Shown here: one piece after another, positions 1 to 64,000 of the stretch | How the letters are laid out: each line of letters begins with the position of its first letter | Position numbering within the stretch: position 1 is the first letter of the stretch | Translations under genes and position numbers: made by a program | Assembly: GCA_963169345.1 (NCBI GenBank) | Contig: CAUJCT010000047.1 | Location: 47,076-111,075, forward strand | From: Bacteroidota bacterium | GTDB lineage: Bacteria > Bacteroidota > Bacteroidia > NS11-12g > UBA955 | Length of the DNA: 64,000 nt | Reading direction: 5' to 3' | Notes under the pieces: generated by a model | The model's database searches: none | What the model saw: the letters and a program-made list of their open reading frames with translations, nothing else | Told to the model about the DNA's origin: nothing

Positions 1-602
1 TTAAACCAGGTGAAATTGGCTTTTGTATTCTTGCATATAAAGTTGGGGTCATATAAATAATTCTGGCAATATTCACTTGTATCAGTATTGTCCCAAATTT
101 TAAAGCAAATGGTGTAAGTTATAGGAATTGTTGAATTGTATGCATGAGTGGGATTTAAATCATAAGAAATATTGCCATCACCAAAATCCCAGATAAATCC
201 AGTAGGACGGCCTTGTATAAAGCTTCTGAATTTTACAGCAGTAGGATTCAAAGTGTCTCTGTTTTCGATATAGAAGTATGAATACAGAGGGTTATTGGCA
301 TTACAACCAACAGCAACAGTAATAACAGCGGTATCAAAATTGACCCCATCACTGCAGTAATGTTTAACGATGTAGGAGCCATTTACGGTATAATCGTGAA
401 CTGCATGTTGAGTGCTGCTGTAGTTACCATCTCCAAAGTCCCAGGAAAATGAAGTTGGTGTATAAGTTCTTGTCCCTGCCGTATCTCTAAAGATATATTC
501 GCAATTCACGCCAGAAGTAGAATAAAAAACGATGCTGTTGTTTATTGCATATAGTGAAGCAAAACTGCTGATGAGCAGGAGGGTAAGTAATTTTGATTTC
601 AT
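1..602 (-). CDS. PKD-domain secreted protein, truncated at the window edge (start ATG at 600-602; continues past position 1)
   Basis: Manual translation of the minus strand from 602 gives MKSKLLTLLLISSFASLYAINNSIVFYSTSGVNCEYIF..., a signal peptide. Two WDFGDGN PKD-type motifs follow. The frame stays open to the window start. Confidence 0.55.
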   Translation of the reverse strand, partial: MKSKLLTLLLISSFASLYAINNSIVFYSTSGVNCEYIFRDTAGTRTYTPTSFSWDFGDGNYSSTQHAVHDYTVNGSYIVKHYCSDGVNFDTAVITVAVGCNANNPLYSYFYIENRDTLNPTAVKFRSFIQGRPTGFIWDFGDGNISYDLNPTHAYNSTIPITYTICFKIWDNTDTSEYCQNYLYDPNFICKNTKANFTWF

Positions 603-851
603 AGTTAATGAATTTATATATTTATTTTAATTAGACGTTAAATTTACCGAAAGAGTTGCAATTATTTGTTATTTATTTTGATTTTGTTTTATCAATCCAA
701 TTTTAATTTAAATTGCAATTTTTTGTTTGAAATGGTATTTTTCCTTGTAAGCTGTAAATTGAGATAACCTGTCAGGTCCCGAAATTTCTTTTTAAGAGTC
801 AAATATTCAGCGGGTTGCATCGTTTAATTGCAACCTGACAGGTTCAATTTT

Positions 852-1628
852 TTAAAACCCTTTAAACTCAGCCTTTCGTTTCTCAACAAACGCTGCCATG
901 CCTTCTTTCTGATCTTCTGATGCAAACAACATATAAAAGTTCTTGCGCTCAAAATACAGTGCTTCCTGCAATGGCATTTCATAAGCTCTCAACACGCTTT
1001 CTTTGGCTAACTGAACTGCAATCGGTGACTTTTCCGCAATTAATGTCGCCATCTTGATAGCTTCACTCAAATAGAATTCTACAGGCACAACTTTATTGGC
1101 TAAGCCGTAAAAATGGGCTTGCTGAGCAGATATGAAGGTGCCCGTCAGAACCAACTCCATGGCCTTGTTTTTGCCAACAATTCTGGTTAGTCTCTGCGTA
1201 CCTCCTGCTCCTGGCATAATGCCTATATTGATTTCTGGCTGACCAAACTGTGCTGTTTCACTGGCAATAATTATATCGCAAATCATAGCGAGCTCACAAC
1301 CGCCACCCAATGCAAAACCGCTTACCGCCGCAATCATTGGCTTTTTAGTTTTGCGTATGCTGTCCCAGGTCGAAAACTGATCTATCTTCAGCATATCCAT
1401 TGCCGTTCTTCCGGCCATTTGCTTGATATCAGCACCAGCAGCAAAGGCTCTTTCGTTTCCGCTGACAACTATGGCTCTTACATTTGGGTCGGCATCCAAC
1501 TGTATCAAAGCTTCCTTGATTTCCAGCATGGTTTCAAGGTTAAGCGCATTTAATTCTTTCGGTCTGTTCAACTGAACGTGGGCCACATAAGGCGCCACTT
1601 GTGGATTTACAATAATAAACTCAGGCAT
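852..1628 (-). CDS. enoyl-CoA hydratase/isomerase (crotonase family)
   Basis: 258 aa. Crotonase fold motifs: AFAAGADI, IAAVSGFALGGGCELAMICD, and the oxyanion-hole region. Confidence 0.85.
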   Translation of the reverse strand: MPEFIIVNPQVAPYVAHVQLNRPKELNALNLETMLEIKEALIQLDADPNVRAIVVSGNERAFAAGADIKQMAGRTAMDMLKIDQFSTWDSIRKTKKPMIAAVSGFALGGGCELAMICDIIIASETAQFGQPEINIGIMPGAGGTQRLTRIVGKNKAMELVLTGTFISAQQAHFYGLANKVVPVEFYLSEAIKMATLIAEKSPIAVQLAKESVLRAYEMPLQEALYFERKNFYMLFASEDQKEGMAAFVEKRKAEFKGF

Positions 1629-1652
1629 CTCTTCTTAAACGTAAATTGATTT

Positions 1653-2231
1653 TTAGTATCCATATTCGTTCTTTCTCTCGAAACGAATTGGTATCAAAAT
1701 GGTACTTGGAACATCTTTCCCATTCTTTTTTGCAGGTATAAATCTCAGCGACAATTGCTCAATAGCTGATTTGGCATTTTCATCAAAAGAACCTCCTGAT
1801 GAATACACAACTTTAGGGTTGTAAAGCAATGAATCTACACCAACAGTGACTTCAATGATGACAAATTTGGCACCCACACCATACATATAGGGTGTACGCA
1901 AATAGGTTTGAATTTCTTCATTCATGGCGATAATACCTGATTTATATCTGGCTGGTTTGTCAGGATTGTTCACCAGAGACGAACTCAGGTTTTTGTACAT
2001 AAACCTGTTGTAATAAATTGCTGGTGGAATGGCCTCTTCTGCAGGAGCTGCAACAGCATAATCATAGTTATCGTAATGTTCTTCATCTATCATGACCGGC
2101 GCTTCCTCAATGTCAGGAAATGCCTCAGCCGAATCCGCTTCCATACTTTTAAGCGTATCCTGTTCTATCTGAGCAATTGCTGTATATGTCGCACAAAAAG
2201 CGATTGCGAGTAGATAAGTTTTGATGTTCAT
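1653..2231 (-). CDS. secreted protein with a TonB C-terminal-like domain
   Basis: Signal peptide, acidic linker, and a C-terminal segment (YGVGAKFVIIEVTVGVDSLLYNPKVVYSSGGSFDENAKSAIEQLSLRFIPAKKNGKDV) that matches the TonB-C pattern. Overlaps the histidine kinase stop by 4 nt. Confidence 0.5.
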   Translation of the reverse strand: MNIKTYLLAIAFCATYTAIAQIEQDTLKSMEADSAEAFPDIEEAPVMIDEEHYDNYDYAVAAPAEEAIPPAIYYNRFMYKNLSSSLVNNPDKPARYKSGIIAMNEEIQTYLRTPYMYGVGAKFVIIEVTVGVDSLLYNPKVVYSSGGSFDENAKSAIEQLSLRFIPAKKNGKDVPSTILIPIRFERKNEYGY

Positions 2232-3400
2232 GCTTGTCTTAATGTTATTCTGAAAGTTGTCTTTTTATTCGGAATACTTTCACGTACAAAAATATGACCC
2301 TTGTGGTAATTTTCTATAATTCTTTTGACTAAAGATAATCCCAAACCCCAACCTCTTTTCTTGGTTGTGAAGCCAGGCTTGAAAACCCGCTTAAACAAAG
2401 CTTTAGGCATGCCTTTGCCGGTGTCGCTGATGTCTATTACAATGGTATTGCCTTTGAGTCGACAAGATATGGTGATGGTGCCTTTGCCTTCCATGGCGTC
2501 AATGGCATTTTTGCAAATATTTTCTACGACCCATTCAAACAGCGGAACATTGATATTGGCAAATAAATTGACAGGCATTTCTTCAATAATATAAACCACT
2601 TCCTCGGCACTGCGATTCCTGATATACCCTATTGCCTGTCTTAGTTCAGCAGATATATCCACTTTGGAAAGAACCGGGGTGGATCCAATTTTTGAAAAAC
2701 GTTCGGTAATGACCTTTAATCTGTCCAGATCTTTCCTCATTTCTCCGAGTGAATCAGCATTGGCAAAACTCCGGTCTGTTTCTATCAAATCAACCCAGGC
2801 CATTAAAGAACTCATCGGTGTTCCCAATTGATGCGCTGTTTCTTTTGCTAAACCTACCCAAACCTGATTTTGTTCCGAACGACGGCTGTAACTGAAGGCA
2901 AAATAACTCACCAATACAAATAAACTGACGATTCCTAACTGAATGAAAGGATACACTTTCAGTTGTTTTAAAGTTGATGACTCATCATAATATACATACT
3001 GACTGTAATCTTCAGTGATTTTTATTTCTATTGGCTGGGTTTCAGTTTTAAGTTCAAGATAATAGGCATCCAGTCTTTTTTTAGAGCGAATCAAACTCGA
3101 ATCAATATTGCGATAAGTTAAATAGCCTGTTTCGTCGGCAAGAAAAACAGGAATAGTAGAATTGGATTCGACAATTTTTGCATAAAATGAGATATCCTGC
3201 TCAGGTTCAGATTTTGCAATGAGCTCCTGAGCTTCGGCCCACTGACTGATTTTCTTGCGTTCTTCCAGAGAAAGTTTCACCACCATTTTATTGGAATAGT
3301 ACAGGGAAAACAAACCTATAGCCAATGCCAGCAAGAGCAGGGCAAACTTCAAATACTGTTTGGTGCTGTAGTTATTCAAATTTAAATGTAGCTTTCTCAT
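2228..3400 (-). CDS. sensor histidine kinase (membrane-anchored, HisKA + HATPase_c)
   Basis: N-terminal TM segment. H-box at HQLGTPMSSLMAWVDLI. The N, G1 and G2 boxes include DTGKGMP and GWGLGLSLVKRI. Confidence 0.8.
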   Translation of the reverse strand: MRKLHLNLNNYSTKQYLKFALLLLALAIGLFSLYYSNKMVVKLSLEERKKISQWAEAQELIAKSEPEQDISFYAKIVESNSTIPVFLADETGYLTYRNIDSSLIRSKKRLDAYYLELKTETQPIEIKITEDYSQYVYYDESSTLKQLKVYPFIQLGIVSLFVLVSYFAFSYSRRSEQNQVWVGLAKETAHQLGTPMSSLMAWVDLIETDRSFANADSLGEMRKDLDRLKVITERFSKIGSTPVLSKVDISAELRQAIGYIRNRSAEEVVYIIEEMPVNLFANINVPLFEWVVENICKNAIDAMEGKGTITISCRLKGNTIVIDISDTGKGMPKALFKRVFKPGFTTKKRGWGLGLSLVKRIIENYHKGHIFVRESIPNKKTTFRITLRQA

Positions 3401-3478
3401 GTTGTCAACCTGAATGCGGCAGGTGGATGGTGTTCAAAAGTAAACATTTTAATTGAATTTCATTACCTTCGCCATCCA

Positions 3479-4222
3479 ATGCCTTCAGTATTTAAATTCG
3501 ATGACCCTTCGTTGGGGATTGATCTGTCATCTCCTTTAGACATCACGATTCCGATTCGGAAAACGGGCAATGTCAACTGTTATTATCTGGATGACCCAAA
3601 TTTTACATACTTAGAAAGTCCTGAATTCAGCGGTAATTTATCCAAAGGAGGAAGTGTCAATTGCGAAAAAATCAGTTTGTATCCTCATGCCAGCGGTACT
3701 CATACTGAATGCGCACTACACGTTGCTGCTGTTCAGTTTGATATGCGTCATGTGGTATTAAAACCTGTCATGCTGGCCTTTCTTGTTAGTATAATGCCTG
3801 TCGAAACAGAAGGGGATAAGGTCATCACACTTGACCAGTTGAAAGCAATACAAAGGCCATCAGATTGTGAGGCAATAATAGTAAGAACTATTCCTAATTC
3901 TGAAGAAAAATGTCATCACAATTACTCATCTACCAATCCTCCATATTTTGAACCGGCGGCATTAACTTTTCTGAGAGAAGCAGGTTTCAAACATCTATTA
4001 ACCGACTTGCCGAGTATTGACAGAGAAAGCGATGAAGGTCGTTTAGCTGCACATAAAAACTGGTTTTTGGAAAATGGTGTCGCTACACCTGAAAGGACTA
4101 TCACCGAGTTGATATTTGTGCCTGAAAAAATAAAAGATGGTTATTATGGATTGAGTATAATGGCGCCTTCTTTTGAAACAGATGCAGTGCCGTCCAGAAT
4201 TTTGTTGTACCCATGCGTTTAA
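3479..4222 (+). CDS. putative cyclase / arylformamidase family protein
   Basis: HASGTHTECALH resembles the HxGTHxDxPxH metal-binding motif of cyclase-family proteins. Confidence 0.45.
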   Translation: MPSVFKFDDPSLGIDLSSPLDITIPIRKTGNVNCYYLDDPNFTYLESPEFSGNLSKGGSVNCEKISLYPHASGTHTECALHVAAVQFDMRHVVLKPVMLAFLVSIMPVETEGDKVITLDQLKAIQRPSDCEAIIVRTIPNSEEKCHHNYSSTNPPYFEPAALTFLREAGFKHLLTDLPSIDRESDEGRLAAHKNWFLENGVATPERTITELIFVPEKIKDGYYGLSIMAPSFETDAVPSRILLYPCV

Positions 4223-5241
4223 GATGGCCCGGCAATGAGCAATTTCTTTTCTTCGCCAATGTGCTGGTGGATAAATTGCTTTATCGAAAAACTCAATTCA
4301 ATCATGTAAAGGAAATTCTGGTTATAAAATGGGATGAAATTGGTGATATGGCGGTTTCTGCTCATGTATTTGAATCTCTTAAAAAGTCATTTCCCGATGC
4401 GAAAATTCACCTTATCTGCAAACCTTTCGTTAAAAGTCTGGTTGAATACGACCCCAATATTGATTTTATCGCCACCACTTTAGATGCATATAACGCTAAG
4501 TTTGATATTGTGGTAGAACTCAGAGGGACATGGAAAACCTTGTTGAAGACATTTAAATACTGGCCGGTTAACAGGGTTTCGAGAGCTACAGTAAGATGGA
4601 AAAACAAAAGCAATCAGCAACACGAAATAGTCACCAATCAAATAGTCTTGCAGCCTTTATTAGGCCAAATGGACAAAACTGTCAGGCCACGGTTATATTT
4701 TAGTCATGTAGATGTCAAAAAAGTAGAAGATTTTCTCTCGGTAAATGAGATTCAGAAATTCGCTATTGTGCATGCAGGTGCAAGAAAAAAATTGAGGCAA
4801 TGGCCATTAGACAGATTTGCTTTGGCTATTCAATTCCTCAAAAGAAAATATAATTTGGATATCGTTTTTGCAGGTACCGAAGAAGACGAAGCGGATATAA
4901 ATGTGATTGCAGAAAAGGTCGATTTTAAGACATATAAATTTACAAGAGGGTTTAGTTTAAGTCAGTTCAGTGCCTTATGTTCCAAGGCTTCCTTTTATCT
5001 GGGAAATGAAAGTGGCCCTCTTCAAATTGCAGCTACTTTTGAGATACCTCTGGTAGGCTTGTTTGGTCCGGGAGTTAAAGATGTTTTTTACCCATTAAAT
5101 ACTAATGCCAGAGTATTACATTATATTTTAGATTGCAATCCCTGCGACCAGGTGCATTGTGTCAGACCAGAGCAACCGTGTATTCAGTTGATTCAGGTAA
5201 ATGAAGTTGAACAAGCTATTGACAGTTTATTGAAAAACTAG
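4213..5241 (+). CDS. glycosyltransferase family 9 (heptosyltransferase-like)
   Basis: The N-terminal ILVIKWDEIGDMAVSAHVFESLKKSFPDAKIHLIC and the C-terminal GNESGPLQIAATFEIPLVGLFGP are typical of GT9. Overlaps the previous gene by 10 nt. Confidence 0.6.
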   Translation: MRLRWPGNEQFLFFANVLVDKLLYRKTQFNHVKEILVIKWDEIGDMAVSAHVFESLKKSFPDAKIHLICKPFVKSLVEYDPNIDFIATTLDAYNAKFDIVVELRGTWKTLLKTFKYWPVNRVSRATVRWKNKSNQQHEIVTNQIVLQPLLGQMDKTVRPRLYFSHVDVKKVEDFLSVNEIQKFAIVHAGARKKLRQWPLDRFALAIQFLKRKYNLDIVFAGTEEDEADINVIAEKVDFKTYKFTRGFSLSQFSALCSKASFYLGNESGPLQIAATFEIPLVGLFGPGVKDVFYPLNTNARVLHYILDCNPCDQVHCVRPEQPCIQLIQVNEVEQAIDSLLKN

Positions 5242-5247
5242 TCTTAA

Positions 5248-8016
5248 GTGTTTGATATTTCTTTTTTTTATTTTAACTTCGTTAATATTTTCCCACCTAT
5301 GAAACTTAAAATTACCCTTTTTTCTCTCTTTTTGTCAGCATTAATTCCTTTACAAGCTCAGGTTCAAACGCCTAATATCAGTATTAAGGACAATATGCAG
5401 AAGTTACAGGTGACAGACCGCAGTCATACCAAACGCAGTTCTCAGAATCCAACATCCTGTTCAAGTGATACTGTACAGTATCCGTATTATAAATCTACAG
5501 CACTGGTAACTATTTCTGTAAGCAGAGGCCGTTCTCTCGGTCAGTTGTATAATTGTCCGAAACCATTGGTGTTAAGCGGATTTACGTTTTATGCTTTTGT
5601 AATTGGGAATCCACCAACTGCAAAAAAGATGAATTTGATTTGTAATGTTTACAAAGCAGGCAGTGATTCTTTACCTACAGGAAGTCCCCTGAGAAGTGAT
5701 ACGATTACCATAGATTCAACTTTGGGAGGCGGTGTTCTTACAAAGATAGAAAAGCGAGCCATGTGGGCACCAATTACCATAGATAGTGCATACATTTTAA
5801 CAATAGAAACCGATAGTGCTACCATGACAGCTGCGGTTGTAACCAATAGTTACAGCAATGGCGATGGTGACAGAGAAAATCTTAACAGCGGATCCATCAG
5901 TGGTTTGTGGTACAATGGCCGTAATTTAAATGTGAATGGAACTCCTTTTGATTGTGATATTCTGATGCATCCCTGGGTGGAGTATAAATTTGGAACTGAT
6001 TTCTCAATAAAAAATCAATGCTATAACATTAACGATACAGTTAAGTTTACCAATTTTGCGCCACAGAATATGGCGGGCAGTAAAATGTATAACCGATATT
6101 TAATTTATAATCTTGGTTACATTTGTCATTTGTGGGATTATGATGATGGTATGGGTTGGCAATATATTGTCGATGGAAAAGTTAAATACCAGACTAAACA
6201 GAATGCCAATGTCATGCTAGTCTCCACCGTATACGGGTACCGCGGTAATATGTCTTTTGGCTGCGATGATACTGCCTATAAACAGTTGTATTTTAAACCG
6301 GATATGCCTTCCATCATTGGAAAAACCAATGTGTGTATTGGAGATTCGGCCATAATATCGGCTGTTACAAACGACCCCGGTGTAACATTTGAATGGTTAA
6401 AAAGACCCAATAGTCCAACGCCATTTTTTACCGGAACCACCTACATCAAATATCCTGTAACAAACAATGATACTTTTTATATCAGAGCGGTTAATAACAA
6501 TTGCATCAGTCCGCTCAGAACAGTAATAATTAAAGCGAATGCTTATCCAACAAATTTAAATGTGGTAAATGATTCGGTTTGTTCGGGTTCAAAAGCAACT
6601 TTAAAAGCCAGCAGCAGCATTGGTACCTTAACATGGTATACCAATCCATTGGGTGGTTTGCCATTTTATTCAGGTCCAAATTATCAAACAGGAGTTTTAA
6701 CCAAAGACACATTTTTCTTTGTTGAAGCCAGCAATATTGGTTGTGTTTTAACGCCACGTATGAAAGTACAGGCCTTAGTTGGCGCAAATTTCGCACCTGT
6801 TTCTCCAGTAGTTTCACCAGATACTACCGTTTGTCTCGGAGCGGGTAACCCGGTTGTGCTAAAAGCAACGGCAGGAGTTGGATTAACAATCAGATGGTTC
6901 AACTCAGCAGGTACTTTCCTGTCCACCGGACCGTCTTATACATTTGTGCCTTCAAAAAGAGAAGTTAAAACTTTTTATGCAGATGCCTATAATGGCGTAT
7001 GTGGAAGTACAAAAGAGCCTGTTAACATCACAATAGAAAGACATCCTGATATCAGTTCTATAAACATGGATACAGTCTGTAAGGGTGGAACCATCTACCT
7101 TTCATGTGAAGTGCCTTATGGAAATGTTGAATGGTATGATGCAGCAACCGGTGGAAATTTGCTATCTTCTGATGTCTTCCTCAATGATGTGCCAAGTGTA
7201 TCTACTTTATATTACATTCAAACCAGCAGCGATGTTTGTGTAAGTCCGACACGCGAAATGGCTTTGGCAACTGTTAATGATTATCCTAAATTCACAAAAC
7301 TATGGGGTGATACTATTTGCTCTAAAAACAGTGCAAGACTCAGAGCTGTAACAAATGGTCCGGGCACAATTAAATGGTTTGAATTCGACACTTCTACAGT
7401 GGAGTTGGCAACAGGCAACAGCTATATAACTCAGGTCCTGGGAGGAAATAAAAGTTATTATGCCCGAACCGAGTATGCAGGATGTATTGGACCAATGACC
7501 TTAGTTCAACCTTTGGTTAAAAATTCGCCATTCAGTGGTTTTATATTCGATGTATTGACCTGGCAGCAGGTACGAGTGACACCAATAAATTCAACAGGGT
7601 CTTCAGTGTTCTGGAACTTTGGGGATGGATTCACTTCAACCAAATATTCTGTAACACACAGATATGATAATATTGGACAGTACGATATTAAACTTGTTCT
7701 CACCAGTCTGAGTAACGGATGTAAAGATTCGACAACTGTGAATGTAGATATCACCGAAAGCAGTGTTAACCGCTTTGCTAATTTACCGGTTTTGACGCTT
7801 TACCCAAATCCAAACGCAGGTCAGATGTCTTTAAGTTCGAATAAACTGGAAGGCATGTGTAAAATTGATATCTATGATATCAGAGGTGTTTTAGTCAACA
7901 GCTTAAATGTTGCAGCCGTAGATGGAAAAGTGTCAGTCGATTTGAGTAACTTGGGTACTGGCGTGTACACCATAGTGCTCAACGGATATCAACCTGTTAT
8001 GTTCGTGAAGGAATGA
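5248..8016 (+). CDS. T9SS type-A C-terminal sorting domain protein with Ig-like repeats and a PKD domain (likely true start M at 5299)
   Basis: Signal peptide MKLKITLFSLFLSALIPLQAQ. Repeated beta-sandwich segments. A PKD motif (WNFGDGFTST...YDNIGQYDIKLV). C-terminal Por-secretion tail (LYPNPNAGQMSL...IDIYDIRGVLV...GVYTIVL). Confidence 0.75.
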   Translation: MFDISFFYFNFVNIFPPMKLKITLFSLFLSALIPLQAQVQTPNISIKDNMQKLQVTDRSHTKRSSQNPTSCSSDTVQYPYYKSTALVTISVSRGRSLGQLYNCPKPLVLSGFTFYAFVIGNPPTAKKMNLICNVYKAGSDSLPTGSPLRSDTITIDSTLGGGVLTKIEKRAMWAPITIDSAYILTIETDSATMTAAVVTNSYSNGDGDRENLNSGSISGLWYNGRNLNVNGTPFDCDILMHPWVEYKFGTDFSIKNQCYNINDTVKFTNFAPQNMAGSKMYNRYLIYNLGYICHLWDYDDGMGWQYIVDGKVKYQTKQNANVMLVSTVYGYRGNMSFGCDDTAYKQLYFKPDMPSIIGKTNVCIGDSAIISAVTNDPGVTFEWLKRPNSPTPFFTGTTYIKYPVTNNDTFYIRAVNNNCISPLRTVIIKANAYPTNLNVVNDSVCSGSKATLKASSSIGTLTWYTNPLGGLPFYSGPNYQTGVLTKDTFFFVEASNIGCVLTPRMKVQALVGANFAPVSPVVSPDTTVCLGAGNPVVLKATAGVGLTIRWFNSAGTFLSTGPSYTFVPSKREVKTFYADAYNGVCGSTKEPVNITIERHPDISSINMDTVCKGGTIYLSCEVPYGNVEWYDAATGGNLLSSDVFLNDVPSVSTLYYIQTSSDVCVSPTREMALATVNDYPKFTKLWGDTICSKNSARLRAVTNGPGTIKWFEFDTSTVELATGNSYITQVLGGNKSYYARTEYAGCIGPMTLVQPLVKNSPFSGFIFDVLTWQQVRVTPINSTGSSVFWNFGDGFTSTKYSVTHRYDNIGQYDIKLVLTSLSNGCKDSTTVNVDITESSVNRFANLPVLTLYPNPNAGQMSLSSNKLEGMCKIDIYDIRGVLVNSLNVAAVDGKVSVDLSNLGTGVYTIVLNGYQPVMFVKE

Positions 8017-8561
8017 GGCTGCTGTTTCTGTTATTTATTTGTGTTTGCGCAACTTCATTGAATGCTCAGGTTGAGATTTACAGAGGAGAGAACGACACTG
8101 CCAACTATATAGCACCTAAGGATACCATTACTACTGCACCGAGATTCGAAAACGGAGATCTGGATTTTTATCGCTATTTGGAGACCCACATGAACATGAT
8201 GAACATTGGAACTTCAATAACCTATCAGGGCGCCAATTTTAAATTTTCGTTTTATGTTGAGAAGGATGGCGATATCAGCGATTTTCAGATGATTTCTTTT
8301 GGAGATGCCAATATTGCCCACGAACTAGAAAGGGTTATCGATATCATGCCTAAATGGACGCCGGGAGTATATGTAGGGAAGAAAAAAAAGACATTGATGA
8401 TATACGATGTTTTTATTCGGAAAGTGAACGATTTTAATTCAATAGAAGTAAGTCCGCGCGATACAAGTGTTCAATACACCCGTTCAACCAATCCATTGAA
8501 ATGGGCACTGGTAGTGACTTCTGTATTGGTGTTGTTGGGGTTCATTGTTGTGCGGAGTTAA
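8013..8561 (+). CDS. hypothetical secreted protein with C-terminal TM anchor
   Basis: Signal peptide and a C-terminal hydrophobic helix (WALVVTSVLVLLGFIVV). Overlaps the upstream stop (ATGA). Confidence 0.5.
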   Translation: MRLLFLLFICVCATSLNAQVEIYRGENDTANYIAPKDTITTAPRFENGDLDFYRYLETHMNMMNIGTSITYQGANFKFSFYVEKDGDISDFQMISFGDANIAHELERVIDIMPKWTPGVYVGKKKKTLMIYDVFIRKVNDFNSIEVSPRDTSVQYTRSTNPLKWALVVTSVLVLLGFIVVRS

Positions 8562-8652
8562 TAGTGTTTGCAAAGGGTTAGATAAACTAAGCTCGAAATT
8601 TCCTAAAGGATTTATTCAACCTGGCAGGTTGAATAGTGTGAAAAAGTAAAGT

Positions 8653-8684
8653 GTTAAGTCGTTAAGTTGTTAAGTCGTTAAGTC
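8653..8684. repeat. (GTTAAGTC)4 imperfect 8-mer microsatellite
   Basis: gttaagtc gttaagtt gttaagtc gttaagtc, read directly. Confidence 0.9.
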
Positions 8685-8730
8685 GTAGAGCTTTTCTATA
8701 TTATTTAAGTTTTCCCTAATAAATCTGTGA

Positions 8731-8946
8731 CTTCCGTTTGCGCAAGCAAACCACTGGCCGTGTCAAGGGCCTTTTATATTTCCGTGTGTTTTGTGTTTTC
8801 TTTCCTCGTTCTGCGTTCTACCTCACGTTGGCATCTGCGAATTCCGTTTGCGCCAGCAAACCCCTGCCGTGTCAATCCCGTAGGTACGGGACAATTTCTG
8901 CGTTCTCTGCGTGTTCTGTCTCAGTTCTGTGTTCTAAATGACGAAG
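8731..8946 (+). repeat. two tandem ~106-bp units of the TTCCGTTTGCGCAAGCAAACC..TGCCGTGTCAA intergenic repeat family (8731-8836 and 8841-8946)
   Basis: Direct alignment to the copies at 35814-35920, 42984-43080 and 43135-43245. The second unit carries the TCCCGTA-GG-TACGGGA hairpin. Confidence 0.85.
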
Positions 8947-8952
8947 TTCCCC

Positions 8953-11900
8953 TTACTTACTCACCACTATTGGTAAACTGATTGTCTTATCTCCAATTTG
9001 CACAACAACATGATACAAGCCCTCTGACCAATCATGAGTGTCAATAGACGGAAGATTACTCAAACGGATCTTATCTTGCTCATAAACCAAAACACCTTTA
9101 GAATCGTATACTTTTATATTCGTTAAACGATACGAATCATCTCCGGTGTATTGCAAATTGAATGCGCCATTTGTTGGATTCGGATAGACAAATAAGTTGC
9201 CCATTATATCATTGGAAAACAATACACGTGTTCCAAATGATTTCAAAGTGCCATTGGTTTGCAATCCCAGTAACTCATATACAACAGGGTAAACGGTTAC
9301 ATTGGCATCCCTCATGAAATACTGACTGCTTCCGGATGACATCTGACCCTGCATCCGACCTAACTCAGTGGTTTCAGAATTCACGGTTTTTCTTATGATG
9401 TATTGCACTATCTGCTTGTCGTCATGAGCAGTCCATAATATGTCTGCAACACCTTTCGAAACAGGTTTCACTTCAAAATTCAAAAGGTCTACAGGTAAGG
9501 CATTTCCACTTAGATTAAAGGTTAATGTACACTCTGTTTTAGCACATGGATTGCGATTTTCATCTATAACCAGAATATAACCCTGATTAGATTTGAGGCT
9601 ATCAAATGTATACAAGCCGGTTCCGTTTGCTATAATGGTTGTGTCGTGCTGCATGCCCAATCCAGGACAGGAACCTGAATCAAAAAGACTCAGTCGCAAA
9701 CCATAATAACAGTCGGTTGTATTCAGTATAGTAATATTGATTTGCTTTCGGTAGTTATATCCCACCGTGTGGAATCTGTAAAATATGGTATTACAGGCAT
9801 TGTATCCGGCAGTATTTGGTTCAGCTCCAAAACGTTTGGCACCGCATAAATCACCAAAGTAGGTGCCACCCGGATTGCTTATATCATCGGGGTCAAGACA
9901 CTGGTCATTAGGTTGTGGGTCGTCCAGAATGATGCGCATTGTATCCCTGCTTTTACATCCACCTCTGGCTACTTCCCATTCGTATGTATAACGACCACTG
10001 TCGAGATTGTTGACAAAACTGCCTGGGTTGTGCGGACTGAGAACATAAGGTGTATCAATGCCACTTATAAAATGCCAGGTGCCAGTGCCGCTGCTTGGTG
10101 TTGTTGCACTGAAGTAGGCTGAACCCAAACAGGTATTGATATCTGGTCCTGCATCACTCAGTGAAGGTATGGAATCTATACTTATTTCAACTGTATCCTT
10201 GGATGGGGGACAAACGCCGTTGATAACTGACCAGATAAATTGATACTGACCAGCATTGAGTCCCGTGATATACGAACTGAGATTATTAGGCGTTAATATG
10301 TTTGCTCCGCTTCCATTGATTTGTGACCATTGACCAGTCCCTATACCGGGTTGTGTAGCAGTAACTATAACCGGGTTGTATAAACAATAACCGCTATCAC
10401 CCGATGCCAAAGCTGCAGAAGGCAATTCATCCACCTGAATTTCCATGGTATCACTGCTGCTGCAATTGCCATTTTCTATAGTCCATACAAATCTGCTTAC
10501 ACCGGTATCCAGATTGTAAAGCACAGTGTTGTATAGTGTATCGTCAACAATGTTGACTGAATCGCCTGTTATTTGTGTCCATAATCCAGAACCAATTAGA
10601 GGACTATTGCCATTCATTATAAAGCTGTCATTGTCGCAGATATTGGCGAGATTACCGGCAATTGCTGTAGTTGGCTGATCATAAGGAACTGTAATTTCGA
10701 CGGTATCCATATTAGCTGGACAATAGCCGTTATTGACTCTCCATTCAAATTTGTATGTGCCTTTGATTAGGTTCTCAATAGTGCTGCCAGGATTGACACT
10801 AGAGCGAATAACAGCAGTATTAGGTCCGCTGACCTGACTCCATGATGCACTGTTTGTGCTGTTAAAAATGGCATTGAGTTGTGTAAATGGCGGACAAACC
10901 GAAGTGTCGGCTCCTGCGTCAGCCAGTACCGAACTGTCAAAATTGCGTATAACAACAAAATCACTTCTTTCACAACCGAGATTAGAGCTCTTCCATTTCA
11001 ATAGATACGACCCTCCGACAATATTATAAAACTGGCTGTTGTAAGAAGTACTGTTTGAAAAAGTGACAGTACTTGGACCACTCACCTGCGACCAGACGCC
11101 ATCGTCGGGACTCACATCATTAGCAGCCAGTTGCACTGTATCGGCATCACATAAGTTTTGATCTACCCCTGCAAAAGGAGATGTTGTGGAATCAAATACC
11201 CTGATGACAACTGAATCAAATGAAGCAGCACAGGAATAGCGCGGACGAATTTCGTACATGAATTTGTAAGGCGAGCCTGCTGATGTCAATTGACTCGCCA
11301 AAGCTTTGTTAGGTGTCAGAGAATCCAGTTGAGCACTATCACCCGAAACTTGTCTCCAGAATCCGGATGAATTGGTAGTCCCTGTAAGTGTGATATTGTA
11401 TTGTTTGCACAAATTTCTGTCAGTACCTGCATCCGCCGGAAACACAATAGTATCCTGTCGTAAAGAGTACAAATCAGGGCAAATACCCATTGGATTGACA
11501 GAGTTCCACTTAAATGTATATATACCGGCAGCCAGATTGCTTACTACTGCATAGCTTGAATCGATTCGGTTAATTGTTGCCTGCGTTGGATTATAACCTT
11601 GTAAGGACCAGTAACCTCTTCCTTTAGTTATTCTGTTGGCTTGTATAACAATGGTATTGGGATAACACCATAAATCTCCTGTTAATGCTTGTGGCACTGT
11701 TGTAGGATTGGCAACATTTATTTTAACATCATCATGTGATATACCGCAAGCTCCATTATCTATCGTCCATCTGTAAATATATGTTCCCTGTGCAAGGTCA
11801 GTTACCGGAGTTATAAAAGAATCCGGATACAGCATATTGCCATTGATTTGACCAATGAGCAGTGACCAGTGTCCAAGTCCATAAACAGGTTGATTTCCTC

Positions 11901-14184
11901 TTAAAACTATATCGTTTGAACAGGTGTCTCTGTCTGCTCCTGCAAATGCTGTTGTAACCGTATCCGATAAAGTAATGACAACAGTATCGAGTCCGGCATT
12001 GCAAAATCCGTTTCCAATGCTCCACTGATATTTATAAGTGCCCAGTCCTGACGGAAATACAAGGGTATTGTATACCGTATCATTGACAATACTATCCGAA
12101 GGTCCCGATATTTTAGTCCATTTGCCAGTGCCCGGCCATGGAATATTACCATCCAGAACAAATGAAGAAGTGGTATCGGGTAAACATCTGTCATCACCGG
12201 CATCAGCAGGAATGGCAGCAATATCCGAGGTAATAAATACATCAACAGTATCTGTATTAAATCCGCAGGAATTATAAACTTTCCAGATAAATTTATAGTT
12301 AATCGTAGAGTCCATTCCTGTGACTCTAGTAACATTGCTGTTGCTATCAGAGAATACCAGGCCGCTATCGGGTATTGCTTTCCATACACCCGAACTTCCG
12401 GGATTGGGCATATTGCCTTGTAAATGCAGGACAGAAAGAAAACAAATAGTTTGATCTGAACCACCCGCAGCTGCTGCAGGTAAGGTGTCTGCTACTAAAA
12501 CAGCCACATCATCCTGTGTTGGGTAACACGATTGTCCTCCGTTGATTAACCACCTGTAATTGTATAAGCCACCACTTAAGTTTCTGACAGTTGTGATGTT
12601 GTTTAAACTATCATCAATAATTGAGGAGGTCGGGCCGCTGTTTTGATACCAGGTACCAACTCCGGGAGCCGGAATATTAGCAGCCAGCTGTGTTGTGTCA
12701 ACATTGCAGTCTAAGCGTTGAGCACTTCCCGCATTAGCATCATCAGGCTGATGCGAAACAATGAACTTTACATCTTCCTGTACGCCAATACAACTTTGAC
12801 CTGTACCTGATGTTTGGGTAATTCTGAAAATATAAACGCCTGAACTATCCATACCGCTGACACTTGTATAGCGACTCAGTGTATCGCTGCCATTATATAA
12901 TCCTGTTAATGCCAGTTTAGGTCCTGAAACCTGCGAAAAGTTAGTGTATAATCCACCTGTAAAATTATATCTCAATATAGCAGTATCCTGATCGCAAGGC
13001 AATATGCGGTCTTGAAATACATCCAGTGTTGGTGTATCAAGATAGCTAATGGTAAATAAAGCCGTGCTTCTGCAACCGGTAAGTCCATTGGCCATGATGT
13101 ATTGAAATTGATAAATATCACCGCCCTGACCTCTTAAATTGCTAACAGTAGTTGTAGGTGCATTTACAGGATTAAAAACAACAGTTGTTGGTCCACCGAG
13201 TTGTATCCACGAACTTGTATCATTTCTGTAAATTGGCACAGCGCCATTGAGAGTTACTGAAGTTGGGCGGTCGCATAAATAAATGGTTTGTCCGACACTT
13301 GGAGAAAGTTCACCCAATGGGGGAGGAACCTTTACTTTTATTGTATCTACGCCACTTGCGCAGGGACCATTCACTCTGTATTCAAACATGTAAGTCCCTT
13401 GAATCATAAAGCTGACATTACCTGTATTGTTATTGGATACCAAAAGCGGATTAGACGGCCCACTGATGGTTGTCCATTGCCCGGATTGACCTCCCAGTCC
13501 TGTTCCGGAATAAGAACCGGTTAATACAGTTGTCTGGTAAACAGAATAGCACTGACTCAGTTCTATGCTATCTCCACTCCAGATGGAAACTGGATTATAA
13601 CCGCCGTAATTGATATATTGAACATCGTCAGAAGAGCTACAGCCATTGGAGTTTGAAATTGTCCAGGTTAATAAACTGAGACCACCATTTGTTGCTCCTA
13701 AAGCAATTTGAGATTGCGGATTATTAAGTTGACCAATACTGGCACTTCCGTTGTTGACAGTGTAGGTCCAGACACCAGTTTCACCACTTCCGGGTGTATT
13801 GGCTGCCAGGGTGTCATTGCCCGGACACATGGATTTATCAGGTCCCGCATTGGCTCTCGTTACACCAAGAATAGTTATCGTAACAATGTCGTTGGCGTTA
13901 GAGCCATCCTGACAGCGATTGCGAATATTAAAAACCATGGTACCCGGAACTTTTCCTGAAATCTGAGTATTTAGGCTATTTGGACTATTAATGATAACAG
14001 AAGGGCCTGATACCTGAGTCCATGTTGATGAACCAACTAAATTACCTGCACGGTTACCTGTTAAAGTGATGGTATCATTGACACAATAGGTGCGGTCTAC
14101 ACCAGCGTTAACTGTGCAGTTTTGTGCCTTTAATGCGGAAAGGCTAATGGATAAAAGAAATAGTGATAGTAGTAGTTTTCTCAT
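8953..14184 (-). CDS. giant (1743 aa) T9SS type-A cargo / adhesin-like cell-surface protein with at least 9 internal repeats
   Basis: Signal peptide MRKLLLSLFLLSISLSALKAQ. Recurrent ~80-aa modules marked by W(T/S)Q(V/I)SGPS. C-terminal Por-secretion tail (VYPNPTNGAFNLQY...VYDSKGVLV...GLYHVVVQ). Confidence 0.8.
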   Translation of the reverse strand: MRKLLLSLFLLSISLSALKAQNCTVNAGVDRTYCVNDTITLTGNRAGNLVGSSTWTQVSGPSVIINSPNSLNTQISGKVPGTMVFNIRNRCQDGSNANDIVTITILGVTRANAGPDKSMCPGNDTLAANTPGSGETGVWTYTVNNGSASIGQLNNPQSQIALGATNGGLSLLTWTISNSNGCSSSDDVQYINYGGYNPVSIWSGDSIELSQCYSVYQTTVLTGSYSGTGLGGQSGQWTTISGPSNPLLVSNNNTGNVSFMIQGTYMFEYRVNGPCASGVDTIKVKVPPPLGELSPSVGQTIYLCDRPTSVTLNGAVPIYRNDTSSWIQLGGPTTVVFNPVNAPTTTVSNLRGQGGDIYQFQYIMANGLTGCRSTALFTISYLDTPTLDVFQDRILPCDQDTAILRYNFTGGLYTNFSQVSGPKLALTGLYNGSDTLSRYTSVSGMDSSGVYIFRITQTSGTGQSCIGVQEDVKFIVSHQPDDANAGSAQRLDCNVDTTQLAANIPAPGVGTWYQNSGPTSSIIDDSLNNITTVRNLSGGLYNYRWLINGGQSCYPTQDDVAVLVADTLPAAAAGGSDQTICFLSVLHLQGNMPNPGSSGVWKAIPDSGLVFSDSNSNVTRVTGMDSTINYKFIWKVYNSCGFNTDTVDVFITSDIAAIPADAGDDRCLPDTTSSFVLDGNIPWPGTGKWTKISGPSDSIVNDTVYNTLVFPSGLGTYKYQWSIGNGFCNAGLDTVVITLSDTVTTAFAGADRDTCSNDIVLRGNQPVYGLGHWSLLIGQINGNMLYPDSFITPVTDLAQGTYIYRWTIDNGACGISHDDVKINVANPTTVPQALTGDLWCYPNTIVIQANRITKGRGYWSLQGYNPTQATINRIDSSYAVVSNLAAGIYTFKWNSVNPMGICPDLYSLRQDTIVFPADAGTDRNLCKQYNITLTGTTNSSGFWRQVSGDSAQLDSLTPNKALASQLTSAGSPYKFMYEIRPRYSCAASFDSVVIRVFDSTTSPFAGVDQNLCDADTVQLAANDVSPDDGVWSQVSGPSTVTFSNSTSYNSQFYNIVGGSYLLKWKSSNLGCERSDFVVIRNFDSSVLADAGADTSVCPPFTQLNAIFNSTNSASWSQVSGPNTAVIRSSVNPGSTIENLIKGTYKFEWRVNNGYCPANMDTVEITVPYDQPTTAIAGNLANICDNDSFIMNGNSPLIGSGLWTQITGDSVNIVDDTLYNTVLYNLDTGVSRFVWTIENGNCSSSDTMEIQVDELPSAALASGDSGYCLYNPVIVTATQPGIGTGQWSQINGSGANILTPNNLSSYITGLNAGQYQFIWSVINGVCPPSKDTVEISIDSIPSLSDAGPDINTCLGSAYFSATTPSSGTGTWHFISGIDTPYVLSPHNPGSFVNNLDSGRYTYEWEVARGGCKSRDTMRIILDDPQPNDQCLDPDDISNPGGTYFGDLCGAKRFGAEPNTAGYNACNTIFYRFHTVGYNYRKQINITILNTTDCYYGLRLSLFDSGSCPGLGMQHDTTIIANGTGLYTFDSLKSNQGYILVIDENRNPCAKTECTLTFNLSGNALPVDLLNFEVKPVSKGVADILWTAHDDKQIVQYIIRKTVNSETTELGRMQGQMSSGSSQYFMRDANVTVYPVVYELLGLQTNGTLKSFGTRVLFSNDIMGNLFVYPNPTNGAFNLQYTGDDSYRLTNIKVYDSKGVLVYEQDKIRLSNLPSIDTHDWSEGLYHVVVQIGDKTISLPIVVSK

Positions 14185-14255
14185 CCTTTACACCTGAATA
14201 GACGACGAAAATAGTCATAAGGTGACTTAAAGTGAGAATTTTTCTTAAAAAATGG

Positions 14256-14275
14256 GGATAACCTGACAATTATCC
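14256..14275 (-). terminator. weak intrinsic terminator hairpin overlapping the ppiB stop
   Basis: On the minus strand GGATAA-ttgtcagg-TTATCC is followed by CCATTTTTT. The stem is only 6 bp. Confidence 0.3.
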
Positions 14276-14818
14276 AAGCAAAGCAGCGCTGGTAGGCACT
14301 ACAGTCGGATCGTAATTTTTAACACTTTCACCATGGCGCACTATCTTTAAAGATTCAATTTTATCGCCTTGTTGAATAGCATCTACCACACTTTGACCTT
14401 CAACAACATGGCCAAATACGGAGTGTTTACCATCTAGCCATGGGGTAGGGACGTGAGTGATGAAAAATTGACTGCCATTGGAAAATGGGCCTGCATTAGC
14501 CATAGATAAAATACCCGGGCCCTTATGGGTTAATGATGGGTGGAATTCGTCTTTGAATCTGTAGCCTGGACCACCTGCTCCGGTGCCGTTAGGGTCGCCT
14601 CCCTGAATCATGAAATCAGGAATTACTCTGTGGAAACTCAATCCGTCATAATAAGGAACTCCCTCAGCTTTAGCCTTATTGGCCAGTTTGCCCTCTGCCA
14701 GTCCAACAAAATTAGCAACTGTTAGAGGTGTTTTTTGATATTCGAGCGATAAAACGATGGTACCTTTATTGGTATTCATTTCGGCATAGATGCCTTCCGG
14801 AAGTTGGCTGTAATCCAT
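14270..14818 (-). CDS. ppiB: peptidyl-prolyl cis-trans isomerase, cyclophilin type
   Basis: [29 protein letters not shown] and [12 protein letters not shown] cyclophilin signatures. Confidence 0.9.
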
Positions 14819-15062
14819 TTTTGAAAATTATTTTGGCCTGCGAAATTAGTTGTATTTTTTGTCAGGAACAAATGAAGGAAGGGATATTTAATCTATGCTG
14901 TTTTTGAGTTAAAATAGATGAGATTTCACGCTGTTATTTAGATATCAGATAGCTTCAGATTCAACAGATTCAAGCGTTTGCCGCTTAAGACCGCTTTTTA
15001 GTATATTTTTTCGTAACATTGCAAATTATTTCCAAATAAATCGAAGCATATCAAAGAAGTTA

Positions 15063-17108
15063 ATGGTGACGAAAGAAATATTGCTCAATGCCTATACCCT
15101 CATGTGTAAAGCCCGCGCAATGGCGGCTATTTACGAAGAAAACAGACCTATAACCAAATACGTGCACTCTACCAGCAAGGGACATGAAGCTATTCAACTG
15201 GCTGCAGGTTTTTTGCTTAAGTCTATAGATTACGCAGCCCCCTACTATCGTGACGAAAGTTTGCTTCTGGCAATGGGTATGACGCCATACGAGCTTATGC
15301 TGCAATTGCTGGCTAAAGCCGATGACCCTTTCTCCGGCGGTCGTTCTTATTACTCTCACCCTTCTCTTAATCGCGATAATATGCCTAAGATGCCGCACCA
15401 AAGCAGTGCTACAGGCATGCAGGCTATTCCGGCTACCGGTATGGCACATGGTATTAAATACAAAGAGTCGCAAAAAATGATATACACGGCTGAAATGCCT
15501 GTCGTTTTATGCAGTATCGGCGATGGTAGTATGACCGAAGGTGAAGTGAGTGAAGCCTTGCAAATGGCTGTACTCAAAGAGTTGCCAATTCTGTATTTGG
15601 TGCAGGACAACGACTGGGGAATTTCTGCAAGTGGTGATGAAATGAGAGCAATGGATGCTTATGAGTTTGCTGCAGGCTTTAAAGGACTGAGAAGAGCACG
15701 AACAGATGGCAGTGATTTTGTAACCAGTTATGAGGATGTGAAATCGGCAATTGACTGGGTGCGAAAAAATAGAAAACCAATGCTCCTCCACGCCAAAGTA
15801 CCTCTGTTGGGGCACCATACCAGCGGCGTGAGAAGTGAATGGTACCGCGACGATCTTGAAGTGGATTTGCAAGATGATCCATTTCCTAAACTTAAAAATA
15901 CCTTGCTCGAACTCGGTGAATCTGAATCTTTGCTCGAGCAAATCAATAATGATGCAGTTGCTGAAATTGCAGATAGTTTTAACAGAGCCGTAAATGCGGC
16001 AGATCCAAGTCCGGAAAGTCTGTATCTGCATGAATTTGCCCCAACTCCTGTCACCGAAGAAAAAGGAACCAGGTCACCAGAAGGTCGCGAACCTGTTGTT
16101 ATGGTAGATGCTGCCCTCTATGCCTGCGATGAAATATTGAAGAACCATCCGGAAGCTTTGTTGTATGGTCAGGATGTCGGAGTAAGACTCGGTGGTGTAT
16201 TCAGAGAAGCCGCTACATTGGCTAAAAAATATGGTAAAGACAGGGTGTTCAATACCCCAATTCAGGAAGCTTATATTGTTGGTTCAACCGTTGGTATGAG
16301 TGCAGTGGGTTGTAAGCCTATAGTTGAAATACAATTTGCAGATTATATCTGGCCAGGTGTCAATCAGCTTGTTGAAGAACTCTCTAAAAGTTGCTATTTG
16401 TCCAATGGAAAATATCCCGTTCAGTCTTTGATTCGTATACCTACAGGTGCTTATGGTGGTGGCGGTCCTTATCACAGTGGCACCGTCGAAAGCAGTATAC
16501 TTCAGATAAAGGGTATTAAGGTGGTTTATCCCAGCAATGCTGCGGATATGAAAGGCCTGCTCAAAGCTGCATTCTACGACCCTAATCCGGTTGTGATGTT
16601 CGAACACAAGGGATTGTATTGGAGTAAAGTGCCGGGAACAGAAGCGGCTAAATGCCCTGAACCTTCCGAAGATTATATCATTCCTCTCGGTAAAGCCCGC
16701 ACTGTTCTTGAAGCCTCTCCTGAAGCTGTTAAATACGGTGAATCAATAGCAGTTATTACCTATGGTATGGGTGTTTACTGGGCTTCAAATGCCGCCAAAC
16801 AATACGAAGGTAATGTGGAAGTTGTTGATTTAAGAACTTTGAATCCTTGTGATGACGAAGCCATTTTTGAAGCAACTAAAAAGCATGGTAAAGTGATGGT
16901 GTTAACTGAGGAAACTCTGAGAAATTCATTTGCCGAAGCTATTGCCGGTCGCATACAAAAAAATTGTTTTCAGTATCTCGATGCTCCGGTAGAAATCATA
17001 GGTTCAGCTAATTTACCTGCTGTGCCTTTGAATTTGGGACTCGAAAAGGAAATGCTTCCCAATGCAGATAAAGTAGCGGATGCTATAGGCCGTTTGCTGT
17101 ATTCATAA
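15063..17108 (+). CDS. fused alpha/beta E1 component of a 2-oxoacid dehydrogenase complex (branched-chain/pyruvate type)
   Basis: 681 aa. The N-terminal half has the TPP-binding alpha-subunit motifs. The C-terminal half has the transketolase-like beta-subunit motifs (YGQDVG...GGVFR, EIQFADYI). Confidence 0.8.
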   Translation: MVTKEILLNAYTLMCKARAMAAIYEENRPITKYVHSTSKGHEAIQLAAGFLLKSIDYAAPYYRDESLLLAMGMTPYELMLQLLAKADDPFSGGRSYYSHPSLNRDNMPKMPHQSSATGMQAIPATGMAHGIKYKESQKMIYTAEMPVVLCSIGDGSMTEGEVSEALQMAVLKELPILYLVQDNDWGISASGDEMRAMDAYEFAAGFKGLRRARTDGSDFVTSYEDVKSAIDWVRKNRKPMLLHAKVPLLGHHTSGVRSEWYRDDLEVDLQDDPFPKLKNTLLELGESESLLEQINNDAVAEIADSFNRAVNAADPSPESLYLHEFAPTPVTEEKGTRSPEGREPVVMVDAALYACDEILKNHPEALLYGQDVGVRLGGVFREAATLAKKYGKDRVFNTPIQEAYIVGSTVGMSAVGCKPIVEIQFADYIWPGVNQLVEELSKSCYLSNGKYPVQSLIRIPTGAYGGGGPYHSGTVESSILQIKGIKVVYPSNAADMKGLLKAAFYDPNPVVMFEHKGLYWSKVPGTEAAKCPEPSEDYIIPLGKARTVLEASPEAVKYGESIAVITYGMGVYWASNAAKQYEGNVEVVDLRTLNPCDDEAIFEATKKHGKVMVLTEETLRNSFAEAIAGRIQKNCFQYLDAPVEIIGSANLPAVPLNLGLEKEMLPNADKVADAIGRLLYS

Positions 17109-17296
17109 TTAAGATTTTAATCTACTTTCGTCGTATTTGCTGTTTTTTGAGATAGATCAACACGTCTCATTTTAAGCATTTTCAGTTTGCTTAATTATTT
17201 GATTATTAGAGCAATTGCGAAATTGCCCATGATTATTTAATTTGGAAATATTTTACTAATTTCTTATATTTGTAAAAACACAGATACAGTCAGCCT

Positions 17297-18208
17297 ATGG
17301 TTAGACCCCTACTTCCTATTCTCTTCTTATGTTTGTTTTCGATATTCGCTTGTAAAAAGAAGCAAGAGGATTATCCGAATAATGTACCTAAGAATTATGA
17401 CGATGTTTCCACCGTTAAGGTAGAAAATTATATCAATCGCATCTACATTGATTTACTTGGGCGAGAGCCATTGGATGCTGAAGTCGTGCGCGATTTGCAG
17501 ATTTTAAGAGATGGAAAACTTTCTTTCGATGTTCGGAAAACGATTATCAAAAGACTGATGACTGATACGACTTTCGTGGTAGGCGACTCATCTTATAAAA
17601 GAGCATATTATCAGAGAATATATGATTTGGCCAAGGCACGCTTACTGGAAGGGGCTTCTGACGGCGATTTTTATCAGCAAATTGGAATTGCGGAGTTTTC
17701 TTTAAAGGTATCCCGACTCAATGGCGATTCAATAGGTGTATACTCAGCGATGGCTACAATTGACAGATATAAAAATGTCATTAAATCCCGCCGTGAATAT
17801 CAACTCGGACTTATCAATATTGGTGAAATGTATGCGCGTATGCTGGACAATCCGATTTACGATATTATCAATATGAATTCACTCAATTTTGTCAATGCCT
17901 CATTTGATGATTTGTTTTTCAGATTCCCGACAAGAGACGAGTTTGAAATCGCTTATGGTATTATAGAAAATGGAACAGGCGGCGCTTTATTTGGCGGTTA
18001 CGCCTCAACAAAACCAGACTATTGCCGAGTCCTGGTCAATTCAAGAGAATTTCACGAAGGCATGATTAAGTGGGCTTATCTTACTTTAATAGGCCGTGAA
18101 CCTAATACTCAGGAATCATTTAACCTCATTCAGGATTATTATCTGACTGACGATTTTCAACAAGTTCAAATTAACATTTTAGCTACAGATGAATATGCGC
18201 ATTTTTAA
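17297..18208 (+). CDS. lipoprotein with two DUF1549-like (RIYIDLLGREP / LTLIGREPNTQE) motifs
   Basis: Lipobox LFSIFAC. Two repeated R-x-Y-x-D-L-x-G-R-E-P segments. First gene of a five-gene coupled operon. Confidence 0.55.
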   Translation: MVRPLLPILFLCLFSIFACKKKQEDYPNNVPKNYDDVSTVKVENYINRIYIDLLGREPLDAEVVRDLQILRDGKLSFDVRKTIIKRLMTDTTFVVGDSSYKRAYYQRIYDLAKARLLEGASDGDFYQQIGIAEFSLKVSRLNGDSIGVYSAMATIDRYKNVIKSRREYQLGLINIGEMYARMLDNPIYDIINMNSLNFVNASFDDLFFRFPTRDEFEIAYGIIENGTGGALFGGYASTKPDYCRVLVNSREFHEGMIKWAYLTLIGREPNTQESFNLIQDYYLTDDFQQVQINILATDEYAHF

Positions 18209-18689
18209 TACAGTTGGCGTTATGGCGCTTATAATGATATTGTCTGCCTGCAAGAAAAATACCGCTAATTACGGTGTAGTTCAGGTAAGCTCTAAAGGAA
18301 CCAATCTCAATAAAGACAAAGACAAATCAAATATTGAGTTTCATAGTATTTTATCGACCAATCTGTTTCAGAAACCTTCATCCATCAATGAATTGACAGC
18401 ATTAGACCGCGTTATTCAAAGTTGTGGTGACAAGGCTCTGATCAATGAGGTCATCATCAGCAATTACATGAATAAACCCAGTGTTAAATTACCAAGCAGA
18501 GCAATGATGGTAGATTCAACCGATCGTTTTATTGAGGAAACTTACATTAGATTTTTTATCAGAAGGCCAACAGTTGCGGAGATGACCTGGTTTAAAAATT
18601 TCATCAACGCTAATAAATCCAATCCCAATTTCAGACCGGAGCTGGTGTATACTGCTTTTGCAGCTTCAGATGAGTACATGTTTTATTAA
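18189..18689 (+). CDS. small lipoprotein, DUF1549 C-terminal-like motif
   Basis: Lipobox ILSAC. C-terminal motif YIRFFIRRPTVAEMTWFKNFI...ELVYTAFAASDEY. Overlaps the previous gene. Confidence 0.5.
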   Translation: MNMRIFNTVGVMALIMILSACKKNTANYGVVQVSSKGTNLNKDKDKSNIEFHSILSTNLFQKPSSINELTALDRVIQSCGDKALINEVIISNYMNKPSVKLPSRAMMVDSTDRFIEETYIRFFIRRPTVAEMTWFKNFINANKSNPNFRPELVYTAFAASDEYMFY

Positions 18690-18700
18690 ACAACATTATC

Positions 18701-20041
18701 ATGAAAAGAAGACAATTCGTAAAAAATGCAACGGCGCTCACAGCAGGCGGTTTGGTATTGCCTTACATTTTGCCATCCGGCAGATTATTTGCCCGCACCA
18801 ATGTGCCTAAAGCTGAATATGTGGTATTTGTAATGTTTGGTGGGGGACTGAGACAACAGGATTCAATCTTACAAAGATATTTGGCAGATAGCCAGGGATT
18901 CAATATTGAAGGCAATATACTTTACAACATTTTAGAAGGCGCAGCACCTGCATCAAAAATTGCTTATGGTACAACGCCTGCTGGTCAACCTAATGGCAGT
19001 CAGCCTATCCCTAAAATTTTATCTCAATCATTGCAAAAGCAAGGCACCATTTTCGCTGAAATGCGCGCTATTTCCGGTGGTCACTATGGTGGATGGAATT
19101 CTTTGATAACAGGAAGCAGGGTAGAAGGGCAGGGTTTAAAAGTTAGGCCAATCAATCCGACTGTGTTTGAATATGCCCGTAAATTTGGAGGCTTTAAAGC
19201 TACAGATGTTTGGTTCGTTGGCAATACCATCAGCAATTCTATTCCATTGCTCAATTCCAGTAAGCATCCTGATTTTGGTCTGGAATATGGCGCTAATTTT
19301 TTTGCACCAGGTGTAACATTTGGAGGTGATGGCATCGAAGCTTTGTCCAAAGCAAAAATCTATCATCCACAAGAGGAATTGGAACCTATGTATAAGATGA
19401 AAAATTTCCTCGACAATACATTCAATATCCGCAAAGGTGAAATGCCGGGTATTAAAAATACAGATGAGGAAAAAACTCAAATCAAGGAATTTATTTCAAA
19501 CACATTTCAAAGACAAGCTGCCGGACAGATTCCTATGCCGCCTGTATCGGGTGGTGATGGCACAACAATTGGTTATGCTGCCGAAGTATTGAGAGTGTTC
19601 AAACCAAAATTACTGGTGGTGAATTTAAGTAATATCGATGGCTGTCACAGCAACTTCACCGGTTATCTGCAAGCAATGCACAAGGCCGATCATGCTATGG
19701 GCTTTTTGTGGAATTACATACAAACCCAGATTCCTGAAATGAGCGGTAAAACCATCATGTTGTTTACCCCTGAGTGTGGTAGAAATCAACAACACAATCC
19801 AGTTCAGGACGAAAACGACTGGTATGGTTATGACCACGGTGATGCCAATTCTCTAAGAGTTTTTGGTGGTATGGTCGGTATGAATGTGCCTTCTAATTTA
19901 ATGATTGGCAATGAGAGTAATCCTATTGGAAAAGTAACGGATTTTAACTTGACTATAGCTGATATTTTAGGTTACAAGGACAATGTAAAATCTGCAGGTT
20001 TAATAGATCCGGAGGCAAAAAGTTTATTTGACAGAATATGA
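18701..20041 (+). CDS. twin-arginine (TAT) exported protein, DUF1501-like / alkaline-phosphatase-superfamily-like
   Basis: N-terminus MKRRQFVKNATALTAGGLVLP is a classic Tat signal. VVFVMFGGGLRQQDS resembles the DUF1501 N-terminal metal-site region. 446 aa. Confidence 0.5.
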   Translation: MKRRQFVKNATALTAGGLVLPYILPSGRLFARTNVPKAEYVVFVMFGGGLRQQDSILQRYLADSQGFNIEGNILYNILEGAAPASKIAYGTTPAGQPNGSQPIPKILSQSLQKQGTIFAEMRAISGGHYGGWNSLITGSRVEGQGLKVRPINPTVFEYARKFGGFKATDVWFVGNTISNSIPLLNSSKHPDFGLEYGANFFAPGVTFGGDGIEALSKAKIYHPQEELEPMYKMKNFLDNTFNIRKGEMPGIKNTDEEKTQIKEFISNTFQRQAAGQIPMPPVSGGDGTTIGYAAEVLRVFKPKLLVVNLSNIDGCHSNFTGYLQAMHKADHAMGFLWNYIQTQIPEMSGKTIMLFTPECGRNQQHNPVQDENDWYGYDHGDANSLRVFGGMVGMNVPSNLMIGNESNPIGKVTDFNLTIADILGYKDNVKSAGLIDPEAKSLFDRI

Positions 20042-20979
20042 GAAAACTGAGTTACTTCTTGCTGATTGTATTAAGCCTTGCTGCCTGTAAAAAGAAGAGC
20101 AGTGATAATCCTTATGATGATTGGCAAAATACTTCAAAAGATCCAGCTATATCCGATAAGCCTATTGATGCCAAATCTATACAGGGATTGCATAAAAACA
20201 TCTTTAAACCTACCTGTTCTAACAGTGGTTGTCATGATGGCAATTTCGAACCTGATTTCAGGTCAATTGAGAGTTCTTACAATTCCTTAATCAACAGATT
20301 GAGTACGAATACCGACCCCAATAATCCTCAGTACAGTAAAAGGGTAGTGCCGGGTAATGCAGGTATCAGTATGCTGTTACACAGAATCAAGGAATTTATT
20401 CCGGGTTCTCAGGGAAAAATGCCTCTCTCAGTAGATCCCGGTAGCGATTGGAATGCTAAAAAAGATCAATATATACAGGATATTACAGATTGGATTAACA
20501 ATGGAGCGAAAGACCAGTTTGGCAATAGTCCCGAATCTATCGACTTTAGTCCTCAACTGGGTGGACTCATCGTATTTGCAGATGGTTCACCAACTCCACT
20601 CTCTCATACCGGTTATAATCCTGTGACCGTTCCGGCAGGTACATCCACTATTAAGATTATGGTAGCCTATCTGGATGATAAAACAGCAGTTAAAAGTTTT
20701 GGAGAAACTAAAATCAATTTTACATTGAACCCTTATCAGTACGATAGTACCTGGCAGGTAATGGGGGTTGAAACCAATTCATTTACGGATAAAGGTATCA
20801 GTGGTGATAATATTGAATATTGGCACAGTATCACTCTTAATGTGGCAGATATTGGTGTTTCAGGAGATGTTTTGTGGGTGAGAACGGAGACTACTGATAA
20901 TGTCAATTTGCCATTGTTTATACCATCTCCAAGTACTCCGTTTAATTTCAAAAAATACTTTGCAATTCGTTTGAACTAA
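20038..20979 (+). CDS. lipoprotein with PSCyt-like (Planctomycete cytochrome-C-like) motif
   Basis: Lipobox SLAAC. Motif KPTCSNSGCHDG...SKRVVPGNAGISMLLHRI. Overlaps the upstream stop (ATGA). Confidence 0.5.
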   Translation: MRKLSYFLLIVLSLAACKKKSSDNPYDDWQNTSKDPAISDKPIDAKSIQGLHKNIFKPTCSNSGCHDGNFEPDFRSIESSYNSLINRLSTNTDPNNPQYSKRVVPGNAGISMLLHRIKEFIPGSQGKMPLSVDPGSDWNAKKDQYIQDITDWINNGAKDQFGNSPESIDFSPQLGGLIVFADGSPTPLSHTGYNPVTVPAGTSTIKIMVAYLDDKTAVKSFGETKINFTLNPYQYDSTWQVMGVETNSFTDKGISGDNIEYWHSITLNVADIGVSGDVLWVRTETTDNVNLPLFIPSPSTPFNFKKYFAIRLN

Positions 20980-21419
20980 TGAAGAAATTAAAACTCATAT
21001 CACTGTTTTTACCTGTTGCAATGCTTTGGGGCTGCAAGAAGGATAACAAAGCTGGCGCTGCTCCTACTATCAGTTTTATCAGTGTCAGTTCAGTTGATTT
21101 AAAAGAATACAAAGACAGTCTGACAATACTGATTTCATACTCTGATGCGGATGGAGATATAGGCCAGGATGACCCGGATATCAATGATCTTAAAGTTAAG
21201 GACAGAAGATTGAGTGAAGCCGATTATTATTTTGTAAAACCTCTTGCACCGCCAAATTCAAGCATTGCAATTAGCGGAACACTTGCTATTCAAATAAAAA
21301 ATACTTTCTTACTGGGTACAGGAAACAGCGAGATTACGCAGTTTGATATTCAGTTAAAAGACCGAGCCGGGCATTGGAGTAATACAGTCAATACACCGCA
21401 GATTACAATATCGAAGTGA
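20979..21419 (+). CDS. small lipoprotein, hypothetical
   Basis: Lipobox LWGC. 146 aa. Abuts the upstream gene and overlaps the downstream gene by 4 nt. Confidence 0.5.
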   Translation: MKKLKLISLFLPVAMLWGCKKDNKAGAAPTISFISVSSVDLKEYKDSLTILISYSDADGDIGQDDPDINDLKVKDRRLSEADYYFVKPLAPPNSSIAISGTLAIQIKNTFLLGTGNSEITQFDIQLKDRAGHWSNTVNTPQITISK

Positions 21420-24400
21420 GTCGTTTGATTTCCATAAAGGCAACAATGTTGACTATGATTTTTTGCATAGCGGGAGTTGCTTTGGGTCAGACTACCTATA
21501 AAATGGGCAATGGAAAAGTATATGCCTGTAAAGGAAAATTGACGGATAGCGAAGGGAATTTATCAGCTCCAAAGAAATATGCCAACAATGAGAATTACAT
21601 TTTTACGGTATGTGTAAAGGGTGCCAGTACAATCACCATCAAATTCAACGGGACATTCTGTACTGAGAGTATTTCTGATTTTCTTAAGGTTTACAAAGGG
21701 TCCGATACATCAGGTACTTTGTTGAGAACCTATTCAGGCACCATCAACTATCCAATTTCAATCAATGCCAGTGATACCTGTCTGACTTTTTATTTTCACT
21801 CTGACGCCAATATCGTATGTGATGGTTGGGATTTAGATTGGGAGGCCAAAATTACTTCAGTACCACAGCCTAAATTCAATCCTATCGCAGACCCCAACTG
21901 TAATTCAAATAAAATTAGAGTAACGCTGGATCAAAAGTTCAATTGTGATTCAGTCAAATCTTCTAACTTTAAATTAAGTGGAGCATTAAGCACTGCAATT
22001 GCATCGGTAACAGGGATTAACTGCGACTCAAAGAACGAAACAAATACATTTGATATCACTTTTGCATCTGGACTGAATAAAAGCGGCAATTATGCACTCG
22101 ATTTTACATCTTCATTCAAAGATGCCTGCGATAGTATCTGGACAATAAAAGCCAAATTGAATTTTAAGATTACCAATTGTCCGATTACGGTCGATTTGAA
22201 ATCTGATAAACTGATTATTTGTAAAGGCAGTTGTGCCAAATTAACAGCCGTAATAACAGGAGGCAATCCTTCAAATTATGCTTATACCTGGCTATCGGGT
22301 TCTTTGACTGGAGCCACGCCCAAAACGGTATGTCCGACTTCAGATACCAGGTATATACTACAGGTTTCTGATGGTGTTTCTGTCCCTGGTTCAGATACAG
22401 TTGATATCGTTGTTGCTGACCCACCCGTAGCTCAAAATGATACCACAGTTTGTCAATCAAGTTTACCATTTAATCTCACTGCGAGTCCTTCAGGCGGCAG
22501 CTGGTCAGGAACCGGTATCATCAATGCAGCGTCGGGTACATTTTCACCGGGAGTTTCAGGTGCTGGAACATTTAAAGCTTATTACACCATTGGTTCTTGC
22601 AGAGATTCTGTACTTGTAATAGTCAGAGCTATCAGTGCCGGAACACCTAATGCTGCTTGTCCAAATTCAGCGCCATTTATGGTGACAGGTTTTACTCCGG
22701 CTGGCGGTACCTGGTCGGGCCCGAATATTACCCCGGCAGGTTTGGTTACACCTACTTCTACTCCGGGATCTTTTGTAGTTACTTACACCTGGAATGGTTG
22801 CTCGAGTAATAAAACTATAAACATCGATGGCATTAATCTGGTCAAACATTTCGATACTTTATGTAAGTCGGTACAATACGATACTTTTAAATTTTCACCG
22901 CTGGGAGGCACCTGGTCTGGGCCAAACGTCACCAATCAAAGACTGGGAATTAACCGGCCTGTCTTAGCCGGAGCGGGAAATAAAATGTATATCTACACCA
23001 TTAATGGATGTAAGGATACTTTGAGAAGATTCATTCAGGATGTTGATGCAGGTCCTGATGAAATAGCCTGTCCGGATGCAGGTCAGAGAGTCTTATTAGG
23101 TGGTACGCCTGTAGGTGGAACATGGAAAGGTAAGGGTATACTGGATGCCAGTAACGGGGTGTTTGATGCCGACTCTTTTCAGGTTCCTGGTAAAGTGACT
23201 TTTGTACAAACAACCCTAACTTACACTGCAATTAATGGATGTAAGGATGATAAAATTGTGTATCTCCGTTATACAAAGTTTTATAAAGATACGGTAAAAA
23301 ATTGTGTCAGCGATACCGCCTATTTCATGCGCTATCAGTACTTGCAGAACGACCCCTGGAATGTTTTGTTTACAGGCAGTAAAGGCATTGTTGGTAATAC
23401 GGTTTACAATCAGAAATTCAATCCTTCACTTGCCGGAAGAGGCACTTACAACACCATCATTGCAGATGGAAATGGCTGTAAGGATACTCAAATTATCTAC
23501 GTCTATCCGCGTGCCAACATTCAAAAAGACACCTCGGTTTGTATTGCTGATAATCCGTTTCAATTGTTCAATGGCGCAGGTGCAGGTATCTTTAGTGGTA
23601 AAGGTATTACCAATTCCAATGGCACTTTCAGTCCGGCAACAGCAGGCGTTGGAACTCATCTGATATTTTTTTCTCAGGCAGGAAAATGTACGGATACTTT
23701 AAAAGTTACTGTTAAACCTTTACCTGTTGTTGTATTAAATGGATTGTTGTCAAATTATTGTTTGAGAGATACTGCTATTCCTTTGTTGATTTCACCTAAA
23801 GGAGGCACATTAACCGGCCCGGGATTAATTGATACCATCTTTAATCCAAAGCTCGCCGGTACGGGGTCGCATGTCATCACTTACAAAGTAGGAACAGGCA
23901 AATGTGTACATCAAATTTCAGTGAATATTGACATCAGTGATACATTAAGATTGAGTCTGGACGTAGATAAAGATACTATATGTATTGGAACACCGGTGAC
24001 CTTTAGTACCAACAGCAGCGGCGGACTTGGGGCATATAGTTTGAAATGGGCAAGTGGAGAATACAATGTTCAGAACATCTATACTTTCCCAAAACAAACA
24101 GTCACATACAGAGCGGTCTTAAGAGATGGATGCAGTGATTCAGTCGTCAGACAAGCAACAGTTTTTGTGCATCCGCAAATGTATGGGCAGATTAATACCA
24201 GTGCCATTCAATGTTACGGAAACAAAGGAACTGCCACATTAACCATGAGCGGAGCCGGTCCTTATACGTATTTGTGGAATACCATACCTGTTCAGACTAC
24301 GCCTTCCATTACGGCAAATGTTGGTACGACTTATAAGGTGAAAGTGACCAATTCAAAAACAGGCTGTACTTATGACACCCTGGCGACCATTCCGGGATAT

Positions 24401-24940
24401 CCAAGGATCAGGGCATACTTCGCAATTTCTCCATCCGGGCAGTGTATCTACAGCAACAATCCTGTTATACAGATCATCGATTTAAGTGAAGGCGGCTTAA
24501 CGGGCACCTGGCAATACGGTGATGGTACCCAGGAGCCTTATGTAGCGGGGGTTAATCCATCTCATACTTATCCCGGAGACACCGACCAATACACCATAAG
24601 ATTAATCATCAGCAACAATGGAGGCTGCTCAGACAGTTTCAATGTCAGCATTTGCGTTTTAGATACGGTTGCTTTGTTTATACCAACGAGTTTTACGCCC
24701 AATGACGACGGCAGTAACGATGTATTTAAAATTGAATCTGGCAATGTCGCAGCAGCTTACATTCAGATTTACAACCGATGGGGAGAGAAGGTATTCGACA
24801 CAGACAATCCTAAGCAAGGCTGGGATGGCACTTATGGCGGAAATATATGTCCGACAGACTATTACGTATACGTTATCAGGTACAAGGGCAAGAAAACACC
24901 GTGGAGGTATCTGCGGGGGTATTTGTATCTGGTAAGATAA
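21416..24940 (+). CDS. large (1174 aa) T9SS type-B (gliding-motility-associated) C-terminal domain protein with Ig-like/HYR-like repeats
   Basis: C-terminus FIPTSFTPNDDGSNDVFKIE...IQIYNRWGEKVF...QGWDGTYGGNICPTDYYVYVI is the canonical type-B CTD. Repeated GxWSGxGI modules. Probable true start is M at about 21446 with signal MLTMIFCIAGVALGQ. Confidence 0.8.
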   Translation: MSRLISIKATMLTMIFCIAGVALGQTTYKMGNGKVYACKGKLTDSEGNLSAPKKYANNENYIFTVCVKGASTITIKFNGTFCTESISDFLKVYKGSDTSGTLLRTYSGTINYPISINASDTCLTFYFHSDANIVCDGWDLDWEAKITSVPQPKFNPIADPNCNSNKIRVTLDQKFNCDSVKSSNFKLSGALSTAIASVTGINCDSKNETNTFDITFASGLNKSGNYALDFTSSFKDACDSIWTIKAKLNFKITNCPITVDLKSDKLIICKGSCAKLTAVITGGNPSNYAYTWLSGSLTGATPKTVCPTSDTRYILQVSDGVSVPGSDTVDIVVADPPVAQNDTTVCQSSLPFNLTASPSGGSWSGTGIINAASGTFSPGVSGAGTFKAYYTIGSCRDSVLVIVRAISAGTPNAACPNSAPFMVTGFTPAGGTWSGPNITPAGLVTPTSTPGSFVVTYTWNGCSSNKTINIDGINLVKHFDTLCKSVQYDTFKFSPLGGTWSGPNVTNQRLGINRPVLAGAGNKMYIYTINGCKDTLRRFIQDVDAGPDEIACPDAGQRVLLGGTPVGGTWKGKGILDASNGVFDADSFQVPGKVTFVQTTLTYTAINGCKDDKIVYLRYTKFYKDTVKNCVSDTAYFMRYQYLQNDPWNVLFTGSKGIVGNTVYNQKFNPSLAGRGTYNTIIADGNGCKDTQIIYVYPRANIQKDTSVCIADNPFQLFNGAGAGIFSGKGITNSNGTFSPATAGVGTHLIFFSQAGKCTDTLKVTVKPLPVVVLNGLLSNYCLRDTAIPLLISPKGGTLTGPGLIDTIFNPKLAGTGSHVITYKVGTGKCVHQISVNIDISDTLRLSLDVDKDTICIGTPVTFSTNSSGGLGAYSLKWASGEYNVQNIYTFPKQTVTYRAVLRDGCSDSVVRQATVFVHPQMYGQINTSAIQCYGNKGTATLTMSGAGPYTYLWNTIPVQTTPSITANVGTTYKVKVTNSKTGCTYDTLATIPGYPRIRAYFAISPSGQCIYSNNPVIQIIDLSEGGLTGTWQYGDGTQEPYVAGVNPSHTYPGDTDQYTIRLIISNNGGCSDSFNVSICVLDTVALFIPTSFTPNDDGSNDVFKIESGNVAAAYIQIYNRWGEKVFDTDNPKQGWDGTYGGNICPTDYYVYVIRYKGKKTPWRYLRGYLYLVR

Positions 24941-24942
24941 TG

Positions 24943-24966
24943 AACCTGTCAGGTTGGTTTTTATAA
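24943..24966 (+). terminator. stem-loop AACCTG-t-CAGGTT followed by GGTTTTT, 3 nt after the stop
   Basis: Palindrome plus T-run read directly. A second similar hairpin at 25010-25030 (ACCTG-a-CAGGT + TGTTTTG). Confidence 0.4.
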
Positions 24967-25290
24967 TTATAAGATGTTGATTATCAAAAAATAACAAATT
25001 ATTTTTTGGACCTGACAGGTTGTTTTGATTTACACCTCATTGCAAAAAAGTACCATTTCAAAAGAAAAACTACCATTTATCTAAAATGTGAAAAATAGGG
25101 AAGTTAAATTTGAGAGGCCAGGAGATTTTTTAACTTATTAAAATATGAGCCAAATATTCATTTTCAATGTTTTAGATTTAGTAAAGCAAAATGGAAGTTA
25201 ATCTGAATTTTTAAAAATTAAGGTTCAAAATAAATCCCTCTTTTTTTCGTTTTTAAGATTAAAGTACTATCTTCGTACTTTGTTTTTTGT

Positions 25291-26187
25291 GTGTTCATGA
25301 AAAATATTTATACATCCGCACTCATAGCCCTTATTACATTGCCGCTTACTTTAAGCGCTCAGAAAAAGGCATCTTCTCTCGATTTTGGCCTGTATCTGGG
25401 AGGTTCTAATTATATGGGCGAATTCACTAAAGGCTCTATGCCGCTTTGGGATAAAACCAAGCTGGCTGGTGGTCTGATTTGCAGATTCAATTACGGGCCT
25501 TATCTCACTTTTAAAGGTACAGCAATTTACGGGCAAATAGAAGGTTCTGATAAGAATTTTTCAGATGATGCCTACAGAAAAAGACGTAATCTGAGTTTTA
25601 AATCGGATATCGTCGAATTCTCAATTCAAGGCGAATGGAATATTCTTGGTTATGAGAACACCAGAACCTCTTATGCCTGGTCTCCATATCTTTTTGCCGG
25701 GCTTTCAGTCTTCAGATTTAACCCTAAAGCTCAATTTAATTACAATGCCGCCATTCACGATCCTACTCTTCAGGCTCAGGACGGCGACTGGATAGAACTT
25801 CAGCCTCTCGGAACCGAAGGTCAGGAAACTACTAAATTCAACGACAAAAGACGTTATGCGCTTACTCAGGTGAGCATTCCTTTTGGTTTCGGTGTTAAAT
25901 GGCAACTTAACGACCATTGGGCTTTCGGAATAGATTACGGATGGAGAAAAACTTTTACAGACTATATGGACGACGTTTCTTCCATTTATGTCGATAATAT
26001 CATCGTCGGTGGCGCCAGTGGTCCTATGGCTGTTGCTATGAAAGACCGTGCCCCGGAAGTCGGTGAATTGCCTTTCGAAAACAATGACCCAAGAGGTAAC
26101 TCTGCAACCAAAGATTGGTATATGATTGGTGGTATAACCCTTACATACAGAATCATCGGCGGCCGTCAACCTTGCTTTAATTTTTAA
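25291..26187 (+). CDS. outer-membrane beta-barrel protein (paralog 1)
   Basis: Signal peptide. Alternating amphipathic strands. FTDYMDDVS motif shared with the next gene. Confidence 0.55.
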   Translation: MFMKNIYTSALIALITLPLTLSAQKKASSLDFGLYLGGSNYMGEFTKGSMPLWDKTKLAGGLICRFNYGPYLTFKGTAIYGQIEGSDKNFSDDAYRKRRNLSFKSDIVEFSIQGEWNILGYENTRTSYAWSPYLFAGLSVFRFNPKAQFNYNAAIHDPTLQAQDGDWIELQPLGTEGQETTKFNDKRRYALTQVSIPFGFGVKWQLNDHWAFGIDYGWRKTFTDYMDDVSSIYVDNIIVGGASGPMAVAMKDRAPEVGELPFENNDPRGNSATKDWYMIGGITLTYRIIGGRQPCFNF

Positions 26188-26212
26188 TTGCCTATAGGTA
26201 CAAGCTTACTAA

Positions 26213-27043
26213 GTGTTTCAGGTTGCAAAAAAGTTCATACCGGTAGTAGTCCTTCTACTTTCATTGGATGTCTATTCTCAACGGTTCAGAAATGGAATTT
26301 CCGAAATAGGGTTTTTCATTGGGGGAGCGAATTATTTTGGCGACCTCGCTCCTGAAATTGTTCTCAAAGAAACCAAACCTGCCATAGGGCTTCTCTATAA
26401 ATACCACCACAACAAATATTACAGCAGCCGTTACCAGTTTCTCTATACTTCTATCTCCGGCTCAGATCAAAACTTTGCAGCCAATGCCTATCGCAACCTC
26501 AGCTTCGAAAATCAAATTTTTGAAATAGGTTATACCGGCGAACTCAATTTCATCGCTTTTGGCATGAATAGAAACATGAAGGAAAGTAATAATACGACTT
26601 ACCTTTTTGGTGGCTTCAATCTTTTTACCTGCAATCCAACTGCTACTTTGCCAAGTGGTGACAAAGTTGAATTAAGAGATATCGGTACCGAAGGTCAGAA
26701 ACTCAAAGGAAAAAAAACCTATGCTTTGATTCAACCTGCTATTCAGTTCGGACTCGGTTATAAATTCAATATCAAAAACAGAACTGTCATTGGGTTTGAA
26801 CTTGGATTCAGAAAAACATTTACAGATTATCTCGATGATGTCAAGGGACAATACCCCGATTACAACCAGCTGGTAGCCAAACAAGGTGTAGGTGCAGGTG
26901 AGTTTTCTCAACCTCAAACCACTCATGGCAAACCTGTCATTACTGCAGGTACAATGCGCGGCGACAATCATCTGAACGACTGGTATATGGTGGCTGGTAT
27001 AACCATCACATTCAGAAATATCATCCAAGACCCTTGCCCTTAA
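26213..27043 (+). CDS. outer-membrane beta-barrel protein (paralog 2)
   Basis: Paralog of 25291..26187: GSDQNF, ELQPLGTEGQ/ELRDIGTEGQ, FTDYLDDV, DWYMVAGITITFR. Confidence 0.55.
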   Translation: MFQVAKKFIPVVVLLLSLDVYSQRFRNGISEIGFFIGGANYFGDLAPEIVLKETKPAIGLLYKYHHNKYYSSRYQFLYTSISGSDQNFAANAYRNLSFENQIFEIGYTGELNFIAFGMNRNMKESNNTTYLFGGFNLFTCNPTATLPSGDKVELRDIGTEGQKLKGKKTYALIQPAIQFGLGYKFNIKNRTVIGFELGFRKTFTDYLDDVKGQYPDYNQLVAKQGVGAGEFSQPQTTHGKPVITAGTMRGDNHLNDWYMVAGITITFRNIIQDPCP

Positions 27044-27107
27044 ATCTAATTGTAACTTTAGGCGCTTGATTTCGTTATTACATATCAGAAATTAATCCTA
27101 CTTTTGC

Positions 27108-27872
27108 ATGATTTCATTCCAGTCAATGCCCGCTCAAACTTTACTCTCCAAGATTGATAAAGATAGGATTCCTAACCATATTGCCATTATCATGGATGGC
27201 AATGGACGTTGGGCTAAAAAACGCGCATTACCCAGAGTTGTTGGTCATGAATATGGTGTCAAGTCTGTAAGAACTGTCGCTGAAACCGCAGCTAAGTTGG
27301 GTGTGAAATATTTAACTCTCTATACATTCAGCACCGAAAACTGGAACAGACCTCAACTCGAAGTTAAAGCCATTATGGCACTGCTGGTGAGAACCATTCG
27401 CAAAGAAGTTGCCACGCTTCAGAAAAACAATATTCGTTTGCGTACCATTGGCGATATTTCTGCATTGCCAAAGGAGGCTTACAATGAACTGCAGGAAGCA
27501 ATGGAACTGACCAAGAATAATGAAAGAATGGACCTGGTGCTGGCGTTAAATTACAGCGCCCGCTGGGATATTATTCAAACCACTAAAAAGATTGCAGAAA
27601 TGGTTAAATCAGGTGCAATTGAAGTGGCCTCCATTAATGAAGAACTTATTTCCCACACACTGAATACAGGTACTTTACCTGAACCTGAATTGTTGATTCG
27701 CACAAGTGGCGAGTATCGTATAAGCAATTTTATGTTATGGGAACTCGCTTACGGAGAATTCTATTTTACCGATATATACTGGCCCGAATTCGACCAGGAA
27801 GCATTTTATAAAGCTATTGTTGATTATCAAAAACGAGAACGAAGATTTGGCAAAACAAGTGAACAAATTTAA
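27108..27872 (+). CDS. uppS: isoprenyl transferase (undecaprenyl-diphosphate synthase)
   Basis: HIAIIMDGNGRWA, TLYTFSTENWNRP and RTSGEYRISNFMLWELAYGEFYF are canonical UppS motifs. Confidence 0.9.
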   Translation: MISFQSMPAQTLLSKIDKDRIPNHIAIIMDGNGRWAKKRALPRVVGHEYGVKSVRTVAETAAKLGVKYLTLYTFSTENWNRPQLEVKAIMALLVRTIRKEVATLQKNNIRLRTIGDISALPKEAYNELQEAMELTKNNERMDLVLALNYSARWDIIQTTKKIAEMVKSGAIEVASINEELISHTLNTGTLPEPELLIRTSGEYRISNFMLWELAYGEFYFTDIYWPEFDQEAFYKAIVDYQKRERRFGKTSEQI

Positions 27873-30432
27873 AAACCGCAATTTACTATTCGCAATCCTG
27901 GGTAGCCTATTCTCCTTTTTTGGAGATGCTAACCTCTGTGCTCAGGATACCATCAAACGTTATTTACCCCTCGATTACAATCGCCCCGTCGAATATACCG
28001 TCGTGTCTATCGAAGTGAAAGGCAATAAGTATATTGATAAAAATATCATCATTTTTAATTCTAATTTATCTTTTAATCAGAAAATAAAAATTCCGGGTAC
28101 TGAAATTTCTTCGGCTATAGATAACCTGTGGAGACAAGGCTATTTTTCTAAAGTAACTATCTACGCAAAAAAGATTGAAGGTGATAAAATTTATCTCATC
28201 ATCGAAGTGGCTGAACGTCCTCGTCTTGAAAAATTTGCGCTAAAAGGAATAGGTAAAGCTGAGGCTAAAAACCTGAGAGAGGAACTCACTATTAAGTCGG
28301 GTATGATCATCAACGAAGACCTGCTTAACCGTGTTCAAAGAGAAATAAAAGACTACTACTACAAGAAGGGTTTCTATGGTGTCAAAATCAATATCGTTCA
28401 AATAAAAAGCGATACCATTCCCAATCAGGAAGTACTTAAAATTGCCATCGAAAAAGGCAGTAAGGTTAAACTCTGGGACATCGAATTTGTTGGCAATGCC
28501 GATGTTTCTGATAAGGAGTTGAGGAGAGTACTAAAGAAAACCAAGAGAAAGCGTCTCAAGTACAACATTTTTAAGTCTTCCAAATTTGTGGAAGCTACCT
28601 ATAAAGAAGAACTCAAAGGGATTATCACCAAATACAACAGCAAGGGTTATAGAGATGCTTCCATTACTTATGATTCCATCGTTAAGTTAGGCTCTAACAA
28701 AGTGGTGATAAAGGTAGGTGTAAATGAAGGCAGGAAGTACTATTTCAGAAATATCACTTTTACCGGTAACAATAAATTCAGCAGCGAGTATTTAACTAAA
28801 GTGCTAGGAATTAAGAAGGGTGATATTTACGACCAGACCATTCTGGAAGAACGTATCTATTTTAGTCCAAGTGGTACCGATATTTCAAGTCTTTATATGG
28901 ACGATGGTTATCTGTTCTTTGGTGTAACGCCTGTTGAAGTAAAAGTAGAGAATGACAGTATTGATATTGAAATTCGAATTATTGAACGCACCCAGGCGAC
29001 CATTAATAAAATTATTGTAAAAGGAAATACCAAAACCAGCGACCATGTAGTGTTGCGCGAAATCAGAACCAGACCGGGGCAGAAGTTTTCGAGAAGCGAC
29101 ATTCAGCGTACAGTGAGAGAACTTTCACAATTAGGATATTTTGATCCTCAGGCAATGGGTGTAAATCCTATTCCTAATCCGGCAGCCGGAACTGTAGATA
29201 TTGAATATACTGTTTCTGAAAAAGCCAACGACCAGATTGAATTGTCAGGTGGTTGGGGTGGTAACAACAGAAACAATGTTTATGGTCAGGCTTATGGTTA
29301 TGGTGGTTTAGTAGGAACTCTTGGATTAACACTCAATAATTTTTCTACTCGTAAACTCTTCCATCCGGGCATGTGGAACCCATTGCCATCAGGAGATGGA
29401 CAGCGTTTGAGCCTGAGAGCTCAGTCAAATGGTTTGTATTATCAGTCTTACAATTTCTCCTTTACCGAGCCATGGTTTGGTGGTAAAAAACCAAATTCGT
29501 TCACAACAAGTTTTTATAAAACAGTGCAGTCTTTCGACTCTCGTCCGAAAGATGACCCGGCCAAACAATTCATTAAAATTGCAGGTGCTTCCGTCTCATT
29601 AGGTAAGCGTTTGAAATGGCCGGATGATTTCTTCTCAGCGTTTTATTCTGTCAGTTTCCAGCAGTACAATCTTCAGAACGCCAATGGTGCTTATGGTTTA
29701 CAGTTGAATACCGGAAGAAGTAATAATCTCGAGTTTAAATATGTGTTGACAAGAAGCTCTGTTAACGAGCCTATATTCCCTGCCAGTGGTTCTACTTATG
29801 CTTTGTCAATTGCAGTAACACCACCAATGTCATCATTGACAGGTATTGATTATGCCAACGCAAGTGTCAACGAAAAATACAAATGGATTGAGTACCATAA
29901 GTGGAAATTTGATGCAGAAAACTACACCAAAGTGTTTGGTAAATTTGTTATAGCAACCAAGATGCGTTTTGGATATTTGGGGTATTACAATAAATCAATT
30001 GGATTGTCTCCGTTTGAAAGATTTATGGTGGGTGGTAGCGGACTGAACAGTTTTGGACAGATAGGTACAGAGATTATATCATTAAGAGGGTATCCTGACC
30101 GAACCATCACTCAAAATTCAGTTGGCAACAGCAATTCAGGTGCAGCAATATTTAACAAATTCACTTGCGAACTCCGATTCCCTGTTACCAATTCGCCGAG
30201 TGCTTCTATATATTTACAGGCATTTGTCGAAGCAGGAAACGCCTGGGTAGCAACGAGGTATTTCAACCCGTTTGAGGTGAAGAGAAGTGCGGGAGCAGGT
30301 GTACGATTGTTTTTGCCGATGTTTGGATTGTTAGGGCTAGATTACGCTTATGGTTTCGATTGGAAAACATTGAGTCCGGGCTTAACAACCAAACCAGGAC
30401 AGTTCCATTTCTTTATTGGACAGCAGTTCTAA
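27817..30432 (+). CDS. bamA: outer membrane protein assembly factor BamA
   Basis: 871 aa. Five POTRA-like repeats followed by an Omp85 barrel, with C-terminal ...FHFFIGQQF. The ORF overlaps uppS by 56 nt, so the true start is uncertain. Confidence 0.85.
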   Translation: MLIIKNENEDLAKQVNKFKNRNLLFAILGSLFSFFGDANLCAQDTIKRYLPLDYNRPVEYTVVSIEVKGNKYIDKNIIIFNSNLSFNQKIKIPGTEISSAIDNLWRQGYFSKVTIYAKKIEGDKIYLIIEVAERPRLEKFALKGIGKAEAKNLREELTIKSGMIINEDLLNRVQREIKDYYYKKGFYGVKINIVQIKSDTIPNQEVLKIAIEKGSKVKLWDIEFVGNADVSDKELRRVLKKTKRKRLKYNIFKSSKFVEATYKEELKGIITKYNSKGYRDASITYDSIVKLGSNKVVIKVGVNEGRKYYFRNITFTGNNKFSSEYLTKVLGIKKGDIYDQTILEERIYFSPSGTDISSLYMDDGYLFFGVTPVEVKVENDSIDIEIRIIERTQATINKIIVKGNTKTSDHVVLREIRTRPGQKFSRSDIQRTVRELSQLGYFDPQAMGVNPIPNPAAGTVDIEYTVSEKANDQIELSGGWGGNNRNNVYGQAYGYGGLVGTLGLTLNNFSTRKLFHPGMWNPLPSGDGQRLSLRAQSNGLYYQSYNFSFTEPWFGGKKPNSFTTSFYKTVQSFDSRPKDDPAKQFIKIAGASVSLGKRLKWPDDFFSAFYSVSFQQYNLQNANGAYGLQLNTGRSNNLEFKYVLTRSSVNEPIFPASGSTYALSIAVTPPMSSLTGIDYANASVNEKYKWIEYHKWKFDAENYTKVFGKFVIATKMRFGYLGYYNKSIGLSPFERFMVGGSGLNSFGQIGTEIISLRGYPDRTITQNSVGNSNSGAAIFNKFTCELRFPVTNSPSASIYLQAFVEAGNAWVATRYFNPFEVKRSAGAGVRLFLPMFGLLGLDYAYGFDWKTLSPGLTTKPGQFHFFIGQQF

Positions 30433-30535
30433 AAAAGAACCCTTTTTATCTCTTGAAAATCAAAGGGATAATTATTTTGGAAAATAATGAAGATTGGTTT
30501 ACCTTTGCAATCCGTTTTGAAAACCGTTCTGAGAG

Positions 30536-31048
30536 ATGGATAAGCTGAAGGAATATGACATAGAATTTATCAAGTTAAAGCTTGGTGATCATAGTTTTGA
30601 GTATCATCTCGACGATAGTTTTTTCAAGGCATTCAACAGTTCTTTGTCTACAGAAGACATTAAAGTCGACCTGCTGTTCAGGAAGTCAAATACCATGTTT
30701 ACACTGGAGTTTGATTATTCGGGAAAAGTAGGTTTGGAATGTGACCGTTGTTTAAGTCCTATACAGCTGCCAATTTCCGGGAAACACACAGTAATTGTAA
30801 AGATTACGGAGTATCCAATGGAGAGTGAGGATGATTTGATTTACATAGGTTCGCATGATTACAAAATCAATATTGCACAGCACATGTTCGATTTTGTAAC
30901 CTTGTCCATTCCAATTAAGAAGACTTGTTCGGATGTAGGAAAAGTATGCGACCCCGCTGTTACCAGCAACATCACCAGTATGATTGATGTAGACAACGGC
31001 GATTTCATACCAGACAGAGATACTGATGAAGAAGAGGAAACAGAATAA
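30536..31048 (+). CDS. YceD/DUF177 family protein (23S rRNA accumulation protein)
   Basis: CDRCLSPIQLPISGKH motif. Conserved position upstream of rpmF. Confidence 0.75.
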   Translation: MDKLKEYDIEFIKLKLGDHSFEYHLDDSFFKAFNSSLSTEDIKVDLLFRKSNTMFTLEFDYSGKVGLECDRCLSPIQLPISGKHTVIVKITEYPMESEDDLIYIGSHDYKINIAQHMFDFVTLSIPIKKTCSDVGKVCDPAVTSNITSMIDVDNGDFIPDRDTDEEEETE

Positions 31049-31077
31049 AACAGGTATTTAAATTAATATAAAACAAC

Positions 31078-31260
31078 ATGCCAAATCCTAAACGAAAAAT
31101 TTCGCGTACCAGAAGGGACAAGCGTAGAACTCACCATGGTCTTGATAACAAGCAGTTCATCGCTGATCCTACAACAGGAGACGTTTCTTTGTATCACCGT
31201 GTTAACCTGGAAACAGGCATGTACCGTGGTGTGAAGGTTATGAAAGGTCGTAACGACTAA
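31078..31260 (+). CDS. rpmF: 50S ribosomal protein L32
   Basis: MPNPKRKISRTRRDKRRTHHGL. 60 aa. Confidence 0.85.
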   Translation: MPNPKRKISRTRRDKRRTHHGLDNKQFIADPTTGDVSLYHRVNLETGMYRGVKVMKGRND

Positions 31261-31271
31261 TCCTGAAGAAA

Positions 31272-32204
31272 ATGCGTATTGGTATTGATGCGATGGGAGG
31301 GGATTTCGCCCCTCTTGAGGCTGTCAAGGGATCCATTGAAGCCAAGAAGCAGATGCAAGATATAGTCCCTGTCTTATTTGGACAGAAGGATAAAATCGTT
31401 GACTGCCTCAAGGAACTGGGTTATCCTGAAAATGCTCTCGAAATAGTTCACGCCGAAGAGGTGATTGAAATGGGAGAACATGCCACTAAGGCCATCTCTC
31501 ACAAGAAAAATTCCAGCATCAATGTCGCATACAGATACCTGGCAGAAAATCAAATCGAAGCTTTTATAGGTGCCGGAAATACTGGTGCCATGCTGGTTGG
31601 TTCGATTTTCTCTGTCAAAGCTATCGAAGGCGTACTTCGCCCAACAATTGCCTCCGTACTTCCTAAAGTTAGCGGAGGTTTTGGCGTTCTTCTGGATGTC
31701 GGTGCCAATGCCGATTGCAAACCTGAAGTGCTCAATCAATTTGCCATTCTCGGTTCTCTTTACGCTCAGCACGTTTACGGAATAGACAACCCTAAAGTTG
31801 CTCTGCTCAGTATAGGTGAAGAGAAAGAAAAAGGCAATCTGTTGATTCAGGCTTCATATCCTTTGCTCGAAATGAACGACAGAATCAATTTTGTTGGTAA
31901 TGTAGAAGGACGCGATTTATTTAATGATAAAGCGGATGTCATCATTTGTGATGGCTACACCGGTAATATCATTCTCAAACTTTGTGAAGGGTTCTATTAC
32001 AACCTTTCTAAAATGGGCGTTAAAAACGATTATCTCGACAGATTTAATTTTAAACAATATGGAGGTACCGCCATTCTTGGTGTTAACGAACCTGTGATTA
32101 TTGGTCATGGTATTTCCAAGTCTGAAACTTTTGTCAGTATGTATAAGCTGGCTAAAGACGTTGTCAGTTCTCAACTGATAGATAAAATAAAACAATCTTT
32201 TTGA
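31272..32204 (+). CDS. plsX: phosphate acyltransferase PlsX
   Basis: MRIGIDAMGGDFAP and VLLDVGANADCKPE signatures. Confidence 0.9.
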   Translation: MRIGIDAMGGDFAPLEAVKGSIEAKKQMQDIVPVLFGQKDKIVDCLKELGYPENALEIVHAEEVIEMGEHATKAISHKKNSSINVAYRYLAENQIEAFIGAGNTGAMLVGSIFSVKAIEGVLRPTIASVLPKVSGGFGVLLDVGANADCKPEVLNQFAILGSLYAQHVYGIDNPKVALLSIGEEKEKGNLLIQASYPLLEMNDRINFVGNVEGRDLFNDKADVIICDGYTGNIILKLCEGFYYNLSKMGVKNDYLDRFNFKQYGGTAILGVNEPVIIGHGISKSETFVSMYKLAKDVVSSQLIDKIKQSF

Positions 32205-32258
32205 CAATTTTCTCAAATCTTTTTTTAATTTGCAGCGCTTAAGGCGTTAAAACATTAG

Positions 32259-33257
32259 ATGAGCAAGATTACTGCAGCAATAACAGCAATAGGCGGATAT
32301 GTGCCTGAAAAAAGGCTTACAAACGCCGATTTGGAAAAAATGGTTGATACCAGCGATGAATGGATAACTTCCAGAACCGGTATCAAGGAAAGAAGAATTC
32401 TGGATATTCCGGGTAAAGCTACTTCTGACATGGCTGTCGAAGCAGTCAACGAATTGCTTCGCAAACGCGGGATAGGCGCCGAAGAAATTGATCTGCTGAT
32501 AATGGCTACCATTACCGGCGATTTAATTTTCCCTTCTTGTGCCAACATTGTTTGCGATAAAGTGGGTGCTAAAAATGCCTGGAGTTTCGACCTGGCAGCT
32601 GCTTGTAGCGGATTTTTATACGCTTTGGAAACCGGTGCCAAGTTTATTGAAACCGGTAAACACAAGAAAGTGGTCGTTTGTGGTTTTGATAAAATGAGTG
32701 CTATCATCGATTACACAGACAGAAACACTTGCATCATTTTTGGTGATGGCGGTGGTGCTGTATTGCTCGAACCTAATACCGAAGGCTATGGCGTAATTGA
32801 TGCAATATTGAAATCAGATGGCAGTGGACGCGAGTTCCTCCATCAAAAAGCAGGTGGTTCCTTAAAGCCACCAACACACGAAACCATTGATGCACGCGAG
32901 CATTATGTGTATCAGGAAGGGAAGACAGTTTTTAAGTTTGCTACTACCAATATGGCCGAAGTGTCTACTGAAATTATGAACCGCAATCATTTGGGTTCTG
33001 ATCAGGTAGCCTATTTACTGGCTCACCAGGCTAATAAACGTATCATTGACTACACTGCTGAAAAAATGCAGTTGCCTACTGAGAAAGTATTGATGAACAT
33101 TGAGCGTTACGGTAATACGACAAGTGGTACATTGCCTCTGTTGATGTGGGATTATGAGAAGCAATTCAAAAAAGGGGACAATATTATTCTGGCCACTTTT
33201 GGAGGCGGATTTACCTGGGGCAGTATATACCTGAAATGGGCTTACGACAGTCAATAA
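32259..33257 (+). CDS. fabH: 3-oxoacyl-ACP synthase III
   Basis: ACSGFLYAL active-site Cys region. C-terminal GGGFTWGS. 332 aa. Confidence 0.9.
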   Translation: MSKITAAITAIGGYVPEKRLTNADLEKMVDTSDEWITSRTGIKERRILDIPGKATSDMAVEAVNELLRKRGIGAEEIDLLIMATITGDLIFPSCANIVCDKVGAKNAWSFDLAAACSGFLYALETGAKFIETGKHKKVVVCGFDKMSAIIDYTDRNTCIIFGDGGGAVLLEPNTEGYGVIDAILKSDGSGREFLHQKAGGSLKPPTHETIDAREHYVYQEGKTVFKFATTNMAEVSTEIMNRNHLGSDQVAYLLAHQANKRIIDYTAEKMQLPTEKVLMNIERYGNTTSGTLPLLMWDYEKQFKKGDNIILATFGGGFTWGSIYLKWAYDSQ

Positions 33258-33293
33258 CAAATCACAATTATATTTAAGAAAAATAAATTTATT

Positions 33294-33794
33294 ATGGATA
33301 TCAAAGAAATAGAAAACCTGATCAAATTCGTCTCTTCACAAAAAAATGTTGGTGAAGTTGAAATTGAAAAGAAAGATTTCAAATTGGTCATTCGCAAGCC
33401 TGCTAACCAAATTATACAGGCACCACAGTATATTCAGGCAACAGCTGCACCGGTACCTGCCCAATTGCCAGTTGCATCAGCACCTGCAACTCCTGCAGCT
33501 CCTGCTCAGATTGCAGAACAGAAAGAAACACCTTCTGCCGAAACAGCCGGCAACCTGGTCACTATAAAATCTCCAATGATCGGTACTTTCTACCGCTCAG
33601 CTTCTCCTGATAAACCTGCATTTGTAAGCGTAGGCGACGAAGTAAAACCTGGTAAAGCTGTTTGTATCATCGAAGCCATGAAACTCTTCAATGAAATCGA
33701 ATCTGAAGTGAGTGGTAAAATCGTCAAGGTACTTGTCGATAATGCTACTCCAGTTGAATACGACCAGCCTTTGTTCCTGGTTGAACCTAACTAA
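33294..33794 (+). CDS. accB: acetyl-CoA carboxylase biotin carboxyl carrier protein
   Basis: Pro/Ala-rich linker. Biotinyl motif CIIEAMKLFNEIESE. Confidence 0.85.
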   Translation: MDIKEIENLIKFVSSQKNVGEVEIEKKDFKLVIRKPANQIIQAPQYIQATAAPVPAQLPVASAPATPAAPAQIAEQKETPSAETAGNLVTIKSPMIGTFYRSASPDKPAFVSVGDEVKPGKAVCIIEAMKLFNEIESEVSGKIVKVLVDNATPVEYDQPLFLVEPN

Positions 33795-33848
33795 GCCTGT
33801 CCAATCCATCCTTCGGGATAACCGAATTTCATTATTTAGAAGATTACT

Positions 33849-35189
33849 ATGTTCAAAAAGATATTAATTGCCAATAGAGGAGAAATAGCCTTGCGTATCA
33901 TTCGTACTTGCAAGGAAATGGGTATAAAAACTGTTGCTGTTTACTCAACTGCCGATAAAGAAAGTCTGCATGTCAGATTCGCTGATGAAGCCGTTTGTAT
34001 CGGTCCTGCCCCAAGTAACCAGTCGTACCTAAAAATCCCAAATATTATTGCAGCTGCCGAAATTACCAATGCAGATGCTATTCACCCTGGTTATGGTTTC
34101 CTTAGCGAAAACGCCAAATTCTCTCAGGTTTGTAAAGATCACGGCATCAAATTCATTGGTGCTACCCCTGAGCAAATCAACAGCATGGGTGATAAAAGTA
34201 ATGCCAAAGACAGCATGAAAAAGGCCGGTGTTCCAACAATTCCAGGTTCTGATGGCTTGATTGAAAATGTTGAACAAGCCAAAAAACTTGCAGTTGATGT
34301 TGGATACCCTGTCATCATTAAAGCAACCGCTGGTGGCGGCGGACGTGGTATGCGTATCATCTGGAAGGAAGAGGAGTTCGAGAAAAACTGGGATTCTGCT
34401 AAAACAGAAGCCGGAGCTGCTTTTGGAAACGATGGCATCTATATGGAAAAATACATCGAGGAACCTCGACACATCGAAATACAGATTGCCGGTGACCAGT
34501 ATGGCAAAGTTTGTCATTTAAGTGAGAGAGATTGCAGTATTCAGAGAAGACACCAAAAACTGATTGAGGAATGCCCTTCTCCGTTTATGACCCCTGAATT
34601 GAGAAAGAAAATGGGTGAGGCTGCGAAAAAAGCTGCTCAGTGCATCAATTACGAAGGCGTAGGTACAGTCGAATTTTTGGTTGATAAACACAGAAATTTC
34701 TACTTCATGGAAATGAATACGCGTATTCAGGTTGAGCACCCTGTAACCGAAGAGGTCATCAATTACGACCTGGTTAAGGAGCAAATTTTAATTGCAGCTG
34801 GTCAACCAATTTCAGGTAAAGATTACGAGCCAATGAAGCACGCTATCGAGTGTCGTATCAACGCCGAAGATCCATATAACAACTTCAGACCAAGTCCGGG
34901 TAAAATTGTGAATTTCCATATTCCCGGCGGACACGGAATTCGTGTCGATACACACGCTTATGCTAACTATGTTATCCCTGCAAATTACGATAGCATGATT
35001 GCAAAGCTTATCGTCAGTGCTCAAACTCGAGAAGAATGTATAGTGAAAATGGAAAGAGCATTAGAAGAATTTGTGATTGAAGGTGTGCATACATCTATTC
35101 CATTACAAAGACAGATTATGGCTAATAAGGAATTCAGAGAAGGCAATTTTACTACTGCTTTCATGAATACTTTTGAATTTAAACCATAA
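33849..35189 (+). CDS. accC: acetyl-CoA carboxylase biotin carboxylase subunit
   Basis: [30 protein letters not shown] and [14 protein letters not shown] motifs. Confidence 0.95.
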
Positions 35190-35192
35190 GCT

Positions 35193-35576
35193 ATGTTGAG
35201 ACAATTTTTATTGCTGTTGTTTGTGTTGGGTGCAGGCCAGATTGCCAGTGCTCAATATCTGAAGGGCAATTACAAATACTCCGACCATGGGGATATTTAT
35301 CGCTATCAGTTTAAAGGCGACAGTACCCTTGTTATCATTCACGGTAAGGATACCAGCACTACAACTTATTCAATAGACACAACTACTGCTCCTATGCATA
35401 TCGATATTCAGTTTTACGATTCTGAAGGGAATGCAGCTTACAAATCCTTGTGCATTTTCGAATGGGTTGGTCGCGATAATATCCGTTTGCGCATGAGTGC
35501 CAATTTACTCGACAGACCAAAAGGATTCTTACCCAAAGGCAATCCTGAAACTATCTTACTGGTAAAGGAGAAGTAG
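35193..35576 (+). CDS. hypothetical secreted protein
   Basis: Signal peptide MLRQFLLLLFVLGAGQIASAQ. 127 aa. Starts 4 nt after accC. Confidence 0.5.
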   Translation: MLRQFLLLLFVLGAGQIASAQYLKGNYKYSDHGDIYRYQFKGDSTLVIIHGKDTSTTTYSIDTTTAPMHIDIQFYDSEGNAAYKSLCIFEWVGRDNIRLRMSANLLDRPKGFLPKGNPETILLVKEK

Positions 35577-35583
35577 AGAGGAG

Positions 35584-35724
35584 GCTGACGCTGCGCTGCT
35601 GAAAAGCTAAACGCAGCGCTGCTGAATTGCTTAAGGAAGCTGTTAAGTCGTATAGTCGTTAAGTCGAAAGGAATGCTAAACGCTGACGCTGCTGAAAAGC
35701 TAAACGCTGCGCTGCTGAATTGTT
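35584..35724. repeat. two ~45-bp direct repeats (GCTGACGCTGCGCTGCTGAAAAGCTAAACGCAGCGCTGCTGAATTG) flanking a (GTTAAGTC)-like 8-mer tract at 35642-35665
   Basis: Read directly. Each unit contains GCGCTGC/GCAGCGC inverted arms. Confidence 0.8.
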
Positions 35725-35813
35725 TCGCGGTGGTATTGTTTTATGGTAGAGATGTAGCGCAACTGCTTGCAGATGCGCTACGATGATCCACCTCCCGCAA
35801 TTTCTCCTTCCGT

Positions 35814-35997
35814 GCCTTCCGTTTGCGCAAGCAAACCATTGCCGTGTCAATCCCGTAGGTACGGGATAATCATTTCTGCGTTTTTTGCGTTTTCTTTCCT
35901 AGTTCTGCGTTCCACCTCCCCTCAGCTCCCCATCCCACAATCATCGTCCATTCGACTCACAAAACGACTTAACGACTAAACAACTTAACGACTTAAC
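35814..35997 (+). repeat. copy of the TTGCGCAA-hairpin repeat family plus an extended tail ending in an inverted (CGACTTAA)n tract (35964-35997)
   Basis: Aligns to the 8731-8946 and 42984-43245 copies. The tail CCTCCCCTCAGCTCCCCATCCCACAATCATCGTCC...GACTCAC is the reverse complement of 42757-42810. Confidence 0.85.
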
Positions 35998-36138
35998 ATC
36001 TCCCCCCATTTCTTATCAACCTCCTTAGGGGTTAATACCTCCAAAATTGTATTGATGTCATATCGTCCTTTTATGCCCGCTTATCAGCATTCTAACATTT
36101 GTTTATAAGTCCAAAATCGGAGTATGAAAGTGATATAT

Positions 36139-36146
36139 TACATTTG
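36139..36146 (+). promoter_or_regulatory. candidate Bacteroidetes -7 box TAcaTTTG, 32 nt upstream of the glmS ATG
   Basis: Matches the TAnnTTTG consensus of sigma-AB0 promoters. Confidence 0.3.
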
Positions 36147-36177
36147 CAATAAACACTTTAAATAAAGAAAAAGACAC

Positions 36178-38022
36178 ATGTGCGGAATCGTATCTTACAT
36201 TGGGCCTAAAGAGGCTTACCCAATTATAATAAAAGGTCTGAAAAGACTGGAATACAGAGGTTATGACAGTGCAGGCGTTGCCCTGATTGATGACGACGAT
36301 ATGAACATCTACAAAACCAAAGGTAAAGTCTCTAATCTGGAAGACTCTACTGAAGGCAAAAACGTACATGCTCATATCGGTATGGGACACACACGTTGGG
36401 CGACTCACGGTGAACCTAATAATACCAATGCACATCCGCATTTATCTCAATCCGGTAATCTCGCTGTTATTCACAATGGTATCATAGAGAACTATGCTAC
36501 AATCAAGGAAGAATTAGAGAAACGCGGACATACTTTTACAAGTGATACAGATACTGAAGTACTGATTCATTTGATTGAAGATGTTCAGGTCAACGAAAAT
36601 ATTTCAGTTGATGAGGCAGTGCGCTTAGCCTTGAATCAGGTAGTAGGTGCTTATGCAATCGTTATTCTGGTTAAAAACGAACCGGCGAAACTCATTGCCG
36701 CCCGAAAAGGTAGTCCGCTGGTGGTCGGTATTGGAACCGAACCTGGTGAGTATTTCATGGCAAGTGACGCAACTCCTATTGTTGAATATACCCGCGATGT
36801 TACATACCTTAACGATGGTGAAATTGCGATTGTAAAGGATGGTAAGTTGAGTATTAAAACAATTGAGAACGTTGCAAAAACGCCATTTATTCAGAAACTT
36901 GAAATCAACCTCGAGGAAATAGAAAAAGGAGGTTACCCTCACTTCATGCTGAAGGAAATTTACGAGCAACCTAAATCTATTCACGATAGTATTCGCGGTC
37001 GTATTGACCCGGCCAGAGGTCAGTTTGCAATGCGCAGTATCCGCGAATACGAAGAAAAATTGCGCAACATCAAACGTCTGATTTTAATCGGTTGTGGCAC
37101 CAGCTGGCACGCAGGTTTGGTTGGTGAATATCTCTTCGAAGAGTTTGCCCGTATACCTGTTGAAGTTGAATACGCATCTGAATTCAGATACAGAAATCCT
37201 GTCATTTACCCGGACGATCTAGTCATCGCCATATCTCAAAGTGGTGAAACAGCCGATACACTTGCCGCAATAGAATTGGCTAAAGAGAAGGGAGCAACTG
37301 TATTTGGTGTTTGTAATGTTGTAGGGTCTTCTATTCCAAGAACATCTCATGCAGGCGCCTATACCCACGCCGGACCTGAAATTGGCGTTGCTTCAACAAA
37401 AGCATTTACAGCTCAGGTTTCTGTGTTGACCTTAATGGCTCTCGCAGTTGCACAAATAAGAGGTACAATTTCTCAGGAAAGACTGAGATTTGTTTTAAGT
37501 GAAATTGAAGCTATTCCTCATTTGGTTGAAAAAGCACTTGAAACCAATGATAAAGTTATACAGATTGCCGAACAATTTAAAGATGCCCGCAATTTCCTTT
37601 ATCTGGGTCGTGGAGTTAACTTCCCTGTTGCTTTGGAAGGAGCACTTAAGCTGAAAGAAATTTCTTACATACACGCTGAAGGATACCCTGCTGCTGAAAT
37701 GAAGCACGGTCCAATTGCTCTGATTGATGAAGAAATGCCTGTAGTCGTCATTGCCCCAAAACGCGGCATGTACGAAAAGGTCATGAGCAATATCCAGGAA
37801 GTTAAAGCACGTAAAGGTAAAATTATAGCCATTGTAACCGAAGGCGATACCAAGGTCAGAAATATGGCCGACCACGTCATTGAAATACCGGATACCGATG
37901 AGGCTTTAACACCATTGCTTTCAACTATTCCTTTGCAATTGCTGAGTTATCATATCGCAGTCATGCGTGGTTGTAATGTCGATCAGCCTCGTAATCTGGC
38001 GAAGTCGGTTACAGTTGAGTAG
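36178..38022 (+). CDS. glmS: glutamine--fructose-6-phosphate aminotransferase
   Basis: N-terminal MCGIVSYIG with Cys2 nucleophile. Two SIS domains. C-terminal ...SVTVE. Confidence 0.95.
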   Translation: MCGIVSYIGPKEAYPIIIKGLKRLEYRGYDSAGVALIDDDDMNIYKTKGKVSNLEDSTEGKNVHAHIGMGHTRWATHGEPNNTNAHPHLSQSGNLAVIHNGIIENYATIKEELEKRGHTFTSDTDTEVLIHLIEDVQVNENISVDEAVRLALNQVVGAYAIVILVKNEPAKLIAARKGSPLVVGIGTEPGEYFMASDATPIVEYTRDVTYLNDGEIAIVKDGKLSIKTIENVAKTPFIQKLEINLEEIEKGGYPHFMLKEIYEQPKSIHDSIRGRIDPARGQFAMRSIREYEEKLRNIKRLILIGCGTSWHAGLVGEYLFEEFARIPVEVEYASEFRYRNPVIYPDDLVIAISQSGETADTLAAIELAKEKGATVFGVCNVVGSSIPRTSHAGAYTHAGPEIGVASTKAFTAQVSVLTLMALAVAQIRGTISQERLRFVLSEIEAIPHLVEKALETNDKVIQIAEQFKDARNFLYLGRGVNFPVALEGALKLKEISYIHAEGYPAAEMKHGPIALIDEEMPVVVIAPKRGMYEKVMSNIQEVKARKGKIIAIVTEGDTKVRNMADHVIEIPDTDEALTPLLSTIPLQLLSYHIAVMRGCNVDQPRNLAKSVTVE

Positions 38023-38041
38023 TCATAAATCCTTATAACAA

Positions 38042-38788
38042 ATGTATCAGGTCCATCCGAAGCTCAATTTATTTCTTCGTTTGTCTGTTATGCTTGCCTT
38101 TCTATTAGCATCTGTACATCTATATGCAGAAAAAATTAAAGAGAAACGCCACAATGTCACCCCGATGATTGGATTTGCTATGAATTCTACCTCACCGTTT
38201 ACAATTTCACCAAGTCCTAACCTGAAAATAGACTACGTCAATGGCGATAATTTCAGAATTCCACTGAGTTTGCGATACCAGTACAGAATGCGTCATGGGC
38301 ATCTTTTGGGATTGGATGTCCTGGCGAACTACAACCCATTGTATCTCAAACCTGCTTATTATTCCAATGACCAGAATGGATTTGTTGGTCCTTCTGTTTT
38401 GAACCAAAGTGGCAATATGCTTGGGGGAGATATTCACTATTCAAAGGTGATTGATATTAAAATTATTGAAGTGTTTGGATTTGTCGGAATAGGCGGCTAC
38501 TTCCTTCAACCTGATAACAGTTTGTTGGGTGACTTCAACTGGTACAAAAATGCCGACCCCGAATTTTATGAATTTGCAGTTGCAGCATCCAATAATTCCA
38601 GTAAAAAGTTTTTACCCGTCTCAACTTTCGGATTCGGCGCAAGATTCAAGCATTTGGAAGCTGGTATAAACTATCAATATTCACTAAGCAGTCCTGTAAA
38701 TTCCTTCGAGTATCAGGGCGTGAAATTTAATAATCCCATTCGTTTTCGCAGTTTGGGTTATTATGTGGCATACCGTTTTGAATTCTGA
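38042..38788 (+). CDS. hypothetical outer-membrane beta-barrel-like protein
   Basis: Signal peptide. Aromatic-rich alternating strands. C-terminal ...YRFEF. Confidence 0.45.
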   Translation: MYQVHPKLNLFLRLSVMLAFLLASVHLYAEKIKEKRHNVTPMIGFAMNSTSPFTISPSPNLKIDYVNGDNFRIPLSLRYQYRMRHGHLLGLDVLANYNPLYLKPAYYSNDQNGFVGPSVLNQSGNMLGGDIHYSKVIDIKIIEVFGFVGIGGYFLQPDNSLLGDFNWYKNADPEFYEFAVAASNNSSKKFLPVSTFGFGARFKHLEAGINYQYSLSSPVNSFEYQGVKFNNPIRFRSLGYYVAYRFEF

Positions 38789-38983
38789 TTGTCTGTTTGT
38801 TTCTGTCGTTGTATTATAATTATCTTCAAGTCAGTAACAGATATCTTTAATAAGTTGGATGAATGGATTTAATTTGGTCAAACTACAAGGCAATACGCTC
38901 ATTGCAGTTAATTAATAAAAAGACTTGCACCCTCATTGTAATTAGCAATGTGCAATATACCTTTGTTGTAATTTAATCGAACA

Positions 38984-39919
38984 ATGGCGGTATTTAAGAA
39001 GACCAACAACATCAATGATTTAGGTTTTGATAATCGAACGGAAGCCAACAGAAGACGTACAATAAATCCGGATGGAACTTTTAATATTAAGCGCAAAAAT
39101 GGATTTTGGGACGATTTTCATATTTATCAATGGGCAATTACCTGTAAGTGGAGCACTTATTGGTTAACTGTGTTGACTATTTATATAACAGCTAATTTCT
39201 TTTTTGCTTCATTGTATTTTCTTATTGGACCAGAGCATATACAGGGAGCAAATCATGCCAGTACCGGTCTGTTCTGGCAATGCTATTTTTTCAGCTTACA
39301 AACATTTACAACCGTGGGCTATGGTGGTTTACACCCTACAGGAATGCTCACCAATACTTTGGCAGGTTTCGAAGCTTTTCTAGGTCTCATGACTTTTGCA
39401 TTGGCTACAGGAGCCTTATACGGACGATTTAGTAAGCCTGAAGCCCGTTTAAAGTATTCTGAAAATGCACTCATCAGTCCGTTCAGAGATGGGCAGGCAT
39501 TGATGTTGATGATTGCAAATAACAAAAAAGGCAATCTGGTTGAAGTCAGTGCAAAATTGAATTTTAGCTGGCTTGAAAAAGATGCTGATGGTAAACCGGT
39601 ACGTAACTTCAGTTCTTTAAATCTGTATCTGGATAAAATAGCAATGCTATCACTGAGCTGGACCATCGTGCATCCGATTGATTCCAATAGCCCTTTATAT
39701 AATTTCACACCAGAGGACTATTTAGAAAAGGATGTGGAAGTATTTGTCTTTATTTCATGCTACGACGATACCTTCAGTCAAACAGTACAAAGCAGATATG
39801 CTTACATAGGAGCAGAGATAGTGCATAACGCTAAATTCAGAAGAGCCTTTCATGTAGATGAAGATGGCTATACGGTTCTGGATGTTAAGTCAGTAGGCTT
39901 ATATGATAAACTATCATGA
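38984..39919 (+). CDS. inward-rectifier (Kir/KirBac-like) potassium channel
   Basis: TM1, pore helix and TTVGYGG selectivity filter, TM2. A cytoplasmic Ig-like C-terminal domain. N-terminal RRRTINPDGTFNIKRK as in KirBac proteins. Confidence 0.7.
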   Translation: MAVFKKTNNINDLGFDNRTEANRRRTINPDGTFNIKRKNGFWDDFHIYQWAITCKWSTYWLTVLTIYITANFFFASLYFLIGPEHIQGANHASTGLFWQCYFFSLQTFTTVGYGGLHPTGMLTNTLAGFEAFLGLMTFALATGALYGRFSKPEARLKYSENALISPFRDGQALMLMIANNKKGNLVEVSAKLNFSWLEKDADGKPVRNFSSLNLYLDKIAMLSLSWTIVHPIDSNSPLYNFTPEDYLEKDVEVFVFISCYDDTFSQTVQSRYAYIGAEIVHNAKFRRAFHVDEDGYTVLDVKSVGLYDKLS

Positions 39920-40270
39920 ATAAACAGTTTCCAGCACGTAGTGAGCCAGAATTTTTCTGACATCCCTTGCTACAGATTCCTCAGAGCCATCCGATAATAC
40001 GGCGAGCACTCTTCTGCCAGGTTTTAATCCTTCGAGGTATTGCGGATTGATAATACAATCTTTATTGACTCTTATAAAATCATGCCTGACGATTAATTCA
40101 TTAAAAAAGTTAAGAGGGTGTTCGAACTTCATCACTCTTCCGTTGTAAAAATGAATAAAGGCAGCCCCTTCATCATATTTAACTTTTACAACTACTCTGA
40201 CATCGATGGGGTGTTTCCTGTTGTTGCCGTCAGGTACAACAATAAGATTGGTTAATGTGTTTGTTCTCAT
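39914..40270 (-). CDS. stand-alone LytTR-type DNA-binding domain protein
   Basis: 118 aa. FIRVNKDCIINPQYLEGL matches the LytTR core (F.R.HRS.IVN...I). No receiver domain. Confidence 0.45.
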   Translation of the reverse strand: MRTNTLTNLIVVPDGNNRKHPIDVRVVVKVKYDEGAAFIHFYNGRVMKFEHPLNFFNELIVRHDFIRVNKDCIINPQYLEGLKPGRRVLAVLSDGSEESVARDVRKILAHYVLETVYS

Positions 40271-40410
40271 GTGATAACATCGTTAGGTGAGTTTTTTTCA
40301 GGTAGGTTTTTTTCATTAGGGCTTAAACAGGTTTTTTTCGGGCTGTTGAACTAAGCTTATACAAAGTTGATGTATTTTTTACGATAATTCAACACTTCAC
40401 TCTCAAAATC

Positions 40411-40447
40411 ATCCTTTTGGGTGATAGATTTCATTCTTTTGGGTGAT
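40411..40447. promoter_or_regulatory. two 15-bp direct repeats AT(C/T)CTTTTGGGTGAT with 22-bp period: candidate LytTR operator
   Basis: Read directly at 40411-40425 and 40433-40447. LytTR regulators (AgrA and ComE types) bind paired direct repeats at about 21-22-bp periodicity. Confidence 0.3.
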
Positions 40448-40647
40448 GCCATTGTGTGAAAAAAATATCTTATTTTCCTTTAATAGGACTCGGGGACTCA
40501 AGTAATGACTGGGATTTTAAGAAAATTGTACGAATTAAATTAATCAGTGGATAATTGTGACCTTAACTGACAAAAATCATTCACTGTAAATCAGGGTTTT
40601 TTAGGGTTAAAATTGTTTATATTTGCGCCTCATTTTAGATAGTCGAA

Positions 40648-41904
40648 ATGCGTAAATTACTGGAAAAATTTGAATCCAAACGTCCTGAAATCGTTTTTGA
40701 ATGGAAGGATAGTGAAACTGAAGCTGAAGGTTGGGTGGTCATTAACTCACTCAGAAATGGTGCAGCTGGTGGTGGTACCCGTATGAGAAAAGGTTTGGAT
40801 AAACGTGAAGTTGAAAGTTTAGCCAAAACTATGGAAGTGAAATTTTCAGTTTGCGGCCCTCCAATTGGTGGAGCAAAATCCGGTATCAATTTCGACCCGG
40901 CAGACCCTCGTAAACAGGGTGTTCTTGAACGTTGGTACAAAGCAGTGTACCCTTTGCTTAAAAACTATTACGGTACAGGCGGCGACCTCAATGTCGACGA
41001 AATTCATGAAGTGATTCCAATTACAGCTGATCTTGGTATTCTGCACCCGCAGGAAGGTATTGTGAATGGTCATTTGAATTATTCTCCTGAAGAAAAATTA
41101 AAAAGTATATCCAGACTTCAGCAAGGTGTTTTGTTGCCAATTGAAGACGAACGCTTTACGCCTGATGTCAATAAAAAATACACCATCGCCGACATGATTA
41201 CCGGATGGGGTGTTGCCGAAGCAGTGCGCCATTATTATGAATTATGGGGCGGTACCATGAATGGTAAATTTGCAGTGATTCAAGGTTGGGGTAATGTGGC
41301 AGCAGCTGCAGCTTTTTATCTGGCTAAAAACGGTGTACTCATCAATGGTATCATCGATAGAAATGGTGGTCTGATCAATGAAAAAGGATTTACATTCGAA
41401 GAAATCCGAGCTTTGTTCCTCAACAGAAAAGGCAATGAATTGTATCATCCTGATATGTTGAGTTTCGAAGAAGTCAACAATAAAATCTGGGATTTGCCAA
41501 TGGAAATTTTTATACCTGGTGCAGCTTCCAGACTGATTACTCAAAATCAGGCTGAACGTATGATAGCATCGGGAGTTGAAGTAGTGAGCTGCGGTGCTAA
41601 TGTGCCTTTTGCTGATAAGGAAATCTTTATGGGTCCGATTTCTGAATATATGGATAATCACACTGCTGTGGTTCCCGACTTTATTGCAAACTGCGGTATG
41701 GCTCGTGTCTTCGGTTACCTGATGAAACAAGGCTCAGAAGTGCAGGATATTGCTATTCTTAAAGATGTATCCGAGATCATTCGTCAGGCTTTAATGCGTG
41801 TACATCAGTTCAATCCTAAAGCAACAGGACTAAGCGCCAAAGGACTTGAATTAAGTCTGACTGATTTGGTGAGCAGTGCTTCAGTAGAAGGATCAAGAGC
41901 TTAG
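40648..41904 (+). CDS. Glu/Leu/Phe/Val dehydrogenase family protein (glutamate dehydrogenase-like)
   Basis: GGTRMRKGL and KFSVCGPPIGGAKSGINFDP (catalytic Lys region). A C-terminal Rossmann fold (VIQGWGNVAAAAA). Confidence 0.75.
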   Translation: MRKLLEKFESKRPEIVFEWKDSETEAEGWVVINSLRNGAAGGGTRMRKGLDKREVESLAKTMEVKFSVCGPPIGGAKSGINFDPADPRKQGVLERWYKAVYPLLKNYYGTGGDLNVDEIHEVIPITADLGILHPQEGIVNGHLNYSPEEKLKSISRLQQGVLLPIEDERFTPDVNKKYTIADMITGWGVAEAVRHYYELWGGTMNGKFAVIQGWGNVAAAAAFYLAKNGVLINGIIDRNGGLINEKGFTFEEIRALFLNRKGNELYHPDMLSFEEVNNKIWDLPMEIFIPGAASRLITQNQAERMIASGVEVVSCGANVPFADKEIFMGPISEYMDNHTAVVPDFIANCGMARVFGYLMKQGSEVQDIAILKDVSEIIRQALMRVHQFNPKATGLSAKGLELSLTDLVSSASVEGSRA

Positions 41905-41940
41905 TAGAGCATAGTTTTAAGAGGAAACTGAACTCACTAT

Positions 41941-42675
41941 TCAGTTTTTAACCCTCTGGAACCAGGCCTCTGTGATGATCTTTTTGAAGCGACGCTCTGA
42001 TTTAGAATCTTTGTTTAGCAAATTAACTTCAACTCTTATTCTGGCTTTGCGGTTCATAACCTCCAGAAGTTTCAGTTTAAAAGTATTGACTTCAATATTG
42101 CTGTCTTCATTTAGTTTAGTGGTGAAATACTTCTCCAGGTCATCAAAACTGCCCAGATGGTCAGCATCTATGCTCAACTCCATATTCACCTGTGTGCTGC
42201 CGGATTTGCTGTAATTGATGATGTCCTGACTCAGTAGATTGGTGTTCGGGACAAAGATAATGTCATCTTCTTCATTCAGAATCTGAACATTTAATAAACT
42301 GATGTGAATGATTTTGCCCTTATGTTCTCCAATTTTAATATGGTCGTTAATTGATATTTGATTATTGAACATCAATATCATCCCATTGATGGCATTGGAA
42401 ATATAATCTTTGGAAACGATGGCTATAGCAGCCGCAATGATGGAGATGGATGTAAAAAGTTCTTTAATATTGACCCGCATCACCACCATTATCAATAACA
42501 TCAAAAGTATAAACAGGAAGATGTAGTAGATGGTATTGATGCCAATTATAAAATTATCTTTTCCTTTAATCTTATTTCGTCTTCTGTAAACGAACAAGGT
42601 AAAGAACTTAAGCATGTAGAGACCTAAAATAAGTATAAGCAGGGGATAAGTCTTCGGATGGTCTTGCCAAAACAT
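41941..42675 (-). CDS. small-conductance mechanosensitive channel (MscS family)
   Basis: TM helices followed by DHIKIGEHKGKIIHISLLNVQILNEEDDIIFVPNTNLLSQDIINYS, the MscS beta-domain signature. Confidence 0.7.
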   Translation of the reverse strand: MFWQDHPKTYPLLILILGLYMLKFFTLFVYRRRNKIKGKDNFIIGINTIYYIFLFILLMLLIMVVMRVNIKELFTSISIIAAAIAIVSKDYISNAINGMILMFNNQISINDHIKIGEHKGKIIHISLLNVQILNEEDDIIFVPNTNLLSQDIINYSKSGSTQVNMELSIDADHLGSFDDLEKYFTTKLNEDSNIEVNTFKLKLLEVMNRKARIRVEVNLLNKDSKSERRFKKIITEAWFQRVKN

Positions 42676-42722
42676 AGAGCAAATTTAAGGAATTAGAAGG
42701 AAGTAATTAAAGTATGAGTTTT

Positions 42723-42754
42723 GTTAAGTCGTTAAGTCGTTAAGTCGTTAAGTC
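42723..42754. repeat. (GTTAAGTC)4 perfect 8-mer microsatellite, 48-79 bp upstream of the mscS-like start
   Basis: Read directly. Confidence 0.95.
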
Positions 42755-42756
42755 GT

Positions 42757-42885
42757 GGGGTGAGTCATAGGGACGATGATTGAGGAATGGGGAGTTGAAG
42801 AGAAGTGGAACGCAGAACAAAGGCGGAACGCACAGAAAACGCAGAAAATGTTAAGGCCTTTGACGCGGCGGTTGCTAAAGCAACT
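42757..42885 (-). repeat. inverted, degenerate copy of the TTGCGCAA-hairpin repeat family
   Basis: GTGAGTCATAGGGACGATGATTGAGGAATGGGGAG...GGAACGCAGAAC...TTGACGCGGCGGTTGCTAAAGCAAC is the reverse complement of the 35814-35960 architecture. Confidence 0.7.
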
Positions 42886-42983
42886 TAATACACAGAAATG
42901 GGCAGAACACACTGATGGGGAAGCTTTGCCGGTAAGTCGTAATGCTTGTCGATAGACTTTATTCTTCCCGCAATCCTTCTGCG

Positions 42984-43245
42984 CCTTCCGTTTGCGCACG
43001 TAAACCCCTGCCGTGTCAAAGGCCAATAAATTTTCTGTGTGTTTTGCGTGTTCTTACCCAGTTCTGTGTTCTACCTCCCCATCTACCGCGACACAATTCA
43101 GCTATTCAGCTATTCAGCCTTTCAGCCGTTCCCCTTCTGCGCCTTCCTGTTTGCGCAAGCAAACCCCTGCCGTGTCAAAGGCCATAAAATTTTCTGTGTG
43201 TTTCGCGAATTCTGTTCTTGTTCTGTGTTCTACTAACGGAAGCTT
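42984..43245 (+). repeat. two forward copies of the repeat family (42984-43080, 43135-43245) separated by an (ATTCAGCT)3-4 8-mer tract at 43096-43127
   Basis: CCTTCCGTTTGCGCACGTAAACCCCTGCCGTGTCAAAGGCC... and CCTTCCTGTTTGCGCAAGCAAACCCCTGCCGTGTCAAAGGCC..., read directly. Confidence 0.85.
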
Positions 43246-43256
43246 ATTAATAATCT

Positions 43257-44672
43257 TTACTTCCCTCTGCCCTGAACCATGATGAGAATCGTATAAGCCA
43301 TAATCTTGAAATCAAGAGCTAAACTGTAATTCTCTATATACAGAATATCATAATACAACCTCTGAATCATCTGATCCAGATTTTCAGCATAACCATATTT
43401 AACCTGACCCCAGCTAGTGATGCCTGGTTTTACTTTTTGCAGTCGCTTGTAATAAGGCGCTTTTTCAATGATCTGCTGTATGAAATAGGCACGCTCAGGT
43501 CGTGGACCTACAACACTCATTTCTCCTATCAGCACATTCCAGAATTGCGGAAATTCATCCAGTCGGGTCTTGCGCAAAAATTTGCCAATTTTAGTAATCC
43601 TCGGATCGTCTTCTCTCGATAATTGCGGACCCGCAGCTTCTGCATCCGGACGCATACTCCTGAACTTAATAATGTTGAATGGCTTTCCCTTCAAACCTAT
43701 GCGCTCCTGAACAAAAAACACCGGACCTTTGCTGCTCAACTTAATCATGAGAGCTATCAGCAACATGACCGGACTGCTTAAAACCAATACCAATATTGAG
43801 AATGCGATATCGAATGCTCTCTTTGTGTGCTTCTGCCATTCAGGCATTACCTCAAAATCTACTTCAATCAATACAGCCCCCAAAATGTTATTCATCTTTA
43901 CCATTCGTGTAAAAATCGAATACATATCCGGAATGATTTTGATGAAGATGCTTTCGTTTTCAATGACGTTGAAAATCGCATTCAGCTTGCTGTGTTCGGT
44001 CGTCTCAAGTGCTATTACAAGCTCTTCCACTTGCTTGTCTTCAATAAGTTTTGGAAGGTCTTTGTAGGTGCCGAGCAGAGGCAAATGTTGCTCCATCTCC
44101 CGACTATCCTCACCGTTTACGGTTACAAATCCAATAAATCTGAAACCATTGGTGATTTTTGCGTTCTTTAAATCTTCAAATAACCTGATGGCTTTCTCGT
44201 TAGAGCCAACCATAATGGTATTGAACCCGTAGATTCTTTTCTGAATTTTAGCATTGGTTTGGGTAGAAAGTATAAATCGACCCAGGTACGTAACAACGAG
44301 TTGAAGACTGAGCAACAATCCAAACGTATTGTAATAATCTCTGTAATTGCTCACACTGTCATCCAGCAACAGAGTGAAAAAGATGAACAATGTACCAAAG
44401 AAGGAAGTGTAAAAAGTTTGTTTGAGTTCTCTTAATCTCGAACGTCTGAAAATGTTGTTATAATAACCTGTCAGGTAATAGAGTACAAGCCAGAATGTAG
44501 GAATGGCAATGATGCCTAAAATGAGCTTGCTGTCTCTGCTTAATGGTATCTGATAATCGCTGTGCGCAGTATCGACATAGTGTTTTCTGAACCAGAAAAG
44601 TAAGAACCACACCAGAGCCGCTGCCAGGTAGTCGGAGATAAGATATTTGACGATTTGCCTTGTCTTATTCAA
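43257..44672 (-). CDS. undecaprenyl-phosphate sugar phosphotransferase (WbaP/exopolysaccharide polyprenyl glycosylphosphotransferase family)
   Basis: Multi-TM N-terminus and a C-terminal bacterial sugar transferase domain (FDIAFSILVLVLSSPVMLLIALMIKLSSKGPVFFVQERIGLKGKPFNIIKFRSM...DEFPQFWNVLIGEMSVVGPRP). Confidence 0.85.
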   Translation of the reverse strand: MNKTRQIVKYLISDYLAAALVWFLLFWFRKHYVDTAHSDYQIPLSRDSKLILGIIAIPTFWLVLYYLTGYYNNIFRRSRLRELKQTFYTSFFGTLFIFFTLLLDDSVSNYRDYYNTFGLLLSLQLVVTYLGRFILSTQTNAKIQKRIYGFNTIMVGSNEKAIRLFEDLKNAKITNGFRFIGFVTVNGEDSREMEQHLPLLGTYKDLPKLIEDKQVEELVIALETTEHSKLNAIFNVIENESIFIKIIPDMYSIFTRMVKMNNILGAVLIEVDFEVMPEWQKHTKRAFDIAFSILVLVLSSPVMLLIALMIKLSSKGPVFFVQERIGLKGKPFNIIKFRSMRPDAEAAGPQLSREDDPRITKIGKFLRKTRLDEFPQFWNVLIGEMSVVGPRPERAYFIQQIIEKAPYYKRLQKVKPGITSWGQVKYGYAENLDQMIQRLYYDILYIENYSLALDFKIMAYTILIMVQGRGK

Positions 44673-44684
44673 TGCCTTGTAAAC

Positions 44685-45593
44685 TTACTGCAAGTATACG
44701 AGTTTTAAATTGTCCAGATAAATATGTTTCTCGCCGGTAACAGTTTTGTCTTTGTAAGTACCGAAAAACACTCTGATTTTGGTGCCTGCGCTGAGGTCGC
44801 CGGTTTCAGGAGCCAGATTGACATAGATTTTTTTCCATACATCATTCGTGTTGTAAACGACCATCACTGGTGATTGTATGATATCGACATTGTTGTCTGA
44901 GTATATGCCTATCTGAACATCAATATTGGTTTTTATATCCAGTTCAACATAAACGGCAGCACCCAGATTCGGAACAGTGAATGGATTTAATGTACTGCGT
45001 TCAAAAATGAGTGCTGAATCTTGAGTCAGGGAGATTAACCCGCAGTAATTAGAACCTGAAAATGGTTGATCGACGCCAGGGGTATTGGTAGGAATGACCT
45101 TAATTGAATCAGGTGTATTGTCCATTCCGGATTGTATGAGCGATACGGCCTGGTCCTCAAAATCTTCAATCCAGTCGAAGGTACAAGCGCTTCTGTATTC
45201 TGTATGGGGTTGTATGGTGTCTATCCTGCCTTCTCTGAGCTCGAGAGTGTCGAGGAAGGATTGATAAACCTTGTAGTATTTCTGCTCGCTGGAAATGCCG
45301 TTTTCCTTGACATTCGGGAAAACCTCCACTTTGCAGTTCCCTTTGGCAAGTACCGGAATGGTTACTGGCAGTTCGAAGTTGCCAAGTTCTGCACCATTGA
45401 CAAATACTTTGGCTCCAACAACTTCATTGGTGGGCAAACCTTGTGTGGTACCGTTAGATGAAACAGTAAATTTAGCGATGTGCAAATAGGAGGGGATTGG
45501 CTCTTTTTCCTGGTCGCAAGAATGAAAGAGTGTCGCTACAACAAATAGGGGTAAAATGGACTTAAACAGCGGATTCATGTTGACTGTAGGCAA
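44685..45593 (-). CDS. hypothetical lipoprotein
   Basis: Signal plus lipobox (LFHSC). 302 aa. Same strand as the sugar transferase, 12-nt spacing. Confidence 0.45.
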   Translation of the reverse strand: MPTVNMNPLFKSILPLFVVATLFHSCDQEKEPIPSYLHIAKFTVSSNGTTQGLPTNEVVGAKVFVNGAELGNFELPVTIPVLAKGNCKVEVFPNVKENGISSEQKYYKVYQSFLDTLELREGRIDTIQPHTEYRSACTFDWIEDFEDQAVSLIQSGMDNTPDSIKVIPTNTPGVDQPFSGSNYCGLISLTQDSALIFERSTLNPFTVPNLGAAVYVELDIKTNIDVQIGIYSDNNVDIIQSPVMVVYNTNDVWKKIYVNLAPETGDLSAGTKIRVFFGTYKDKTVTGEKHIYLDNLKLVYLQ

Positions 45594-46557
45594 AATTTTG
45601 CATCACACTGACCACATTCAGGGCTTCTTCAAGCGAAACCAATGGTGAAATGCGGTTGGTGACACAATCTACAAAGTTCAACAAATCTTTTTGAATTACA
45701 TCAAAATAGAGTATTTTTTTTTCGAAGTGATTCATCTTCTGTGACAGTGAAGTATTGGATGAAACACTTTCAAATGGCAGTTTGTGCTCGAGGTCGTAAT
45801 CCAGACGGGTTTCTTCAACCTTATAATCCTGTATATCTGCCGTAATAATCTTGCCTTTCTGATAAAGTGTCAAGACATTTTTGTGCGACTTGCTGATGGT
45901 GTTTAAGATGATTTCAGATGTCGAACAATTGTCGTAAGTAATATGAATTTTTACCTCGTCAGGTTTCTGGTTAAAGATGTATTGCTTGTTTATTTTTACC
46001 TTGTTGACATTGGAGTTCACACATCTCAAAACCATGTCTATCGTTTCGTACAGAATTTCCTTGGAGTTGTGGTCAGTAAACTTAATATTGAAAGGTATAT
46101 TGATCTCGTGCTGTATGAAACTCGGTTTTTGCACCGACTGTCTGGCAGTTGTATAAACACATCCATTGCCGTGCACATTGGTGATGTAAAAAATGGTATC
46201 AGCTTCGTTGCGCAGCTTTTGCAATAAAGACAATTCGGTATAATTCAGCTCAGGAAACTTTTCAAACAAGATGTGTTTGCTGTTCTTGATACATTCAACT
46301 ATGGTGTCGAATAAGTGCAAATGATTGAGCCCGCAGAAAAGTATTGCGTCTGCCCTTTTTACAAAATCACTCAGGGGCGAAATACCGTAAAATTGCTCAA
46401 AATTTCTCTCTTCGGTTGTGTCAAAGGAGCCCACCAACTCGTAAGTCGGGTTTTTATGAAGATGCTGAAGAAAGCTCTCCATAGCTTTTGGACTTCCTGC
46501 AATACCGATCTTTATTTTTGACAATTGTTGCAAAATAGATTTGGTACAAAAATGCAT
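45562..46557 (-). CDS. hypothetical protein, possible Gfo/Idh/MocA-like oxidoreductase fold
   Basis: The N-terminal IKIGIAGSPKAMESFLQHL...ELVGSFD resembles a Rossmann N-terminus, but no clean GxGxxG is present. Confidence 0.35.
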   Translation of the reverse strand: MHFCTKSILQQLSKIKIGIAGSPKAMESFLQHLHKNPTYELVGSFDTTEERNFEQFYGISPLSDFVKRADAILFCGLNHLHLFDTIVECIKNSKHILFEKFPELNYTELSLLQKLRNEADTIFYITNVHGNGCVYTTARQSVQKPSFIQHEINIPFNIKFTDHNSKEILYETIDMVLRCVNSNVNKVKINKQYIFNQKPDEVKIHITYDNCSTSEIILNTISKSHKNVLTLYQKGKIITADIQDYKVEETRLDYDLEHKLPFESVSSNTSLSQKMNHFEKKILYFDVIQKDLLNFVDCVTNRISPLVSLEEALNVVSVMQNFAYSQHESAV

Positions 46558-46618
46558 TAGTTGCTTCTTTGTAACATCATTTTGTTATTAACCGTGTACT
46601 AAAAGCCATACAGAAAGA

Positions 46619-47290
46619 GTGTTGCACAACTATCAGGATACATATAAACACAAGGGACAAAGGCGTCAGTTAAGAGAGGTCTTGCAATCTAAGGGCATCA
46701 AAGAAGCAAGCATTCTAGATGCCATTGAGTCTATTCCACGCCATTATTTTCTTCCGGTTGAATTCGAATCGCATGCCTATGAGGATAAAGCTTTTCCTAT
46801 TGCAGCTGGTCAAACCATCTCTCAACCATACACCGTTGCCTATCAAACGCGTTTGCTAAAGGTCAACAAAGGTGACAAAATTCTTGAAATCGGCACAGGT
46901 AGTGGTTATCAGGCTGCAGTGCTCTGTTTATGCGGAGCTGATGTCTATACCATCGAACGCCACAAAGTACTTTCAGAAACCGCCATGCAAACTTTGAACA
47001 CCATCGGATTGGCCAGTAAAATTCATTTTTATGTTGGTGATGGAACAAGAGGTCTGATTTCGGAAGCGCCTTACGATGGCATTATTGTAACGGCTGGTGC
47101 TCCTTCGGTTCCTAAAGCTTTGGTAGCTCAATTAAAAATAGGTGGTCGTTTGATTATTCCGGTCGGCAAATCTGCTGAAGTGCAAAGAATGGTGCGTATA
47201 ACCAAAGTCAGCGAACTGGATATTCAAACTGAAGCCTTTGATGATTTTAGTTTTGTCCCATTGGTAGGCGACAATGGCTGGAGTCTTTAG
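46619..47290 (+). CDS. pcm: protein-L-isoaspartate O-methyltransferase
   Basis: ILEIGTGSGYQAAVL SAM-binding motif I. 223 aa. Confidence 0.9.
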   Translation: MLHNYQDTYKHKGQRRQLREVLQSKGIKEASILDAIESIPRHYFLPVEFESHAYEDKAFPIAAGQTISQPYTVAYQTRLLKVNKGDKILEIGTGSGYQAAVLCLCGADVYTIERHKVLSETAMQTLNTIGLASKIHFYVGDGTRGLISEAPYDGIIVTAGAPSVPKALVAQLKIGGRLIIPVGKSAEVQRMVRITKVSELDIQTEAFDDFSFVPLVGDNGWSL

Positions 47291-47763
47291 TCGAATCTAA
47301 TGAAATTCCAAAGGTCTTTGTAGCTGAAAAAAGCGCCTTCATGACTCTTTTTACCATTCTTATGTATCAAAATTGTAAAAGGAATCGAACCTTGCCAGGT
47401 AGGGTCAGCAGCTTCTATAAACTTGGCAATGCTGTCTTGTTGCATGAGGTAATGTACACCGGGAATCCCCATTTTTTTAATGAAACGTGCTGTAGATTTT
47501 TGCGAACGCTCAGGGTCGAGTGAAACAAAAACGAATGTATAATTCTCTCCCTTTAATGCTGTATCCGCTTTGTAGAAATATTCCAGTTCATCTAAGCACG
47601 GAGGACACCATGTGGCCCAGAAATTAAAAACAATATAGCCACTGTCTGGCGTTTTATTCAGCATCTCCAGAACCTGATCTTGTGTAACGATTTTAAGTTC
47701 CTGTGCTTTTAAATTTGTCATACCCAGCGTTAAACTAAGCAGTCCTAGAAATATCCATCTCAT
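47287..47763 (-). CDS. TlpA-like thiol-disulfide oxidoreductase (thioredoxin fold, secreted)
   Basis: Signal peptide and the FWATWCPPC active site. Confidence 0.8.
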   Translation of the reverse strand: MRWIFLGLLSLTLGMTNLKAQELKIVTQDQVLEMLNKTPDSGYIVFNFWATWCPPCLDELEYFYKADTALKGENYTFVFVSLDPERSQKSTARFIKKMGIPGVHYLMQQDSIAKFIEAADPTWQGSIPFTILIHKNGKKSHEGAFFSYKDLWNFIRFD

Positions 47764-47816
47764 TATACCAAAGATAAGCTATTCGACTAAATTCTGCAAA
47801 TAATTCAGTTAAGTGT

Positions 47817-48629
47817 CTAATAGACAATGGTTTTTATGATTTTTCGCTCTGCATTTTGTGTTTGAATGCTGAGATAGTAAATGCCGCTCGCCAGCATTTC
47901 TAAACTGGTTCGATTGTCTTTCGAATTACCTTCTTGAATTAAATGACCTTGCTCGTCGTAAAGCTGATACTGATAGGGCATAGGATAATCAATGACCAAT
48001 GTGCCTTTGCTTGTGTAAACTTTTAAATTATCACAAGAGAGTTTTTCCAAACCAACCAAGGTATAGTCTTTTTTGGTGATAGACTCACAACCCAGATTAC
48101 TCCTGACTTTAAGAGCGATTGTGCCTGTTTCAACTTCGATGGTATCCCTGATATTCAGATTGTTTTTTCCGGTGATGTAAATACTGTCTCCATTGGGCAA
48201 ATACCACATAAAGGAATGGTCGATAGGATTGGTTTTATAGGCCGTAAACAATCGATACGAACACGAATCGGTGTATTTTATGACAGATTTAAAATCGCTT
48301 TCAGGTTTGGGAAAAATCTCGAGGTATTTCCACACCGAATCACGGCAATGACTGACAGAGTCGTATACCTTTAAAGTTATTTTTCTGTAACCTGCACCTT
48401 TAGAGTAACTGATTTTAGGGGCAAATTCTTCTGAATAACGACCATCTCCAAAGTACCATTGCCAGCGTATATGTTTCCCTTTGCTTAATGAGATATTGGC
48501 AAGACCAATGTCCTGACCCGGACAGGCATCAGCTGCAACAAAATTGGCACGCAGACTGTATAAACAGGTGTCGAAGCCTAATAGAGTTTGCAAACAACCA
48601 AATGAAATAATCAAAAGTAAAATACGCAT
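47817..48629 (-). CDS. secreted PKD-domain protein with T9SS type-A C-terminal sorting domain
   Basis: WYFGDGRYSEEF PKD motif. C-terminal YQYQLYDEQGHLIQEG...ASGIYYLSIQT...K.IVY. Confidence 0.55.
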   Translation of the reverse strand: MRILLLIISFGCLQTLLGFDTCLYSLRANFVAADACPGQDIGLANISLSKGKHIRWQWYFGDGRYSEEFAPKISYSKGAGYRKITLKVYDSVSHCRDSVWKYLEIFPKPESDFKSVIKYTDSCSYRLFTAYKTNPIDHSFMWYLPNGDSIYITGKNNLNIRDTIEVETGTIALKVRSNLGCESITKKDYTLVGLEKLSCDNLKVYTSKGTLVIDYPMPYQYQLYDEQGHLIQEGNSKDNRTSLEMLASGIYYLSIQTQNAERKIIKTIVY

Positions 48630-48796
48630 GATTCCTGGGTCGGTTCTTATTTCTTTGACAGAATAAAAACACGATTTGATGCAGGCATGACGATTTTATG
48701 ACAGAATTTGGTCGAAAGACAAAAGTGTTTAGTCGGGGAAAAAGAAAAAGCGCAGTGTTTAGACTGCGCTTTATATAGATTTTATAATGGTTTCAA

Positions 48797-49732
48797 TTAC
48801 ATAGAAACGCTTGTTAAAGCAGCGTTCATGCTTCTTACAGCATCAGCAGATTTGTTGAAAGCTGCCTGCTCTGATTCGTTCAGTTTATAGTCGACGATAG
48901 ATTCCCAGCCATTGCGACCAATGACTACCGGAACACCCATACAGATATCGTTTTGTCCGTATTCACCTTCGAGGTAAACACAGCAAGGCATTACCTTTTT
49001 CTCGTCTCTAACAATGGCTTCTACCAATGCAGCACCTGCGGCACCCGGAGCATACCAGGCACTGGTGCCAAGTAAACCTGTCAATGTAGCACCACCTACC
49101 ATAGTGTCTGCTGCTACTTTTTGTAAGCTGGCTTCATCCAGTTTCTCACTTACCGGCAAACCATTGATGGTAGCAAAACGGGTCAAAGGAATCATGGTAG
49201 TATCACCGTGACCACCAATTACCACACCGTGAATATCGTTGGTTGAGGCACCTGTAGCCAATGATAAATAGCATTTGAATCTGGCACTGTCGAGGATACC
49301 ACCCATACCGATGATACGGTTTTTAGGTAATCCGCTTGATTTAAGCGCTAAGTATGTCATTGTATCCATTGGGTTACTGATAACAATGATGATAGCGTTT
49401 GGAGAGTATTTTAAAATGTTTTCAGTTACACCTTTAACGATGCCGGCGTTGATACCAATTAACTCTTCGCGAGTCATGCCAGGTTTACGTGGAATACCGC
49501 TGGTGATTACCACAACATCGCTGTTGGCTGTTTTGGTGTAATCGTTAGTACTTCCGGTGATGCGGGTGTCAAATCCAAGAAGAGATGAAGTCTGGAACAA
49601 ATCCAGAGATTTACCTTCACTGATACCTTCTTTGATGTCGAGAAGAACGAGTTCTGAACAAAGTTCTTTGCGAGCAATGTTGTCTGCGCATGTTGCACCT
49701 ACTGCACCGGCGCCAACTACTGTAACTTTCAT
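48797..49732 (-). CDS. mdh: malate dehydrogenase (LDH-like family)
   Basis: MKVTVVGAGAVGATCA. Substrate-binding residues in the ...GIPRKPGMTR... loop (GITSGIPRKPGMTREELIGINA). Confidence 0.9.
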   Translation of the reverse strand: MKVTVVGAGAVGATCADNIARKELCSELVLLDIKEGISEGKSLDLFQTSSLLGFDTRITGSTNDYTKTANSDVVVITSGIPRKPGMTREELIGINAGIVKGVTENILKYSPNAIIIVISNPMDTMTYLALKSSGLPKNRIIGMGGILDSARFKCYLSLATGASTNDIHGVVIGGHGDTTMIPLTRFATINGLPVSEKLDEASLQKVAADTMVGGATLTGLLGTSAWYAPGAAGAALVEAIVRDEKKVMPCCVYLEGEYGQNDICMGVPVVIGRNGWESIVDYKLNESEQAAFNKSADAVRSMNAALTSVSM

Positions 49733-49849
49733 ATTGTATGGTTGTTTTTGTTAAAAAATTTAAAGTTTTGCAAAGGTAGTAACAAAAAATGAAGTTTTCT
49801 TGACTTAGGTCAGGGAAAAAAAGGAAATTTATTGGGCTCTTACTGTAGG

Positions 49850-50878
49850 TTATTTTTTAGTACCCCATCTGAAAAAGTCCTCTATATACCACAAGGAAAT
49901 CTCAGCAGCTTCAAAATGTGTGAAAATACTCCTTGGTATCTGGAAATTGCCTAAACGGTTTTGACCATAAATAAATGAGTACTCAAAATGCATCAACAAT
50001 CCGGTCGAATCATTCATTACAGCTGTATTTACATTGCCTATTCTTACAGGGTCATTATAGACAGTATCTTTTCCTATTCTAGGGTCTTTAGCATCTGTGT
50101 TTAAAAAAACTGTTACCGGCGTGTAATACGTCTTGCCTATATCTTCCATTGGCAAACGGCGCTTGTTGTTCATATCCATTACAAAGTACTGATCGGGCTT
50201 TCCGGCTGAAAAATCCTGACTGATATCGCTGATGAAACAATAGTTGCTGCTTAGCATCATGCTGATTTCTTTGTATAATACTGAATCGGTTTTCACGATG
50301 CTCTTGCCATAAAATAAATTGAGGAAATAGGCATTTTCAAAATCATGCTGATATATCCAGTTGCGTTCACCCTCCGATGCAAAATTGTACAATAAAAGCA
50401 AGTACCTGAAATCAGAGGCATTCAATTTCGACTTGAGCTCATCGCGACTGAACCAAACCATGGGGTATGGATTAGCAAGTGCTCCTCCAAACTTAGGTTG
50501 AAACACCAGACAAAGTGCTTTCATTTCGGTGTTTTGTTGCTCGGTATTGAAATTTTTGTTGTAGGTTTTAAGGAACCAGATGCCTTTTAGGTCATTTGGA
50601 CTAAATACCAGTTTGCTGCCGTCAATTAAAGTATTGGAGCCTCTTTCTGCAAACTCTTCTTTAGAATAGACGCTTGCCAGAGAATCGGTGCGATAGGGCG
50701 TTAATTCTCTTTTCAATGCCATTTCATATAATTTTTTCTGCAATCCGGCTGACCTGCTTTTGAAATAGGTTTCAAATTGTAGTCGTGAAGGATATTTGAA
50801 AGCTGTTTGAGCTTTTGCACTTAAAAGAATGCAACAACCAATTGTAAAAAGAGCGATGAAAGCTTTTGTTTTCGTCAT
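49850..50878 (-). CDS. secreted hypothetical protein, tandem paralog A
   Basis: Signal peptide. Shares YRTDSLAS.YSKEEF, YLLLLYNF, SSNYCFISD and a C-terminal EDFFRWG region with the next gene. Confidence 0.55.
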   Translation of the reverse strand: MTKTKAFIALFTIGCCILLSAKAQTAFKYPSRLQFETYFKSRSAGLQKKLYEMALKRELTPYRTDSLASVYSKEEFAERGSNTLIDGSKLVFSPNDLKGIWFLKTYNKNFNTEQQNTEMKALCLVFQPKFGGALANPYPMVWFSRDELKSKLNASDFRYLLLLYNFASEGERNWIYQHDFENAYFLNLFYGKSIVKTDSVLYKEISMMLSSNYCFISDISQDFSAGKPDQYFVMDMNNKRRLPMEDIGKTYYTPVTVFLNTDAKDPRIGKDTVYNDPVRIGNVNTAVMNDSTGLLMHFEYSFIYGQNRLGNFQIPRSIFTHFEAAEISLWYIEDFFRWGTKK

Positions 50879-51037
50879 GATTCAAAAATAAGGGTTTAAG
50901 AGTTCTGAAATAGAAATGATTTAAATTTAACTGATTTTCTAAGTCACATATTGTGGACCCATAATCAGAAAATGAAGTAGGTTTGCACACAATCAAACGA
51001 AAAAGTTTCAATTATGTCTCTTTAAAGCAAGTTAAAA

Positions 51038-52060
51038 TTAATGTTTGTATTGTGTTCTGTAATAATCTTCCAGAAACCATATTGCAATTTCAGAGGGCTC
51101 GTATTTTAAAAACATCGCACGGGGAAACTGTAGTTCACCTTTCTGATTATTTTCATATTCAAAATTGTATGTGAAGTAGGCAATTAATCCTGTTGTTTCG
51201 TCTATAAATGTTTTTTGCAATGTCTCTGATAAAATCGGACTTAGAATTACAGTATCTACACCTATTGTGGGGTCGTTTGGGTCGGTACTTAAAAATATCT
51301 TTTCATTTCTATAAAATCTGTAACGAATAAGCTGCAATGGAACATATTGTTTTGAATATTTTTCAAATAACATATAGTCGGCTGTATCCCTTATATTATC
51401 ATAATTGGGCAAATATCTCAGAAAACAGTAGTTAGAAGTCATCGTTTCGCTGATATGTTTTAATAACACTGAATCAACAATCATGTAAGTTTTTTTATAC
51501 ATAAGCCTTAAATAATAAGGATTATAACTGTCATAATATCTCTGGTGTCCCGGCTCCTCTAGCCCAAAATTGTATAATAGAAGTATAAACTGATAATCTT
51601 CATCGGATAATTTGAGTTTCAATTCTTCCGCACTCAAAAGAACTTTTGGTAATCCATAAATAACTAAAGATTTTATACCAGGATTTATAAATAAAGTCAA
51701 TGCTCTGAATTGGTTGGAGGAACTGGAGGCATTGAATTTCCCTGAGTAGGAACTCACAAATTCTAAACTGCTAATCTTTGTGGAGGCAAGCGGTAGAATT
51801 GAATCTTCTTTTAAATACGCACCTACTCTTTTAATAAATTCCTGTTTGTTGTATTTACTGGAAAGTGAATCGGTTTTGTATAAACTGAACTCACCATTTA
51901 AAGCCATCATGTACAATTTAATTTTTAAAGCATCTGTCCGGTTTTCAAGGTAATTTCTGAATTGTTGACTGTTGGGTAAATCGTACTCCTTTAGAGCAAA
52001 GGCTGGGAAACTGATTAAAAGCAAATGTAATATGAATATAAGTTTTAGTATTATTTTCAT
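51038..52060 (-). CDS. secreted hypothetical protein, tandem paralog B
   Basis: Signal peptide. Shares YKTDSLSSKYNKQEF, FILLLYNF, TSNYCFLRY and EDYYRTQ with the previous gene. Confidence 0.55.
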   Translation of the reverse strand: MKIILKLIFILHLLLISFPAFALKEYDLPNSQQFRNYLENRTDALKIKLYMMALNGEFSLYKTDSLSSKYNKQEFIKRVGAYLKEDSILPLASTKISSLEFVSSYSGKFNASSSSNQFRALTLFINPGIKSLVIYGLPKVLLSAEELKLKLSDEDYQFILLLYNFGLEEPGHQRYYDSYNPYYLRLMYKKTYMIVDSVLLKHISETMTSNYCFLRYLPNYDNIRDTADYMLFEKYSKQYVPLQLIRYRFYRNEKIFLSTDPNDPTIGVDTVILSPILSETLQKTFIDETTGLIAYFTYNFEYENNQKGELQFPRAMFLKYEPSEIAIWFLEDYYRTQYKH

Positions 52061-52241
52061 TCTACAAAGTTAATGAATAGAAAAATGTTTATGGTGAAAT
52101 TATACCTAATTCTCAACACCAAAAATTGCTTATAAATATAAATAAATGCCATTTGACAAAACGGTAACATTGTTTAGTAAATTAACTCCTTGTATGAAAA
52201 CTGTATGTTGTAATTTGCAGTCTAAATAAAAGAAAACAGAT

Positions 52242-53786
52242 ATGAAAAAACTAAAATTATGCTTCTTTTTAGGCCTTTTGGCCAACTCTGCTTTTGCTCA
52301 GAATTTCGATTTAAATACCTATAAATTCCGTTATCAGAAATTCAGAGGTCTGCTTTATAATGTCAATCTGGGTGGATCTAACTCTTACAACTTTTCCAAT
52401 AATTCGGATAATTATGATTTGAATAAGCTGGTCACCTATAAAACAAAATCACCGGGTTTTAATTTTGATGGCAACTTAAGCATGGATTATTTTCAAATGA
52501 TCAATACCGATCGTTTACAACAGAATTTAAGTTTCGGATTATTTGCCCGTAATCAAAGAACTTCAAACAAATCAAAGCAGTCTGTCGATTTTGATGACAG
52601 AAATTCTCAGGATTATAGCAACTTTAATAAAAGTTCAATGCAGATCTACTCAGCCTATTTAAATTTAGACAACAGACTTTACTATAGAGGCAATAAGTTT
52701 TACTATTTAAATGTAAATGCGGATGCCTTTATATCAAAGAACTCAGGTAAAAGTGAATCCAATTATAATGGTCTGGTAAATGGTGCAAACGAGGCTGGTT
52801 CTATGAGTTCCAATTACGAATTAGGTTTGAAACTCGGGGCCGGAAGTGGAAGACTGGAGTATGTTTCAGATGCTGTATTAGCGAACTTTTTAATTAAAGA
52901 TTTAAAAAGAAAAGCCATGATAGGAGAGGTGAGTGACCAACAATTAATGGAGGTGGCTAAGTCCATAACCTATATTAAAAACAGGCGTTATTTAGATATG
53001 CGTTTTCGCGTAATTGAGCAAATAGAAATGATGGATTCACTCTTGCAATTTAACGGTATTTCAAGCGAAAAGAAAGCGAGATATTTTACAACTATTTATG
53101 ACAACTGGCTTTATGCCAACCAGATGGCACGATACAGTGGAAAGCGTTTCACTTACTTTATAACAAGTCAGAATATTACTTATGAAAACAGATTCAATTT
53201 ATACAGCACCGAGTTGTCAAGAATGAAAAAAGTACATAGTAGTTTGCAGTCAAAAAGTGGAATAGGATTGGAGTTCCAGTCTTCAAAACAAATCAATTTA
53301 AACATTCAGAAGTTATGGGGAATTGACTTTGCGGCCAGTTACAGTTATGCTCCTGTTACAAATGTTTTTGAAGACAGTCTTGAAACCCCAAATTATACCA
53401 GAACTGAGACGAAGCAGGTGGTGAAAAACCTGATTGTAGATCTGGGAGGACAATATGAAATTCTCTACCAACCAAACACCAGAACATATCTGCGTGCATT
53501 TGTAAGACCGGAGATGTTTTTCATAAAAATGTTGGATGAAGAAATTGAAACTGTAAATAAAAATATCAGTGGCTGGTCATACACAGCCAAGCTCAATTCG
53601 GGACTCGACTTTTTCAGGTTTATCAATGCAAGAGTATCTTTTAATGCGAATGTTCAGTTGAACTTAATGGGTTACAGAGCTGAAAATATTTATCAGTTTA
53701 ATCCGGATGGTACAGGAAAAAGATCCTTCAAGGAGACGCAAAATAATTTAGGATATAGCATCAGCTTGCGATATGCGATCTTTTAG
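52242..53786 (+). CDS. hypothetical outer-membrane beta-barrel protein
   Basis: Signal peptide MKKLKLCFFLGLLANSAFAQ. Ser/Asn/Tyr-rich alternating strands. C-terminal ...LRYAIF. Confidence 0.5.
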   Translation: MKKLKLCFFLGLLANSAFAQNFDLNTYKFRYQKFRGLLYNVNLGGSNSYNFSNNSDNYDLNKLVTYKTKSPGFNFDGNLSMDYFQMINTDRLQQNLSFGLFARNQRTSNKSKQSVDFDDRNSQDYSNFNKSSMQIYSAYLNLDNRLYYRGNKFYYLNVNADAFISKNSGKSESNYNGLVNGANEAGSMSSNYELGLKLGAGSGRLEYVSDAVLANFLIKDLKRKAMIGEVSDQQLMEVAKSITYIKNRRYLDMRFRVIEQIEMMDSLLQFNGISSEKKARYFTTIYDNWLYANQMARYSGKRFTYFITSQNITYENRFNLYSTELSRMKKVHSSLQSKSGIGLEFQSSKQINLNIQKLWGIDFAASYSYAPVTNVFEDSLETPNYTRTETKQVVKNLIVDLGGQYEILYQPNTRTYLRAFVRPEMFFIKMLDEEIETVNKNISGWSYTAKLNSGLDFFRFINARVSFNANVQLNLMGYRAENIYQFNPDGTGKRSFKETQNNLGYSISLRYAIF

Positions 53787-53790
53787 AATT

Positions 53791-53996
53791 CAACCTGCCT
53801 TAAAATTCAACCTGGCAGGTTAAATGTACCTAAATCTCAAATATTCAGCGTTTCAATTCGTTAAAATAATTAAGTCAACCTAGCAGGTTAAATTTCCGAA
53901 AGTTCTAAGTCAACCTAGCAGGTTAAATGCACCTAACCCTCAAATAAGCAGCATTCTAATTCGTTAAAATAATTAAGTCAACCTGCCAGGTTGATT
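53791..53996. repeat. tandem array of four to five AACCTGNCAGGTT palindromes (53809, 53877, 53912, 53980, plus a half-site at 53793) in a duplicated ~103-bp unit
   Basis: Read directly. The 55-bp spacers GGTTAAATG(T/C)ACCTAA...CGTTAAAATAATTAAGTCAACCT are about 85% identical. Confidence 0.85.
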
Positions 53997-54015
53997 TTGA
54001 CACTCCTCAAAAAAA

Positions 54016-54050
54016 AATTTGCACACTCCAAAAAATTCCTTTTACCTTTG
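54016..54050 (+). promoter_or_regulatory. candidate Bacteroidetes promoter (TTTG -33 ... TAccTTTG -7) driving the SAM riboswitch-metB-hom transcript
   Basis: TTTG at 54018-54021 and TACCTTTG at 54043-54050, 21-nt spacer. Confidence 0.3.
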
Positions 54051-54069
54051 CAGCAAGTTCTTAAAAACC

Positions 54070-54185
54070 CCATTCACTTATCCAGAAAGACGGAGGGAAT
54101 TGACCCGTTGATGTCTTGACAACCTAGTCCTGCGCGCAGGAAAAAGGTGCCAAATTCAACCGCTAACGCGGAAAGATAAGTTAGA
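54070..54185 (+). promoter_or_regulatory. SAM-I (S-box) riboswitch aptamer
   Basis: CTTATCCAGAAAGACGGAGGGAATTGACCCGTTGATGTCTTGACAACC...GGTGCCAAATTCAACCGCTAACGCGGAAAGATAAG matches the SAM-I consensus. The P1 strands are CTTATC 54078-54083 and GATAAG 54175-54180. The kink-turn and pseudoknot elements are present. Located upstream of a Cys/Met PLP enzyme plus hom. Confidence 0.85.
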
Positions 54186-54222
54186 ACCAGCTTTGTAATT
54201 TACCCATTACGGGATTATATAG

Positions 54223-54255
54223 GCTCTTCTGACTTGTCGGAAGAGCTTTTTTTTT
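54223..54255 (+). terminator. intrinsic terminator of the SAM riboswitch expression platform
   Basis: GCTCTTCTGAC-tt-GTCGGAAGAGC (11-bp stem with one G·U) followed by T9. Confidence 0.8.
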
Positions 54256-54331
54256 GCTCTCCGATAAGCCTGCCCCTCCTCTCTGGCAGTGAATGTTTTT
54301 ATGAAATTTTTAACATTAAACATTCAATACA

Positions 54332-55498
54332 ATGAAAGAAACAAGTTCAATTTTACACGCTATCCCGGTCGACCCGCTCACCGGTGCAGTCTCCGTACCC
54401 ATCTATCAAACCTCTACATTCGTGCAGGATGCTCCGGGTGTCAACAAAGGTTTTGATTATGCCCGAACCAATAACCCTACAAGACAAGTGTTCGAAAACC
54501 TTATCGCTCAACTCGAAGGTGGTGCTAAAGGTATCGCTTTTGCCAGTGGTCTCGCCGCTATTGATGCCGTTCTTAAACTTTTGGAAGCAGGCGATGAAAT
54601 CATTGCCATCGACGATATCTACGGTGGTGCTTTCCGTCAGTTCACTCATGTCTATCAGAAATTCGGTATCAAAGTGCATTATGTCGATGTTTCAATACCT
54701 GAGAATATCATCGATTACATAACACCTAAAACCAAATTGCTCTGGATTGAAACACCCACAAACCCTACGCTTAAAATTGCTGATTTAAAAACGCTGGGTT
54801 CTATTGCTCAATCTTTTAATTTGCTGTTTTGTGTCGACAATACTTTCGCTTCTCCGGTATTGCAAAAACCACTGAGTCTTGGTGCCGATATCGTTATTCA
54901 CAGTGCAACTAAATATCTTGGGGGACACAGTGATTTAATCGCAGGTGCTGTTGTAACCAAAACGGATGAACTGGGCGATAAAATAAAATTCATTCAAAAT
55001 GCCTCTGGTGCTATTCTGTCTCCATTCGATTCATGGTTGTTAATTCGGGGTATTGAAACTCTGCATCTTCGGGTTTTCAAGCATGCTGAGAATGCACTCA
55101 AAGTTGCTCAGTTTCTTAATCAATCTGAGCTGATTCGAAACGTGTATTATCCAGGTCTCCCGAACCATCTTGGACATCAAATTGCCGCTTCGCAAATGCT
55201 GGCTTTTGGTGGTGTCCTGAGTTTCGATTTTCACGATGACGACAAAGAGCTTGCTCTGGCGTTTTTAAAACATTTGAAGTTGTTTAAACTGGCTGAAAGT
55301 CTGGGAGGAGCAAAGAGTCTTTGTTGTCTGCCTTCTGAAATGACACATAAATCTATTCCTCGCGAAAAGCGTCTGTCTTCGGGTGTTAGTGATAGTTTGG
55401 TTCGTTTGTCGGTGGGGCTCGAAGATGCAGCCGACTTGACTGAAGATATACAAAGGGCTTTAAACAAATTAAAAATAAATACCATTCAACATGATTAA
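54332..55498 (+). CDS. Cys/Met-metabolism PLP-dependent enzyme (cystathionine gamma-synthase / beta-lyase family)
   Basis: 388 aa. YARTNNPTR. PLP-lysine region SATKYLGGHSDLIAG. Downstream of the SAM riboswitch. Confidence 0.85.
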   Translation: MKETSSILHAIPVDPLTGAVSVPIYQTSTFVQDAPGVNKGFDYARTNNPTRQVFENLIAQLEGGAKGIAFASGLAAIDAVLKLLEAGDEIIAIDDIYGGAFRQFTHVYQKFGIKVHYVDVSIPENIIDYITPKTKLLWIETPTNPTLKIADLKTLGSIAQSFNLLFCVDNTFASPVLQKPLSLGADIVIHSATKYLGGHSDLIAGAVVTKTDELGDKIKFIQNASGAILSPFDSWLLIRGIETLHLRVFKHAENALKVAQFLNQSELIRNVYYPGLPNHLGHQIAASQMLAFGGVLSFDFHDDDKELALAFLKHLKLFKLAESLGGAKSLCCLPSEMTHKSIPREKRLSSGVSDSLVRLSVGLEDAADLTEDIQRALNKLKINTIQHD

Positions 55499-56738
55499 GA
55501 GAAAACAATTACATATAGGTCTTTTCGGCTTTGGCTGTGTAGGTAAAGGACTTTATGATGTTCTGAACTTAAGTAAGCACCCCTGTGCCGAAATTGTAAA
55601 GATATGCGTCAAGGACAAAACTAAGGACAGGGGAGTAGCAAAGGATCTCATCACCTTTGATAAACATGAAATACTCAACGATGATTCGGTCAATTTAGTT
55701 GTCGAATTAATAGACGATTCGGAGGAAGCTTTTGATATTGTTAAGAAGGCCTTACTCGCCGGGAAGTCGGTGGTAACTGCCAATAAAAAGATGATAGCTG
55801 AACATTTTGATGATTTACTCAGTTTACAGGCTTCCACCGGTCAGGCATTGCTCTATGAAGCTGCGGCTTGCGCCAGTATTCCAATTATTCGAAATCTGGA
55901 AGAATACTACGATACAGACATTCTGAATCGCATAGAAGGTATCATCAATGGCAGCACAAATTACATACTGACGCGTTCGCTCAACGAAGGTTTAAGCTAT
56001 AAGGAGGCATTGCAAATCGCTCAACAATTAGGGTATGCCGAATCAAATCCGGGTCTGGATGTGGAAGGACACGATGCCGCTAACAAACTGTCGATTCTGT
56101 CTGCTCATGCTTTTGGCCGTTTTATTTTACCTGAGGATTTGCCCAGAACAGGTATTCAAAATATCACATCTGCTGAATTGAAATTTGCAAGACAAAACAA
56201 CTGGAAAATCAAATTGCTTGCAAAAGCTTATAAAACCAGCGAGGGACTTACAGCTTTTGTTATGCCTTCTTATGTCGATGATGATTCAGCTTTGTACAAA
56301 GTGGATGATGTATTCAATGGTGTTCAGACTGAAACAGTGTTCGCAGATAAACAGTTCTTTTCGGGCAGGGGAGCAGGTGCCTTTCCTACAGCTTCAGCAG
56401 TCTTAAGCGATATTTCGGCACTGAGTTACGATTACCGCTATGAATACAAAAAATTGAATCAGGGAAAGGATATTCCTTTGATAGATGATGTCATTCCGGT
56501 TTATTTGCGCAGCGAAGATGTCGATGAGTCTGTTTTGAGTGACAGTTTTGAACATATTTTTGAAGTTTTTAAATCAGGAAACCGATTACATATCTGCGGT
56601 CAGATAAAACTTAAGACAATCTTCACATGGTTGAAAACACATCCCAATATGGCAGTATTACATTTGCCTGAAACTTATGTAGAGATAAATTCGAAGGGAT
56701 TACCGATACTTGAATTAGAAAACTTATCTGAATTATGA
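55491..56738 (+). CDS. hom: homoserine dehydrogenase
   Basis: N-terminal Rossmann fold IGLFGFGCVGKG. Catalytic region NGSTNYIL...GYAESNPGLDVEGHDAANKLSILSAHAFG. Overlaps the upstream gene by 8 nt. Confidence 0.85.
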   Translation: MIKRKQLHIGLFGFGCVGKGLYDVLNLSKHPCAEIVKICVKDKTKDRGVAKDLITFDKHEILNDDSVNLVVELIDDSEEAFDIVKKALLAGKSVVTANKKMIAEHFDDLLSLQASTGQALLYEAAACASIPIIRNLEEYYDTDILNRIEGIINGSTNYILTRSLNEGLSYKEALQIAQQLGYAESNPGLDVEGHDAANKLSILSAHAFGRFILPEDLPRTGIQNITSAELKFARQNNWKIKLLAKAYKTSEGLTAFVMPSYVDDDSALYKVDDVFNGVQTETVFADKQFFSGRGAGAFPTASAVLSDISALSYDYRYEYKKLNQGKDIPLIDDVIPVYLRSEDVDESVLSDSFEHIFEVFKSGNRLHICGQIKLKTIFTWLKTHPNMAVLHLPETYVEINSKGLPILELENLSEL

Positions 56739-57343
56739 CATTACAGTATATTTTTGAATTAACTGGCACAGCATTGTTTGCCGCATCCGGGGCACTGGTG
56801 GCTAACGATAAAAGCAATGCCGACTGGTTTGGGGTCACCTTTCTGGGACTGATAACTTGTTTGGGAGGAGGCTCTTTCAGGGACATATTACTGGGAGCTT
56901 ACCCTCTGGCATGGATTAAAGATATTTCGGTATTAATAGCAGGCTTTACGGGTATTATTTTAGCGGCACTCTTTTACAATGCACTGAAACGCTATAGAAA
57001 AAATTTGTTCATTGTTGAGACATTTGCCTTGGGGATGTTTACCATAATTGGCACACAAAAGGCGCTCGACTTCGGTGTTCACCCATTAATAGCTGCAGTG
57101 ATGGGCATGTTTTCTGCCGTCATGGGAGGCGTATTAAGAGATGTGTTAACCAATGAAATTCCGGTTTTGTTTAAGAAAGAAATCTATGCCACAGCCTGTG
57201 TTGCCGGAGCTCTGCTATATGTACTTTTAGTAAGGACGAGCAGTTTCCCTCAACTGAATCTGATACTTTCAGCTTTGCTCATAGTGTTTATACGTTTTAT
57301 CTCTGTTAGGTACAAATTGAGTTTGCCAAAGTTTAGGAATTGA
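56735..57343 (+). CDS. TRIC/UPF0126 family membrane protein (two glycine-rich repeats)
   Basis: Duplicated motif LGGGSFRDILLG / VMGGVLRDVLTN in a ~200-aa, 6-7-TM protein. Confidence 0.6.
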   Translation: MTLQYIFELTGTALFAASGALVANDKSNADWFGVTFLGLITCLGGGSFRDILLGAYPLAWIKDISVLIAGFTGIILAALFYNALKRYRKNLFIVETFALGMFTIIGTQKALDFGVHPLIAAVMGMFSAVMGGVLRDVLTNEIPVLFKKEIYATACVAGALLYVLLVRTSSFPQLNLILSALLIVFIRFISVRYKLSLPKFRN

Positions 57344-57494
57344 GTTTAGAACATTCATTGTTAAAGCTGGTCTTAAAATATCCTATAGACCAAACGGGTA
57401 TTTGAAGTTACTGATTACACCTCTTCTGAATTAAATACTCGATTTTGGCTATATTTCCAATTCTTAAGAACAACTCTGGTGGGTTTTTAATTAT

Positions 57495-57899
57495 TTGTTT
57501 GTCTTTTTCATCAGAAATCCTATTTTTGGAACTTTGATGAAAACTAAAGACTATCAAAAAGGCTTGCATATTTTAGCTGAACTCAGTTCCGAAAATCTCT
57601 CAAGGTTAACGGATGCTGCGCCTTTTATTCAATATGTGCAAGAGCAAATAATAAAAAACGGATTGAGTCAACTGGGTGATGTACAACACAACTTTGATGG
57701 TGGTGGATTTACTGCGGTAGTTTGTTTGACGGAGTCGCATTTATCTGTTCATACCTGGCCTGAATACGGCATAGTAACTACCGATGTGTATCTGTCCAAT
57801 TTCATGAAGGATAATCAGGATGCTTGCAGAAATTTGTATAAAGCCATCAGAGATTTTTTTGAAGCTGAAGAAATTAATGTTCAGGAAGTATGGCGATAA
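57495..57899 (+). CDS. speH: S-adenosylmethionine decarboxylase proenzyme, small (Bacillus/SpeH) type; likely true start MKTKDY at 57537
   Basis: CLTESHLSVHTWPEYG contains the E-S self-cleavage site and the conserved HTWPE motif. Confidence 0.8.
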   Translation: MFVFFIRNPIFGTLMKTKDYQKGLHILAELSSENLSRLTDAAPFIQYVQEQIIKNGLSQLGDVQHNFDGGGFTAVVCLTESHLSVHTWPEYGIVTTDVYLSNFMKDNQDACRNLYKAIRDFFEAEEINVQEVWR

Positions 57900-58552
57900 G
57901 GGCATTAAGTACATCCACTTGCAGCAATTGCAAACAAGAATTTGAATTGTATTCAAGGCAAACAGATTTTTATATCTGCCCTCAATGTATTCAGGTATAC
58001 ACAAAGCAGGATTTAAATTTAAAGTTTTCTGCTAAATACATTCGCAAACCTGATACCATGTCTCATCTGCAAATAGGCACTGAAGGTAATATAGATGGCA
58101 GAGCTTTCAAGGTAATAGGATGTCTGGTTTTAATATTTGAAGAGAAATTCATTCAACTTTGGAGGGTAGTAGATTCTGATAAGCAAATGGACTGGATAAT
58201 TCAATTTCCAGGTTATTTTCTGGAGGCTCGTTTTACAGAAATCAATCACAATGATTATAAAGACTTAGAGTTGAAGCTGGCATTGAGCGGGCACAATTTG
58301 CCCGGATTAAATATAAGCTATACTTTAAACTGTATCACGAGATATAAATACGCTTATGCCCTGGGTGAAGTCAATATGATCATGGAAGAGAATGACAAGG
58401 GTTTGTTGTATTTGTTTCAGTCGCATAAAGGTCAGCAATTTTTATTGTTTGTCAATTCTGCCGATTCGATGACTGCTATCAATGCTCAGCACAGAGAACT
58501 GTCGGAGTTTGGTTTATCAAAAACTAAAGAGCTTGGTCTATGGAGTATTTAA
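57890..58552 (+). CDS. zinc-ribbon + DUF4178-like protein
   Basis: N-terminal CSNC...CPQC ribbon. 220 aa. Overlaps speH by 10 nt. Confidence 0.45.
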   Translation: MAIRALSTSTCSNCKQEFELYSRQTDFYICPQCIQVYTKQDLNLKFSAKYIRKPDTMSHLQIGTEGNIDGRAFKVIGCLVLIFEEKFIQLWRVVDSDKQMDWIIQFPGYFLEARFTEINHNDYKDLELKLALSGHNLPGLNISYTLNCITRYKYAYALGEVNMIMEENDKGLLYLFQSHKGQQFLLFVNSADSMTAINAQHRELSEFGLSKTKELGLWSI

Positions 58553-59817
58553 ATACCATACCGCCTCCGGTTGAGTTTGATTGCCCAAAATGCAAGAAGA
58601 CAAATATCAAATATCTGCATGATCAGACTCTGAATTATATATGCCCTCATTGTTATGTAGTCATTGATAATTTAAACAGAACTTATGATTTTGAACTGAG
58701 GAAAAATGTAAGGAAGTTTTATCTGAAACTGGGTGCTATTGGCATTGTTAAAGATGTGAAGTACATGGTAACCGGTATGCTCAATAAAAAGAGTGTAGAA
58801 GACCATTCGATATGGACTGAATATACTTTGTATAATCCTGAGAAAGGATACGCATGGTTGACAGTTTACGATGGCAACTGGACTTTTGTTGAAGAGATGT
58901 CAGTGCCTCCCTTATATAAATGGCCTTATTACCAAAAGGATTACAGCCGGTATATCAATTATGACAATGATGTTTATACAAAGTTTTTGATATATAATAC
59001 TTTAGTAATTGCCGGAAAAGGGGAGTTTCATTACGACCTGAATTCAGTTGAATCGGCTCTCACCGTTGAATACATCAAACCTCCGTACCTGATTAGTTTT
59101 ACAAAAACTGAAAACGAAATCATGTGGTTTAAGGGCGAATACATTGAAAATGATTTAATACGCTCAGGCTTTGATTTAGATGAACTACCGCGCAAACAAT
59201 CCCAGGGTTATCTGGAAGAGTACAAAGATCAAAACAGAAGCAGAACAGCACTCACCTTATATCTGATAACGCTTTTGATTGCTGCTCTGTATATGCTGGT
59301 TGACAACTCAATTCGTGATAGTACCAAAGTATTGAACTATTCTGAATTTGAAGTTTTGCCCATCGCTATGGACCATTATAAAAAAGTGGGGGAATTTAAA
59401 TTACATCAAAACCATCAGGTGCTTGAATTTAAATTCAGATGTGCTGAACTACACAATGAATGGGCTTATATGGATGTAGAACTATTGGAAAAGAAATCAG
59501 GAAAAACCACATATTTCAATATGCCTGTTGAATTTTATTCAGGATATGATGGAGGCGAATCGTGGACTGAAGGGGATAATGAAAATAATGCCATTCTTTC
59601 AAATATGGAGAAGGGCGAATATTCGGTTGGTATTAAAGCGATAGGCTCAGGAAATACGCCATTAACAGTGAATTTGAGTGTAGAGAAAAATATTCCGATT
59701 TTCAGAAACTTTTTCATGCTGGTACTCGTTGCCAGTATTGTTCCGCTTTACCACCTCTATAAATCCAGAAAATTCGAAATTAATCGATGGTTACATAGCA
59801 ATTTAAACGATGAATAA
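58540..59817 (+). CDS. zinc-ribbon + DUF4178-like protein with C-terminal membrane segments
   Basis: N-terminal CPKC...CPHC ribbon. Paralogous fold to the previous gene. Hydrophobic helices LTLYLITLLIAALYMLV and FFMLVLVASIVPLY. Confidence 0.45.
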   Translation: MEYLNTIPPPVEFDCPKCKKTNIKYLHDQTLNYICPHCYVVIDNLNRTYDFELRKNVRKFYLKLGAIGIVKDVKYMVTGMLNKKSVEDHSIWTEYTLYNPEKGYAWLTVYDGNWTFVEEMSVPPLYKWPYYQKDYSRYINYDNDVYTKFLIYNTLVIAGKGEFHYDLNSVESALTVEYIKPPYLISFTKTENEIMWFKGEYIENDLIRSGFDLDELPRKQSQGYLEEYKDQNRSRTALTLYLITLLIAALYMLVDNSIRDSTKVLNYSEFEVLPIAMDHYKKVGEFKLHQNHQVLEFKFRCAELHNEWAYMDVELLEKKSGKTTYFNMPVEFYSGYDGGESWTEGDNENNAILSNMEKGEYSVGIKAIGSGNTPLTVNLSVEKNIPIFRNFFMLVLVASIVPLYHLYKSRKFEINRWLHSNLNDE

Positions 59818-59879
59818 ATTAATTAACGATATCCGTTTGGGCATTCGACTCAATAAATTCTATACAATCTATCTGTTGA

Positions 59880-60224
59880 TTGTATTGGGATTTTTTGTTT
59901 ACTTGCAATATTCCGGTTATGCCTTGTTTAGTTCTCCAAACGACAAGGAGGTTAACACTGGTGGCGGTAACTCGGGCCGATCATCTTATTTTTATCATAA
60001 ATAATATTATGGAAAATTATATACACATAAAAGCAATTATAGCATCTGTTACCTTTTCAATTATCGGAACAGTTTTGCTCCTCCTGATGTTTTGGATTGT
60101 TGAGAAATTAACACCTGAAAACCTTTGGAAAGAAATTCTTGTCAATCAAAATAAAGCTCTTGCTATAGTTATTGGAGCTTTCGTGCTTGCAATCGGTATC
60201 ATCATTGCATCTGCTATTCATTGA
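59880..60224 (+). CDS. small DUF350-like membrane protein
   Basis: 114 aa, about 3 TM. Overlaps the next gene by 4 nt. Confidence 0.45.
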   Translation: MYWDFLFTCNIPVMPCLVLQTTRRLTLVAVTRADHLIFIINNIMENYIHIKAIIASVTFSIIGTVLLLLMFWIVEKLTPENLWKEILVNQNKALAIVIGAFVLAIGIIIASAIH

Positions 60225-61723
60225 AGAACTCTGTCTTACTTCTGATCTCTGTATTTGTTATCGCAACCTGTGGCTTAATCTATGAATTGGTCGCAGGCAC
60301 TCTTGCAAGTTATTTGCTGGGTGATTCAATTACTCAGTTTTCGACTATCATAGGTCTGTATTTGTTTTCAATGGGTATAGGGTCCTTTCTGTCCAAATTT
60401 GTAAAGGGAAATTTGCTCAGTAAATTTATTCAGATTGAATTCCTAATCGGTTTTCTTGGTGGTGTAAGTAGTGGTCTTCTATTTTACTTGTTTAATTATG
60501 TCGACTCATTCAGGATAATATTATACGCACTGGTTGCTATCACTGGTACTTTGGTCGGGATAGAAATTCCCTTAATCATGCGAATACTGAAAGATAATTT
60601 CAAATTCAATGACTTGATTTCAAATGTCTTTACTTTTGACTATATAGGAGCACTATTAGCATCTTTAATTTTTCCTCTGATATTGGTGCCTTATCTCGGA
60701 TTGATTAAAACGTCTTTGTTGTTTGGAGTACTAAATGTTTCTGTAGGATTGGTGCTGTGTTTCAGTTTGGATAAAGCCCATGTTTGGGTAAATAAATTGA
60801 AAGCCATTGGTATGGCAGTTGTATTGCTTTTAATTGTTGGTTTTGCTTTTTCTGATGCTTTAACTCAACACAATGAAGAAGTTTTCCTGGGCGAGAAAAT
60901 TATAATTGCACGCTCTTCTCCTTATCAAAGGGTTATAGTGACTTCCAATAAAGGCAGATTCAGATTGTACCTCAATGGCAATCTCCAGTTCAGCAGCGAT
61001 GATGAATACCGTTACCATGAAGCTCTGGTACATCCGCCATTTAGATTTAATTCAGACATTAATCGTGTTCTGGTTTTAGGTGGTGGAGATGGTATGGCAG
61101 TGCGTGAACTACTTAAATACAAGCAGATTTCATCCATTCAATTGGTGGATCTCGACCCGGTCATGTTGAAATTGTTTAAGGAAAATTCTCTGCTGGCCAA
61201 ACTCAATCAACATGCACTCAGCGATAAAAGGCTGAAAGTGTACAACGATGATGCAATGAAGTGGGTAGCGATTTGCAAGGATTCATTTGACCTGATTTGT
61301 GTTGACTTCCCTGACCCCGGAAATTATGCTATTGGTAAACTCTACACCAATACTTTTTATAAATCGATTCAACCACTGTTAAAATCTAAAGGTCTTATGG
61401 TGGTGCAATCTACTTCTCCTTTTTTTGCACCTAAATCGTTTTGGTGTGTAGAACATACCATTCAATCTGTCGGATTTAATACACTGCCTTACCATATATA
61501 CCTGCCTTCTTTTGGCGAATGGGGTTTTGTGATGGCTAGCAAACAATCGATATTAAACCATTCAGGACATTTTGCAGATGGTTTAAAATTTATCAACGAC
61601 GAAACCTTTCAAACTGCCACTGTTTTTCCTGCTGATATGAAAGCAGATAAGGTAGATGTCAATAGATTGGATAATCAGGTTTTGGTCAATTATTTTGAAG
61701 ATGAATGGGGTAAAATTCAATGA
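60221..61723 (+). CDS. speE: polyamine aminopropyltransferase (spermidine synthase) with N-terminal multi-TM domain
   Basis: About 200 aa of TM helices, then VLVLGGGDGMAVRELLKY...VDLDPVML...DFPDP, the spermidine synthase SAM-binding and catalytic motifs. Confidence 0.8.
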   Translation: MKNSVLLLISVFVIATCGLIYELVAGTLASYLLGDSITQFSTIIGLYLFSMGIGSFLSKFVKGNLLSKFIQIEFLIGFLGGVSSGLLFYLFNYVDSFRIILYALVAITGTLVGIEIPLIMRILKDNFKFNDLISNVFTFDYIGALLASLIFPLILVPYLGLIKTSLLFGVLNVSVGLVLCFSLDKAHVWVNKLKAIGMAVVLLLIVGFAFSDALTQHNEEVFLGEKIIIARSSPYQRVIVTSNKGRFRLYLNGNLQFSSDDEYRYHEALVHPPFRFNSDINRVLVLGGGDGMAVRELLKYKQISSIQLVDLDPVMLKLFKENSLLAKLNQHALSDKRLKVYNDDAMKWVAICKDSFDLICVDFPDPGNYAIGKLYTNTFYKSIQPLLKSKGLMVVQSTSPFFAPKSFWCVEHTIQSVGFNTLPYHIYLPSFGEWGFVMASKQSILNHSGHFADGLKFINDETFQTATVFPADMKADKVDVNRLDNQVLVNYFEDEWGKIQ

Positions 61724-63348
61724 GTGATTCCCGGAAAATATCCAGAAAAACTTTCGTTAAATTGGGGCTCCTGGCCAGTGCAGGCGCAGGTATTGGTATT
61801 TGGTCGTGGTCGAAGTCTCAACCTGAAAAATCAAATCAATGGTCTCTTAATTCGGTCAACAACAATGCCGATATCGCTCACATGATGCGGGATGGTATTC
61901 ATATAGTACCCAATCAAATTATCGAAATGCCTGTAGTGATTTTAGGCGCGGGTGTAGCAGGTATGTCTGCAGCTATGCACTTATCTCAGGCTGGTATGAA
62001 CGAATATGTCTTGCTCGAAATGGGCGAACAAAACGGAGGCAATTCTGTTTCCGGGAGCAATGATACAAGTGCTTTTCCCTGGGGTGCTCACTATTTGCCA
62101 TTGCCCAATTTAAATCAACCTGAACTTATCGATTTTTTACATCGATCTGGAATCATCACTGGTTTCGATGCCAATCAATTACCGGTCTATGATGAAATTA
62201 ATATTTGTTTTGACCCTGAAGAACGGTTATTTATTGATGGGAAATGGAGAGATGGTATTGAACCTGAATCTGCACTTTCTTCCAAAGATATTGAGCAGTT
62301 GGAATCTTTTCATTCTATGATGAAGGACTACCAGAACAGTATCGGAAGCGATGGTAAAGAAGCTTTCTGTATCCCTGTTCATCTGTCTTCAAGAGATGAA
62401 GCGTTTCTGAAACTGGATGAATTATCCATGGCCGATTTTTGCAAGAACAATGGCTTCGATTCCGAATTTTTGAAATGGTATGTCAATTACGCTTGTCTCG
62501 ATGACTATGGAGCTGATGCAGATACAGTCTCAGCATGGGCAGGTATTCATTATTTCGCCTCAAGAAAAGGAAAGGCAGCCAATGTTAAGACCGGGCAATG
62601 CCTGACCTGGCCTGAAGGCAACTACCGTTTAATCCAAAAACTTCAAAACAATATTAAGGGTCAATCATTGTCGCATCAGTTGGTTTATAAAGTAGATAAA
62701 GTCAATGAAGTTTACCAGATAGATGTTTATGATTATAAACTGAAAACATACAAACGCTATCAAACCAAACAAGTTATTGCAGCTCTGCCAAATTTTGTTT
62801 GCAAACGTATTTTTAACTCAGCTCTGATACCAGTTGAATCTGTGAGCTATCAGTACTATCCCTGGCTGGTAGCCAATATGAAAGTGGATTACAGAAAGCT
62901 AAAGTCTAATGGTGTCAGATTGAGCTGGGATAATGTGGTATACGGCAGATCTTCTCTTGGATATGTGAATGCCTGTCATCAACATTTGAATTACTCTGAA
63001 TCTTTGTTGAATTTAACTTTTTATCTTCCAATAAAAAAGGGAGAGGCGTCTGAGTCGCGCCAATGGGCCGGGTCTCAGACAAAGGAGAGTTGGAAACAAC
63101 TTATTTTAAATGAACTCGAAGTAGCTCATCCGGATGTAAATGAGGCCATCATCGACATGCAATACAAATTATGGGGACATGCCATGATAGCGCCTGTTAA
63201 GGGGTTTATCTCTGCAAAGTTGAGAAAAACAAAAACGCCATCTCAGGGATTGTATTTTGCACATAGCGACCAAAGTGGAATTTCTATTTTTGAAGAAGCT
63301 TTTTATCACGGTATTAAAGCCGCAAAATCCATTTTATCTCACGTATGA
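61720..63348 (+). CDS. FAD-dependent amine-oxidase-like oxidoreductase
   Basis: VVILGAGVAGMSAAMHL dinucleotide-binding motif plus ...GGN... 542 aa. Overlaps speE by 4 nt. Confidence 0.65.
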   Translation: MSDSRKISRKTFVKLGLLASAGAGIGIWSWSKSQPEKSNQWSLNSVNNNADIAHMMRDGIHIVPNQIIEMPVVILGAGVAGMSAAMHLSQAGMNEYVLLEMGEQNGGNSVSGSNDTSAFPWGAHYLPLPNLNQPELIDFLHRSGIITGFDANQLPVYDEINICFDPEERLFIDGKWRDGIEPESALSSKDIEQLESFHSMMKDYQNSIGSDGKEAFCIPVHLSSRDEAFLKLDELSMADFCKNNGFDSEFLKWYVNYACLDDYGADADTVSAWAGIHYFASRKGKAANVKTGQCLTWPEGNYRLIQKLQNNIKGQSLSHQLVYKVDKVNEVYQIDVYDYKLKTYKRYQTKQVIAALPNFVCKRIFNSALIPVESVSYQYYPWLVANMKVDYRKLKSNGVRLSWDNVVYGRSSLGYVNACHQHLNYSESLLNLTFYLPIKKGEASESRQWAGSQTKESWKQLILNELEVAHPDVNEAIIDMQYKLWGHAMIAPVKGFISAKLRKTKTPSQGLYFAHSDQSGISIFEEAFYHGIKAAKSILSHV

Positions 63349-64000
63349 AACAGGCTTATATACATCATGCAAAGTTCGACTGGTTCTTTATAATCGCGCC
63401 TCCCTTTGTGTGCCTGTTCATCGTTTTGTTGATGCCTTCATTGTTTCATTCTGGCAATGAAGTAGCTGGATTCTCCTGGCTTCTGTTAATAGTGCTCATC
63501 GATGTCGCGCATGTCTACAGCACAGGTTTTAGAACTTACTTCGATAAAGAGATGTCTGATAAGTTCAGACAGGTTTTTATAAGTGTTCCAATTATATCAT
63601 TCGTTATTGGTGTGTTGGTATATGCAGTACAACCCATGTTGTTTTGGCGTGTCCTAGCCTATCTCGCAGTGTTTCATTTTGTCAGACAGCAGTACGGTTT
63701 TATGCGTCTTTATGGAAGAAACGATAACATGCCCGCATACAAAAAACGGATAGATGCTATAGCCATATACAGTGCAACTTTATATCCATTGTTGTACTGG
63801 CATTTCTCCAATGACCGAACATTTAACTGGTTCTTAAAAGGGGATTTTGTTCTATCAGATATACCTGAAATGAGAACTGTTTTGGGAATAATTTATGTGA
63901 TTATTTGTCTCGTTTATATCATCAGCGAAATTCATTCAGTCATTCAGAAAAAATATATCAATTTGCCTAAAAACGCGCTCTTGCTTGGTACTGCTTTGTC
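63345..64000 (+). CDS. integral membrane protein, partial (runs off the window end); not in the ORF track
   Basis: ATG at 63345 overlaps the upstream stop (ATGA). Manual translation MKQAYIHHAKFDWFFIIAPPFVCLFIVLLMP... stays open for 218 codons and has several hydrophobic helices. Confidence 0.45.
   Translation, partial: MKQAYIHHAKFDWFFIIAPPFVCLFIVLLMPSLFHSGNEVAGFSWLLLIVLIDVAHVYSTGFRTYFDKEMSDKFRQVFISVPIISFVIGVLVYAVQPMLFWRVLAYLAVFHFVRQQYGFMRLYGRNDNMPAYKKRIDAIAIYSATLYPLLYWHFSNDRTFNWFLKGDFVLSDIPEMRTVLGIIYVIICLVYIISEIHSVIQKKYINLPKNALLLGTAL

Follow-up and report, generated by a model that had tools for sequence, protein, structure and literature searches.

A mosaic family of intergenic repeats in an uncultured Bacteroidia species

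Six copies of a repeat unit lie in three intergenic gaps

The stretch of DNA analysed here (the window; 64,000 nt of contig CAUJCT010000047.1) contains six copies of a unit of ~105–125 nt at three intergenic loci, named A, B and C (Table 1). The same unit was recovered independently by repeat finding, by TRF and by alignment of the six sequences, and an nhmmer profile built from the six detected each of them with E-values of 1e-22 to 1e-34 and no further copy in the 64-kb window. All copies proposed in a first-pass annotation were found by nhmmer and repeat finding at about their proposed positions, and locus A has the layout described there, with a (GTTAAGTC)4 tract and two tandem units between convergent genes; a linker of 40 nt separates the tract from the units. 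Units are single or arranged head-to-tail (A1-A2 and C1-C2, the latter with a tandem period of 159 nt), and the sole opposed pair, Cinv and C1, lies head-to-head ~100 nt apart. The constituent motifs are strongly over-represented in the window, with five matches to CCGTGTCAA against 0.37 expected (0 of 100 shuffles reached five), 12 matches to the GTTAAGTC array against 0.43 expected and 15 occurrences of TTCTGYGT against 4.1 expected.

The first-pass claim that the copies are always intergenic is correct. Every copy in the window lies between real genes, most of which have Pfam or synteny support, and the neighbours have housekeeping functions (accC, glmS, GDH, MscS and a sugar transferase). 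A seventh copy was identified 4.4 kb to the left of the window, at the end of a Logan contig from the same strain. This copy, at a locus named D, is in reversed orientation, includes hairpin 2 (see below) and lies downstream of a gene for a metallo-beta-lactamase-fold protein, and the family is therefore not unique to the three loci of the window; such uniqueness had been named in the first-pass annotation as part of what would refute it. At three of the four loci a convergent gene has its stop codon 6–55 nt from the 3’ end of a unit; A2 ends 6 nt short of the stop codon of a 1743-aa gene (8953) and C2 ends 14 nt short of that of the Bac_transf gene (43257). No transposase or recombinase gene is present in the 64-kb window or in ~14 kb of adjoining sequence. 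Extrapolation from four loci in the ~78 kb of sequence seen gives ~100–200 loci per genome, an order-of-magnitude figure that carries much uncertainty.

Table 1. Features of the repeat loci in the window (positions from the first nucleotide of the window)
Feature	Position	Strand	Details
Locus A gap	8562-8952		Between convergent genes
Locus A (GTTAAGTC)4 array	8653..8686	+	One repeat GTTAAGTT; TRF period 8, 4.9 copies; family D1
Locus A left linker	8687..8727	+	From array to unit; common to the linker before C1 (42946-42980)
nhmmer match A1	8707-8830	+	E 2.6e-31
Unit A1 (GGGCC variant)	8728..8830	+	Hairpin 1 8736-8751; GCCGTGTCAA 8757-8766; TTCTGYGT-rich 3’ tract
Unit A2 (hairpin-2 variant)	8832..8947	+	nhmmer E 7e-29; hairpin 1 8846-8861; GCCGTGTCAA 8866-8875; TCCCGTAGGTACGGGA 8876-8891
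Locus B gap	35577-36177		Between the accB-accC-X operon and glmS
Locus B GCTGAA-type module	35594..35725	+	Family D7; 39-nt direct repeat 35594-35632/35687-35725, 95%
Locus B degenerate GTTAAGTC array	35642-35665	+	Inside the D7 repeat pair; D1; TRF
Unit B (hairpin-2 variant)	35787..35924	+	nhmmer E 1.8e-30; hairpin 1 35821-35836; GCCGTGTCAA 35841-35850; hairpin 2 35851-35866
Locus B right linker (CTCCCCATCCCACAATCATCGTCC...), then inverted (GTTAAGTC)4-5 array	35925..35997	-	Array 35958-35997; I1, I2, I4; TRF
Locus C gap	42676-43256		Between the 3’ end of the Bac_transf sugar transferase gene and the 5’ end of the MscS-type channel gene
Locus C perfect (GTTAAGTC)4 array	42723..42756	+	TRF 100% matches
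Right linker and unit Cinv (divergent subfamily)	42757..42905	-	Hairpin GTTGC-TTTA-GCAAC 42871-42884; GCCGCGTCAA 42860-42869
nhmmer match Cinv	42796-42905	-	E 4e-22
C1 region	42930..43081	+	Degenerate array remnant (CGGTAAGTCGTAATGC), left linker, then unit C1; hairpin 1 42990-43005 with G-T wobble; GCCGTGTCAA 43010-43019
nhmmer match C1	42957-43081	+	E 1.6e-34
(CAGCTATT)n array	43095..43126	+	Between C1 and C2; 0 expected by chance
nhmmer match C2	43114-43242	+	E 2.6e-34
Unit C2	43128..43242	+	Hairpin 1 43149-43164; GCCGTGTCAA 43169-43178

Mosaic context of the unit

The unit is embedded in a longer mosaic that also includes arrays of 8-nt repeats (GTTAAGTC and CAGCTATT) and two shared linkers, which agrees with the composite nature first proposed for it. 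The full element consists of a (GTTAAGTC)n array, a left linker, the unit, a right linker and an inverted (GTTAAGTC)n array in that order, and is complete only at locus B, with loci A and C representing partial, tandem or head-to-head versions. The GTTAAGTC array had been noted for locus A alone but arrays are present at all three loci, and that of locus C begins 48 nt upstream of the MscS start codon. The left linker common to A1 and C1 extends back to the GTTAAGTC array, as seen in direct-repeat family D6 (8676-8756 against 42930-43010, 73%). The right linker (CTCCCCATYCCWCAATCATCGTCC...) is common to B and Cinv and runs into the inverted GTTAAGTC array, and in inverted repeat I1 (126 nt, 82%) the right linker and array together with part of unit B match 42722-42847 reversed. 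The CAGCTATT module is the reverse complement of the GCTGAAnn module; these arrays are optional, and the same module is found at other loci in other strains.

The unit itself is made up of a 37-nt core, an optional 16-nt palindrome (TCCCGTAGGTACGGGA; hairpin 2) and a ~50-nt TTCTGYGT-rich tract that forms its own 3’ half. The core comprises a hairpin, GTTTGC-N4-GYAAAC (hairpin 1), a spacer of ~6 nt and the block GCCGYGTCAA, and aligns as CTTCC-GTTTGC-N4-GYAAAC-CCNCTG-CCGTGTCAA. Mean pairwise identity among the five forward copies is 92.6% over the core, 77% over the 3’ tract and 47% over the upstream flank, with GCCGYGTCAA the most conserved block of all. Hairpin 2 is an insert present in A2, B and copy D.

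The stem of hairpin 1, GTTTGC/G(C/T)AAAC, is kept in all five forward copies, and the stem of Cinv (GTTGC/GCAAC) is the forward stem minus one T-A pair. The loop varies (GCAA, GCCA or GCAC, and TTTA in Cinv), and the sole stem change among the forward-type copies is one-sided, from G-C to a G-U wobble in C1. The TTGCGCAA palindrome, which the first-pass annotation had singled out, is broken in A2 (TTGCGCCA) and C1 (TTGCGCAC) and missing from Cinv. Because the stem is kept where this palindrome is broken, the hairpin rather than TTGCGCAA is the conserved feature. The strong conservation of the core is also compatible with a host function, as a protein-binding site or as an RNA or DNA hairpin.

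The family is non-coding, as had been suggested. No frame is open across all copies, since every reading frame contains stops in some of them and the open frame varies from copy to copy, and the six-frame peptides of all six copies had no match among 5.8 billion proteins. Coding sequence was ruled out on the inconsistency of the frames. Mechanical ORFs do cross the units, as the first-pass annotation had said of its phantom ORFs, but no gene is called there on public contigs covering parts of the repeats. Three further classes were set aside. ARAGORN identified no tRNA- or tmRNA-derived element; template and variable repeats of a DGR were ruled out, with no reverse transcriptase and all copies intergenic; and integron attC sites were ruled out, as the flanking genes are syntenic housekeeping genes.

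Occurrence outside the window

The family has been seen only in this one uncultured Bacteroidia species. Relatives with GlmS proteins 92–99% identical and DNA ~75–82% identical retain synteny over >15 kb, and no unit, array or linker is present in these syntenic sequences. Where the window has a repeat block of 446 nt at locus B, the relative L029 has 131 nt of plain sequence, and the 580 nt of locus C correspond to ~0 nt in L009, in which the MscS gene is oppositely oriented. A search of the relatives’ orthologous intergenic DNA for remnants of the family returned only matches of 8–17 nt with E > 0.005; among these, an occurrence of TTGACACGG within a terminator hairpin of L013 was judged coincidental.

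Scans of 185,579 GTDB species genomes and of 241 million JGI metagenome records, both of which demanded the exact core pattern, each gave one match that was attributed to chance and had no similarity beyond the pattern; the chance match L002 from the core pattern scans lies in apparently coding sequence. Equally exact scans of IMG/VR for the core, and scans for (GTTAAGTC)3, found none, nor did BLAST against plasmids and phages or a literature search for the motif strings. With no counterpart in Rfam, in the plasmid and phage searches, in the pattern scans of the three contig collections or in the literature, the sequence family is undescribed, as originally claimed, but its kind is familiar. 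Short-read contigs of this organism stop at the repeats (at 8641, 8812, 35840/35846 and 42751), so that collections based on metagenome-assembled genomes (MAGs) under-represent the family and absence from them is weak evidence.

Repeat loci differ between closely related strains

To the window were compared contigs of other samples whose flanking genes are 97.8–99.4% identical to it. Loci C and D, two of the four, differ in unit number and module content between strains that are ~98–99% identical in their flanks. At locus C, contigs L021 (ERR7850091) and L022 (ENA megahit) carry one forward unit in place of C1, the (CAGCTATT)n array and C2. This single unit is a chimera of C1 and C2, as is expected from unequal recombination between tandem copies. 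In L022 the (GTTAAGTC)4 array is missing as well, and a further, partial copy of Cinv is present. Its Cinv region is 88% identical to that of the window, while its flanks are 98.6% identical. The differences are concentrated in the TTCTGYGT tract, which resembles that of copy D; this clustering and the likeness to copy D suggest patchy gene conversion.

The left edge of locus C exists as two alleles, one with the GTTAAGTC array and one with GCTGAA arrays (the ERR7850091/92 strain), with the point of divergence 27 nt upstream of the start codon of MscS. Similarly, locus D has a unit in the strain of the window and a (GCTGAAnn)4 module in a 98.6% identical strain, with the divergence beginning directly after the stop codon. 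Instability is not universal. Unit A2 of locus A is unchanged between strains: where the flanks have diverged by 1.2% it is 100% identical across 141 nt, and in one strain with flanks diverged by 2.2% it is so across 89 nt.

The nature of the family

The elements are modular in anatomy, are confined to intergenic DNA near gene 3’ ends, are absent from related species and turn over their modules fast. Many bacterial lineages carry interspersed mosaic repeats of their own. We favour, with a probability of roughly 0.6, the reading that the present family is a mosaic repeat, lineage-specific, non-coding and non-autonomous, of the same general kind as BIME/REP, BOX and MIRU. The family falls short of the definitions of REP, MITE, MIRU and any Rfam family, and is therefore filed in the broad class of mosaic repeats and not in any of those families. 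The first-pass description as REP/MITE-like is apt if taken loosely to mean an interspersed mosaic repeat, while strict membership of either group fails on its defining features.

As a classical MITE, the element would be a deletion derivative of an insertion sequence that is mobilized in trans by a DDE transposase, and its terminal inverted repeats would be the inverted (GTTAAGTC)n arrays. Locus B offers the best case for this, since its inverted GTTAAGTC arrays (35637-35666/35965-35994, 87% complementary; I4) flank 298 nt that contain one unit. The resulting size of ~360 nt is typical of MITEs, and presence or absence of the repeats varies between strains and relatives. However, inverted arrays are found at locus B only and not at every copy; at locus A a single array precedes two head-to-tail units, and the arrays of locus C are in direct orientation. 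The bases adjoining the locus B arrays (AAGCT... and ATCTC...) are not duplicated, and no target duplication is visible at this locus when judged against empty sites from ~75–82% identical relatives or from strains with a different mosaic. The unit ends carry TTCTGYG motifs in direct rather than inverted orientation, and the window and adjoining contigs contain no transposase. A classical MITE is therefore considered improbable.

A REP or REPIN family is equally improbable. Under this explanation the genome would encode, once and at another site, a RAYT (an IS200/IS605-like Y1 HUH transposase) that recognises the core hairpin in single-stranded DNA. The best conserved part is indeed a short imperfect palindrome, with the stem kept while the loop varies, the copies are intergenic and adjoin gene 3’ ends, and the mosaic organisation is like that of BIMEs. 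The definition of a REP calls for an imperfect palindrome of 20–40 nt whose 5’ end carries a conserved GT(A/G)G tetranucleotide. Hairpin 1, by comparison, has 16 nt and lies between CTTCC and CC(N)CTG; neither orientation shows a GTAG-type tetranucleotide beside it, and GTAG is present only within the optional hairpin 2. Additionally, the copies are without the inverted-doublet arrangement, the unit exceeds 100 nt and has long non-palindromic stretches, and the ~78 kb examined contain no Y1 transposase.

The structured RNA that the first-pass annotation had suggested, whether a small RNA or a cis-acting family of 3’-UTR or leader structures that acts through the conserved hairpins, is clearly less probable still. 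Hairpin 1 is present in all copies, including Cinv, where the lost T-A pair is gone from both arms, and at three of the four loci the 3’ UTR of a convergent gene would include the unit as its reverse complement. Forward-strand folding is better than that of shuffled sequences for B (z = -3.2) and C2 (z = -2.2), but the other four copies in forward orientation, and all six in reverse, give z from -1.8 to +0.7. A hairpin of 5–6 bp is all the pairing that the copies have in common, and the one stem change among forward-type copies is one-sided. At the gathering threshold, Rfam detects only a SAM riboswitch elsewhere in the window and none at the repeats, and E-value scans of the three loci gave only sub-threshold, chance-level matches, the best being ylbH in one copy (22.5 bits, where 50 are required). 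The units contain no sigma-70-type promoter or intrinsic terminator, nor, on direct reading of the sequence, a Bacteroidetes-type TAnnTTTG box. Their orientation relative to the neighbouring genes is inconsistent, and unit number and content vary between near-identical strains, two of the four loci being affected.

Of similarly low probability is a role as regulatory DNA, with the arrays and the core serving as binding sites or with the inverted arrays forming an invertible, phase-variable switch for adjacent genes such as glmS or MscS. The inverted arrays upstream of glmS have inverton-like dimensions, the alleles of locus C diverge within the likely promoter region of MscS, and GCCGYGTCAA is more conserved than any other block. 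The opposite orientation at locus B was, however, not seen in contigs from many samples, and the contigs that enter this locus match the window in its own orientation at 100% identity (L028 up to 35846 and L016 from 35840). The Bacteroidetes-type -7 boxes of both genes lie outside the repeats, that of glmS (TAcaTTTG) being conserved in L010, L013 and L029 and that of MscS reading TAAATTTG, and the segment flanked by inverted repeats at locus B contains no TAnnTTTG box. Locus A lies between convergent genes, where there is no initiation to regulate, and a period of 8 nt would put successive sites off one face of the helix. An assembly artefact or chance similarity has a negligible probability: short-read contigs do break at repeats, but independent assemblies of several studies, namely Logan contigs (ERR10643333-37/44 and SRR14271359) and an ENA megahit contig, reproduce parts of the units base for base, and the motif and profile statistics exclude chance.

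How a lineage-specific mosaic repeat of this kind would spread and change can be outlined from the copies and their alleles. Whole units and arrays are gained and lost at loci, in keeping with direct repeats as the probable source of local change, whether by unequal homologous recombination or by slippage during replication. Patches also appear to be exchanged between dispersed copies in a manner that looks like gene conversion. Gain, loss and patch exchange would together lead to the different alleles of loci C and D in strains with 98–99% identical flanks. That the core is much better conserved than the rest of the unit suggests recognition by a trans-acting protein, which could read the core as a duplex or as a hairpin in single-stranded DNA and might be a transposase or recombinase whose gene lies in another part of the genome. 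The copies may alternatively be homogenised through recombination. The effect on the host is presumably mostly neutral, with the elements outside the -7 promoter boxes of glmS and MscS, and at most the hairpins might act as 3’-end stabilisers for the abutting convergent genes. More speculatively, and with the odds well against it, the core and the 8-nt-array ends may define a new non-autonomous mobile element that is moved or copied by a putative hairpin- or site-specific enzyme.

If this mobile-element proposal were true, the active element would render intergenic DNA hypervariable among members of a species, and MAG assemblies from short reads would be systematically broken by it. A dedicated enzyme recognising the core would represent a new mobile-repeat system for the Bacteroidota, in which, to our knowledge, REP/BIME-like elements are poorly described; without such an enzyme, the family is an ordinary lineage-specific repeat. 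Interest would rise if the genome showed hundreds of copies and an associated enzyme, or if transcripts revealed a processed RNA. Many public metagenomes contain this uncultured Bacteroidia species, for which the repeats offer ready, VNTR-like strain markers; the repeats also explain the fixed end points of its short-read assemblies, such as 8641, 8812 and 35840. ORFs that cross the units should stay out of gene annotation.

Comparison with known repeat systems

The Correia elements (NEMIS) of Neisseria resemble the present family in their size of 100–160 nt, abundance, intergenic location and strain differences next to genes. None of their further hallmarks was found here, whether the 26-nt terminal inverted repeats, the TA target duplication, the functional promoters or the IHF site. 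BrickBuilt of Porphyromonas gingivalis, a MITE that encloses a minisatellite and has defined terminal inverted repeats and a 23-nt brick, is likewise a non-autonomous, intergenic and strain-variable element of the Bacteroidota that combines unique segments with short tandem repeats. By description it is set apart from the present family, in which the 8-mer arrays are peripheral and inverted ends occur at one locus only.

The MIRU/VNTR loci of Mycobacterium tuberculosis share with this family the tandem units, of ~50–100 nt, at dispersed intergenic loci and a unit number that varies between strains, as with C1 and C2 in the window against one unit in L021 and L022. MIRUs, however, lie within operons and have small ORFs coupled to the flanking genes, whereas the present units lie 6–14 nt from convergent stop codons, do not overlap gene ends and have no conserved frame. 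BOX elements of Streptococcus pneumoniae (boxA-(boxB)n-boxC) are also modular composite repeats, of 100–300 nt with variable internal modules, and are dispersed in intergenic DNA with no coding capacity and no known transposase. They belong to a different phylum and have a different sequence, and their order is fixed as A-B-C with predicted extended stem-loops, in contrast to the single 6-bp hairpin and looser order seen here.

BIMEs, the REP-built mosaics of Enterobacteria, are like the present elements intergenic, often located at gene 3’ ends and non-coding. Both consist of a short conserved palindrome and other motifs in variable combinations and orientations, with a copy number per locus that varies between strains. 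The present family has no sequence relationship to BIMEs, no GTAG beside the main hairpin, no alternating inverted REPs and no linked RAYT, and is instead distinguished by its 8-nt tandem arrays and a pyrimidine-rich tract of ~50 nt.

Variation within and around the mosaic repeats

At locus B, which lies upstream of glmS, a 39-nt direct repeat whose copies are 95% identical brackets the left GTTAAGTC array, as if the array sat inside a 93-nt local duplication. Within the mosaic units themselves, many of the differences between copies of the TTCTGYGT tract, which forms the 3' half of the unit, are C/T changes at CpG (TTCTGCGT versus TTCTGTGT), as would be expected from deamination of methylated cytosine. 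At locus C, one end of an inverted segment abuts the repeats; this segment carries an MscS-type channel gene in the opposite orientation to that in three syntenic relatives (L009, L010 and L013).

A second repeat family and neighbouring features

The window also contains a second repeat family, separate from the mosaic repeat and consisting of the hairpin AACCTGNCAGGTT, which was found additionally on L039 and L040. It lies 2–56 nt downstream of stop codons, often with a T-run on its 3' side, and looks like a stereotyped terminator hairpin. At one site the hairpin forms a 103-nt tandem duplication. It also adjoins the mosaic family at locus A and at locus D, which lies 4.4 kb left of the window; beside locus A, a copy coincides with the contig break at 8641.

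Elsewhere, a SAM riboswitch precedes the genes for a Cys/Met-metabolism PLP enzyme and homoserine dehydrogenase. A block of five consecutive co-directional ORFs, none with a Pfam match, runs ahead of the gene for a 1174-aa CUB/PKD/CHU_C protein, a predicted substrate of type IX secretion. This block is conserved in strain contigs L048–L052.

Coordinates of features in the window and in related contigs
Feature	Contig	Position	Strand	Score
Hairpin AACCTGNCAGGTT	window	831-845, 8617-8631, 24942-24956, 25008-25022
Hairpin AACCTGNCAGGTT, tandem duplication	window	about 53807-53993
TTCTGYGT tracts compared	window	8778-8824, 8894-8940, 35872-35918, 43031-43077, 43190-43236
39-nt direct repeat	window	35594-35632, 35687-35725
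MscS-type channel gene	window	41941-42675
Five ORFs	window	17297-21419
CUB/PKD/CHU_C protein	window	21416-24940
SAM riboswitch RF00162	window	54075-54182	+	67.8 bits
Cys/Met-metabolism PLP enzyme	window	54332-55498
Homoserine dehydrogenase	window	55491-56738
TATATCC/TTTCTCC heptamers	L010	40-90
(CGTATCATAT)n array	L029	15900-15990
Terminator hairpin AACCCCATTGACACGGGGTTTTTTT	L013	9805-9835

Comparison with related species

In relative L013, the terminator hairpin AACCCCATTGACACGGGGTTTTTTT downstream of the 127-aa gene's orthologue includes the reverse complement of the mosaic unit's CCGTGTCAAT; this match, with an nhmmer E of 3, falls short of significance and is likely to be coincidental. Related species without the mosaic family carry short-period arrays of their own in intergenic DNA, upstream of glmS at a contig end in L010 and upstream of a Fic gene in L029, and the lineage may in general carry short tandem arrays.

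Follow-up and report, generated by a model that had tools for sequence, protein, structure and literature searches.

Six open reading frames, designated P1 to P6 here, were confirmed on the + strand between positions 17297 and 24940 of the window, the 64,000-nucleotide stretch of DNA that was analyzed. They encode four lipoproteins, one Tat protein and one type-B T9SS cargo, and five of the six proteins had no current annotation. The preliminary description of this region had proposed six linked genes on the same strand, and reading of the junctions in the DNA bore this out. P1 and P2 overlap by 20 nt (ATG at 18189, TAA at 18206-18208), P2 and P3 are separated by a gap of 11 nt, P3 and P4 overlap by 4 nt with ATGA in common, and P4 and P5 overlap by 1 nt with TAATG in common. 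The last junction, at 20979, had been described as abutting; it was indeed tight, although it is actually an overlap. P5 and P6 have GTGA in common if P6 starts at the GTG codon at 21416. The start codon of P6 is uncertain, as the alternative is an in-frame ATG at 21446, which would give a 26-nt gap after P5. The consensus of the -7 promoter element in Bacteroidota is TAnnTTTG, and a candidate element of this form, TATATTTG, was read in the sequence at 17265..17272 (+ strand), 25 nt 5' of the start of P1. In 33 of 58 loci, the TAnnTTTG motif was present in the 120 nt preceding P1, compared with 12 of 221 internal gene starts.

The gene order was colinear and on a single strand in all 80 of the related loci in the best 80 carriers. 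The complete six-gene set was present in 69 of these loci, and contig ends explained nine of the 11 partial ones. Colinearity persisted down to identities of 57% for P3 and 33% for P6, and the flanks differed between loci, with no flanking gene family common to more than 15 of them. The linkage expected in the preliminary description thus held, and the six genes form one conserved cell-envelope operon. The idea that functionally unrelated genes are adjacent by chance is effectively refuted by this synteny with variable flanks, and the overlapping start and stop codons, as well as a natural fusion of three of the components described below, leave it a negligible probability. The best 80 carriers were all MAGs of uncultured bacteria, and so were all of the named homologs; the carriers seen here were uncultured Bacteroidia, and the operon is therefore not yet the tractable model that had been suggested.

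P1, P2, P4 and P5 are predicted to be bacterial lipoproteins, each with a signal peptide and a lipobox. The four signals pointed out previously were all present, reading FAC-KKK, SAC-KKN, AAC-KKK and WGC-KKD, and the lipobox Cys (Cys19 of P1, Cys21 of P2, Cys17 of P4 and Cys19 of P5) was invariant in the ortholog alignments. The peptide segments quoted in the preliminary description were also all found in the proteins.

P1 (17297..18208, + strand; 303 aa) and P2 (18189..18689, + strand; 166 aa) contain three and two helical repeats, respectively, of the type seen in DUF4214 and phycobilisome linkers, as identified from the ORFs, alignments and scans of family members. The repeat takes the form of a helical hairpin, (hydrophobic)xxLLGRxPxxxE ... 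(S/T)xEY. DUF4214 was matched by 18 of 30 P1 orthologs and 20 of 30 P2 orthologs (best 1.7e-5 for P2), and PBS_linker by 16 of the 30 P1 orthologs (best 8.4e-9). The scores across P1 and P2 were mostly under the gathering cutoffs of 23.2 bits for DUF4214 (PF13946) and 28.7 bits for PBS_linker_poly (PF00427), and P1 of the window scored 13.1 and 14.5 bits, respectively. The P1 profile also matched ApcE in the PDB (E 2.8e-5), in agreement with the reported resemblance of DUF1800 to ApcE (PMC12981691). At E<=1, 13 of the 30 P1 orthologs matched PSCyt2 (best 1.2e-4) and three matched PSD1 (best 0.083). P1 of the window reached 13.5 bits against PSCyt2/DUF1549 (PF07583; E 0.068, residues 39-93), under the cutoff of 29.8 bits. 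P2 did not match PSD1/DUF1553 (PF07587, cutoff 28.5 bits), for which one of its 30 orthologs gave a match (E 0.14), and none of the 30 P1 orthologs matched DUF1800 (PF08811, cutoff 26.1 bits) at E<=1. The DUF1800, PSCyt2 and PSD1 models landed on the same repeats as the DUF4214 and linker models. P1 and P2 are probably better described as repeat proteins of the DUF4214/phycobilisome-linker type than as PSCyt2 and PSD1 proteins. They share the helical hairpin with phycobilisome linkers, but are predicted envelope lipoproteins paired with an enzyme, with no light harvesting and no phycobiliprotein.

P3 (18701..20041, + strand; 446 aa) is a DUF1501-like protein that has an alkaline-phosphatase-superfamily fold and a predicted twin-arginine signal, and lies outside every Pfam model. 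The motif RRQFVK was read at residues 3-8 (18707..18724, + strand), and the N-terminus MKRRQFVK fits RRxFxK. R3 and F6 were invariant in 28 homologs, and RRxF[LIVM] was found in the first 15 residues of 72 of 120 homologs. The twin-arginine motif noted previously was thus present, although the Tat profile models were weak and below cutoff on P3 (TIGR01409, E 0.084). The top structural neighbours of P3 were phosphatases, sulfatases and NPPs, and the sequence identity to PafA, PhoK, NPP, S1 sulfatases and LtaS/EptA was 11-18%. The conserved site consists of His, Asp, Glu, Cys and Arg residues. We took the nucleophile and metal positions from motif comparison, with NPP/AP motifs as the reference, and not from a residue-level structural alignment, and on this presumed mapping His128 would be located at the canonical Ser/Thr/formylglycine nucleophile position, Glu358-Cys359 would substitute for the canonical Asp-His pair, and Gly would replace the first metal-binding Asp. 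These features, together with Tat export, would set P3 apart from other enzymes of the superfamily, and with His128 and Glu358-Cys359 at such positions a non-classical chemistry may be expected instead of phosphatase or sulfatase hydrolysis.

The P3 family comprised 775 representatives at 50% clustering. P3 itself did not match DUF1501 (PF07394, cutoff 27 bits) at E<=1, and one of 28 orthologs did so with an E value of 0.034. Among 42 distant relatives, 15 matched Sulfatase, 13 Phosphodiest, 10 Metalloenzyme and six DUF1501 (best 1.1e-6). The protein P0276, which passes DUF1501 with 28.6 bits against the cutoff of 27, matched the P3 family profile with E values of 3e-38 in a library of 1.84 billion sequences and 3e-45 locally, which points to homology of P3 with a protein above the DUF1501 cutoff. 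As the distant relatives matched other models more often than DUF1501, the tie to this family rests on one bridging clade and on gene context.

P4 (20038..20979, + strand; 313 aa) is composed of an N-terminal helical domain with a C-x4-CH motif (approximately residues 45-165) and a C-terminal Ig-like beta-sandwich (approximately residues 173-312). Judging from conservation, CSNSGCH at residues 60-66 (20215..20235, + strand) is a candidate atypical haem-c attachment motif, and Met128-Pro129 (20419-20424, + strand) a candidate distal ligand. The residues C60, N62, G64, C65, H66, D67, G68, M128 and P129 were invariant, and C-x4-CHDG followed by MP was present in 114 of 120 P4 homologs. The C-x4-CH spacing recognized in the preliminary description was invariant in the Bacteroidia family; it was C-x6-CH in the locus L085, and such varying Cys spacing would be equally compatible with a disulfide or metal site. 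Weak matches to a dihaem c-type cytochrome model recurred in 14 of 27 P4-family members. PSCyt1, which carries a CxxCH motif, was matched by none of the 27 at E<=1 (PF07635), nor by the P4 N-domain alone. Fold searches with the N-domain detected no structural match to any cytochrome, its profile had no match in the PDB, and the AF2 confidence of P4 was lowest exactly at the Cys motif. None of the fold searches returned a cytochrome-c fold for P4.

P5 (20979..21419, + strand; 146 aa) matches no known family, and a Pfam scan of 30 members gave no matches. Its acidic loop D-x-D-G-D-x-G (residues 56-62; 21144-21164, + strand) is invariant and looks like a Ca-binding loop. A weak P5-like protein retaining YKDGNGDLG was found in L085, and an EF-hand protein is located at the analogous place in another related locus, L082. 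P6 (21416..24940, + strand; 1174 aa) consists of a signal peptide, with its hydrophobic N-terminus MLTMIFCIAGVALGQ visible, a CUB domain (residues 38-141), Cys-rich Ig-like repeats, PKD, SprB-like repeats and a CHU_C sorting domain (residues 1089-1174; 24680-24937, + strand). The Pfam scan gave CHU_C (PF13585; 1.6e-19, 70.2 bits, cutoff 27), CUB (2e-9) and PKD_4 (1.6e-6), and the match to TIGR04131 was also above cutoff (1.2e-16, 60.6 bits, cutoff 35). With the sorting domain and the N-terminal signal peptide, P6 is a T9SS type-B cargo, as had been proposed for this unit. Its conservation was even over the full length, with many invariant Cys residues, and it was colinear in every locus reaching that far except L021 and L023. 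Type-B cargo usually has an adjacent outer-membrane partner of the PorP/SprF family. No such partner was found adjacent to P6; the two downstream ORFs are DUF6089 beta-barrels. P6 thus resembles SprB-like and other type-B cargo in its CHU_C/TIGR04131 domain and its repeats, and differs in the N-terminal CUB domain and in being locked to the P1-P5 genes instead of PorP/SprF.

P3-like genes flanked by P1-, P2- and P4-like genes were detected in the loci L081, L083, L084 and L085, and P1-P4 were found in at least 476 species genomes. The split layout is not confined to Bacteroidota, and the core also occurred in genomes of 65-70% GC. No P6-like T9SS cargo was present beside the core in L021, L023, L081, L083 and the high-GC genomes. 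P1-P4 are thus a core kept together in very different bacteria, to which P5 and P6 were added in Bacteroidia, and since the core exists without P6, P6 looks like an add-on and not the reason for the core. The occurrence of P1-P4 without P6 also argues against P1-P5 being maturation, modification or anchoring factors for P6, for example with P3 as a transferase modifying or tethering P6 at the outer membrane, in analogy to phosphoethanolamine transferases and LTA synthases, which share the fold of P3. This function is quite unlikely.

The locus L082 provided a fused version of the module. A partner protein of 902 aa, adjoining a DUF1501-scoring P3 homolog, aligned colinearly from the N- to the C-terminus with the P4 N-domain, P1 and P2. 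In hhalign, the P4 N-domain aligned with residues 35-140 including C-x4-CH (E 5.7e-4, probability 29%) and P1 with residues 566-772 (E 1.8e-4, probability 49%), both weak alone, and P2, the counterpart of the final 130 residues of the fused partner, with residues 767-894 (probability 97.5%, E 8e-12), where the alignment ends at the same C-terminal (S/T)xEYxxY. The P2 match was also obtained with hmmsearch (i-E 3.5e-10). This natural fusion supported the earlier view of the operon as a split module, and as the parts occur either separately or as one fusion, they can be argued to act together. One segment of the fused partner matched DUF1800, DUF4214, PSCyt2 and PSD1, and its orthologs carry PF00427, PF13946, PF07583 and PF08811. 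The matches of the fused partner to PSCyt2 and PSD1 were weak, and its P2-equivalent end matched the C-terminal end of PSD1 (E 0.0077). The fused partner (25.5 bits) and the P1-like protein of L083 (25.2 bits) both scored just under the DUF1800 cutoff of 26.1 bits. A cytochrome with ten CxxCH motifs is located in L082 at the operon position of P4.

The weak matches of the fused partner to PSCyt2 and PSD1, together with those of the P1 and P2 families to the same models and that of the single P3 ortholog to DUF1501, would be in accordance with bona fide DUF1549, DUF1553, PSCyt1 and DUF1501 proteins merely split into genes. However, no Pfam or NCBIfam model reached its threshold on P1-P5, so that strict membership, which the preliminary description had put to profile searches, fails. 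P1 and P2 are matched by the DUF4214 and PBS_linker models no less well than by PSCyt2 and PSD1, PSCyt1 was matched by no P4-family member, and the haem-like motif is C-x4-CH instead of CxxCH. The operon is thus very unlikely to be a set of such proteins in the strict sense.

The explanation we favor, with a probability of roughly 0.5, is that the operon encodes a metalloenzyme-cytochrome complex on a lipoprotein scaffold and is distantly related, in split form, to the modules of DUF1501 and its partners, either the DUF1800-DUF1501 pairs or the PSCyt1/PSCyt2/PSD1-DUF1501 modules of PVC bacteria. The product would be an extracytoplasmic, membrane-anchored protein assembly. P3 would be folded and metal-loaded in the cytoplasm, exported by Tat and docked onto the helical scaffold of P1 and P2, in the way that linker domains dock phycobiliproteins. 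The N-domain of P4 would hold a covalent haem through Cys60 and Cys65, axially ligated by His66 and Met128, and this haem would exchange electrons with the metal center of P3. P3 itself may carry out a reaction distinct from the classical hydrolysis of phosphatases or sulfatases. The Ig-like domain of P4, P5 as a putative Ca-binding protein and P6 as a CUB/Ig protein exported by the T9SS would link the complex to surface binding or substrate capture.

A somewhat unlikely alternative is non-redox nutrient scavenging, in which P3 is an ordinary phospho- or sulfo-esterase, the Cys-Cys-His-Met set of P4 forms a Cu/Zn site, such as that of a metallochaperone for P3, or else a disulfide, and P6 captures a polymeric substrate at the surface. 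Such a function would agree with the structural neighbours of P3 and with the Sulfatase, Phosphodiest and Metalloenzyme matches of its relatives. The lack of a cytochrome fold in the searches with P4 and the range of Cys spacing in its family from x4 to x6 are also consistent with it, and in Verrucomicrobia sulfatases often adjoin PSCyt genes (PMC5615132). It is opposed by the Gly at the first metal-binding Asp and the His at the nucleophile position of P3, as far as the mapping described above holds, and by the repeated, weak matches of P4-family members to c-type cytochrome models. The multihaem protein at the same operon position in L082 is a true cytochrome, and a cytochrome c together with a cofactor-containing enzyme would be expected to show just such a combination of signals, Sec/lipoprotein on P4 and Tat on P3; both points also speak against this alternative.

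Some Planctomycetes and Verrucomicrobia carry dozens of copies of the DUF1501 module, and the carbohydrate-binding and Ig domains of the giant PVC proteins serve surface binding or substrate capture. To our knowledge, DUF1501 with DUF1800 or PSCyt/PSD partners is among the larger conserved bacterial modules without known function. The PVC module, in which DUF1501 with a Tat signal accompanies PSCyt/PSD proteins, has been described with its function unknown (PMC3542564, PMC5615132). The operon resembles this module of Planctomycetes, Verrucomicrobia and Lentisphaerae in having a Tat-signal alkaline-phosphatase-superfamily protein beside partner modules in which a Cys-His 'cytochrome-like' motif is combined with helical segments of the LLGRxPT type. 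The associated binding domains (Ig, PKD and CBM) are also alike, and a relative of the operon has the partner fused in one protein. In contrast, no component of the operon reaches the Pfam thresholds, the partner is present as three small separate lipoproteins, the motif is C-x4-CH in place of CxxCH, the operon additionally includes a Ca-type lipoprotein and a T9SS type-B cargo, and the carriers seen are uncultured Bacteroidia MAGs instead of PVC bacteria. Operon pairs of DUF1800 and DUF1501 have also been described (PMC5122149). In these pairs, which are widespread in Proteobacteria and others, a helical partner is likewise located immediately upstream of a Tat-exported DUF1501-type gene, and the near-cutoff DUF1800 scores of L082 and L083 add to the resemblance, whereas the helical partner here is split into two lipoproteins and the C-x4-CH protein is an obligatory third partner.

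DUF1501 modules of unknown function with their partners were known previously; the broken-up variant in Bacteroidia is new. The module reaches, below database thresholds, many uncultured Bacteroidia and some high-GC lineages, and its minimal set is four parts, namely two helical repeat proteins, an enzyme and a Cys-His domain. A single repeat is common to phycobilisome linkers and to the partner families DUF1800, PSCyt2, PSD1 and DUF4214. Expression and the modelling of complexes are simpler with the small single-domain versions than with the giant PVC proteins, and as five of the six proteins are unannotated, these alignments could serve to build family models. We tentatively consider it possible that P1-P4 represent a widespread, hitherto unrecognized four-component extracytoplasmic redox system, in which P3, whose nucleophile position would be taken by His and whose metal site would consist of Glu and Cys or His, would act together with an atypical C-x(4-6)-CH cytochrome and a linker-type helical scaffold, and in which DUF1800, PSCyt2/PSD1 and DUF4214 would be one repeat family docking DUF1501-type enzymes. 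If true, this would be the first handle on the large DUF1501/PSCyt expansions of PVC bacteria.

The operon comprises six + strand ORFs in the window, encoding the lipoproteins P1 (17297-18208, 303 aa) and P2 (18189-18689, 166 aa), the Tat-signal protein P3 (18701-20041, 446 aa), the lipoproteins P4 (20038-20979, 313 aa) and P5 (20979-21419, 146 aa), and the T9SS type-B cargo P6 (21416-24940, 1174 aa). The ORF check also recovered all four lipoboxes, the RRQFVK motif and every peptide quoted in the preliminary description, confirming what it had observed. Reading of the junctions in the DNA located a 20-nt overlap of P1 and P2 (18189-18208), an 11-nt gap between P2 and P3, ATGA common to the end of P3 and the start of P4, TAATG common to the end of P4 and the start of P5, and GTGA common to P5 and P6, except if P6 starts from the ATG at 21446. 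Many genomes keep the P1/P2 overlap as well as the MNMR start of P2, and the P1-P2 tblastn hits showed a median distance of -17 nt across loci, suggesting translational coupling of the two genes. Elsewhere in the window, three ORFs at 32259-35189 (332, 166 and 446 aa) were considered as a second copy of the operon and rejected, as they encode FabH, BCCP and biotin carboxylase and the resemblance in size is a coincidence.

Pattern scanning of GTDB, with each species represented by one genome, detected a P3 relative encoded in 476 genomes. The best 80 of these carriers were MAGs without exception, and almost all bore a Bacteroidia or Bacteroidota label; several MAGs among those listed came from lake-water bins. 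The loci of the 80 were compared by tblastn with the six window proteins. Gene order and strand were identical in 80 of 80 loci, establishing the linkage expected in the preliminary description, and the synteny persisted to 57% identity of P3 and about 33% identity of P6. The complete six-gene set was detected in 69 loci; of the 11 partial ones, nine ended at contig ends, and in the loci L021 and L023 P4 was followed by unrelated genes. In these two close relatives the P5-P6 position was held by the unrelated genes at L021:6906-7652 and L023:4187-5417, which in L023 were two tandem copies encoding an approximately 200-aa lipoprotein; the add-on part may have been replaced recently. One locus, L070 (VHBA01000001.1), carries a Sphingomonadales label, yet it has the Bacteroidia-type six-gene operon with 60% P3 identity, and a mistake in binning or labelling of the public entry is the probable cause. 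The operon had also been put forward as a tractable model; with only MAGs among the best 80 carriers and the named homologs, this claim is weak.

Clustering of the flanks of the 80 loci placed the most widespread flanking families in at most 15 loci, all flanking families being housekeeping genes, and revealed no haem lyase, TonB/Sus or regulator among further linked genes. The upstream E1 dehydrogenase gene was linked to the operon in close relatives only; in the window this 681-aa ORF (15063-17108), linked in the closest genomes only, resembles a fused alpha/beta E1 component of 2-oxo-acid dehydrogenase. The -7 promoter element of Bacteroidota has the consensus TAnnTTTG. In 33 of 58 loci this motif was present in the 120 nt preceding P1, usually 20-38 nt before the ATG, whereas just 12 of 221 internal gene starts were preceded by it. 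Scans for sigma-70 promoters and terminators stayed at or below shuffle expectation and were uninformative, and an Rfam scan of the operon region returned nothing credible. From the colinearity in 80 loci, the variable flanks and the promoter motif at P1, we therefore conclude that the six genes form one operon-like module, with P1-P4 as the invariant part and P5-P6 as a near-constant addition. The operon is real and conserved.

In single-sequence Pfam and NCBIfam scans, P6 was the sole annotated protein of the six (CHU_C, 1.6e-19; TIGR04131, 1.2e-16; CUB, 2e-9; plus PKD), while P1-P5 matched no Pfam or NCBIfam model at threshold. All homologs of P3 (1265 clusters) and P4 (409 clusters) were named 'hypothetical' and were without a precomputed Pfam domain. 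The preliminary description had proposed a PSD-like operon of split DUF1549, DUF1553 and PSCyt1 modules with a DUF1501-like protein. Comparison of P1-P5 with the profile HMMs of PSCyt1, PSCyt2/DUF1549, PSD1/DUF1553 and DUF1501 gave no match at threshold, and these five proteins fell outside the proposed Pfam families by all sequence criteria tested; the proposal was borne out in architecture but not as a strict family assignment.

Just downstream of P6, a tandem pair of paralogous genes (25291-27043) encodes DUF6089 outer-membrane beta-barrels and is followed by uppS and bamA; the pair was tied to the operon in close relatives only (11/80 loci), and its identity as DUF6089 barrels led us to reject a PorP/SprF partner for P6. 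The - strand gene at 8953-14184, which lies 3 kb upstream of the operon and faces the other way, encodes a second large T9SS cargo of 1743 aa, whose type-A T9SS sorting domain (Por_Secre_tail) accompanies six PKD domains of the K319L-like kind.

P1 and P2 are repeat proteins, sharing a helical repeat, xxLLGRxPxxxE ... (S/T)xEY, present in three copies in P1 and two in P2, and both have DEYxxF/Y at the C-terminus. In Pfam scans of individual family members, DUF4214 matched 18 of 30 P1 orthologs, PBS_linker_poly 16 (best 8.4e-9), PSCyt2 13 (best 1.2e-4) and PSD1 three; of 30 P2 orthologs, DUF4214 matched 20 (best 1.7e-5) and PSD1 one. The P1 profile also matched the ApcE REP domains in the PDB (E 2.8e-5).

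The P3 family included 775 representatives at E<=1e-3 in an exhaustive profile search, and the sequence search of the PDB with P3 gave noise only. Among 42 distant full-length relatives, the models matched were Sulfatase (15), Phosphodiest (13), Metalloenzyme (10) and DUF1501 (6); P3 therefore belongs to an unmodelled branch of the alkaline-phosphatase superfamily, with DUF1501 by sequence one of several neighbouring families. The bridge to DUF1501 was P0276, a distant relative that matched the P3 profile at 3e-38 and scored 28.6 bits with DUF1501 against a gathering score of 27. The P3 fold is established, and H128, D313, H316, D330, H331, E358, C359, G360, R361, N362, D378, H379 and D381 were conserved in the orthologs. 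H128 was kept in 32 of the 35 aligned among the 42 distant relatives, and D313 (37/41), H316 (38/41), D330 (40/41) and R361 (41/41) were similarly retained; position 358 was Glu or Asp in 40/41, and the residues at position 359 were His (18), Phe (13) and Cys (5). In a mapping inferred from comparison with NPP/AP motifs, we take D313, H316 and H379 to correspond to one superfamily metal site, E358-C359 to stand in place of the canonical Asp-His pair, Gly48 to replace the first metal-binding Asp, and His128 to occupy the usual Ser/Thr/formylglycine nucleophile position.

P4 contained the conserved block P(T/S)C(A/S)N(S/A)GCHDGxFEPDFR, in which P58, C60, N62, G64 to G68 and F70 to R75 were invariant, as were RV...S...R, GxMP and WIxxGA elsewhere in the protein. 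The resulting Cys-His-Met motif, C-x4-CHDG followed by MP, was found in 114 of 120 homologs. Among 27 P4-family members, none matched PSCyt1, 14 matched the dihaem c-type cytochrome model TIGR03806 weakly (best 4.5e-4) and two matched the cytochrome c551 model; the P4 profile had no match in the PDB. The order of N-helix, Cys-x(n)-Cys-His, Met-Pro and C-terminal helix fits class-I cytochrome c with a putative haem. P5, without a match to any family in the Pfam scans, had the invariant pattern D56-x-D58-G59-D60-x-G62 ... D67 ... D75 ... D82, an acidic arrangement typical of Ca sites and hence a candidate site. We envisage that Tat would export cofactor-loaded P3, that P3 would dock on a P1/P2 scaffold, and that haem c of P4 would trade electrons with the metal centre of P3, with surface coupling through the Ig-like domain of P4, P5 and P6. 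A main rival to this redox scheme is a non-redox esterase system, in which P4 would carry no haem.

The gene context of five distant P3 relatives was compared. L081 (P0253) had a P4 N-domain only (CAYSPCH), followed by P1-like, P2-like and P3-like genes; L083 (P0258) had a P1-like gene (DUF1800 25.2 bits, cutoff 26.1) followed by P2-like, P3-like and P4-like (CLVRGCH) genes; and L084 (P0293, 65% GC) had the order P1-like, P3-like, P2-like and P4-like. L085 (P0300, 70% GC) encoded a P1-like protein with weak PSCyt2, a P2-like lipoprotein, a Tat P3-like protein (PEHGR), a P4-like lipoprotein and a weak P5-like protein (YKDGNGDLG). Its P4-like ORF (L085:5748-7367) had CAGQPGLCH, that is C-x6-CH versus C-x4-CH in Bacteroidia, and retained the flanking FEPD, MPL and WIxxGA (WIDDGA) motifs. 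Another main rival, that P1-P5 serve P6, is weakened because the core occurs without P6.

In L082, the DUF1501-scoring P0276 was preceded by a 902-aa partner (L082:3237-5942) and followed by a ten-CxxCH protein with LVIVD repeats and an EF-hand protein. The latter two, of 1026 aa and of 335 aa with eight EF-hands (L082:7197-11281), look like larger redox/Ca-binding occupants of the P4 and P5 positions. The 902-aa partner is a natural fusion, with the N-terminus IQPIFAANCGTSGCHG, then a PKD domain, and the C-terminus ...SSAEYQMY. One region of approximately 200 residues matched DUF1800 (9e-6), DUF4214 (1e-4), PSCyt2 (1.6e-4) and PSD1 (8e-3), and its nine orthologs had precomputed PF00427, PF13946, PF07583 and PF08811. 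Matches of orthologs to PBS_linker_poly were seen as well. The separately named models DUF1800, DUF4214, PSCyt2 and PSD1 seem to describe the same helical repeat and may form one clan.

The HMM of the P4 N-domain aligned with just the 15-residue Cys motif of the fused partner. With hhalign, it aligned with residues 35-140 of the fused family over 96 columns (probability 29%, E 5.7e-4), a stretch that takes in the FEPDF/ERPDF segment as well as the Cys motif. Profile-profile comparison matched P1 with residues 566-772 (probability 49%, E 1.8e-4) and P2 with residues 767-894 (probability 97.5%, E 8e-12), ending exactly at the C-terminus, and the three matches ran in colinear order. The fused protein had an invariant LPH where P4 has MP, a correspondence that fits a putative axial-ligand position. 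The matches of the P4 N-domain and P1 are weak and would not stand alone. Combined with the strong alignment of P2, the colinear order, the conserved Cys motif and the location next to a P3 homolog, they build a good case for the P4 N-domain, P1 and P2 as a split version of one partner protein.

DUF1501 proteins occur with PSCyt1, PSCyt2 and PSD1 proteins in a PVC module with Tat signals, for which a role in electron transfer has been suggested but is unproven (PMC3542564, PMC5615132). DUF1800-DUF1501 operon pairs have also been described (PMC5122149), and DUF1800 resembles ApcE (PMC12981691). We found no report in the literature that characterises DUF1501, DUF1800 or PSCyt functionally. The operon resembles both the PVC DUF1501/PSCyt and the DUF1800-DUF1501 modules in architecture, although it fails the Pfam sequence criteria itself. 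It differs from the DUF1501/partner systems by two additions, P5 and the T9SS cargo P6, which were found in Bacteroidia loci only, except for the one weak P5 look-alike in the high-GC L085. The operon is best filed as a new, split variant at the edge of the DUF1501/partner systems.

Follow-up and report, generated by a model that had tools for sequence, protein, structure and literature searches.

A SAM-I riboswitch with a predicted transcriptional OFF platform in the leader of a metB-like/hom operon of a Bacteroidota bacterium

Genes and repeats of the locus

The DNA analyzed here is a 64,000-nt stretch from a Bacteroidota bacterium (referred to as the window), which also encodes GldN, type IX secretion sorting domains and CHU_C, a gene content that fits this phylum. 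The region studied comprises three genes preceded by a leader with a SAM-I aptamer:

54332..55498, plus strand: gene 1, Cys/Met-metabolism PLP enzyme, 388 aa (PF01053, Cys_Met_Meta_PP; E 4e-145)
55491..56738, plus strand: gene 2, monofunctional homoserine dehydrogenase (hom), 415 aa (PF00742, PF03447, NF004976)
56735..57343, plus strand: gene 3, UPF0126/PF03458 ('Gly_transporter') membrane protein, 202 aa (family search)

The hom gene overlaps gene 1 by 8 nt and is itself overlapped by the UPF0126 gene by 4 nt (ATGA). Because of these overlapping reading frames the three genes are assigned to one operon, and the ATGA overlap predicts translational coupling of the UPF0126 protein to hom. The PLP enzyme encoded by gene 1 did not reach any NCBIfam equivalog cut-off. 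Among solved structures it is closest to 4l0o, a cystathionine gamma-synthase, and its nearest structural relatives are a mixture of cystathionine gamma-synthases, gamma-lyases and beta-lyases. In view of the missing equivalog match and the mixed structural neighbors, the enzyme is not assigned to MetB, MetC, MetZ or gamma-lyase in particular. The initial annotation placed a riboswitch before a metB-like/hom operon, and "metB-like" is a fair description of a PF01053 enzyme gene followed by that of homoserine dehydrogenase; on the same grounds as above, the accompanying term "transsulfuration enzyme" is not established.

The match of hom to NF004976 scored 321 bits against a cut-off of 205. In residues of about 317-415, this protein shows no match to the part of NF004976 that contains the ACT domain, nor to a Pfam family, and therefore threonine feedback via an ACT domain is not evident.

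For comparison, 80 loci with orthologues of the PLP enzyme (67-73% identity) were obtained from a scan of one genome per species. They come mostly from Bacteroidota (Flavobacterium, Chitinophagaceae, Sphingobacteriales, Saprospiraceae, Cytophagales and Crocinitomicaceae), with a few metagenome-assembled bins named otherwise (Rhizobium, Competibacteraceae, Akkermansia); the window's own species is absent from this set. A UPF0126 gene occupies the third position in only three of the 80 loci (L001, L004 and L031), with 87% identity in L001. Its product could be a transporter of a methionine-pathway metabolite. Neither this third gene nor the antiterminator described below was mentioned in the initial annotation.

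Downstream of the met operon, on the same strand, lies a polyamine-type cluster:

57537-63348, plus strand: polyamine-type gene cluster of the window (also L001:7057-9122 and L031:5840-7014)

The order of its genes is SAM-decarboxylase-like, a 220-aa ORF (57890-58552), DUF4178, DUF350, spermidine-synthase-like and FAD amine-oxidase-like. No terminator was predicted after 57343, between the met operon and the speD-like cluster. In the window, L001 and L031, a -7 box (TAttTTTG, 57521-28) with a -33 TTTG precedes the speD-like ATG by 8-9 nt, so that the mRNA would have no leader or almost none. Given this conserved -33/-7 promoter, co-transcription of the cluster with the met operon was rejected; as read from the sequence, the cluster most likely has its own promoter and forms a separate unit.

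On the upstream side, the spacer extending from the stop of the preceding gene (53786) to the met-operon promoter is filled by two 92-nt direct repeats (53804-53895 and 53907-53998), which are 85% identical and each bounded by the palindrome TCAACCTGNCAGGTT. The window contains seven sites of this palindrome:

830-846, 8616-8632, 24941-24957, 53807-53823, 53875-53889, 53910-53924, 53978-53994: palindrome TCAACCTGNCAGGTT

These sites give 12 strand matches, compared to 0.06 expected. Every one of them lies just 3' of a stop codon, one being placed between a convergent gene pair, and the palindrome is absent from all 80 related loci. The four spacer copies (53807-53994) were considered as sites for a regulator of the met promoter, an idea rejected because the palindrome also occurs 3' of three other genes and is missing from the 80 loci. 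TCAACCTGNCAGGTT appears to be a REP-like or terminator-like element that is specific to this genome and has nothing to do with the switch. Units resembling GTTAAGTC (gttaagtcgttaagttgttaagtcgttaagtcg) form a short tandem array at 8650-8690, adjoining one copy of TCAACCTGNCAGGTT between convergent genes.

The aptamer, its promoter and the expression platform

The following elements were identified in the leader:

54018..54021, plus strand: -33 element TTTG, 21 nt upstream of the -7 box (read from the sequence)
54043..54050, plus strand: -7 element TAccTTTG (TACCTTTG; consensus TAnnTTTG; read from the sequence)
54057..54062, plus strand: GTTCTT, shared by most orthologous leaders, where the transcript is predicted to begin
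54075..54182, plus strand: SAM-I aptamer (RF00162; covariance-model match)
54076-82 with 54175-81, plus strand: P1, ACUUAUC with GAUAAGU
Plus strand: J1/2, CAGA
54087-91 with 54113-17, plus strand: P2a
54095-97 with 54104-06, plus strand: P2b
54100-03 with 54156-59, plus strand: pseudoknot between the P2 loop and J3-4, UUGA with UCAA
54122-24 with 54146-48, plus strand: P3, with an inner stem, 54128-32 with 54137-41
54160-63 with 54168-71, plus strand: P4
54175..54238, plus strand: antiterminator hairpin (unconstrained MFE fold)
54221..54255, plus strand: intrinsic terminator, a 12-bp hairpin (54221-54248, loop CUUG) with a T9 run (54247-54255)

A scan of the whole window with Rfam 15 matched RF00162 (SAM-I, S-box leader) to positions 54075-54182 of the plus strand with 67.8 bits (E 1.2e-13; gathering score 44.4 bits). 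The match is full-length (model positions 1-108 of 108), and no other Rfam family exceeded its gathering score anywhere in the window. The S-box/SAM-I call of the initial annotation, which a score below the gathering threshold of RF00162 was to have refuted, stands, and the details given there were mostly right within 1-2 bases. The element does not belong to the SAM-I/IV family (RF01725), as only RF00162 survived clan competition and the internal loop of P2 is present. By sequence alignment, P2 contains a K-turn-type motif, with a GGA bulge opposite UGAU (gGA ... UGAAg in the model, GGA ... UGAUG in the window). The aptamer of the window departs from none of the 45 invariant columns in a set of 18 aptamers; its score is near the bottom of the range found in relatives (67.7-90.4 bits). 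The distance from its end to the ATG of the PF01053 enzyme gene is 149 nt.

The TTTG and TAccTTTG motifs are predicted to constitute a -33/-7 promoter of the Bacteroidota type. The presence of a TAnnTTTG box upstream of P1 had been noted in the initial annotation; the motif is there, but the spacing to P1 (54076/54077) is 25-26 nt rather than 27 nt. Of 73 orthologous leaders, 63 have the -7 motif 16-24 nt ahead of the aptamer and 66 have it at any place within the preceding 90 nt, compared to 6% of background 90-nt windows. At a matching -33 spacing, TTTG or TTTGG is found in most of these leaders.

Two pairing partners were considered for the GTTCTT sequence, AGAAC after P1 (a P1 extension) and the 3' arm of the terminator. 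RNAalifold, applied to the leader alignment, did not assign it any partner, and GTTCTT remains unchanged in loci where the terminator arm becomes GGUGAG. It is missing from both leaders of L039, and a GTTCTT-like sequence follows a tRNA promoter in L040 (1530-1547). With no partner, its absence in L039 and the similar sequence at the L040 tRNA promoter, GTTCTT was not counted among the demonstrable parts of the switch; a relation to the promoter or to the start site is possible.

The terminator begins 38 nt past the end of the aptamer model and 40 nt past P1. Its hairpin has 12 pairs, including 5 G-C and 2 G-U, closed by a 4-nt loop. The initial annotation had described an 11-bp GC-rich hairpin followed by T9, 40 nt downstream of the aptamer: distance, T-run and approximate size hold, but with 5 G-C pairs "GC-rich" is an overstatement. 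In the antiterminator, GAUAAGUUAGAA (54175-86) pairs with UUCUGACUUGUC (54227-38). The first of these strands corresponds to the 3' strand of P1 without its last base (54181), plus six further bases, while the second comprises the 5' arm of the terminator, its loop and two bases of the 3' arm. A hairpin in the linker lengthens the antiterminator helix and also pairs with the base of the terminator 5' arm.

The unconstrained MFE structure of the leader was the antiterminator form (-58.6 kcal/mol), in which P2-P4 are kept and P1 is unformed. When the seven P1 pairs were enforced, the full aptamer and the terminator formed (-51.6 kcal/mol); by the nearest-neighbor model, the antiterminator state is the more stable one by 7 kcal/mol. 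A gap of this size would be expected to be bridged by ligand and tertiary contacts together with co-transcriptional folding, on which switching would then depend. As modeled, this would be the classic S-box arrangement of anti-antiterminator, antiterminator and terminator, with OFF logic. No Shine-Dalgarno-like sequence that could be sequestered was seen near the ATG on reading positions 53700-54700.

Both the aptamer and the terminator are supported by the orthologous leaders. Across 75 orthologous aptamers, 98.7% of the cells in the helices and the pseudoknot were paired, with changes on both sides in two pairs of P2, four pairs of P4 and three of the four pseudoknot pairs; P2b and P3 were invariant and P1 (almost) invariant. 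For the pseudoknot, 96.6% of cells were paired, variants such as CAGG/CCUG and AUGG/CCAU being found among relatives. The covariation score of the aptamer was reached by none of 500 shuffles, and in slid controls pairing fell to 31-50%. The terminator, analyzed in 61 distinct leaders, had 97.5% of cells paired and changes on both sides in 6 of its 12 pairs (arm variants GCUCUUC/GAAGAGC, GCCUUUC/GAAAGGC and CUCAUC/GGUGAG), values that were again not reached by any of 500 shuffles. A simple scan detected the hairpin with its T-run in 71 of 74 leaders, and RNAalifold recovered aptamer and terminator independently.

The antiterminator helix was 88% paired in the 61 distinct leaders, despite a one-base register slip in the Flavobacterium rows. 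Folding of individual leaders, each taken from the 3' strand of P1 up to the terminator loop, gave it as the MFE structure for 53 out of 63 distinct sequences (mean z -3.8), with shifted versions in the rest. As the P1 strand is (almost) invariant, the helix shows conservation instead of covariation, and its support therefore comes from conservation and thermodynamics. For the same reason, namely that it must complement an invariant P1 strand, the expression platform is conserved almost base for base. The claim of the initial annotation that the platform is complete and acts with OFF logic agrees with the two mutually exclusive predicted folds, the covariation of the terminator and the conservation of the antiterminator.

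In comparison with the SAM-I riboswitches of RF00162 (Bacillus subtilis yitJ and metIC, Thermoanaerobacter tengcongensis metF), the element of the window has the same four-way junction of P1-P4, K-turn-type bulge in P2 and pseudoknot. The sharing of the P1 3' strand with an antiterminator, the intrinsic terminator, the OFF logic and the position in the leader of methionine genes are likewise the same (PMC2258182). The architecture is thus identical; what differs is the promoter, which in the window is of the -33/-7 Bacteroidota type and not a sigma-70 -35/-10 promoter. A further difference from the Rfam consensus is that P2a starts with A-U pairs (AAGAC/GUCUU) instead of G-C, a trait of the lineage that is invariant in all 73 distinct related aptamers.

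SAM riboswitches at orthologous loci

RF00162 was found above the gathering score upstream of the orthologue in all 16 loci sampled with Rfam. With a covariance model built from these aptamers, a SAM-I aptamer was detected in 73 of the 80 loci. Three others carry a SAM-I/IV riboswitch (RF01725) before the metB-like/hom operon instead:

L007:3759-3855, L015:1368-1462, L033:3762-3857: SAM-I/IV riboswitch (RF01725), 52-56 bits

Three further loci (L026, L035 and L063) are cut off upstream of the orthologue, and in L034, which also lacks hom, no SAM riboswitch was detected. SAM-I or SAM-I/IV therefore precedes the operon in 76 of the 77 loci having enough upstream sequence to judge. The hom gene directly follows the metB-like gene in 75 of the 80 loci, two of the five exceptions being truncated. 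The SAM-I/IV elements belong to the same clan (CL00012) and share the ligand-binding core, and the window element keeps the internal loop of P2 that these variants lack (PMC2864571). As judged from the sequences, SAM-I appears to have been replaced on occasion by SAM-I/IV at this orthologous position, one riboswitch class by another.

The locus of Adhaeribacter terrigena (L039) contains a second, divergent SAM-I aptamer (3334-3440, minus strand; 75 bits) before a gene whose product begins like the methionine synthase MetH. Its -7 box and P1 are just 3 nt apart and no obvious terminator follows, which suggests a different expression platform for this minus-strand element.

The initial annotation had considered SAM-I riboswitches to be reported less often in Bacteroidota, a view at odds with the literature and with the above counts: SAM-I was already reported in Bacteroidetes by Barrick and Breaker in 2007 (PMC2258182). 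In Bacteroidaceae, Sun et al. (2013) identified no more than two RNA regulogs, and their main text places no SAM regulon there (PMC3766115). This study, limited to the one family, is the sole support for rarity and may have been behind the idea of under-reporting. Our literature search found nothing on an S-box in Cytophaga, nor on an S-box riboswitch together with homoserine dehydrogenase in Bacteroid- taxa.

Proposed control of the methionine branch

We consider it very probable that the element is a canonical SAM-I riboswitch which, from within the leader, switches off transcription of a three-gene methionine-branch operon. Transcription would start a few bases past the TAccTTTG -7 box. At low SAM, 54175-86 would pair with 54227-38 and the linker hairpin would extend this helix, so that the terminator is blocked and the polymerase enters the operon. 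With SAM bound, the four-way junction and the pseudoknot would lock P1 (54076-82 with 54175-81), freeing the 5' arm of the terminator; the 12-bp hairpin and the U-run would then form and transcription would halt 75 nt before the ATG. In silico, the analysis demonstrates the identity of the aptamer and the two mutually exclusive structures, conserved or covarying in about 70 orthologous leaders, and from it we infer SAM binding and the actual termination response. The content of the operon indicates that SAM represses homoserine formation and the next, sulfur-dependent step.

How far such repression would reach depends on the role of hom. A bifunctional aspartokinase/homoserine dehydrogenase (thrA), encoded in a thr operon, is present in many Bacteroidota. 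In Clostridioides difficile, one of the two hom genes (hom1, CD1166) is controlled by a SAM-I riboswitch and the second by T-boxes (PMC11477304); as proposed for the window, SAM-I there governs a monofunctional homoserine dehydrogenase of the methionine branch (PMC11477304, PMC12452182). In the window, hom is second, behind the Cys/Met PLP gene, and is preceded by a single aptamer, in a different phylum; in other Bacillota, tandem SAM riboswitches are found before hom1 (PMC11477304, PMC12452182). Because of the thrA genes of Bacteroidota and the C. difficile precedent, we favor the view that hom may well encode an isozyme dedicated to methionine and not the sole homoserine dehydrogenase of the cell. 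The initial annotation had the switch couple methionine and threonine precursor supply, which assumes the opposite. That it is the only one, so that SAM also throttles the supply of threonine and isoleucine precursors, is the less likely reading but one to be taken seriously: hom lies inside the riboswitch-controlled operon, and the 64-kb window contains no thrA-type or second homoserine dehydrogenase gene. Against it, apart from the two arguments just given, threonine starvation at high SAM would be maladaptive.

It is rather improbable that the transcript, besides encoding a UPF0126 protein that might transport a methionine-pathway metabolite, reads through into the 57537-63348 cluster and that GTTCTT acts as an extra regulatory module outside the SAM-I model. 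If true, read-through would tie SAM sensing to the consumption of SAM for polyamine synthesis.

Another reading accepts the aptamer as real and assigns control mainly to Rho-dependent termination, mRNA stability or translation initiation, the hairpin and U-run playing a minor part. Expression platforms are indeed not provable from sequence, a stretch of 75 nt (54257-54331) separates the terminator from the ATG, and the L039 minus-strand element before the metH-like gene, without an obvious terminator, points to other platforms in the phylum. We nevertheless regard this as very unlikely, since the terminator covaries and the antiterminator is conserved in about 70 leaders, the latter employs precisely the 3' strand of P1, and nothing resembling a Shine-Dalgarno sequence lies near the ATG. 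Finally, it is highly unlikely that the aptamer is decayed or re-specialized (e.g., for SAH, or constitutive) and the hairpin a fixed attenuator or the terminator of the upstream gene (52242-53786): its score is at the low end for relatives and ligand specificity is not readable from sequence, but all invariant columns are kept in a full-length match, a conserved promoter lies between the upstream gene and the aptamer, and that gene has palindromic terminator-like elements of its own (53807-53994).

The canonical OFF switch proposed here is an ordinary member of a long-known class that automatic annotation can recognize, and a SAM-I element at this position is the rule and not the exception. 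The significance of the finding lies mainly in correct annotation, to which the comparative data add a modest point. The element indicates SAM feedback on the methionine branch through transcription termination, acting on homoserine formation and the sulfur-incorporation/transsulfuration step, and the unit of SAM riboswitch, metB-like gene and hom is near-universal across Flavobacteriales, Chitinophagales, Sphingobacteriales, Cytophagales and Saprospirales.

Follow-up and report, generated by a model that had tools for sequence, protein, structure and literature searches.

Gene clusters similar to the one studied here were reportedly described in 2019 by Li, Kurihara, Kim, Liang and Michael, in which a class-1b AdoMet decarboxylase (AdoMetDC) is linked to a fusion of an N-terminal membrane domain with a spermidine synthase-like (SpdSyn-like) domain, with DUF350 alongside. 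The AdoMetDC is said to be functional, while such species reportedly lack spermidine and an E. coli speE deletion is not rescued by the fusion, and a substrate other than putrescine is said to have been proposed as the one aminopropylated. To our knowledge, that study did not take up which way the catalytic domain faces, a Tat-exported oxidase or a micro-protein with a terminal lysine.

Polyamine-type operons associated with PspA or Band-7 were reported by Ravi et al. 2024 (PMC11237479), e.g. Shewanella SO_3765 and M. tuberculosis Rv2597-Rv2601, including a Band-7+SHOCT variant that carries an AdoMetDC and a “polyamine oxidase”; in the relevant passage of that paper, Li et al. 2019 is cited for “aminopropylation of other substrates”. 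In E. coli, YjfC and YgiC are peptide-spermidine ligases according to the citation of Pederick et al. 2023 in PMC11762307, and yjfIJKLMC and tolC-ygiBC pair these enzymes with the DUF1190 lipoproteins YjfM and YgiB (ending ...WGG or ...MGG).

The locus analysed here is one Bacteroidota example of an eight-gene operon that is widespread, has been noted in the literature and still lacks an assigned product. Within the window (the whole stretch of 64,000 nucleotides that was analysed), an ORF check placed all eight genes on the plus strand at the following positions:

G1, 57537..57899, + strand: class-1b pyruvoyl AdoMet decarboxylase-like protein, 120 aa (PF02675, 2.9e-22)
G2, 57890..58552, + strand: soluble Zn-ribbon and DUF4178-like module, 220 aa
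G3, 58540..59817, + strand: Zn-ribbon and DUF4178, TM segment, outer domain, TM segment and C-tail, 425 aa
G3b, 59810..60004, + strand: 64-aa micro-protein with a signal-anchor and, after it, a polar tail that terminates in ...SSYFYHK
G4, 60009..60224, + strand: DUF350 (YjfL-type) membrane protein, 71 aa, 2 TM helices (PF03994)
G5, 60221..61723, + strand: fusion of a 7-TM domain and an aminopropyltransferase domain, 500 aa, with TTG as start codon
G6, 61720..63348, + strand: member of the flavin amine-oxidase superfamily, 542 aa, with a Tat-like signal at its N-terminus
G7, 63345..64000, + strand: polytopic membrane protein, truncated at the end of the window

G1 and G2 overlap by 10 nt (57890-57899), G2 and G3 by 13 nt (58540-58552), and G4/G5, G5/G6 and G6/G7 by 4 nt each (60221-60224, 61720-61723 and 63345-63348), exactly the overlaps from which the original prediction had read a run of coupled plus-strand genes. 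That reading counted seven genes; the one it missed, the conserved micro-ORF, fills the supposed gap, overlapping G3 by 8 nt and ending 4 nt before the DUF350 ATG. A longer DUF350 ORF of 114 aa overlaps the micro-ORF in another frame. By hydropathy, the 71-aa DUF350 protein has two TM helices instead of the three first proposed, and G1 likely starts at ATG 57537 rather than at TTG 57495, where the longest ORF begins. The whole of G7, 352 aa long, is present on a public contig of identical sequence (L001:5848-6906), and the operon ends there. The HMM annotation suggested as a check matched AdoMet_dc, DUF4178 (G3), DUF350, Spermine_synth, and NAD_binding_8 together with Amino_oxidase.

The class-1b AdoMetDC, the membrane-fused SpdSyn-like enzyme and DUF350 are shared with the clusters of Li et al. 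2019, but the enzyme in the window belongs to NF002956/PRK03612 (full length, 644 bits; cut-off 472) and falls under the cut-off of “MFS_SpdSyn” NF037959 (26.5 against 40 bits). With the operons of Ravi et al., the likeness extends to the 7-TM spermine synthase-like fusion, YjfL/DUF350, DUF4178 and the small lipoprotein upstream of DUF350, and G3b is the positional counterpart of the Shewanella “LipoSIG+Ctha_1186+Low-comp” gene adjoining YjfL. However, no PspA, CesT or Band-7/SHOCT gene was found anywhere in the 64 kb window, which has two separate DUF4178 genes and G7. The Band-7+SHOCT variant is an exact match to 28 related loci with a Band_7_1+SHOCT gene upstream. The E. coli loci also place an envelope-anchored small protein with a Gly/Ser/Arg/aromatic low-complexity tail beside DUF350 and a polyamine enzyme, and the tail of YjfM (...SARGHWGG) resembles that of the Acidobacteriota micro-protein (...SARYFGGK). 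However, the E. coli tails end in GG and lack the terminal lysine, the E. coli systems contain neither AdoMetDC nor oxidase, and their ATP-grasp enzymes ligate preformed spermidine to a carboxylate, whereas the window module is predicted to transfer an aminopropyl group to an amine.

The claim that this neighbourhood is widespread and uncharacterised agrees with the literature and with the 1,121 clusters formed by the fused enzyme at 50% identity (E<=1e-30), but it is not a new observation, for the neighbourhood is already published as such (Li et al. 2019; Ravi et al. 2024). In the accessible literature, neither an assigned product for the module nor biochemical data for any of its members was found. 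The present analysis adds inferences from sequence, namely the predicted orientation of G5, the Tat-type signals of the oxidase, the terminal-lysine micro-protein and the likeness of its tail to the GG tails of YjfM and YgiB.

Co-conservation was counted in 80 related loci from at least 8 phyla, using for each gene only the loci with long enough flanks. DUF350 adjoins the fused aminopropyltransferase in 64 of 78 loci, and a Zn-ribbon/DUF4178 protein (62 of 74), the flavin oxidase (64 of 72), the AdoMet decarboxylase (44 of 61) and, downstream of G6, the G7 membrane protein (30 of 65) were also found. The order G1-(G2)-G3-micro-ORF-G4-G5-G6-(G7) recurs in Bacteroidota, Melainabacteria, Leptospiraceae, Bdellovibrionota, Myxococcota, Acidobacteriota, Verrucomicrobiota, Nitrospirota and Proteobacteria. 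These counts support the genes as one conserved module, and the zinc-ribbon and DUF350 genes are co-conserved with speH/speE, the point on which the original prediction had staked itself.

G2 carries the Zn-ribbon cysteines C11, C14, C30 and C33, shows no TM segment by hydropathy, matches no Pfam family above threshold and is absent in Flavobacteriia. It is paralogous to the N-terminal module of G3 (BLASTP 2e-4, with cross-hits), and the two are fused into one ORF of 630-700 aa in at least 12 loci. The paralogy proposed for the two zinc-ribbon proteins is borne out in this way, while Pfam DUF4178 (PF13785, 1e-9) is matched only in G3. Hydropathy places TM segments of G3 at 236-254 and 385-403, with an outer domain of ~130 aa between them, and the family alignment contains an invariant CxxC..CxxC, the outer-domain motif EYYxGxDxGESWSEGS and the C-tail FExxRWSxSDY; a solved structural relative of G3 was not found. 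G4 matches PF03994 (DUF350) at 6.7e-13.

G1 and G5 have the same two folds and catalytic motifs as canonical SpeD/SpeH and SpeE (T. maritima, B. subtilis, E. coli). G1 keeps the E66-S67 self-processing site and the HTWPE motif, but unlike the canonical enzymes it has a serine (Ser87) aligned with the active-site Cys83 of T. maritima, a position occupied by Ser in 15 and by Cys in 38 of 53 cluster-linked homologues. Because of this replacement and of a score (71.6 bits) just below the TIGR03330 equivalog cut-off (75.65), donor synthesis in this organism is not certain. G5 matches Spermine_synth at 1.1e-35 and retains GGGDG (287-291), DE.RYHE (261-267), D362, D365 and the motif D-x-P-D-P. Its AF2 model (pLDDT 94.3) consists of seven long helices followed by the catalytic domain; superposing this domain on thermospermine and spermidine synthases gave target-normalised TM-scores of 0.74-0.81. 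Canonical SpeE is a soluble enzyme of the cytoplasm whose pocket reads Q-T-D/E-x-P (AQTDNP), whereas G5 has 7 TM helices, is predicted to face outward and carries the pocket VQSTSPFF, which is closer to thermospermine or long-chain aminopropyltransferases, namely TSPS (TQAGPA) and 7XIF (TQAGNS). Both acidic residues that hold the diamine in SpeE-type enzymes are retained, which would also suit a free polyamine as acceptor. The pocket motif, together with the citation of Li et al. by Ravi et al., is in line with the earlier view that the product is not plain spermidine, but the modified or longer free polyamine named in its place is one option only.

In the G5 family, the N-terminus and loops 2-3, 4-5 and 6-7 contain 9.5 K+R on average, against 0.33 in the other loops (40 of 40 sequences), and a crude per-sequence topology predictor returned “C-terminus out” for 124 of 136 G5 representatives. 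With seven TM helices, this extreme positive-inside bias would place the catalytic domain outside the cytoplasm, and G5 seems to act at the outer face of the cell membrane, as predicted from the positive-inside rule and helix counting only. No dcAdoMet-dependent enzyme that works outside the cytoplasm is known to us, and neither is a demonstrated exporter for the donor dcAdoMet. The M. tuberculosis homologue Rv2601 was represented by many reporter fusions in the EXIT screen and yet was not called exported, which is weak evidence against this orientation because none of the loop fusions scored either. The TM domain contains the conserved intramembrane acidic residues E22, E73, E115 and D140.

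G6 matches PF13450 (NAD_binding_8; 1.6e-9) and, over residues 79-539, PF01593 (Amino_oxidase; 2e-7), and its match to solved proteins is limited to the FAD-binding motif. The window protein begins with a Tat-like signal, S-R-K-T-F-V-K, with RK and not RR. Among 60 homologues with intact N-termini, 46 contain RR-x-hydrophobic-hydrophobic and 9 RK/KR, and a lipobox-like Cys is also present in 15. The Tat HMM TIGR01409 gave sub-threshold scores in 4 homologues (~12 against 16.7 bits) and no match for G6 of the window. From these motifs, the family is predicted to carry Tat-type export signals. The following gene, G7, has more than 5,146 homologues, all named “hypothetical”, and no Pfam family was found in 43 of 43 members. 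Its invariant residues include H56, H111, H153, H241, H335, D53, D167, E291, E292 and D339, and its AF2 model (pLDDT 90.3) has no match among PDB folds better than E=0.68.

An ORF equivalent to G3b lies directly upstream of DUF350 in 61 of 61 loci, and all 61 end in lysine, with His (43) or Gly (18) at position -2, i.e. ...HK or ...GGK; the background for ORF segments with such an ending is 0.66%. Substitutions between relatives fall mostly at the third codon position, indicating a coding sequence. The family has signal-anchor features, with a K/R-bearing n-region in 34 of 36 members and a tail of 22-42 aa. No Pfam or NCBIfam family was matched, PF06693 (DUF1190) included, and the Comamonas micro-protein occurs as a fusion with the DUF4178 protein. 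This invariant lysine (61/61), the predicted outward orientation of G5 (9.5 against 0.33 K+R, 40/40; 124/136) and the Tat-type signal of the oxidase (RR or RK in 55/60) had all been overlooked.

From the above, the export signal of the oxidase, the predicted outward catalytic domain and the terminal-lysine micro-protein argue for chemistry at the periplasmic face, where the amine modified may belong to a protein or a lipid and not to a soluble polyamine. We give an even chance to the module being an envelope-facing aminopropylation/oxidation system that acts on a non-putrescine amine, rather than a spermidine pathway. The leading, though tentative, candidate for the acceptor of the aminopropyl group is the epsilon-amine of the G3b terminal lysine. 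Aminoalkyl units are added to protein lysine in hypusine on eIF5A and in the aminopropyl chains on silaffin lysines. Together with microcin C aminopropylation (Kulikovsky et al. 2014, as listed in PMC6302742), these are conceptual precedents and a lead only, with enzymes that are unrelated or unidentified and all cytoplasmic or in the secretory pathway. A possible obstacle is that the second amine of a diamine is replaced by a carboxylate in a terminal lysine.

It is rather unlikely, in our estimate, that a free polyamine, modified or longer, is what the module produces or remodels at the membrane (e.g. thermospermine-like, norspermidine-like or aminopropyl-cadaverine), with the oxidase converting it back. 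The intact aminopropyltransferase site with both diamine-binding Asp, the best solved relatives (thermospermine synthase, long-chain or branched-type enzymes), the amine-oxidase-family partner (64 of 72 loci) and the linked AdoMetDC (44 of 61) fit such a product; it leaves unexplained the constant fusion to seven TM helices with a domain predicted outside, the export signals and the invariant lysine, and the functional AdoMetDC reportedly found in 2019 with neither spermidine nor complementation by the fusion also speaks against it. Improbable too is a micro-protein tail that acts as a regulatory pseudo-substrate or assembly subunit plugging the active site of G5 or G6, the true acceptor being another molecule: the invariant terminal motif, the adjacency to G4/G5 and the Comamonas fusion, a hint that the micro-protein is a structural part of a complex, agree with it, but the parallel with DUF1190 tails beside peptide-spermidine ligases suggests a modified tail. 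We see little likelihood, again, in an aminolipid head group (phosphatidylethanolamine, or an ornithine- or lysine-containing lipid) of the outer leaflet of the inner membrane as acceptor, tuning envelope charge and reversed by the oxidase; the catalytic domain is tethered straight to a polytopic membrane domain, an exported oxidase would share the same face, and the module is tied to PspA, Band-7 and SHOCT membrane-stress proteins in other phyla, yet the invariant lysine is left unexplained and we know of no report of an aminopropyl-lipid in well-studied carriers of the module. The default annotation, an ordinary cytoplasmic speH and speE spermidine pathway merely anchored to the membrane among unrelated neighbours, is very unlikely: the NCBIfam name of G5 (“polyamine aminopropyltransferase”, NF002956) and the AdoMet decarboxylase G1 suit it, but at least 8 phyla conserve these neighbours together and in the same order, with fusions between them, the domain is predicted outside, the pocket is unlike SpeE, and published work favours a non-polyamine role.

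In the envelope-facing system that we favour, G1 would make decarboxylated AdoMet in the cytoplasm, as inferred from its family and subject to the Cys-to-Ser replacement. G5 would span the inner membrane, its N-terminus facing the cytoplasm and its catalytic domain lying in the periplasm, the compartment also predicted for the G3b tail, and its TM domain, which carries E22, E73, E115 and D140, might speculatively give either the dicationic donor or the acceptor a path to the active site. With its catalytic residues intact, G5 would transfer the aminopropyl group to a non-putrescine amine, the candidate being the C-terminal lysine of G3b, and G6, exported by its Tat-type signal, may oxidise the product, which would be removed or matured. 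G7 might be a His/Asp/Glu-rich partner in about half of the loci. G2/G3 and DUF350 may serve as constant scaffold or sensor subunits, G3 with a cytoplasmic Zn-ribbon-DUF4178 part, two TM segments and an acidic aromatic outer domain, and in other phyla they would link the system to the Band-7/SHOCT or PspA membrane-stress proteins.

From 57537 to the window end the plus-strand genes run unbroken, and they were assigned as follows.

Genes of the cluster (window coordinates, strand, assignment)
57537-57899, plus strand: G1, AdoMet decarboxylase-like, AdoMet_dc PF02675 (2.9e-22)
57890-58552, plus strand: G2, zinc-ribbon protein
58540-59817, plus strand: G3, zinc-ribbon and DUF4178 protein (1e-9)
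59810-60004, plus strand: G3b, micro-ORF of 64 aa
60009-60224, plus strand: G4, DUF350 protein (6.7e-13)
60221-61723, plus strand: G5, 7-TM-fused aminopropyltransferase, Spermine_synth (1.1e-35), NF002956/PRK03612 over its full length
61720-63348, plus strand: G6, flavin oxidase-like, NAD_binding_8 and Amino_oxidase
63345 onwards, plus strand: G7, membrane protein, no family match

The gene overlaps of 10, 13, 4, 4 and 4 nt in the original prediction are exact on re-check, but its count of seven genes has to be raised to eight, the eighth being G3b (59810-60004). On an identical public contig (Logan ERR10643333) G7 is a protein of 352 aa (L001:5848-6906) and ends the operon, followed by a convergent CHU_C gene and then lpxD-lpxC/fabZ-lpxA, which fits the Bacteroidota origin. 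A trio of genes directly upstream of the cluster (54332-57343), coupled in translation by overlaps of 8 and 4 nt, encodes a Cys/Met PLP enzyme, a homoserine dehydrogenase and a UPF0126 'Gly_transporter' protein. A methionine/AdoMet-supply link was considered for this trio and rejected, since it is missing from all 80 related loci and these genes are thus chance neighbours. The segment TATTTTTG at 57521-57528 fits TAnnTTTG, the consensus of the Bacteroidota -7 promoter element; the G1 ATG (57537) follows 8 nt further downstream, and as a promoter the segment would give a nearly leaderless transcript. Scans for sigma-70 promoters and terminators gave counts no higher than in shuffled sequence and are uninformative for Bacteroidota. 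An inverted repeat within the G7 coding region (63553-63571; 7-bp arms, 5-nt loop) has a terminator score on either strand, probably by chance.

In an exhaustive HMMER search with G5, 15,059 cluster representatives were found at E<=1e-3 and 1,121 (50%-identity clusters) at E<=1e-30, and the best 150 matches are mostly full length with 35-50% identity. Using the family alignment A2, we collected 80 loci from GTDB species genomes, which cover Bacteroidota, Melainabacteria, Leptospiraceae, Bdellovibrionota, Myxococcota, Acidobacteriota, Verrucomicrobiota, Nitrospirota and alpha-, beta- and gamma-proteobacteria. Searched by phmmer with the window proteins, these loci have the same gene order nearly everywhere.

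Frequency of module genes in the related loci, counting only loci with flanks long enough
DUF350 (G4): 64 of 78
G3: 62 of 74
G2-like module: 37 of 69
AdoMet decarboxylase (G1): 44 of 61
Oxidase (G6): 64 of 72
G7: 30 of 65

By this phylogenetic profiling, both polyamine-type enzymes keep the zinc-ribbon and DUF350 genes as conserved neighbours, so the linkage on which the original prediction depended is found in related genomes. A gene of about 335 aa with Band_7_1 and SHOCT domains is located upstream of the module in 28 non-Bacteroidota loci (L007, L016, L018, L020, L032, L034, L036 and 21 further), about 2.4-4.7 kb upstream of G5 in most of them and on the opposite strand in five, while no Bacteroidota locus contains it and no homologue was found in the whole 64-kb window at E<=10. 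Two loci carry modules of another type than their labels: L055 ('uncultured Rhodanobacter') has a Hymenobacter-type module like L040 and L042, and L076 ('Candidatus Saccharimonadales') a Terriglobales-type module like L067 and L070. Both are probably mis-binned MAG contigs.

The neighbourhood had been described as widespread but without an assigned product, and this agrees with the 1,121 clusters in many phyla and with our literature search, in which no paper assigning a product or a solved function to the module was found. Thousands of class-1b AdoMet decarboxylase genes reportedly co-occur with the membrane-spermidine synthase fusion, with DUF350 linked, according to Li et al. in 2019; the decarboxylases are said to be active and spermidine nonetheless absent, and the fusion reportedly fails to complement an E. 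coli speE mutant. Going by its annotation and by accessions that Ravi et al. cite, Rv2597-Rv2601 of M. tuberculosis H37Rv is probably a related cluster. The operons described by Ravi et al. 2024 (PMC11237479) contain a spermine/spermidine-synthase-like domain on 7-TM, YjfL/DUF350, DUF4178, a small lipoprotein and PspA-CesT, and those authors, with reference to Li et al. 2019, propose polyamine monitoring 'or aminopropylation of other substrates'. Common to these operons and the window cluster are the TM-fused synthase, DUF350, DUF4178 and a small envelope protein upstream of DUF350, whereas the window cluster lacks the Band-7/SHOCT partner and has G7. We are therefore highly confident that the locus belongs to the published module of AdoMet decarboxylase, fused aminopropyltransferase, DUF350, DUF4178 and oxidase. 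The neighbourhood is already published and uncharacterised, and the finding itself is not new; the window provides a further member.

G1 was confirmed as a member of the pyruvoyl AdoMet decarboxylase family (PF02675, 79.5 bits vs cut-off 25), and in alignments with T. maritima 1TLU and Aquifex 2III it keeps the Glu-Ser processing site E66-S67 and H72 (ESHxxxHTWPE). At the position of the T. maritima active-site Cys83, the cysteine needed for decarboxylation, G1 has Ser87 (codon 57795-57797). Among 53 cluster-linked G1 homologues this position is Ser in 15 and Cys in 38; the Ser variant is common to a Bacteroidota clade of Chitinophagia-, Cytophagia- and Sphingobacteriia-type loci, and Cys is found in Flavobacteriia and other phyla. 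In NCBIfam, G1 is just below the TIGR03330 equivalog cut-off (71.6 vs 75.65 bits), and neofunctionalised SpeD homologues with Arg/Orn decarboxylase activity exist (PMC10407285). AdoMet decarboxylase activity is a putative, family-level assignment for G1.

NF002956/PRK03612 spans residues 3-498 of G5 with 644 bits vs a cut-off of 472. By Foldseek, the modelled catalytic domain superposes on thermospermine synthase (6BQ2), T. thermophilus 1UIR and T. maritima 1INL with target-normalised TM-scores of 0.74-0.81 and an rmsd of about 2-4 A, so the model has a standard aminopropyltransferase fold. The motifs Q256, D261-E262-x-R-Y265-H-E267, G287-G-G-D-G291, D312, D344 and D362-F-P-D365-P are kept. 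The pocket motif VQSTSPFF resembles TQAGPA of thermospermine synthase and TQAGNS of the P. calidifontis enzyme, unlike the acidic pocket AQTDNP of B. subtilis SpeE, and this may point to an acceptor that is longer or otherwise different. The family name implies that a polyamine receives the aminopropyl group, an activity that is putative here, and the literature suggests an acceptor other than putrescine. Taken together, the locus probably does not simply make spermidine. One alternative for the product is a free longer polyamine.

The original prediction had two paralogous DUF4178-like genes and a 3-TM DUF350-like mini-protein, and each holds in part. G3 matches DUF4178 (PF13785) with 39.1 bits vs a cut-off of 25; G2 is a paralogue of G3, as indicated by BLASTP, cross-hits and fusion ORFs, but has no direct PF13785 match. 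At least 12 loci have the two fused as a single ORF (630-700 aa); elsewhere they are separate genes, and G2 is absent in Flavobacteriia. G3 is predicted to keep its zinc-ribbon/DUF4178 part in the cytoplasm, to cross the membrane twice and to have an outer domain of roughly 130 residues, which bears the invariant acidic, aromatic motif EYYxGxDxGESWSEGS. Searches by sequence and profile for solved relatives of DUF4178 and of this outer domain gave only non-significant zinc-ribbon matches. G4 contains one DUF350 repeat (PF03994, 49.3 bits vs 26), but with two TM helices, not three.

The membrane helices noted N-terminal to the aminopropyltransferase number seven in the AF2 model of G5 (pLDDT 94.3; residues 2-33, 36-60, 65-91, 97-122, 129-159, 161-182 and 188-209), followed by a linker helix and the catalytic domain; hydropathy also supports a polytopic membrane domain. 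In all 40 members compared, Lys and Arg average 9.5 on the N-terminus and loops 2-3, 4-5 and 6-7, and 0.33 on loops 1-2, 3-4 and 5-6; this bias and the odd helix number would place the catalytic domain outside the cytoplasm, and a crude per-sequence predictor agrees for 124 of 136 G5 representatives. Conserved acidic residues are located inside the helices (E22, E73, E115, D140), as would be expected of a cation conduit. No added domain that reveals the compartment was found among long G5 homologues. In the M. tuberculosis EXIT data, many Rv2601 fusions were in the library and none scored exported; the non-scoring positions include ones that are necessarily in loops, so this result is uninformative. 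The main text of an APEX2 cell-wall proteomics paper mentions neither Rv2601 nor spermidine synthase.

G6 was identified correctly as flavin amine-oxidase-like (PF01593, 31.1 bits vs 19.8, residues 79-539). Only its FAD-binding motif aligns to solved proteins, so that 'polyamine oxidase' is a superfamily label with putative specificity. The 60 homologues with intact N-termini carry RR-x-hydrophobic-hydrophobic (46), RK/KR (9) or near variants (5), and 15 of them additionally a lipobox-like Cys; the window G6 begins with S-R-K-T-F-V-K and a Gly/Ala-rich stretch. The TIGR01409 Tat HMM gave sub-threshold matches in four homologues and none for the window G6. By these N-terminal signatures, export of G6 is likely. 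G7 belongs to a family of more than 5,146 homologues, polytopic membrane proteins without a Pfam model, with five invariant His and several invariant Asp/Glu, and its model (pLDDT 90) matched no PDB fold. It is a candidate for a new membrane enzyme or a redox partner of the probably exported flavoprotein.

The micro-ORF G3b overlaps G3 by 8 nt and stops 4 nt short of the first codon of DUF350; on L001 it was omitted by the gene caller, which placed an overlapping 87-aa DUF350 there instead. All 61 related loci in which DUF350 is directly next to the fused enzyme have an ORF at this position, ending in ...HK (43) or ...GGK (18), while among 11,162 ORF segments of the related loci only 74 end in this way, 61 of them being the G3b-position ORFs. 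In close relatives, changes at codon positions 1/2/3 are, for example, 7/9/26 and 11/8/32, and this dominance of the third position indicates a real coding sequence. The micro-proteins are 43-71 aa long with a hydrophobic core of 15-20 residues and a polar tail of 22-42 residues, a K/R-bearing n-region is found in 34 of 36, and some contain a lipobox (Myxococcota, VAFSGC). By these features it resembles a signal anchor whose tail lies outside. In Comamonas (L062:7988-9514 and L069:7949-9484), the DUF4178 protein carries the micro-protein, with its TM helix and the tail ...SGGSHK, as a C-terminal fusion, and this connects the two in Rosetta-stone fashion. The micro-protein has no match among Pfam and NCBIfam models, and a database search, limited in reach by its word index, recovered only the identical sequence. 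In the table of Ravi et al. (PMC11237479), a Shewanella operon has a 'LipoSIG+Ctha_1186+Low-comp' gene at the G3b position.

The outward G5 domain, the G6 signal, the G3b tail and the G3 outer domain are thus four parts predicted to meet at the periplasmic face, and we consider it rather likely that the aminopropyltransferase domain and the oxidase work there.

A parallel comes from E. coli, where one DUF350 operon has the order yjfI-yjfJ(PspA)-yjfK-yjfL(DUF350)-yjfM-yjfC and tolC-ygiB-ygiC is similar. In both operons a DUF1190 lipoprotein is paired with an enzyme named 'peptide--spermidine ligase' in RefSeq, a name that comes from Pederick et al. 2023 as cited in a 2025 review (PMC11762307), according to which the physiological substrate of YgiC/YjfC is not known (PMC11762307). 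Both K-12 lipoproteins (yjfM, L083:488-1126; ygiB, L084:2245-2916) end in Gly-Gly, YjfM with ...SRGGYGRSSSARGHWGG and YgiB with ...TGTSSRSMGG. In 34 of 41 full-length homologues the YjfM tail is nearly invariant and the preceding 20 residues are variable; the other seven appear to be frameshifted. Across Enterobacterales the last 20 or so residues are far better conserved than the preceding stretch, which suggests that the tail is functional, possibly as the ligase substrate. The micro-protein tails (...AGSARYFGGK, ...WTGGFMGGK, ...SGYRGGK, ...RFYHK) are of the same kind, plus one extra terminal Lys beside the aminopropyltransferase. They resemble DUF1190 proteins only in tail composition and terminal motif, and PF06693 (DUF1190) matched neither eight micro-proteins nor the window ORF at E<=10, so what is shown is a resemblance.

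The two enzymes differ in chemistry: ATP-grasp ligases couple spermidine to a carboxylate and aminopropyltransferases lengthen an amine. A lysine with an added aminopropyl group is an appendage similar to spermidine. The identity of the domains, the linkage of the genes and the conservation of motifs are shown; every mechanistic step past these is inferred. The acceptor might be the terminal Lys of the micro-protein, a tentative idea that we consider possible but rather unlikely. More doubtful still is the general reading in which polyamine modules with DUF350 would link a polyamine to a small protein anchored in the envelope, at its C-terminal tail. For operons of the yjf/ygi type, this would mean that the ATP-grasp ligase attaches spermidine to the ...GG carboxylate, which poses a compartment problem in E. 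coli, where the lipoprotein is exported and its ligase cytoplasmic. In the AdoMet decarboxylase type, the extracytoplasmic aminopropyltransferase domain would build a spermidine-like appendage on the encoded terminal Lys (...GGK/...HK), and the Tat-exported flavoprotein would then trim or oxidise it. Alternatively, the acceptor could be an aminolipid, or the conserved micro-protein tail could serve as a pseudo-substrate.

The fused enzyme belongs to a large family that occurs across many phyla, with mycobacteria among the carriers, and is routinely annotated as 'spermidine synthase' or 'polyamine aminopropyltransferase'; in metabolic reconstructions the carriers are therefore probably assigned a spermidine pathway that may be absent. 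Its acceptor has been an open question since 2019, and the YgiC/YjfC substrate is a second one. Both questions become accessible to mass spectrometry and reporter fusions through three features: the outward orientation predicted for G5, the probably exported oxidase and the universally linked micro-protein with its invariant Lys. If the outward orientation is true, export of decarboxylated AdoMet (dcAdoMet) would be required and the module would represent new cell-envelope biochemistry; if tail-tethering is also true, it would be the first known extracytoplasmic dcAdoMet-dependent reaction and a parallel, in bacteria, to hypusine and to silaffin-type lysine polyamination.
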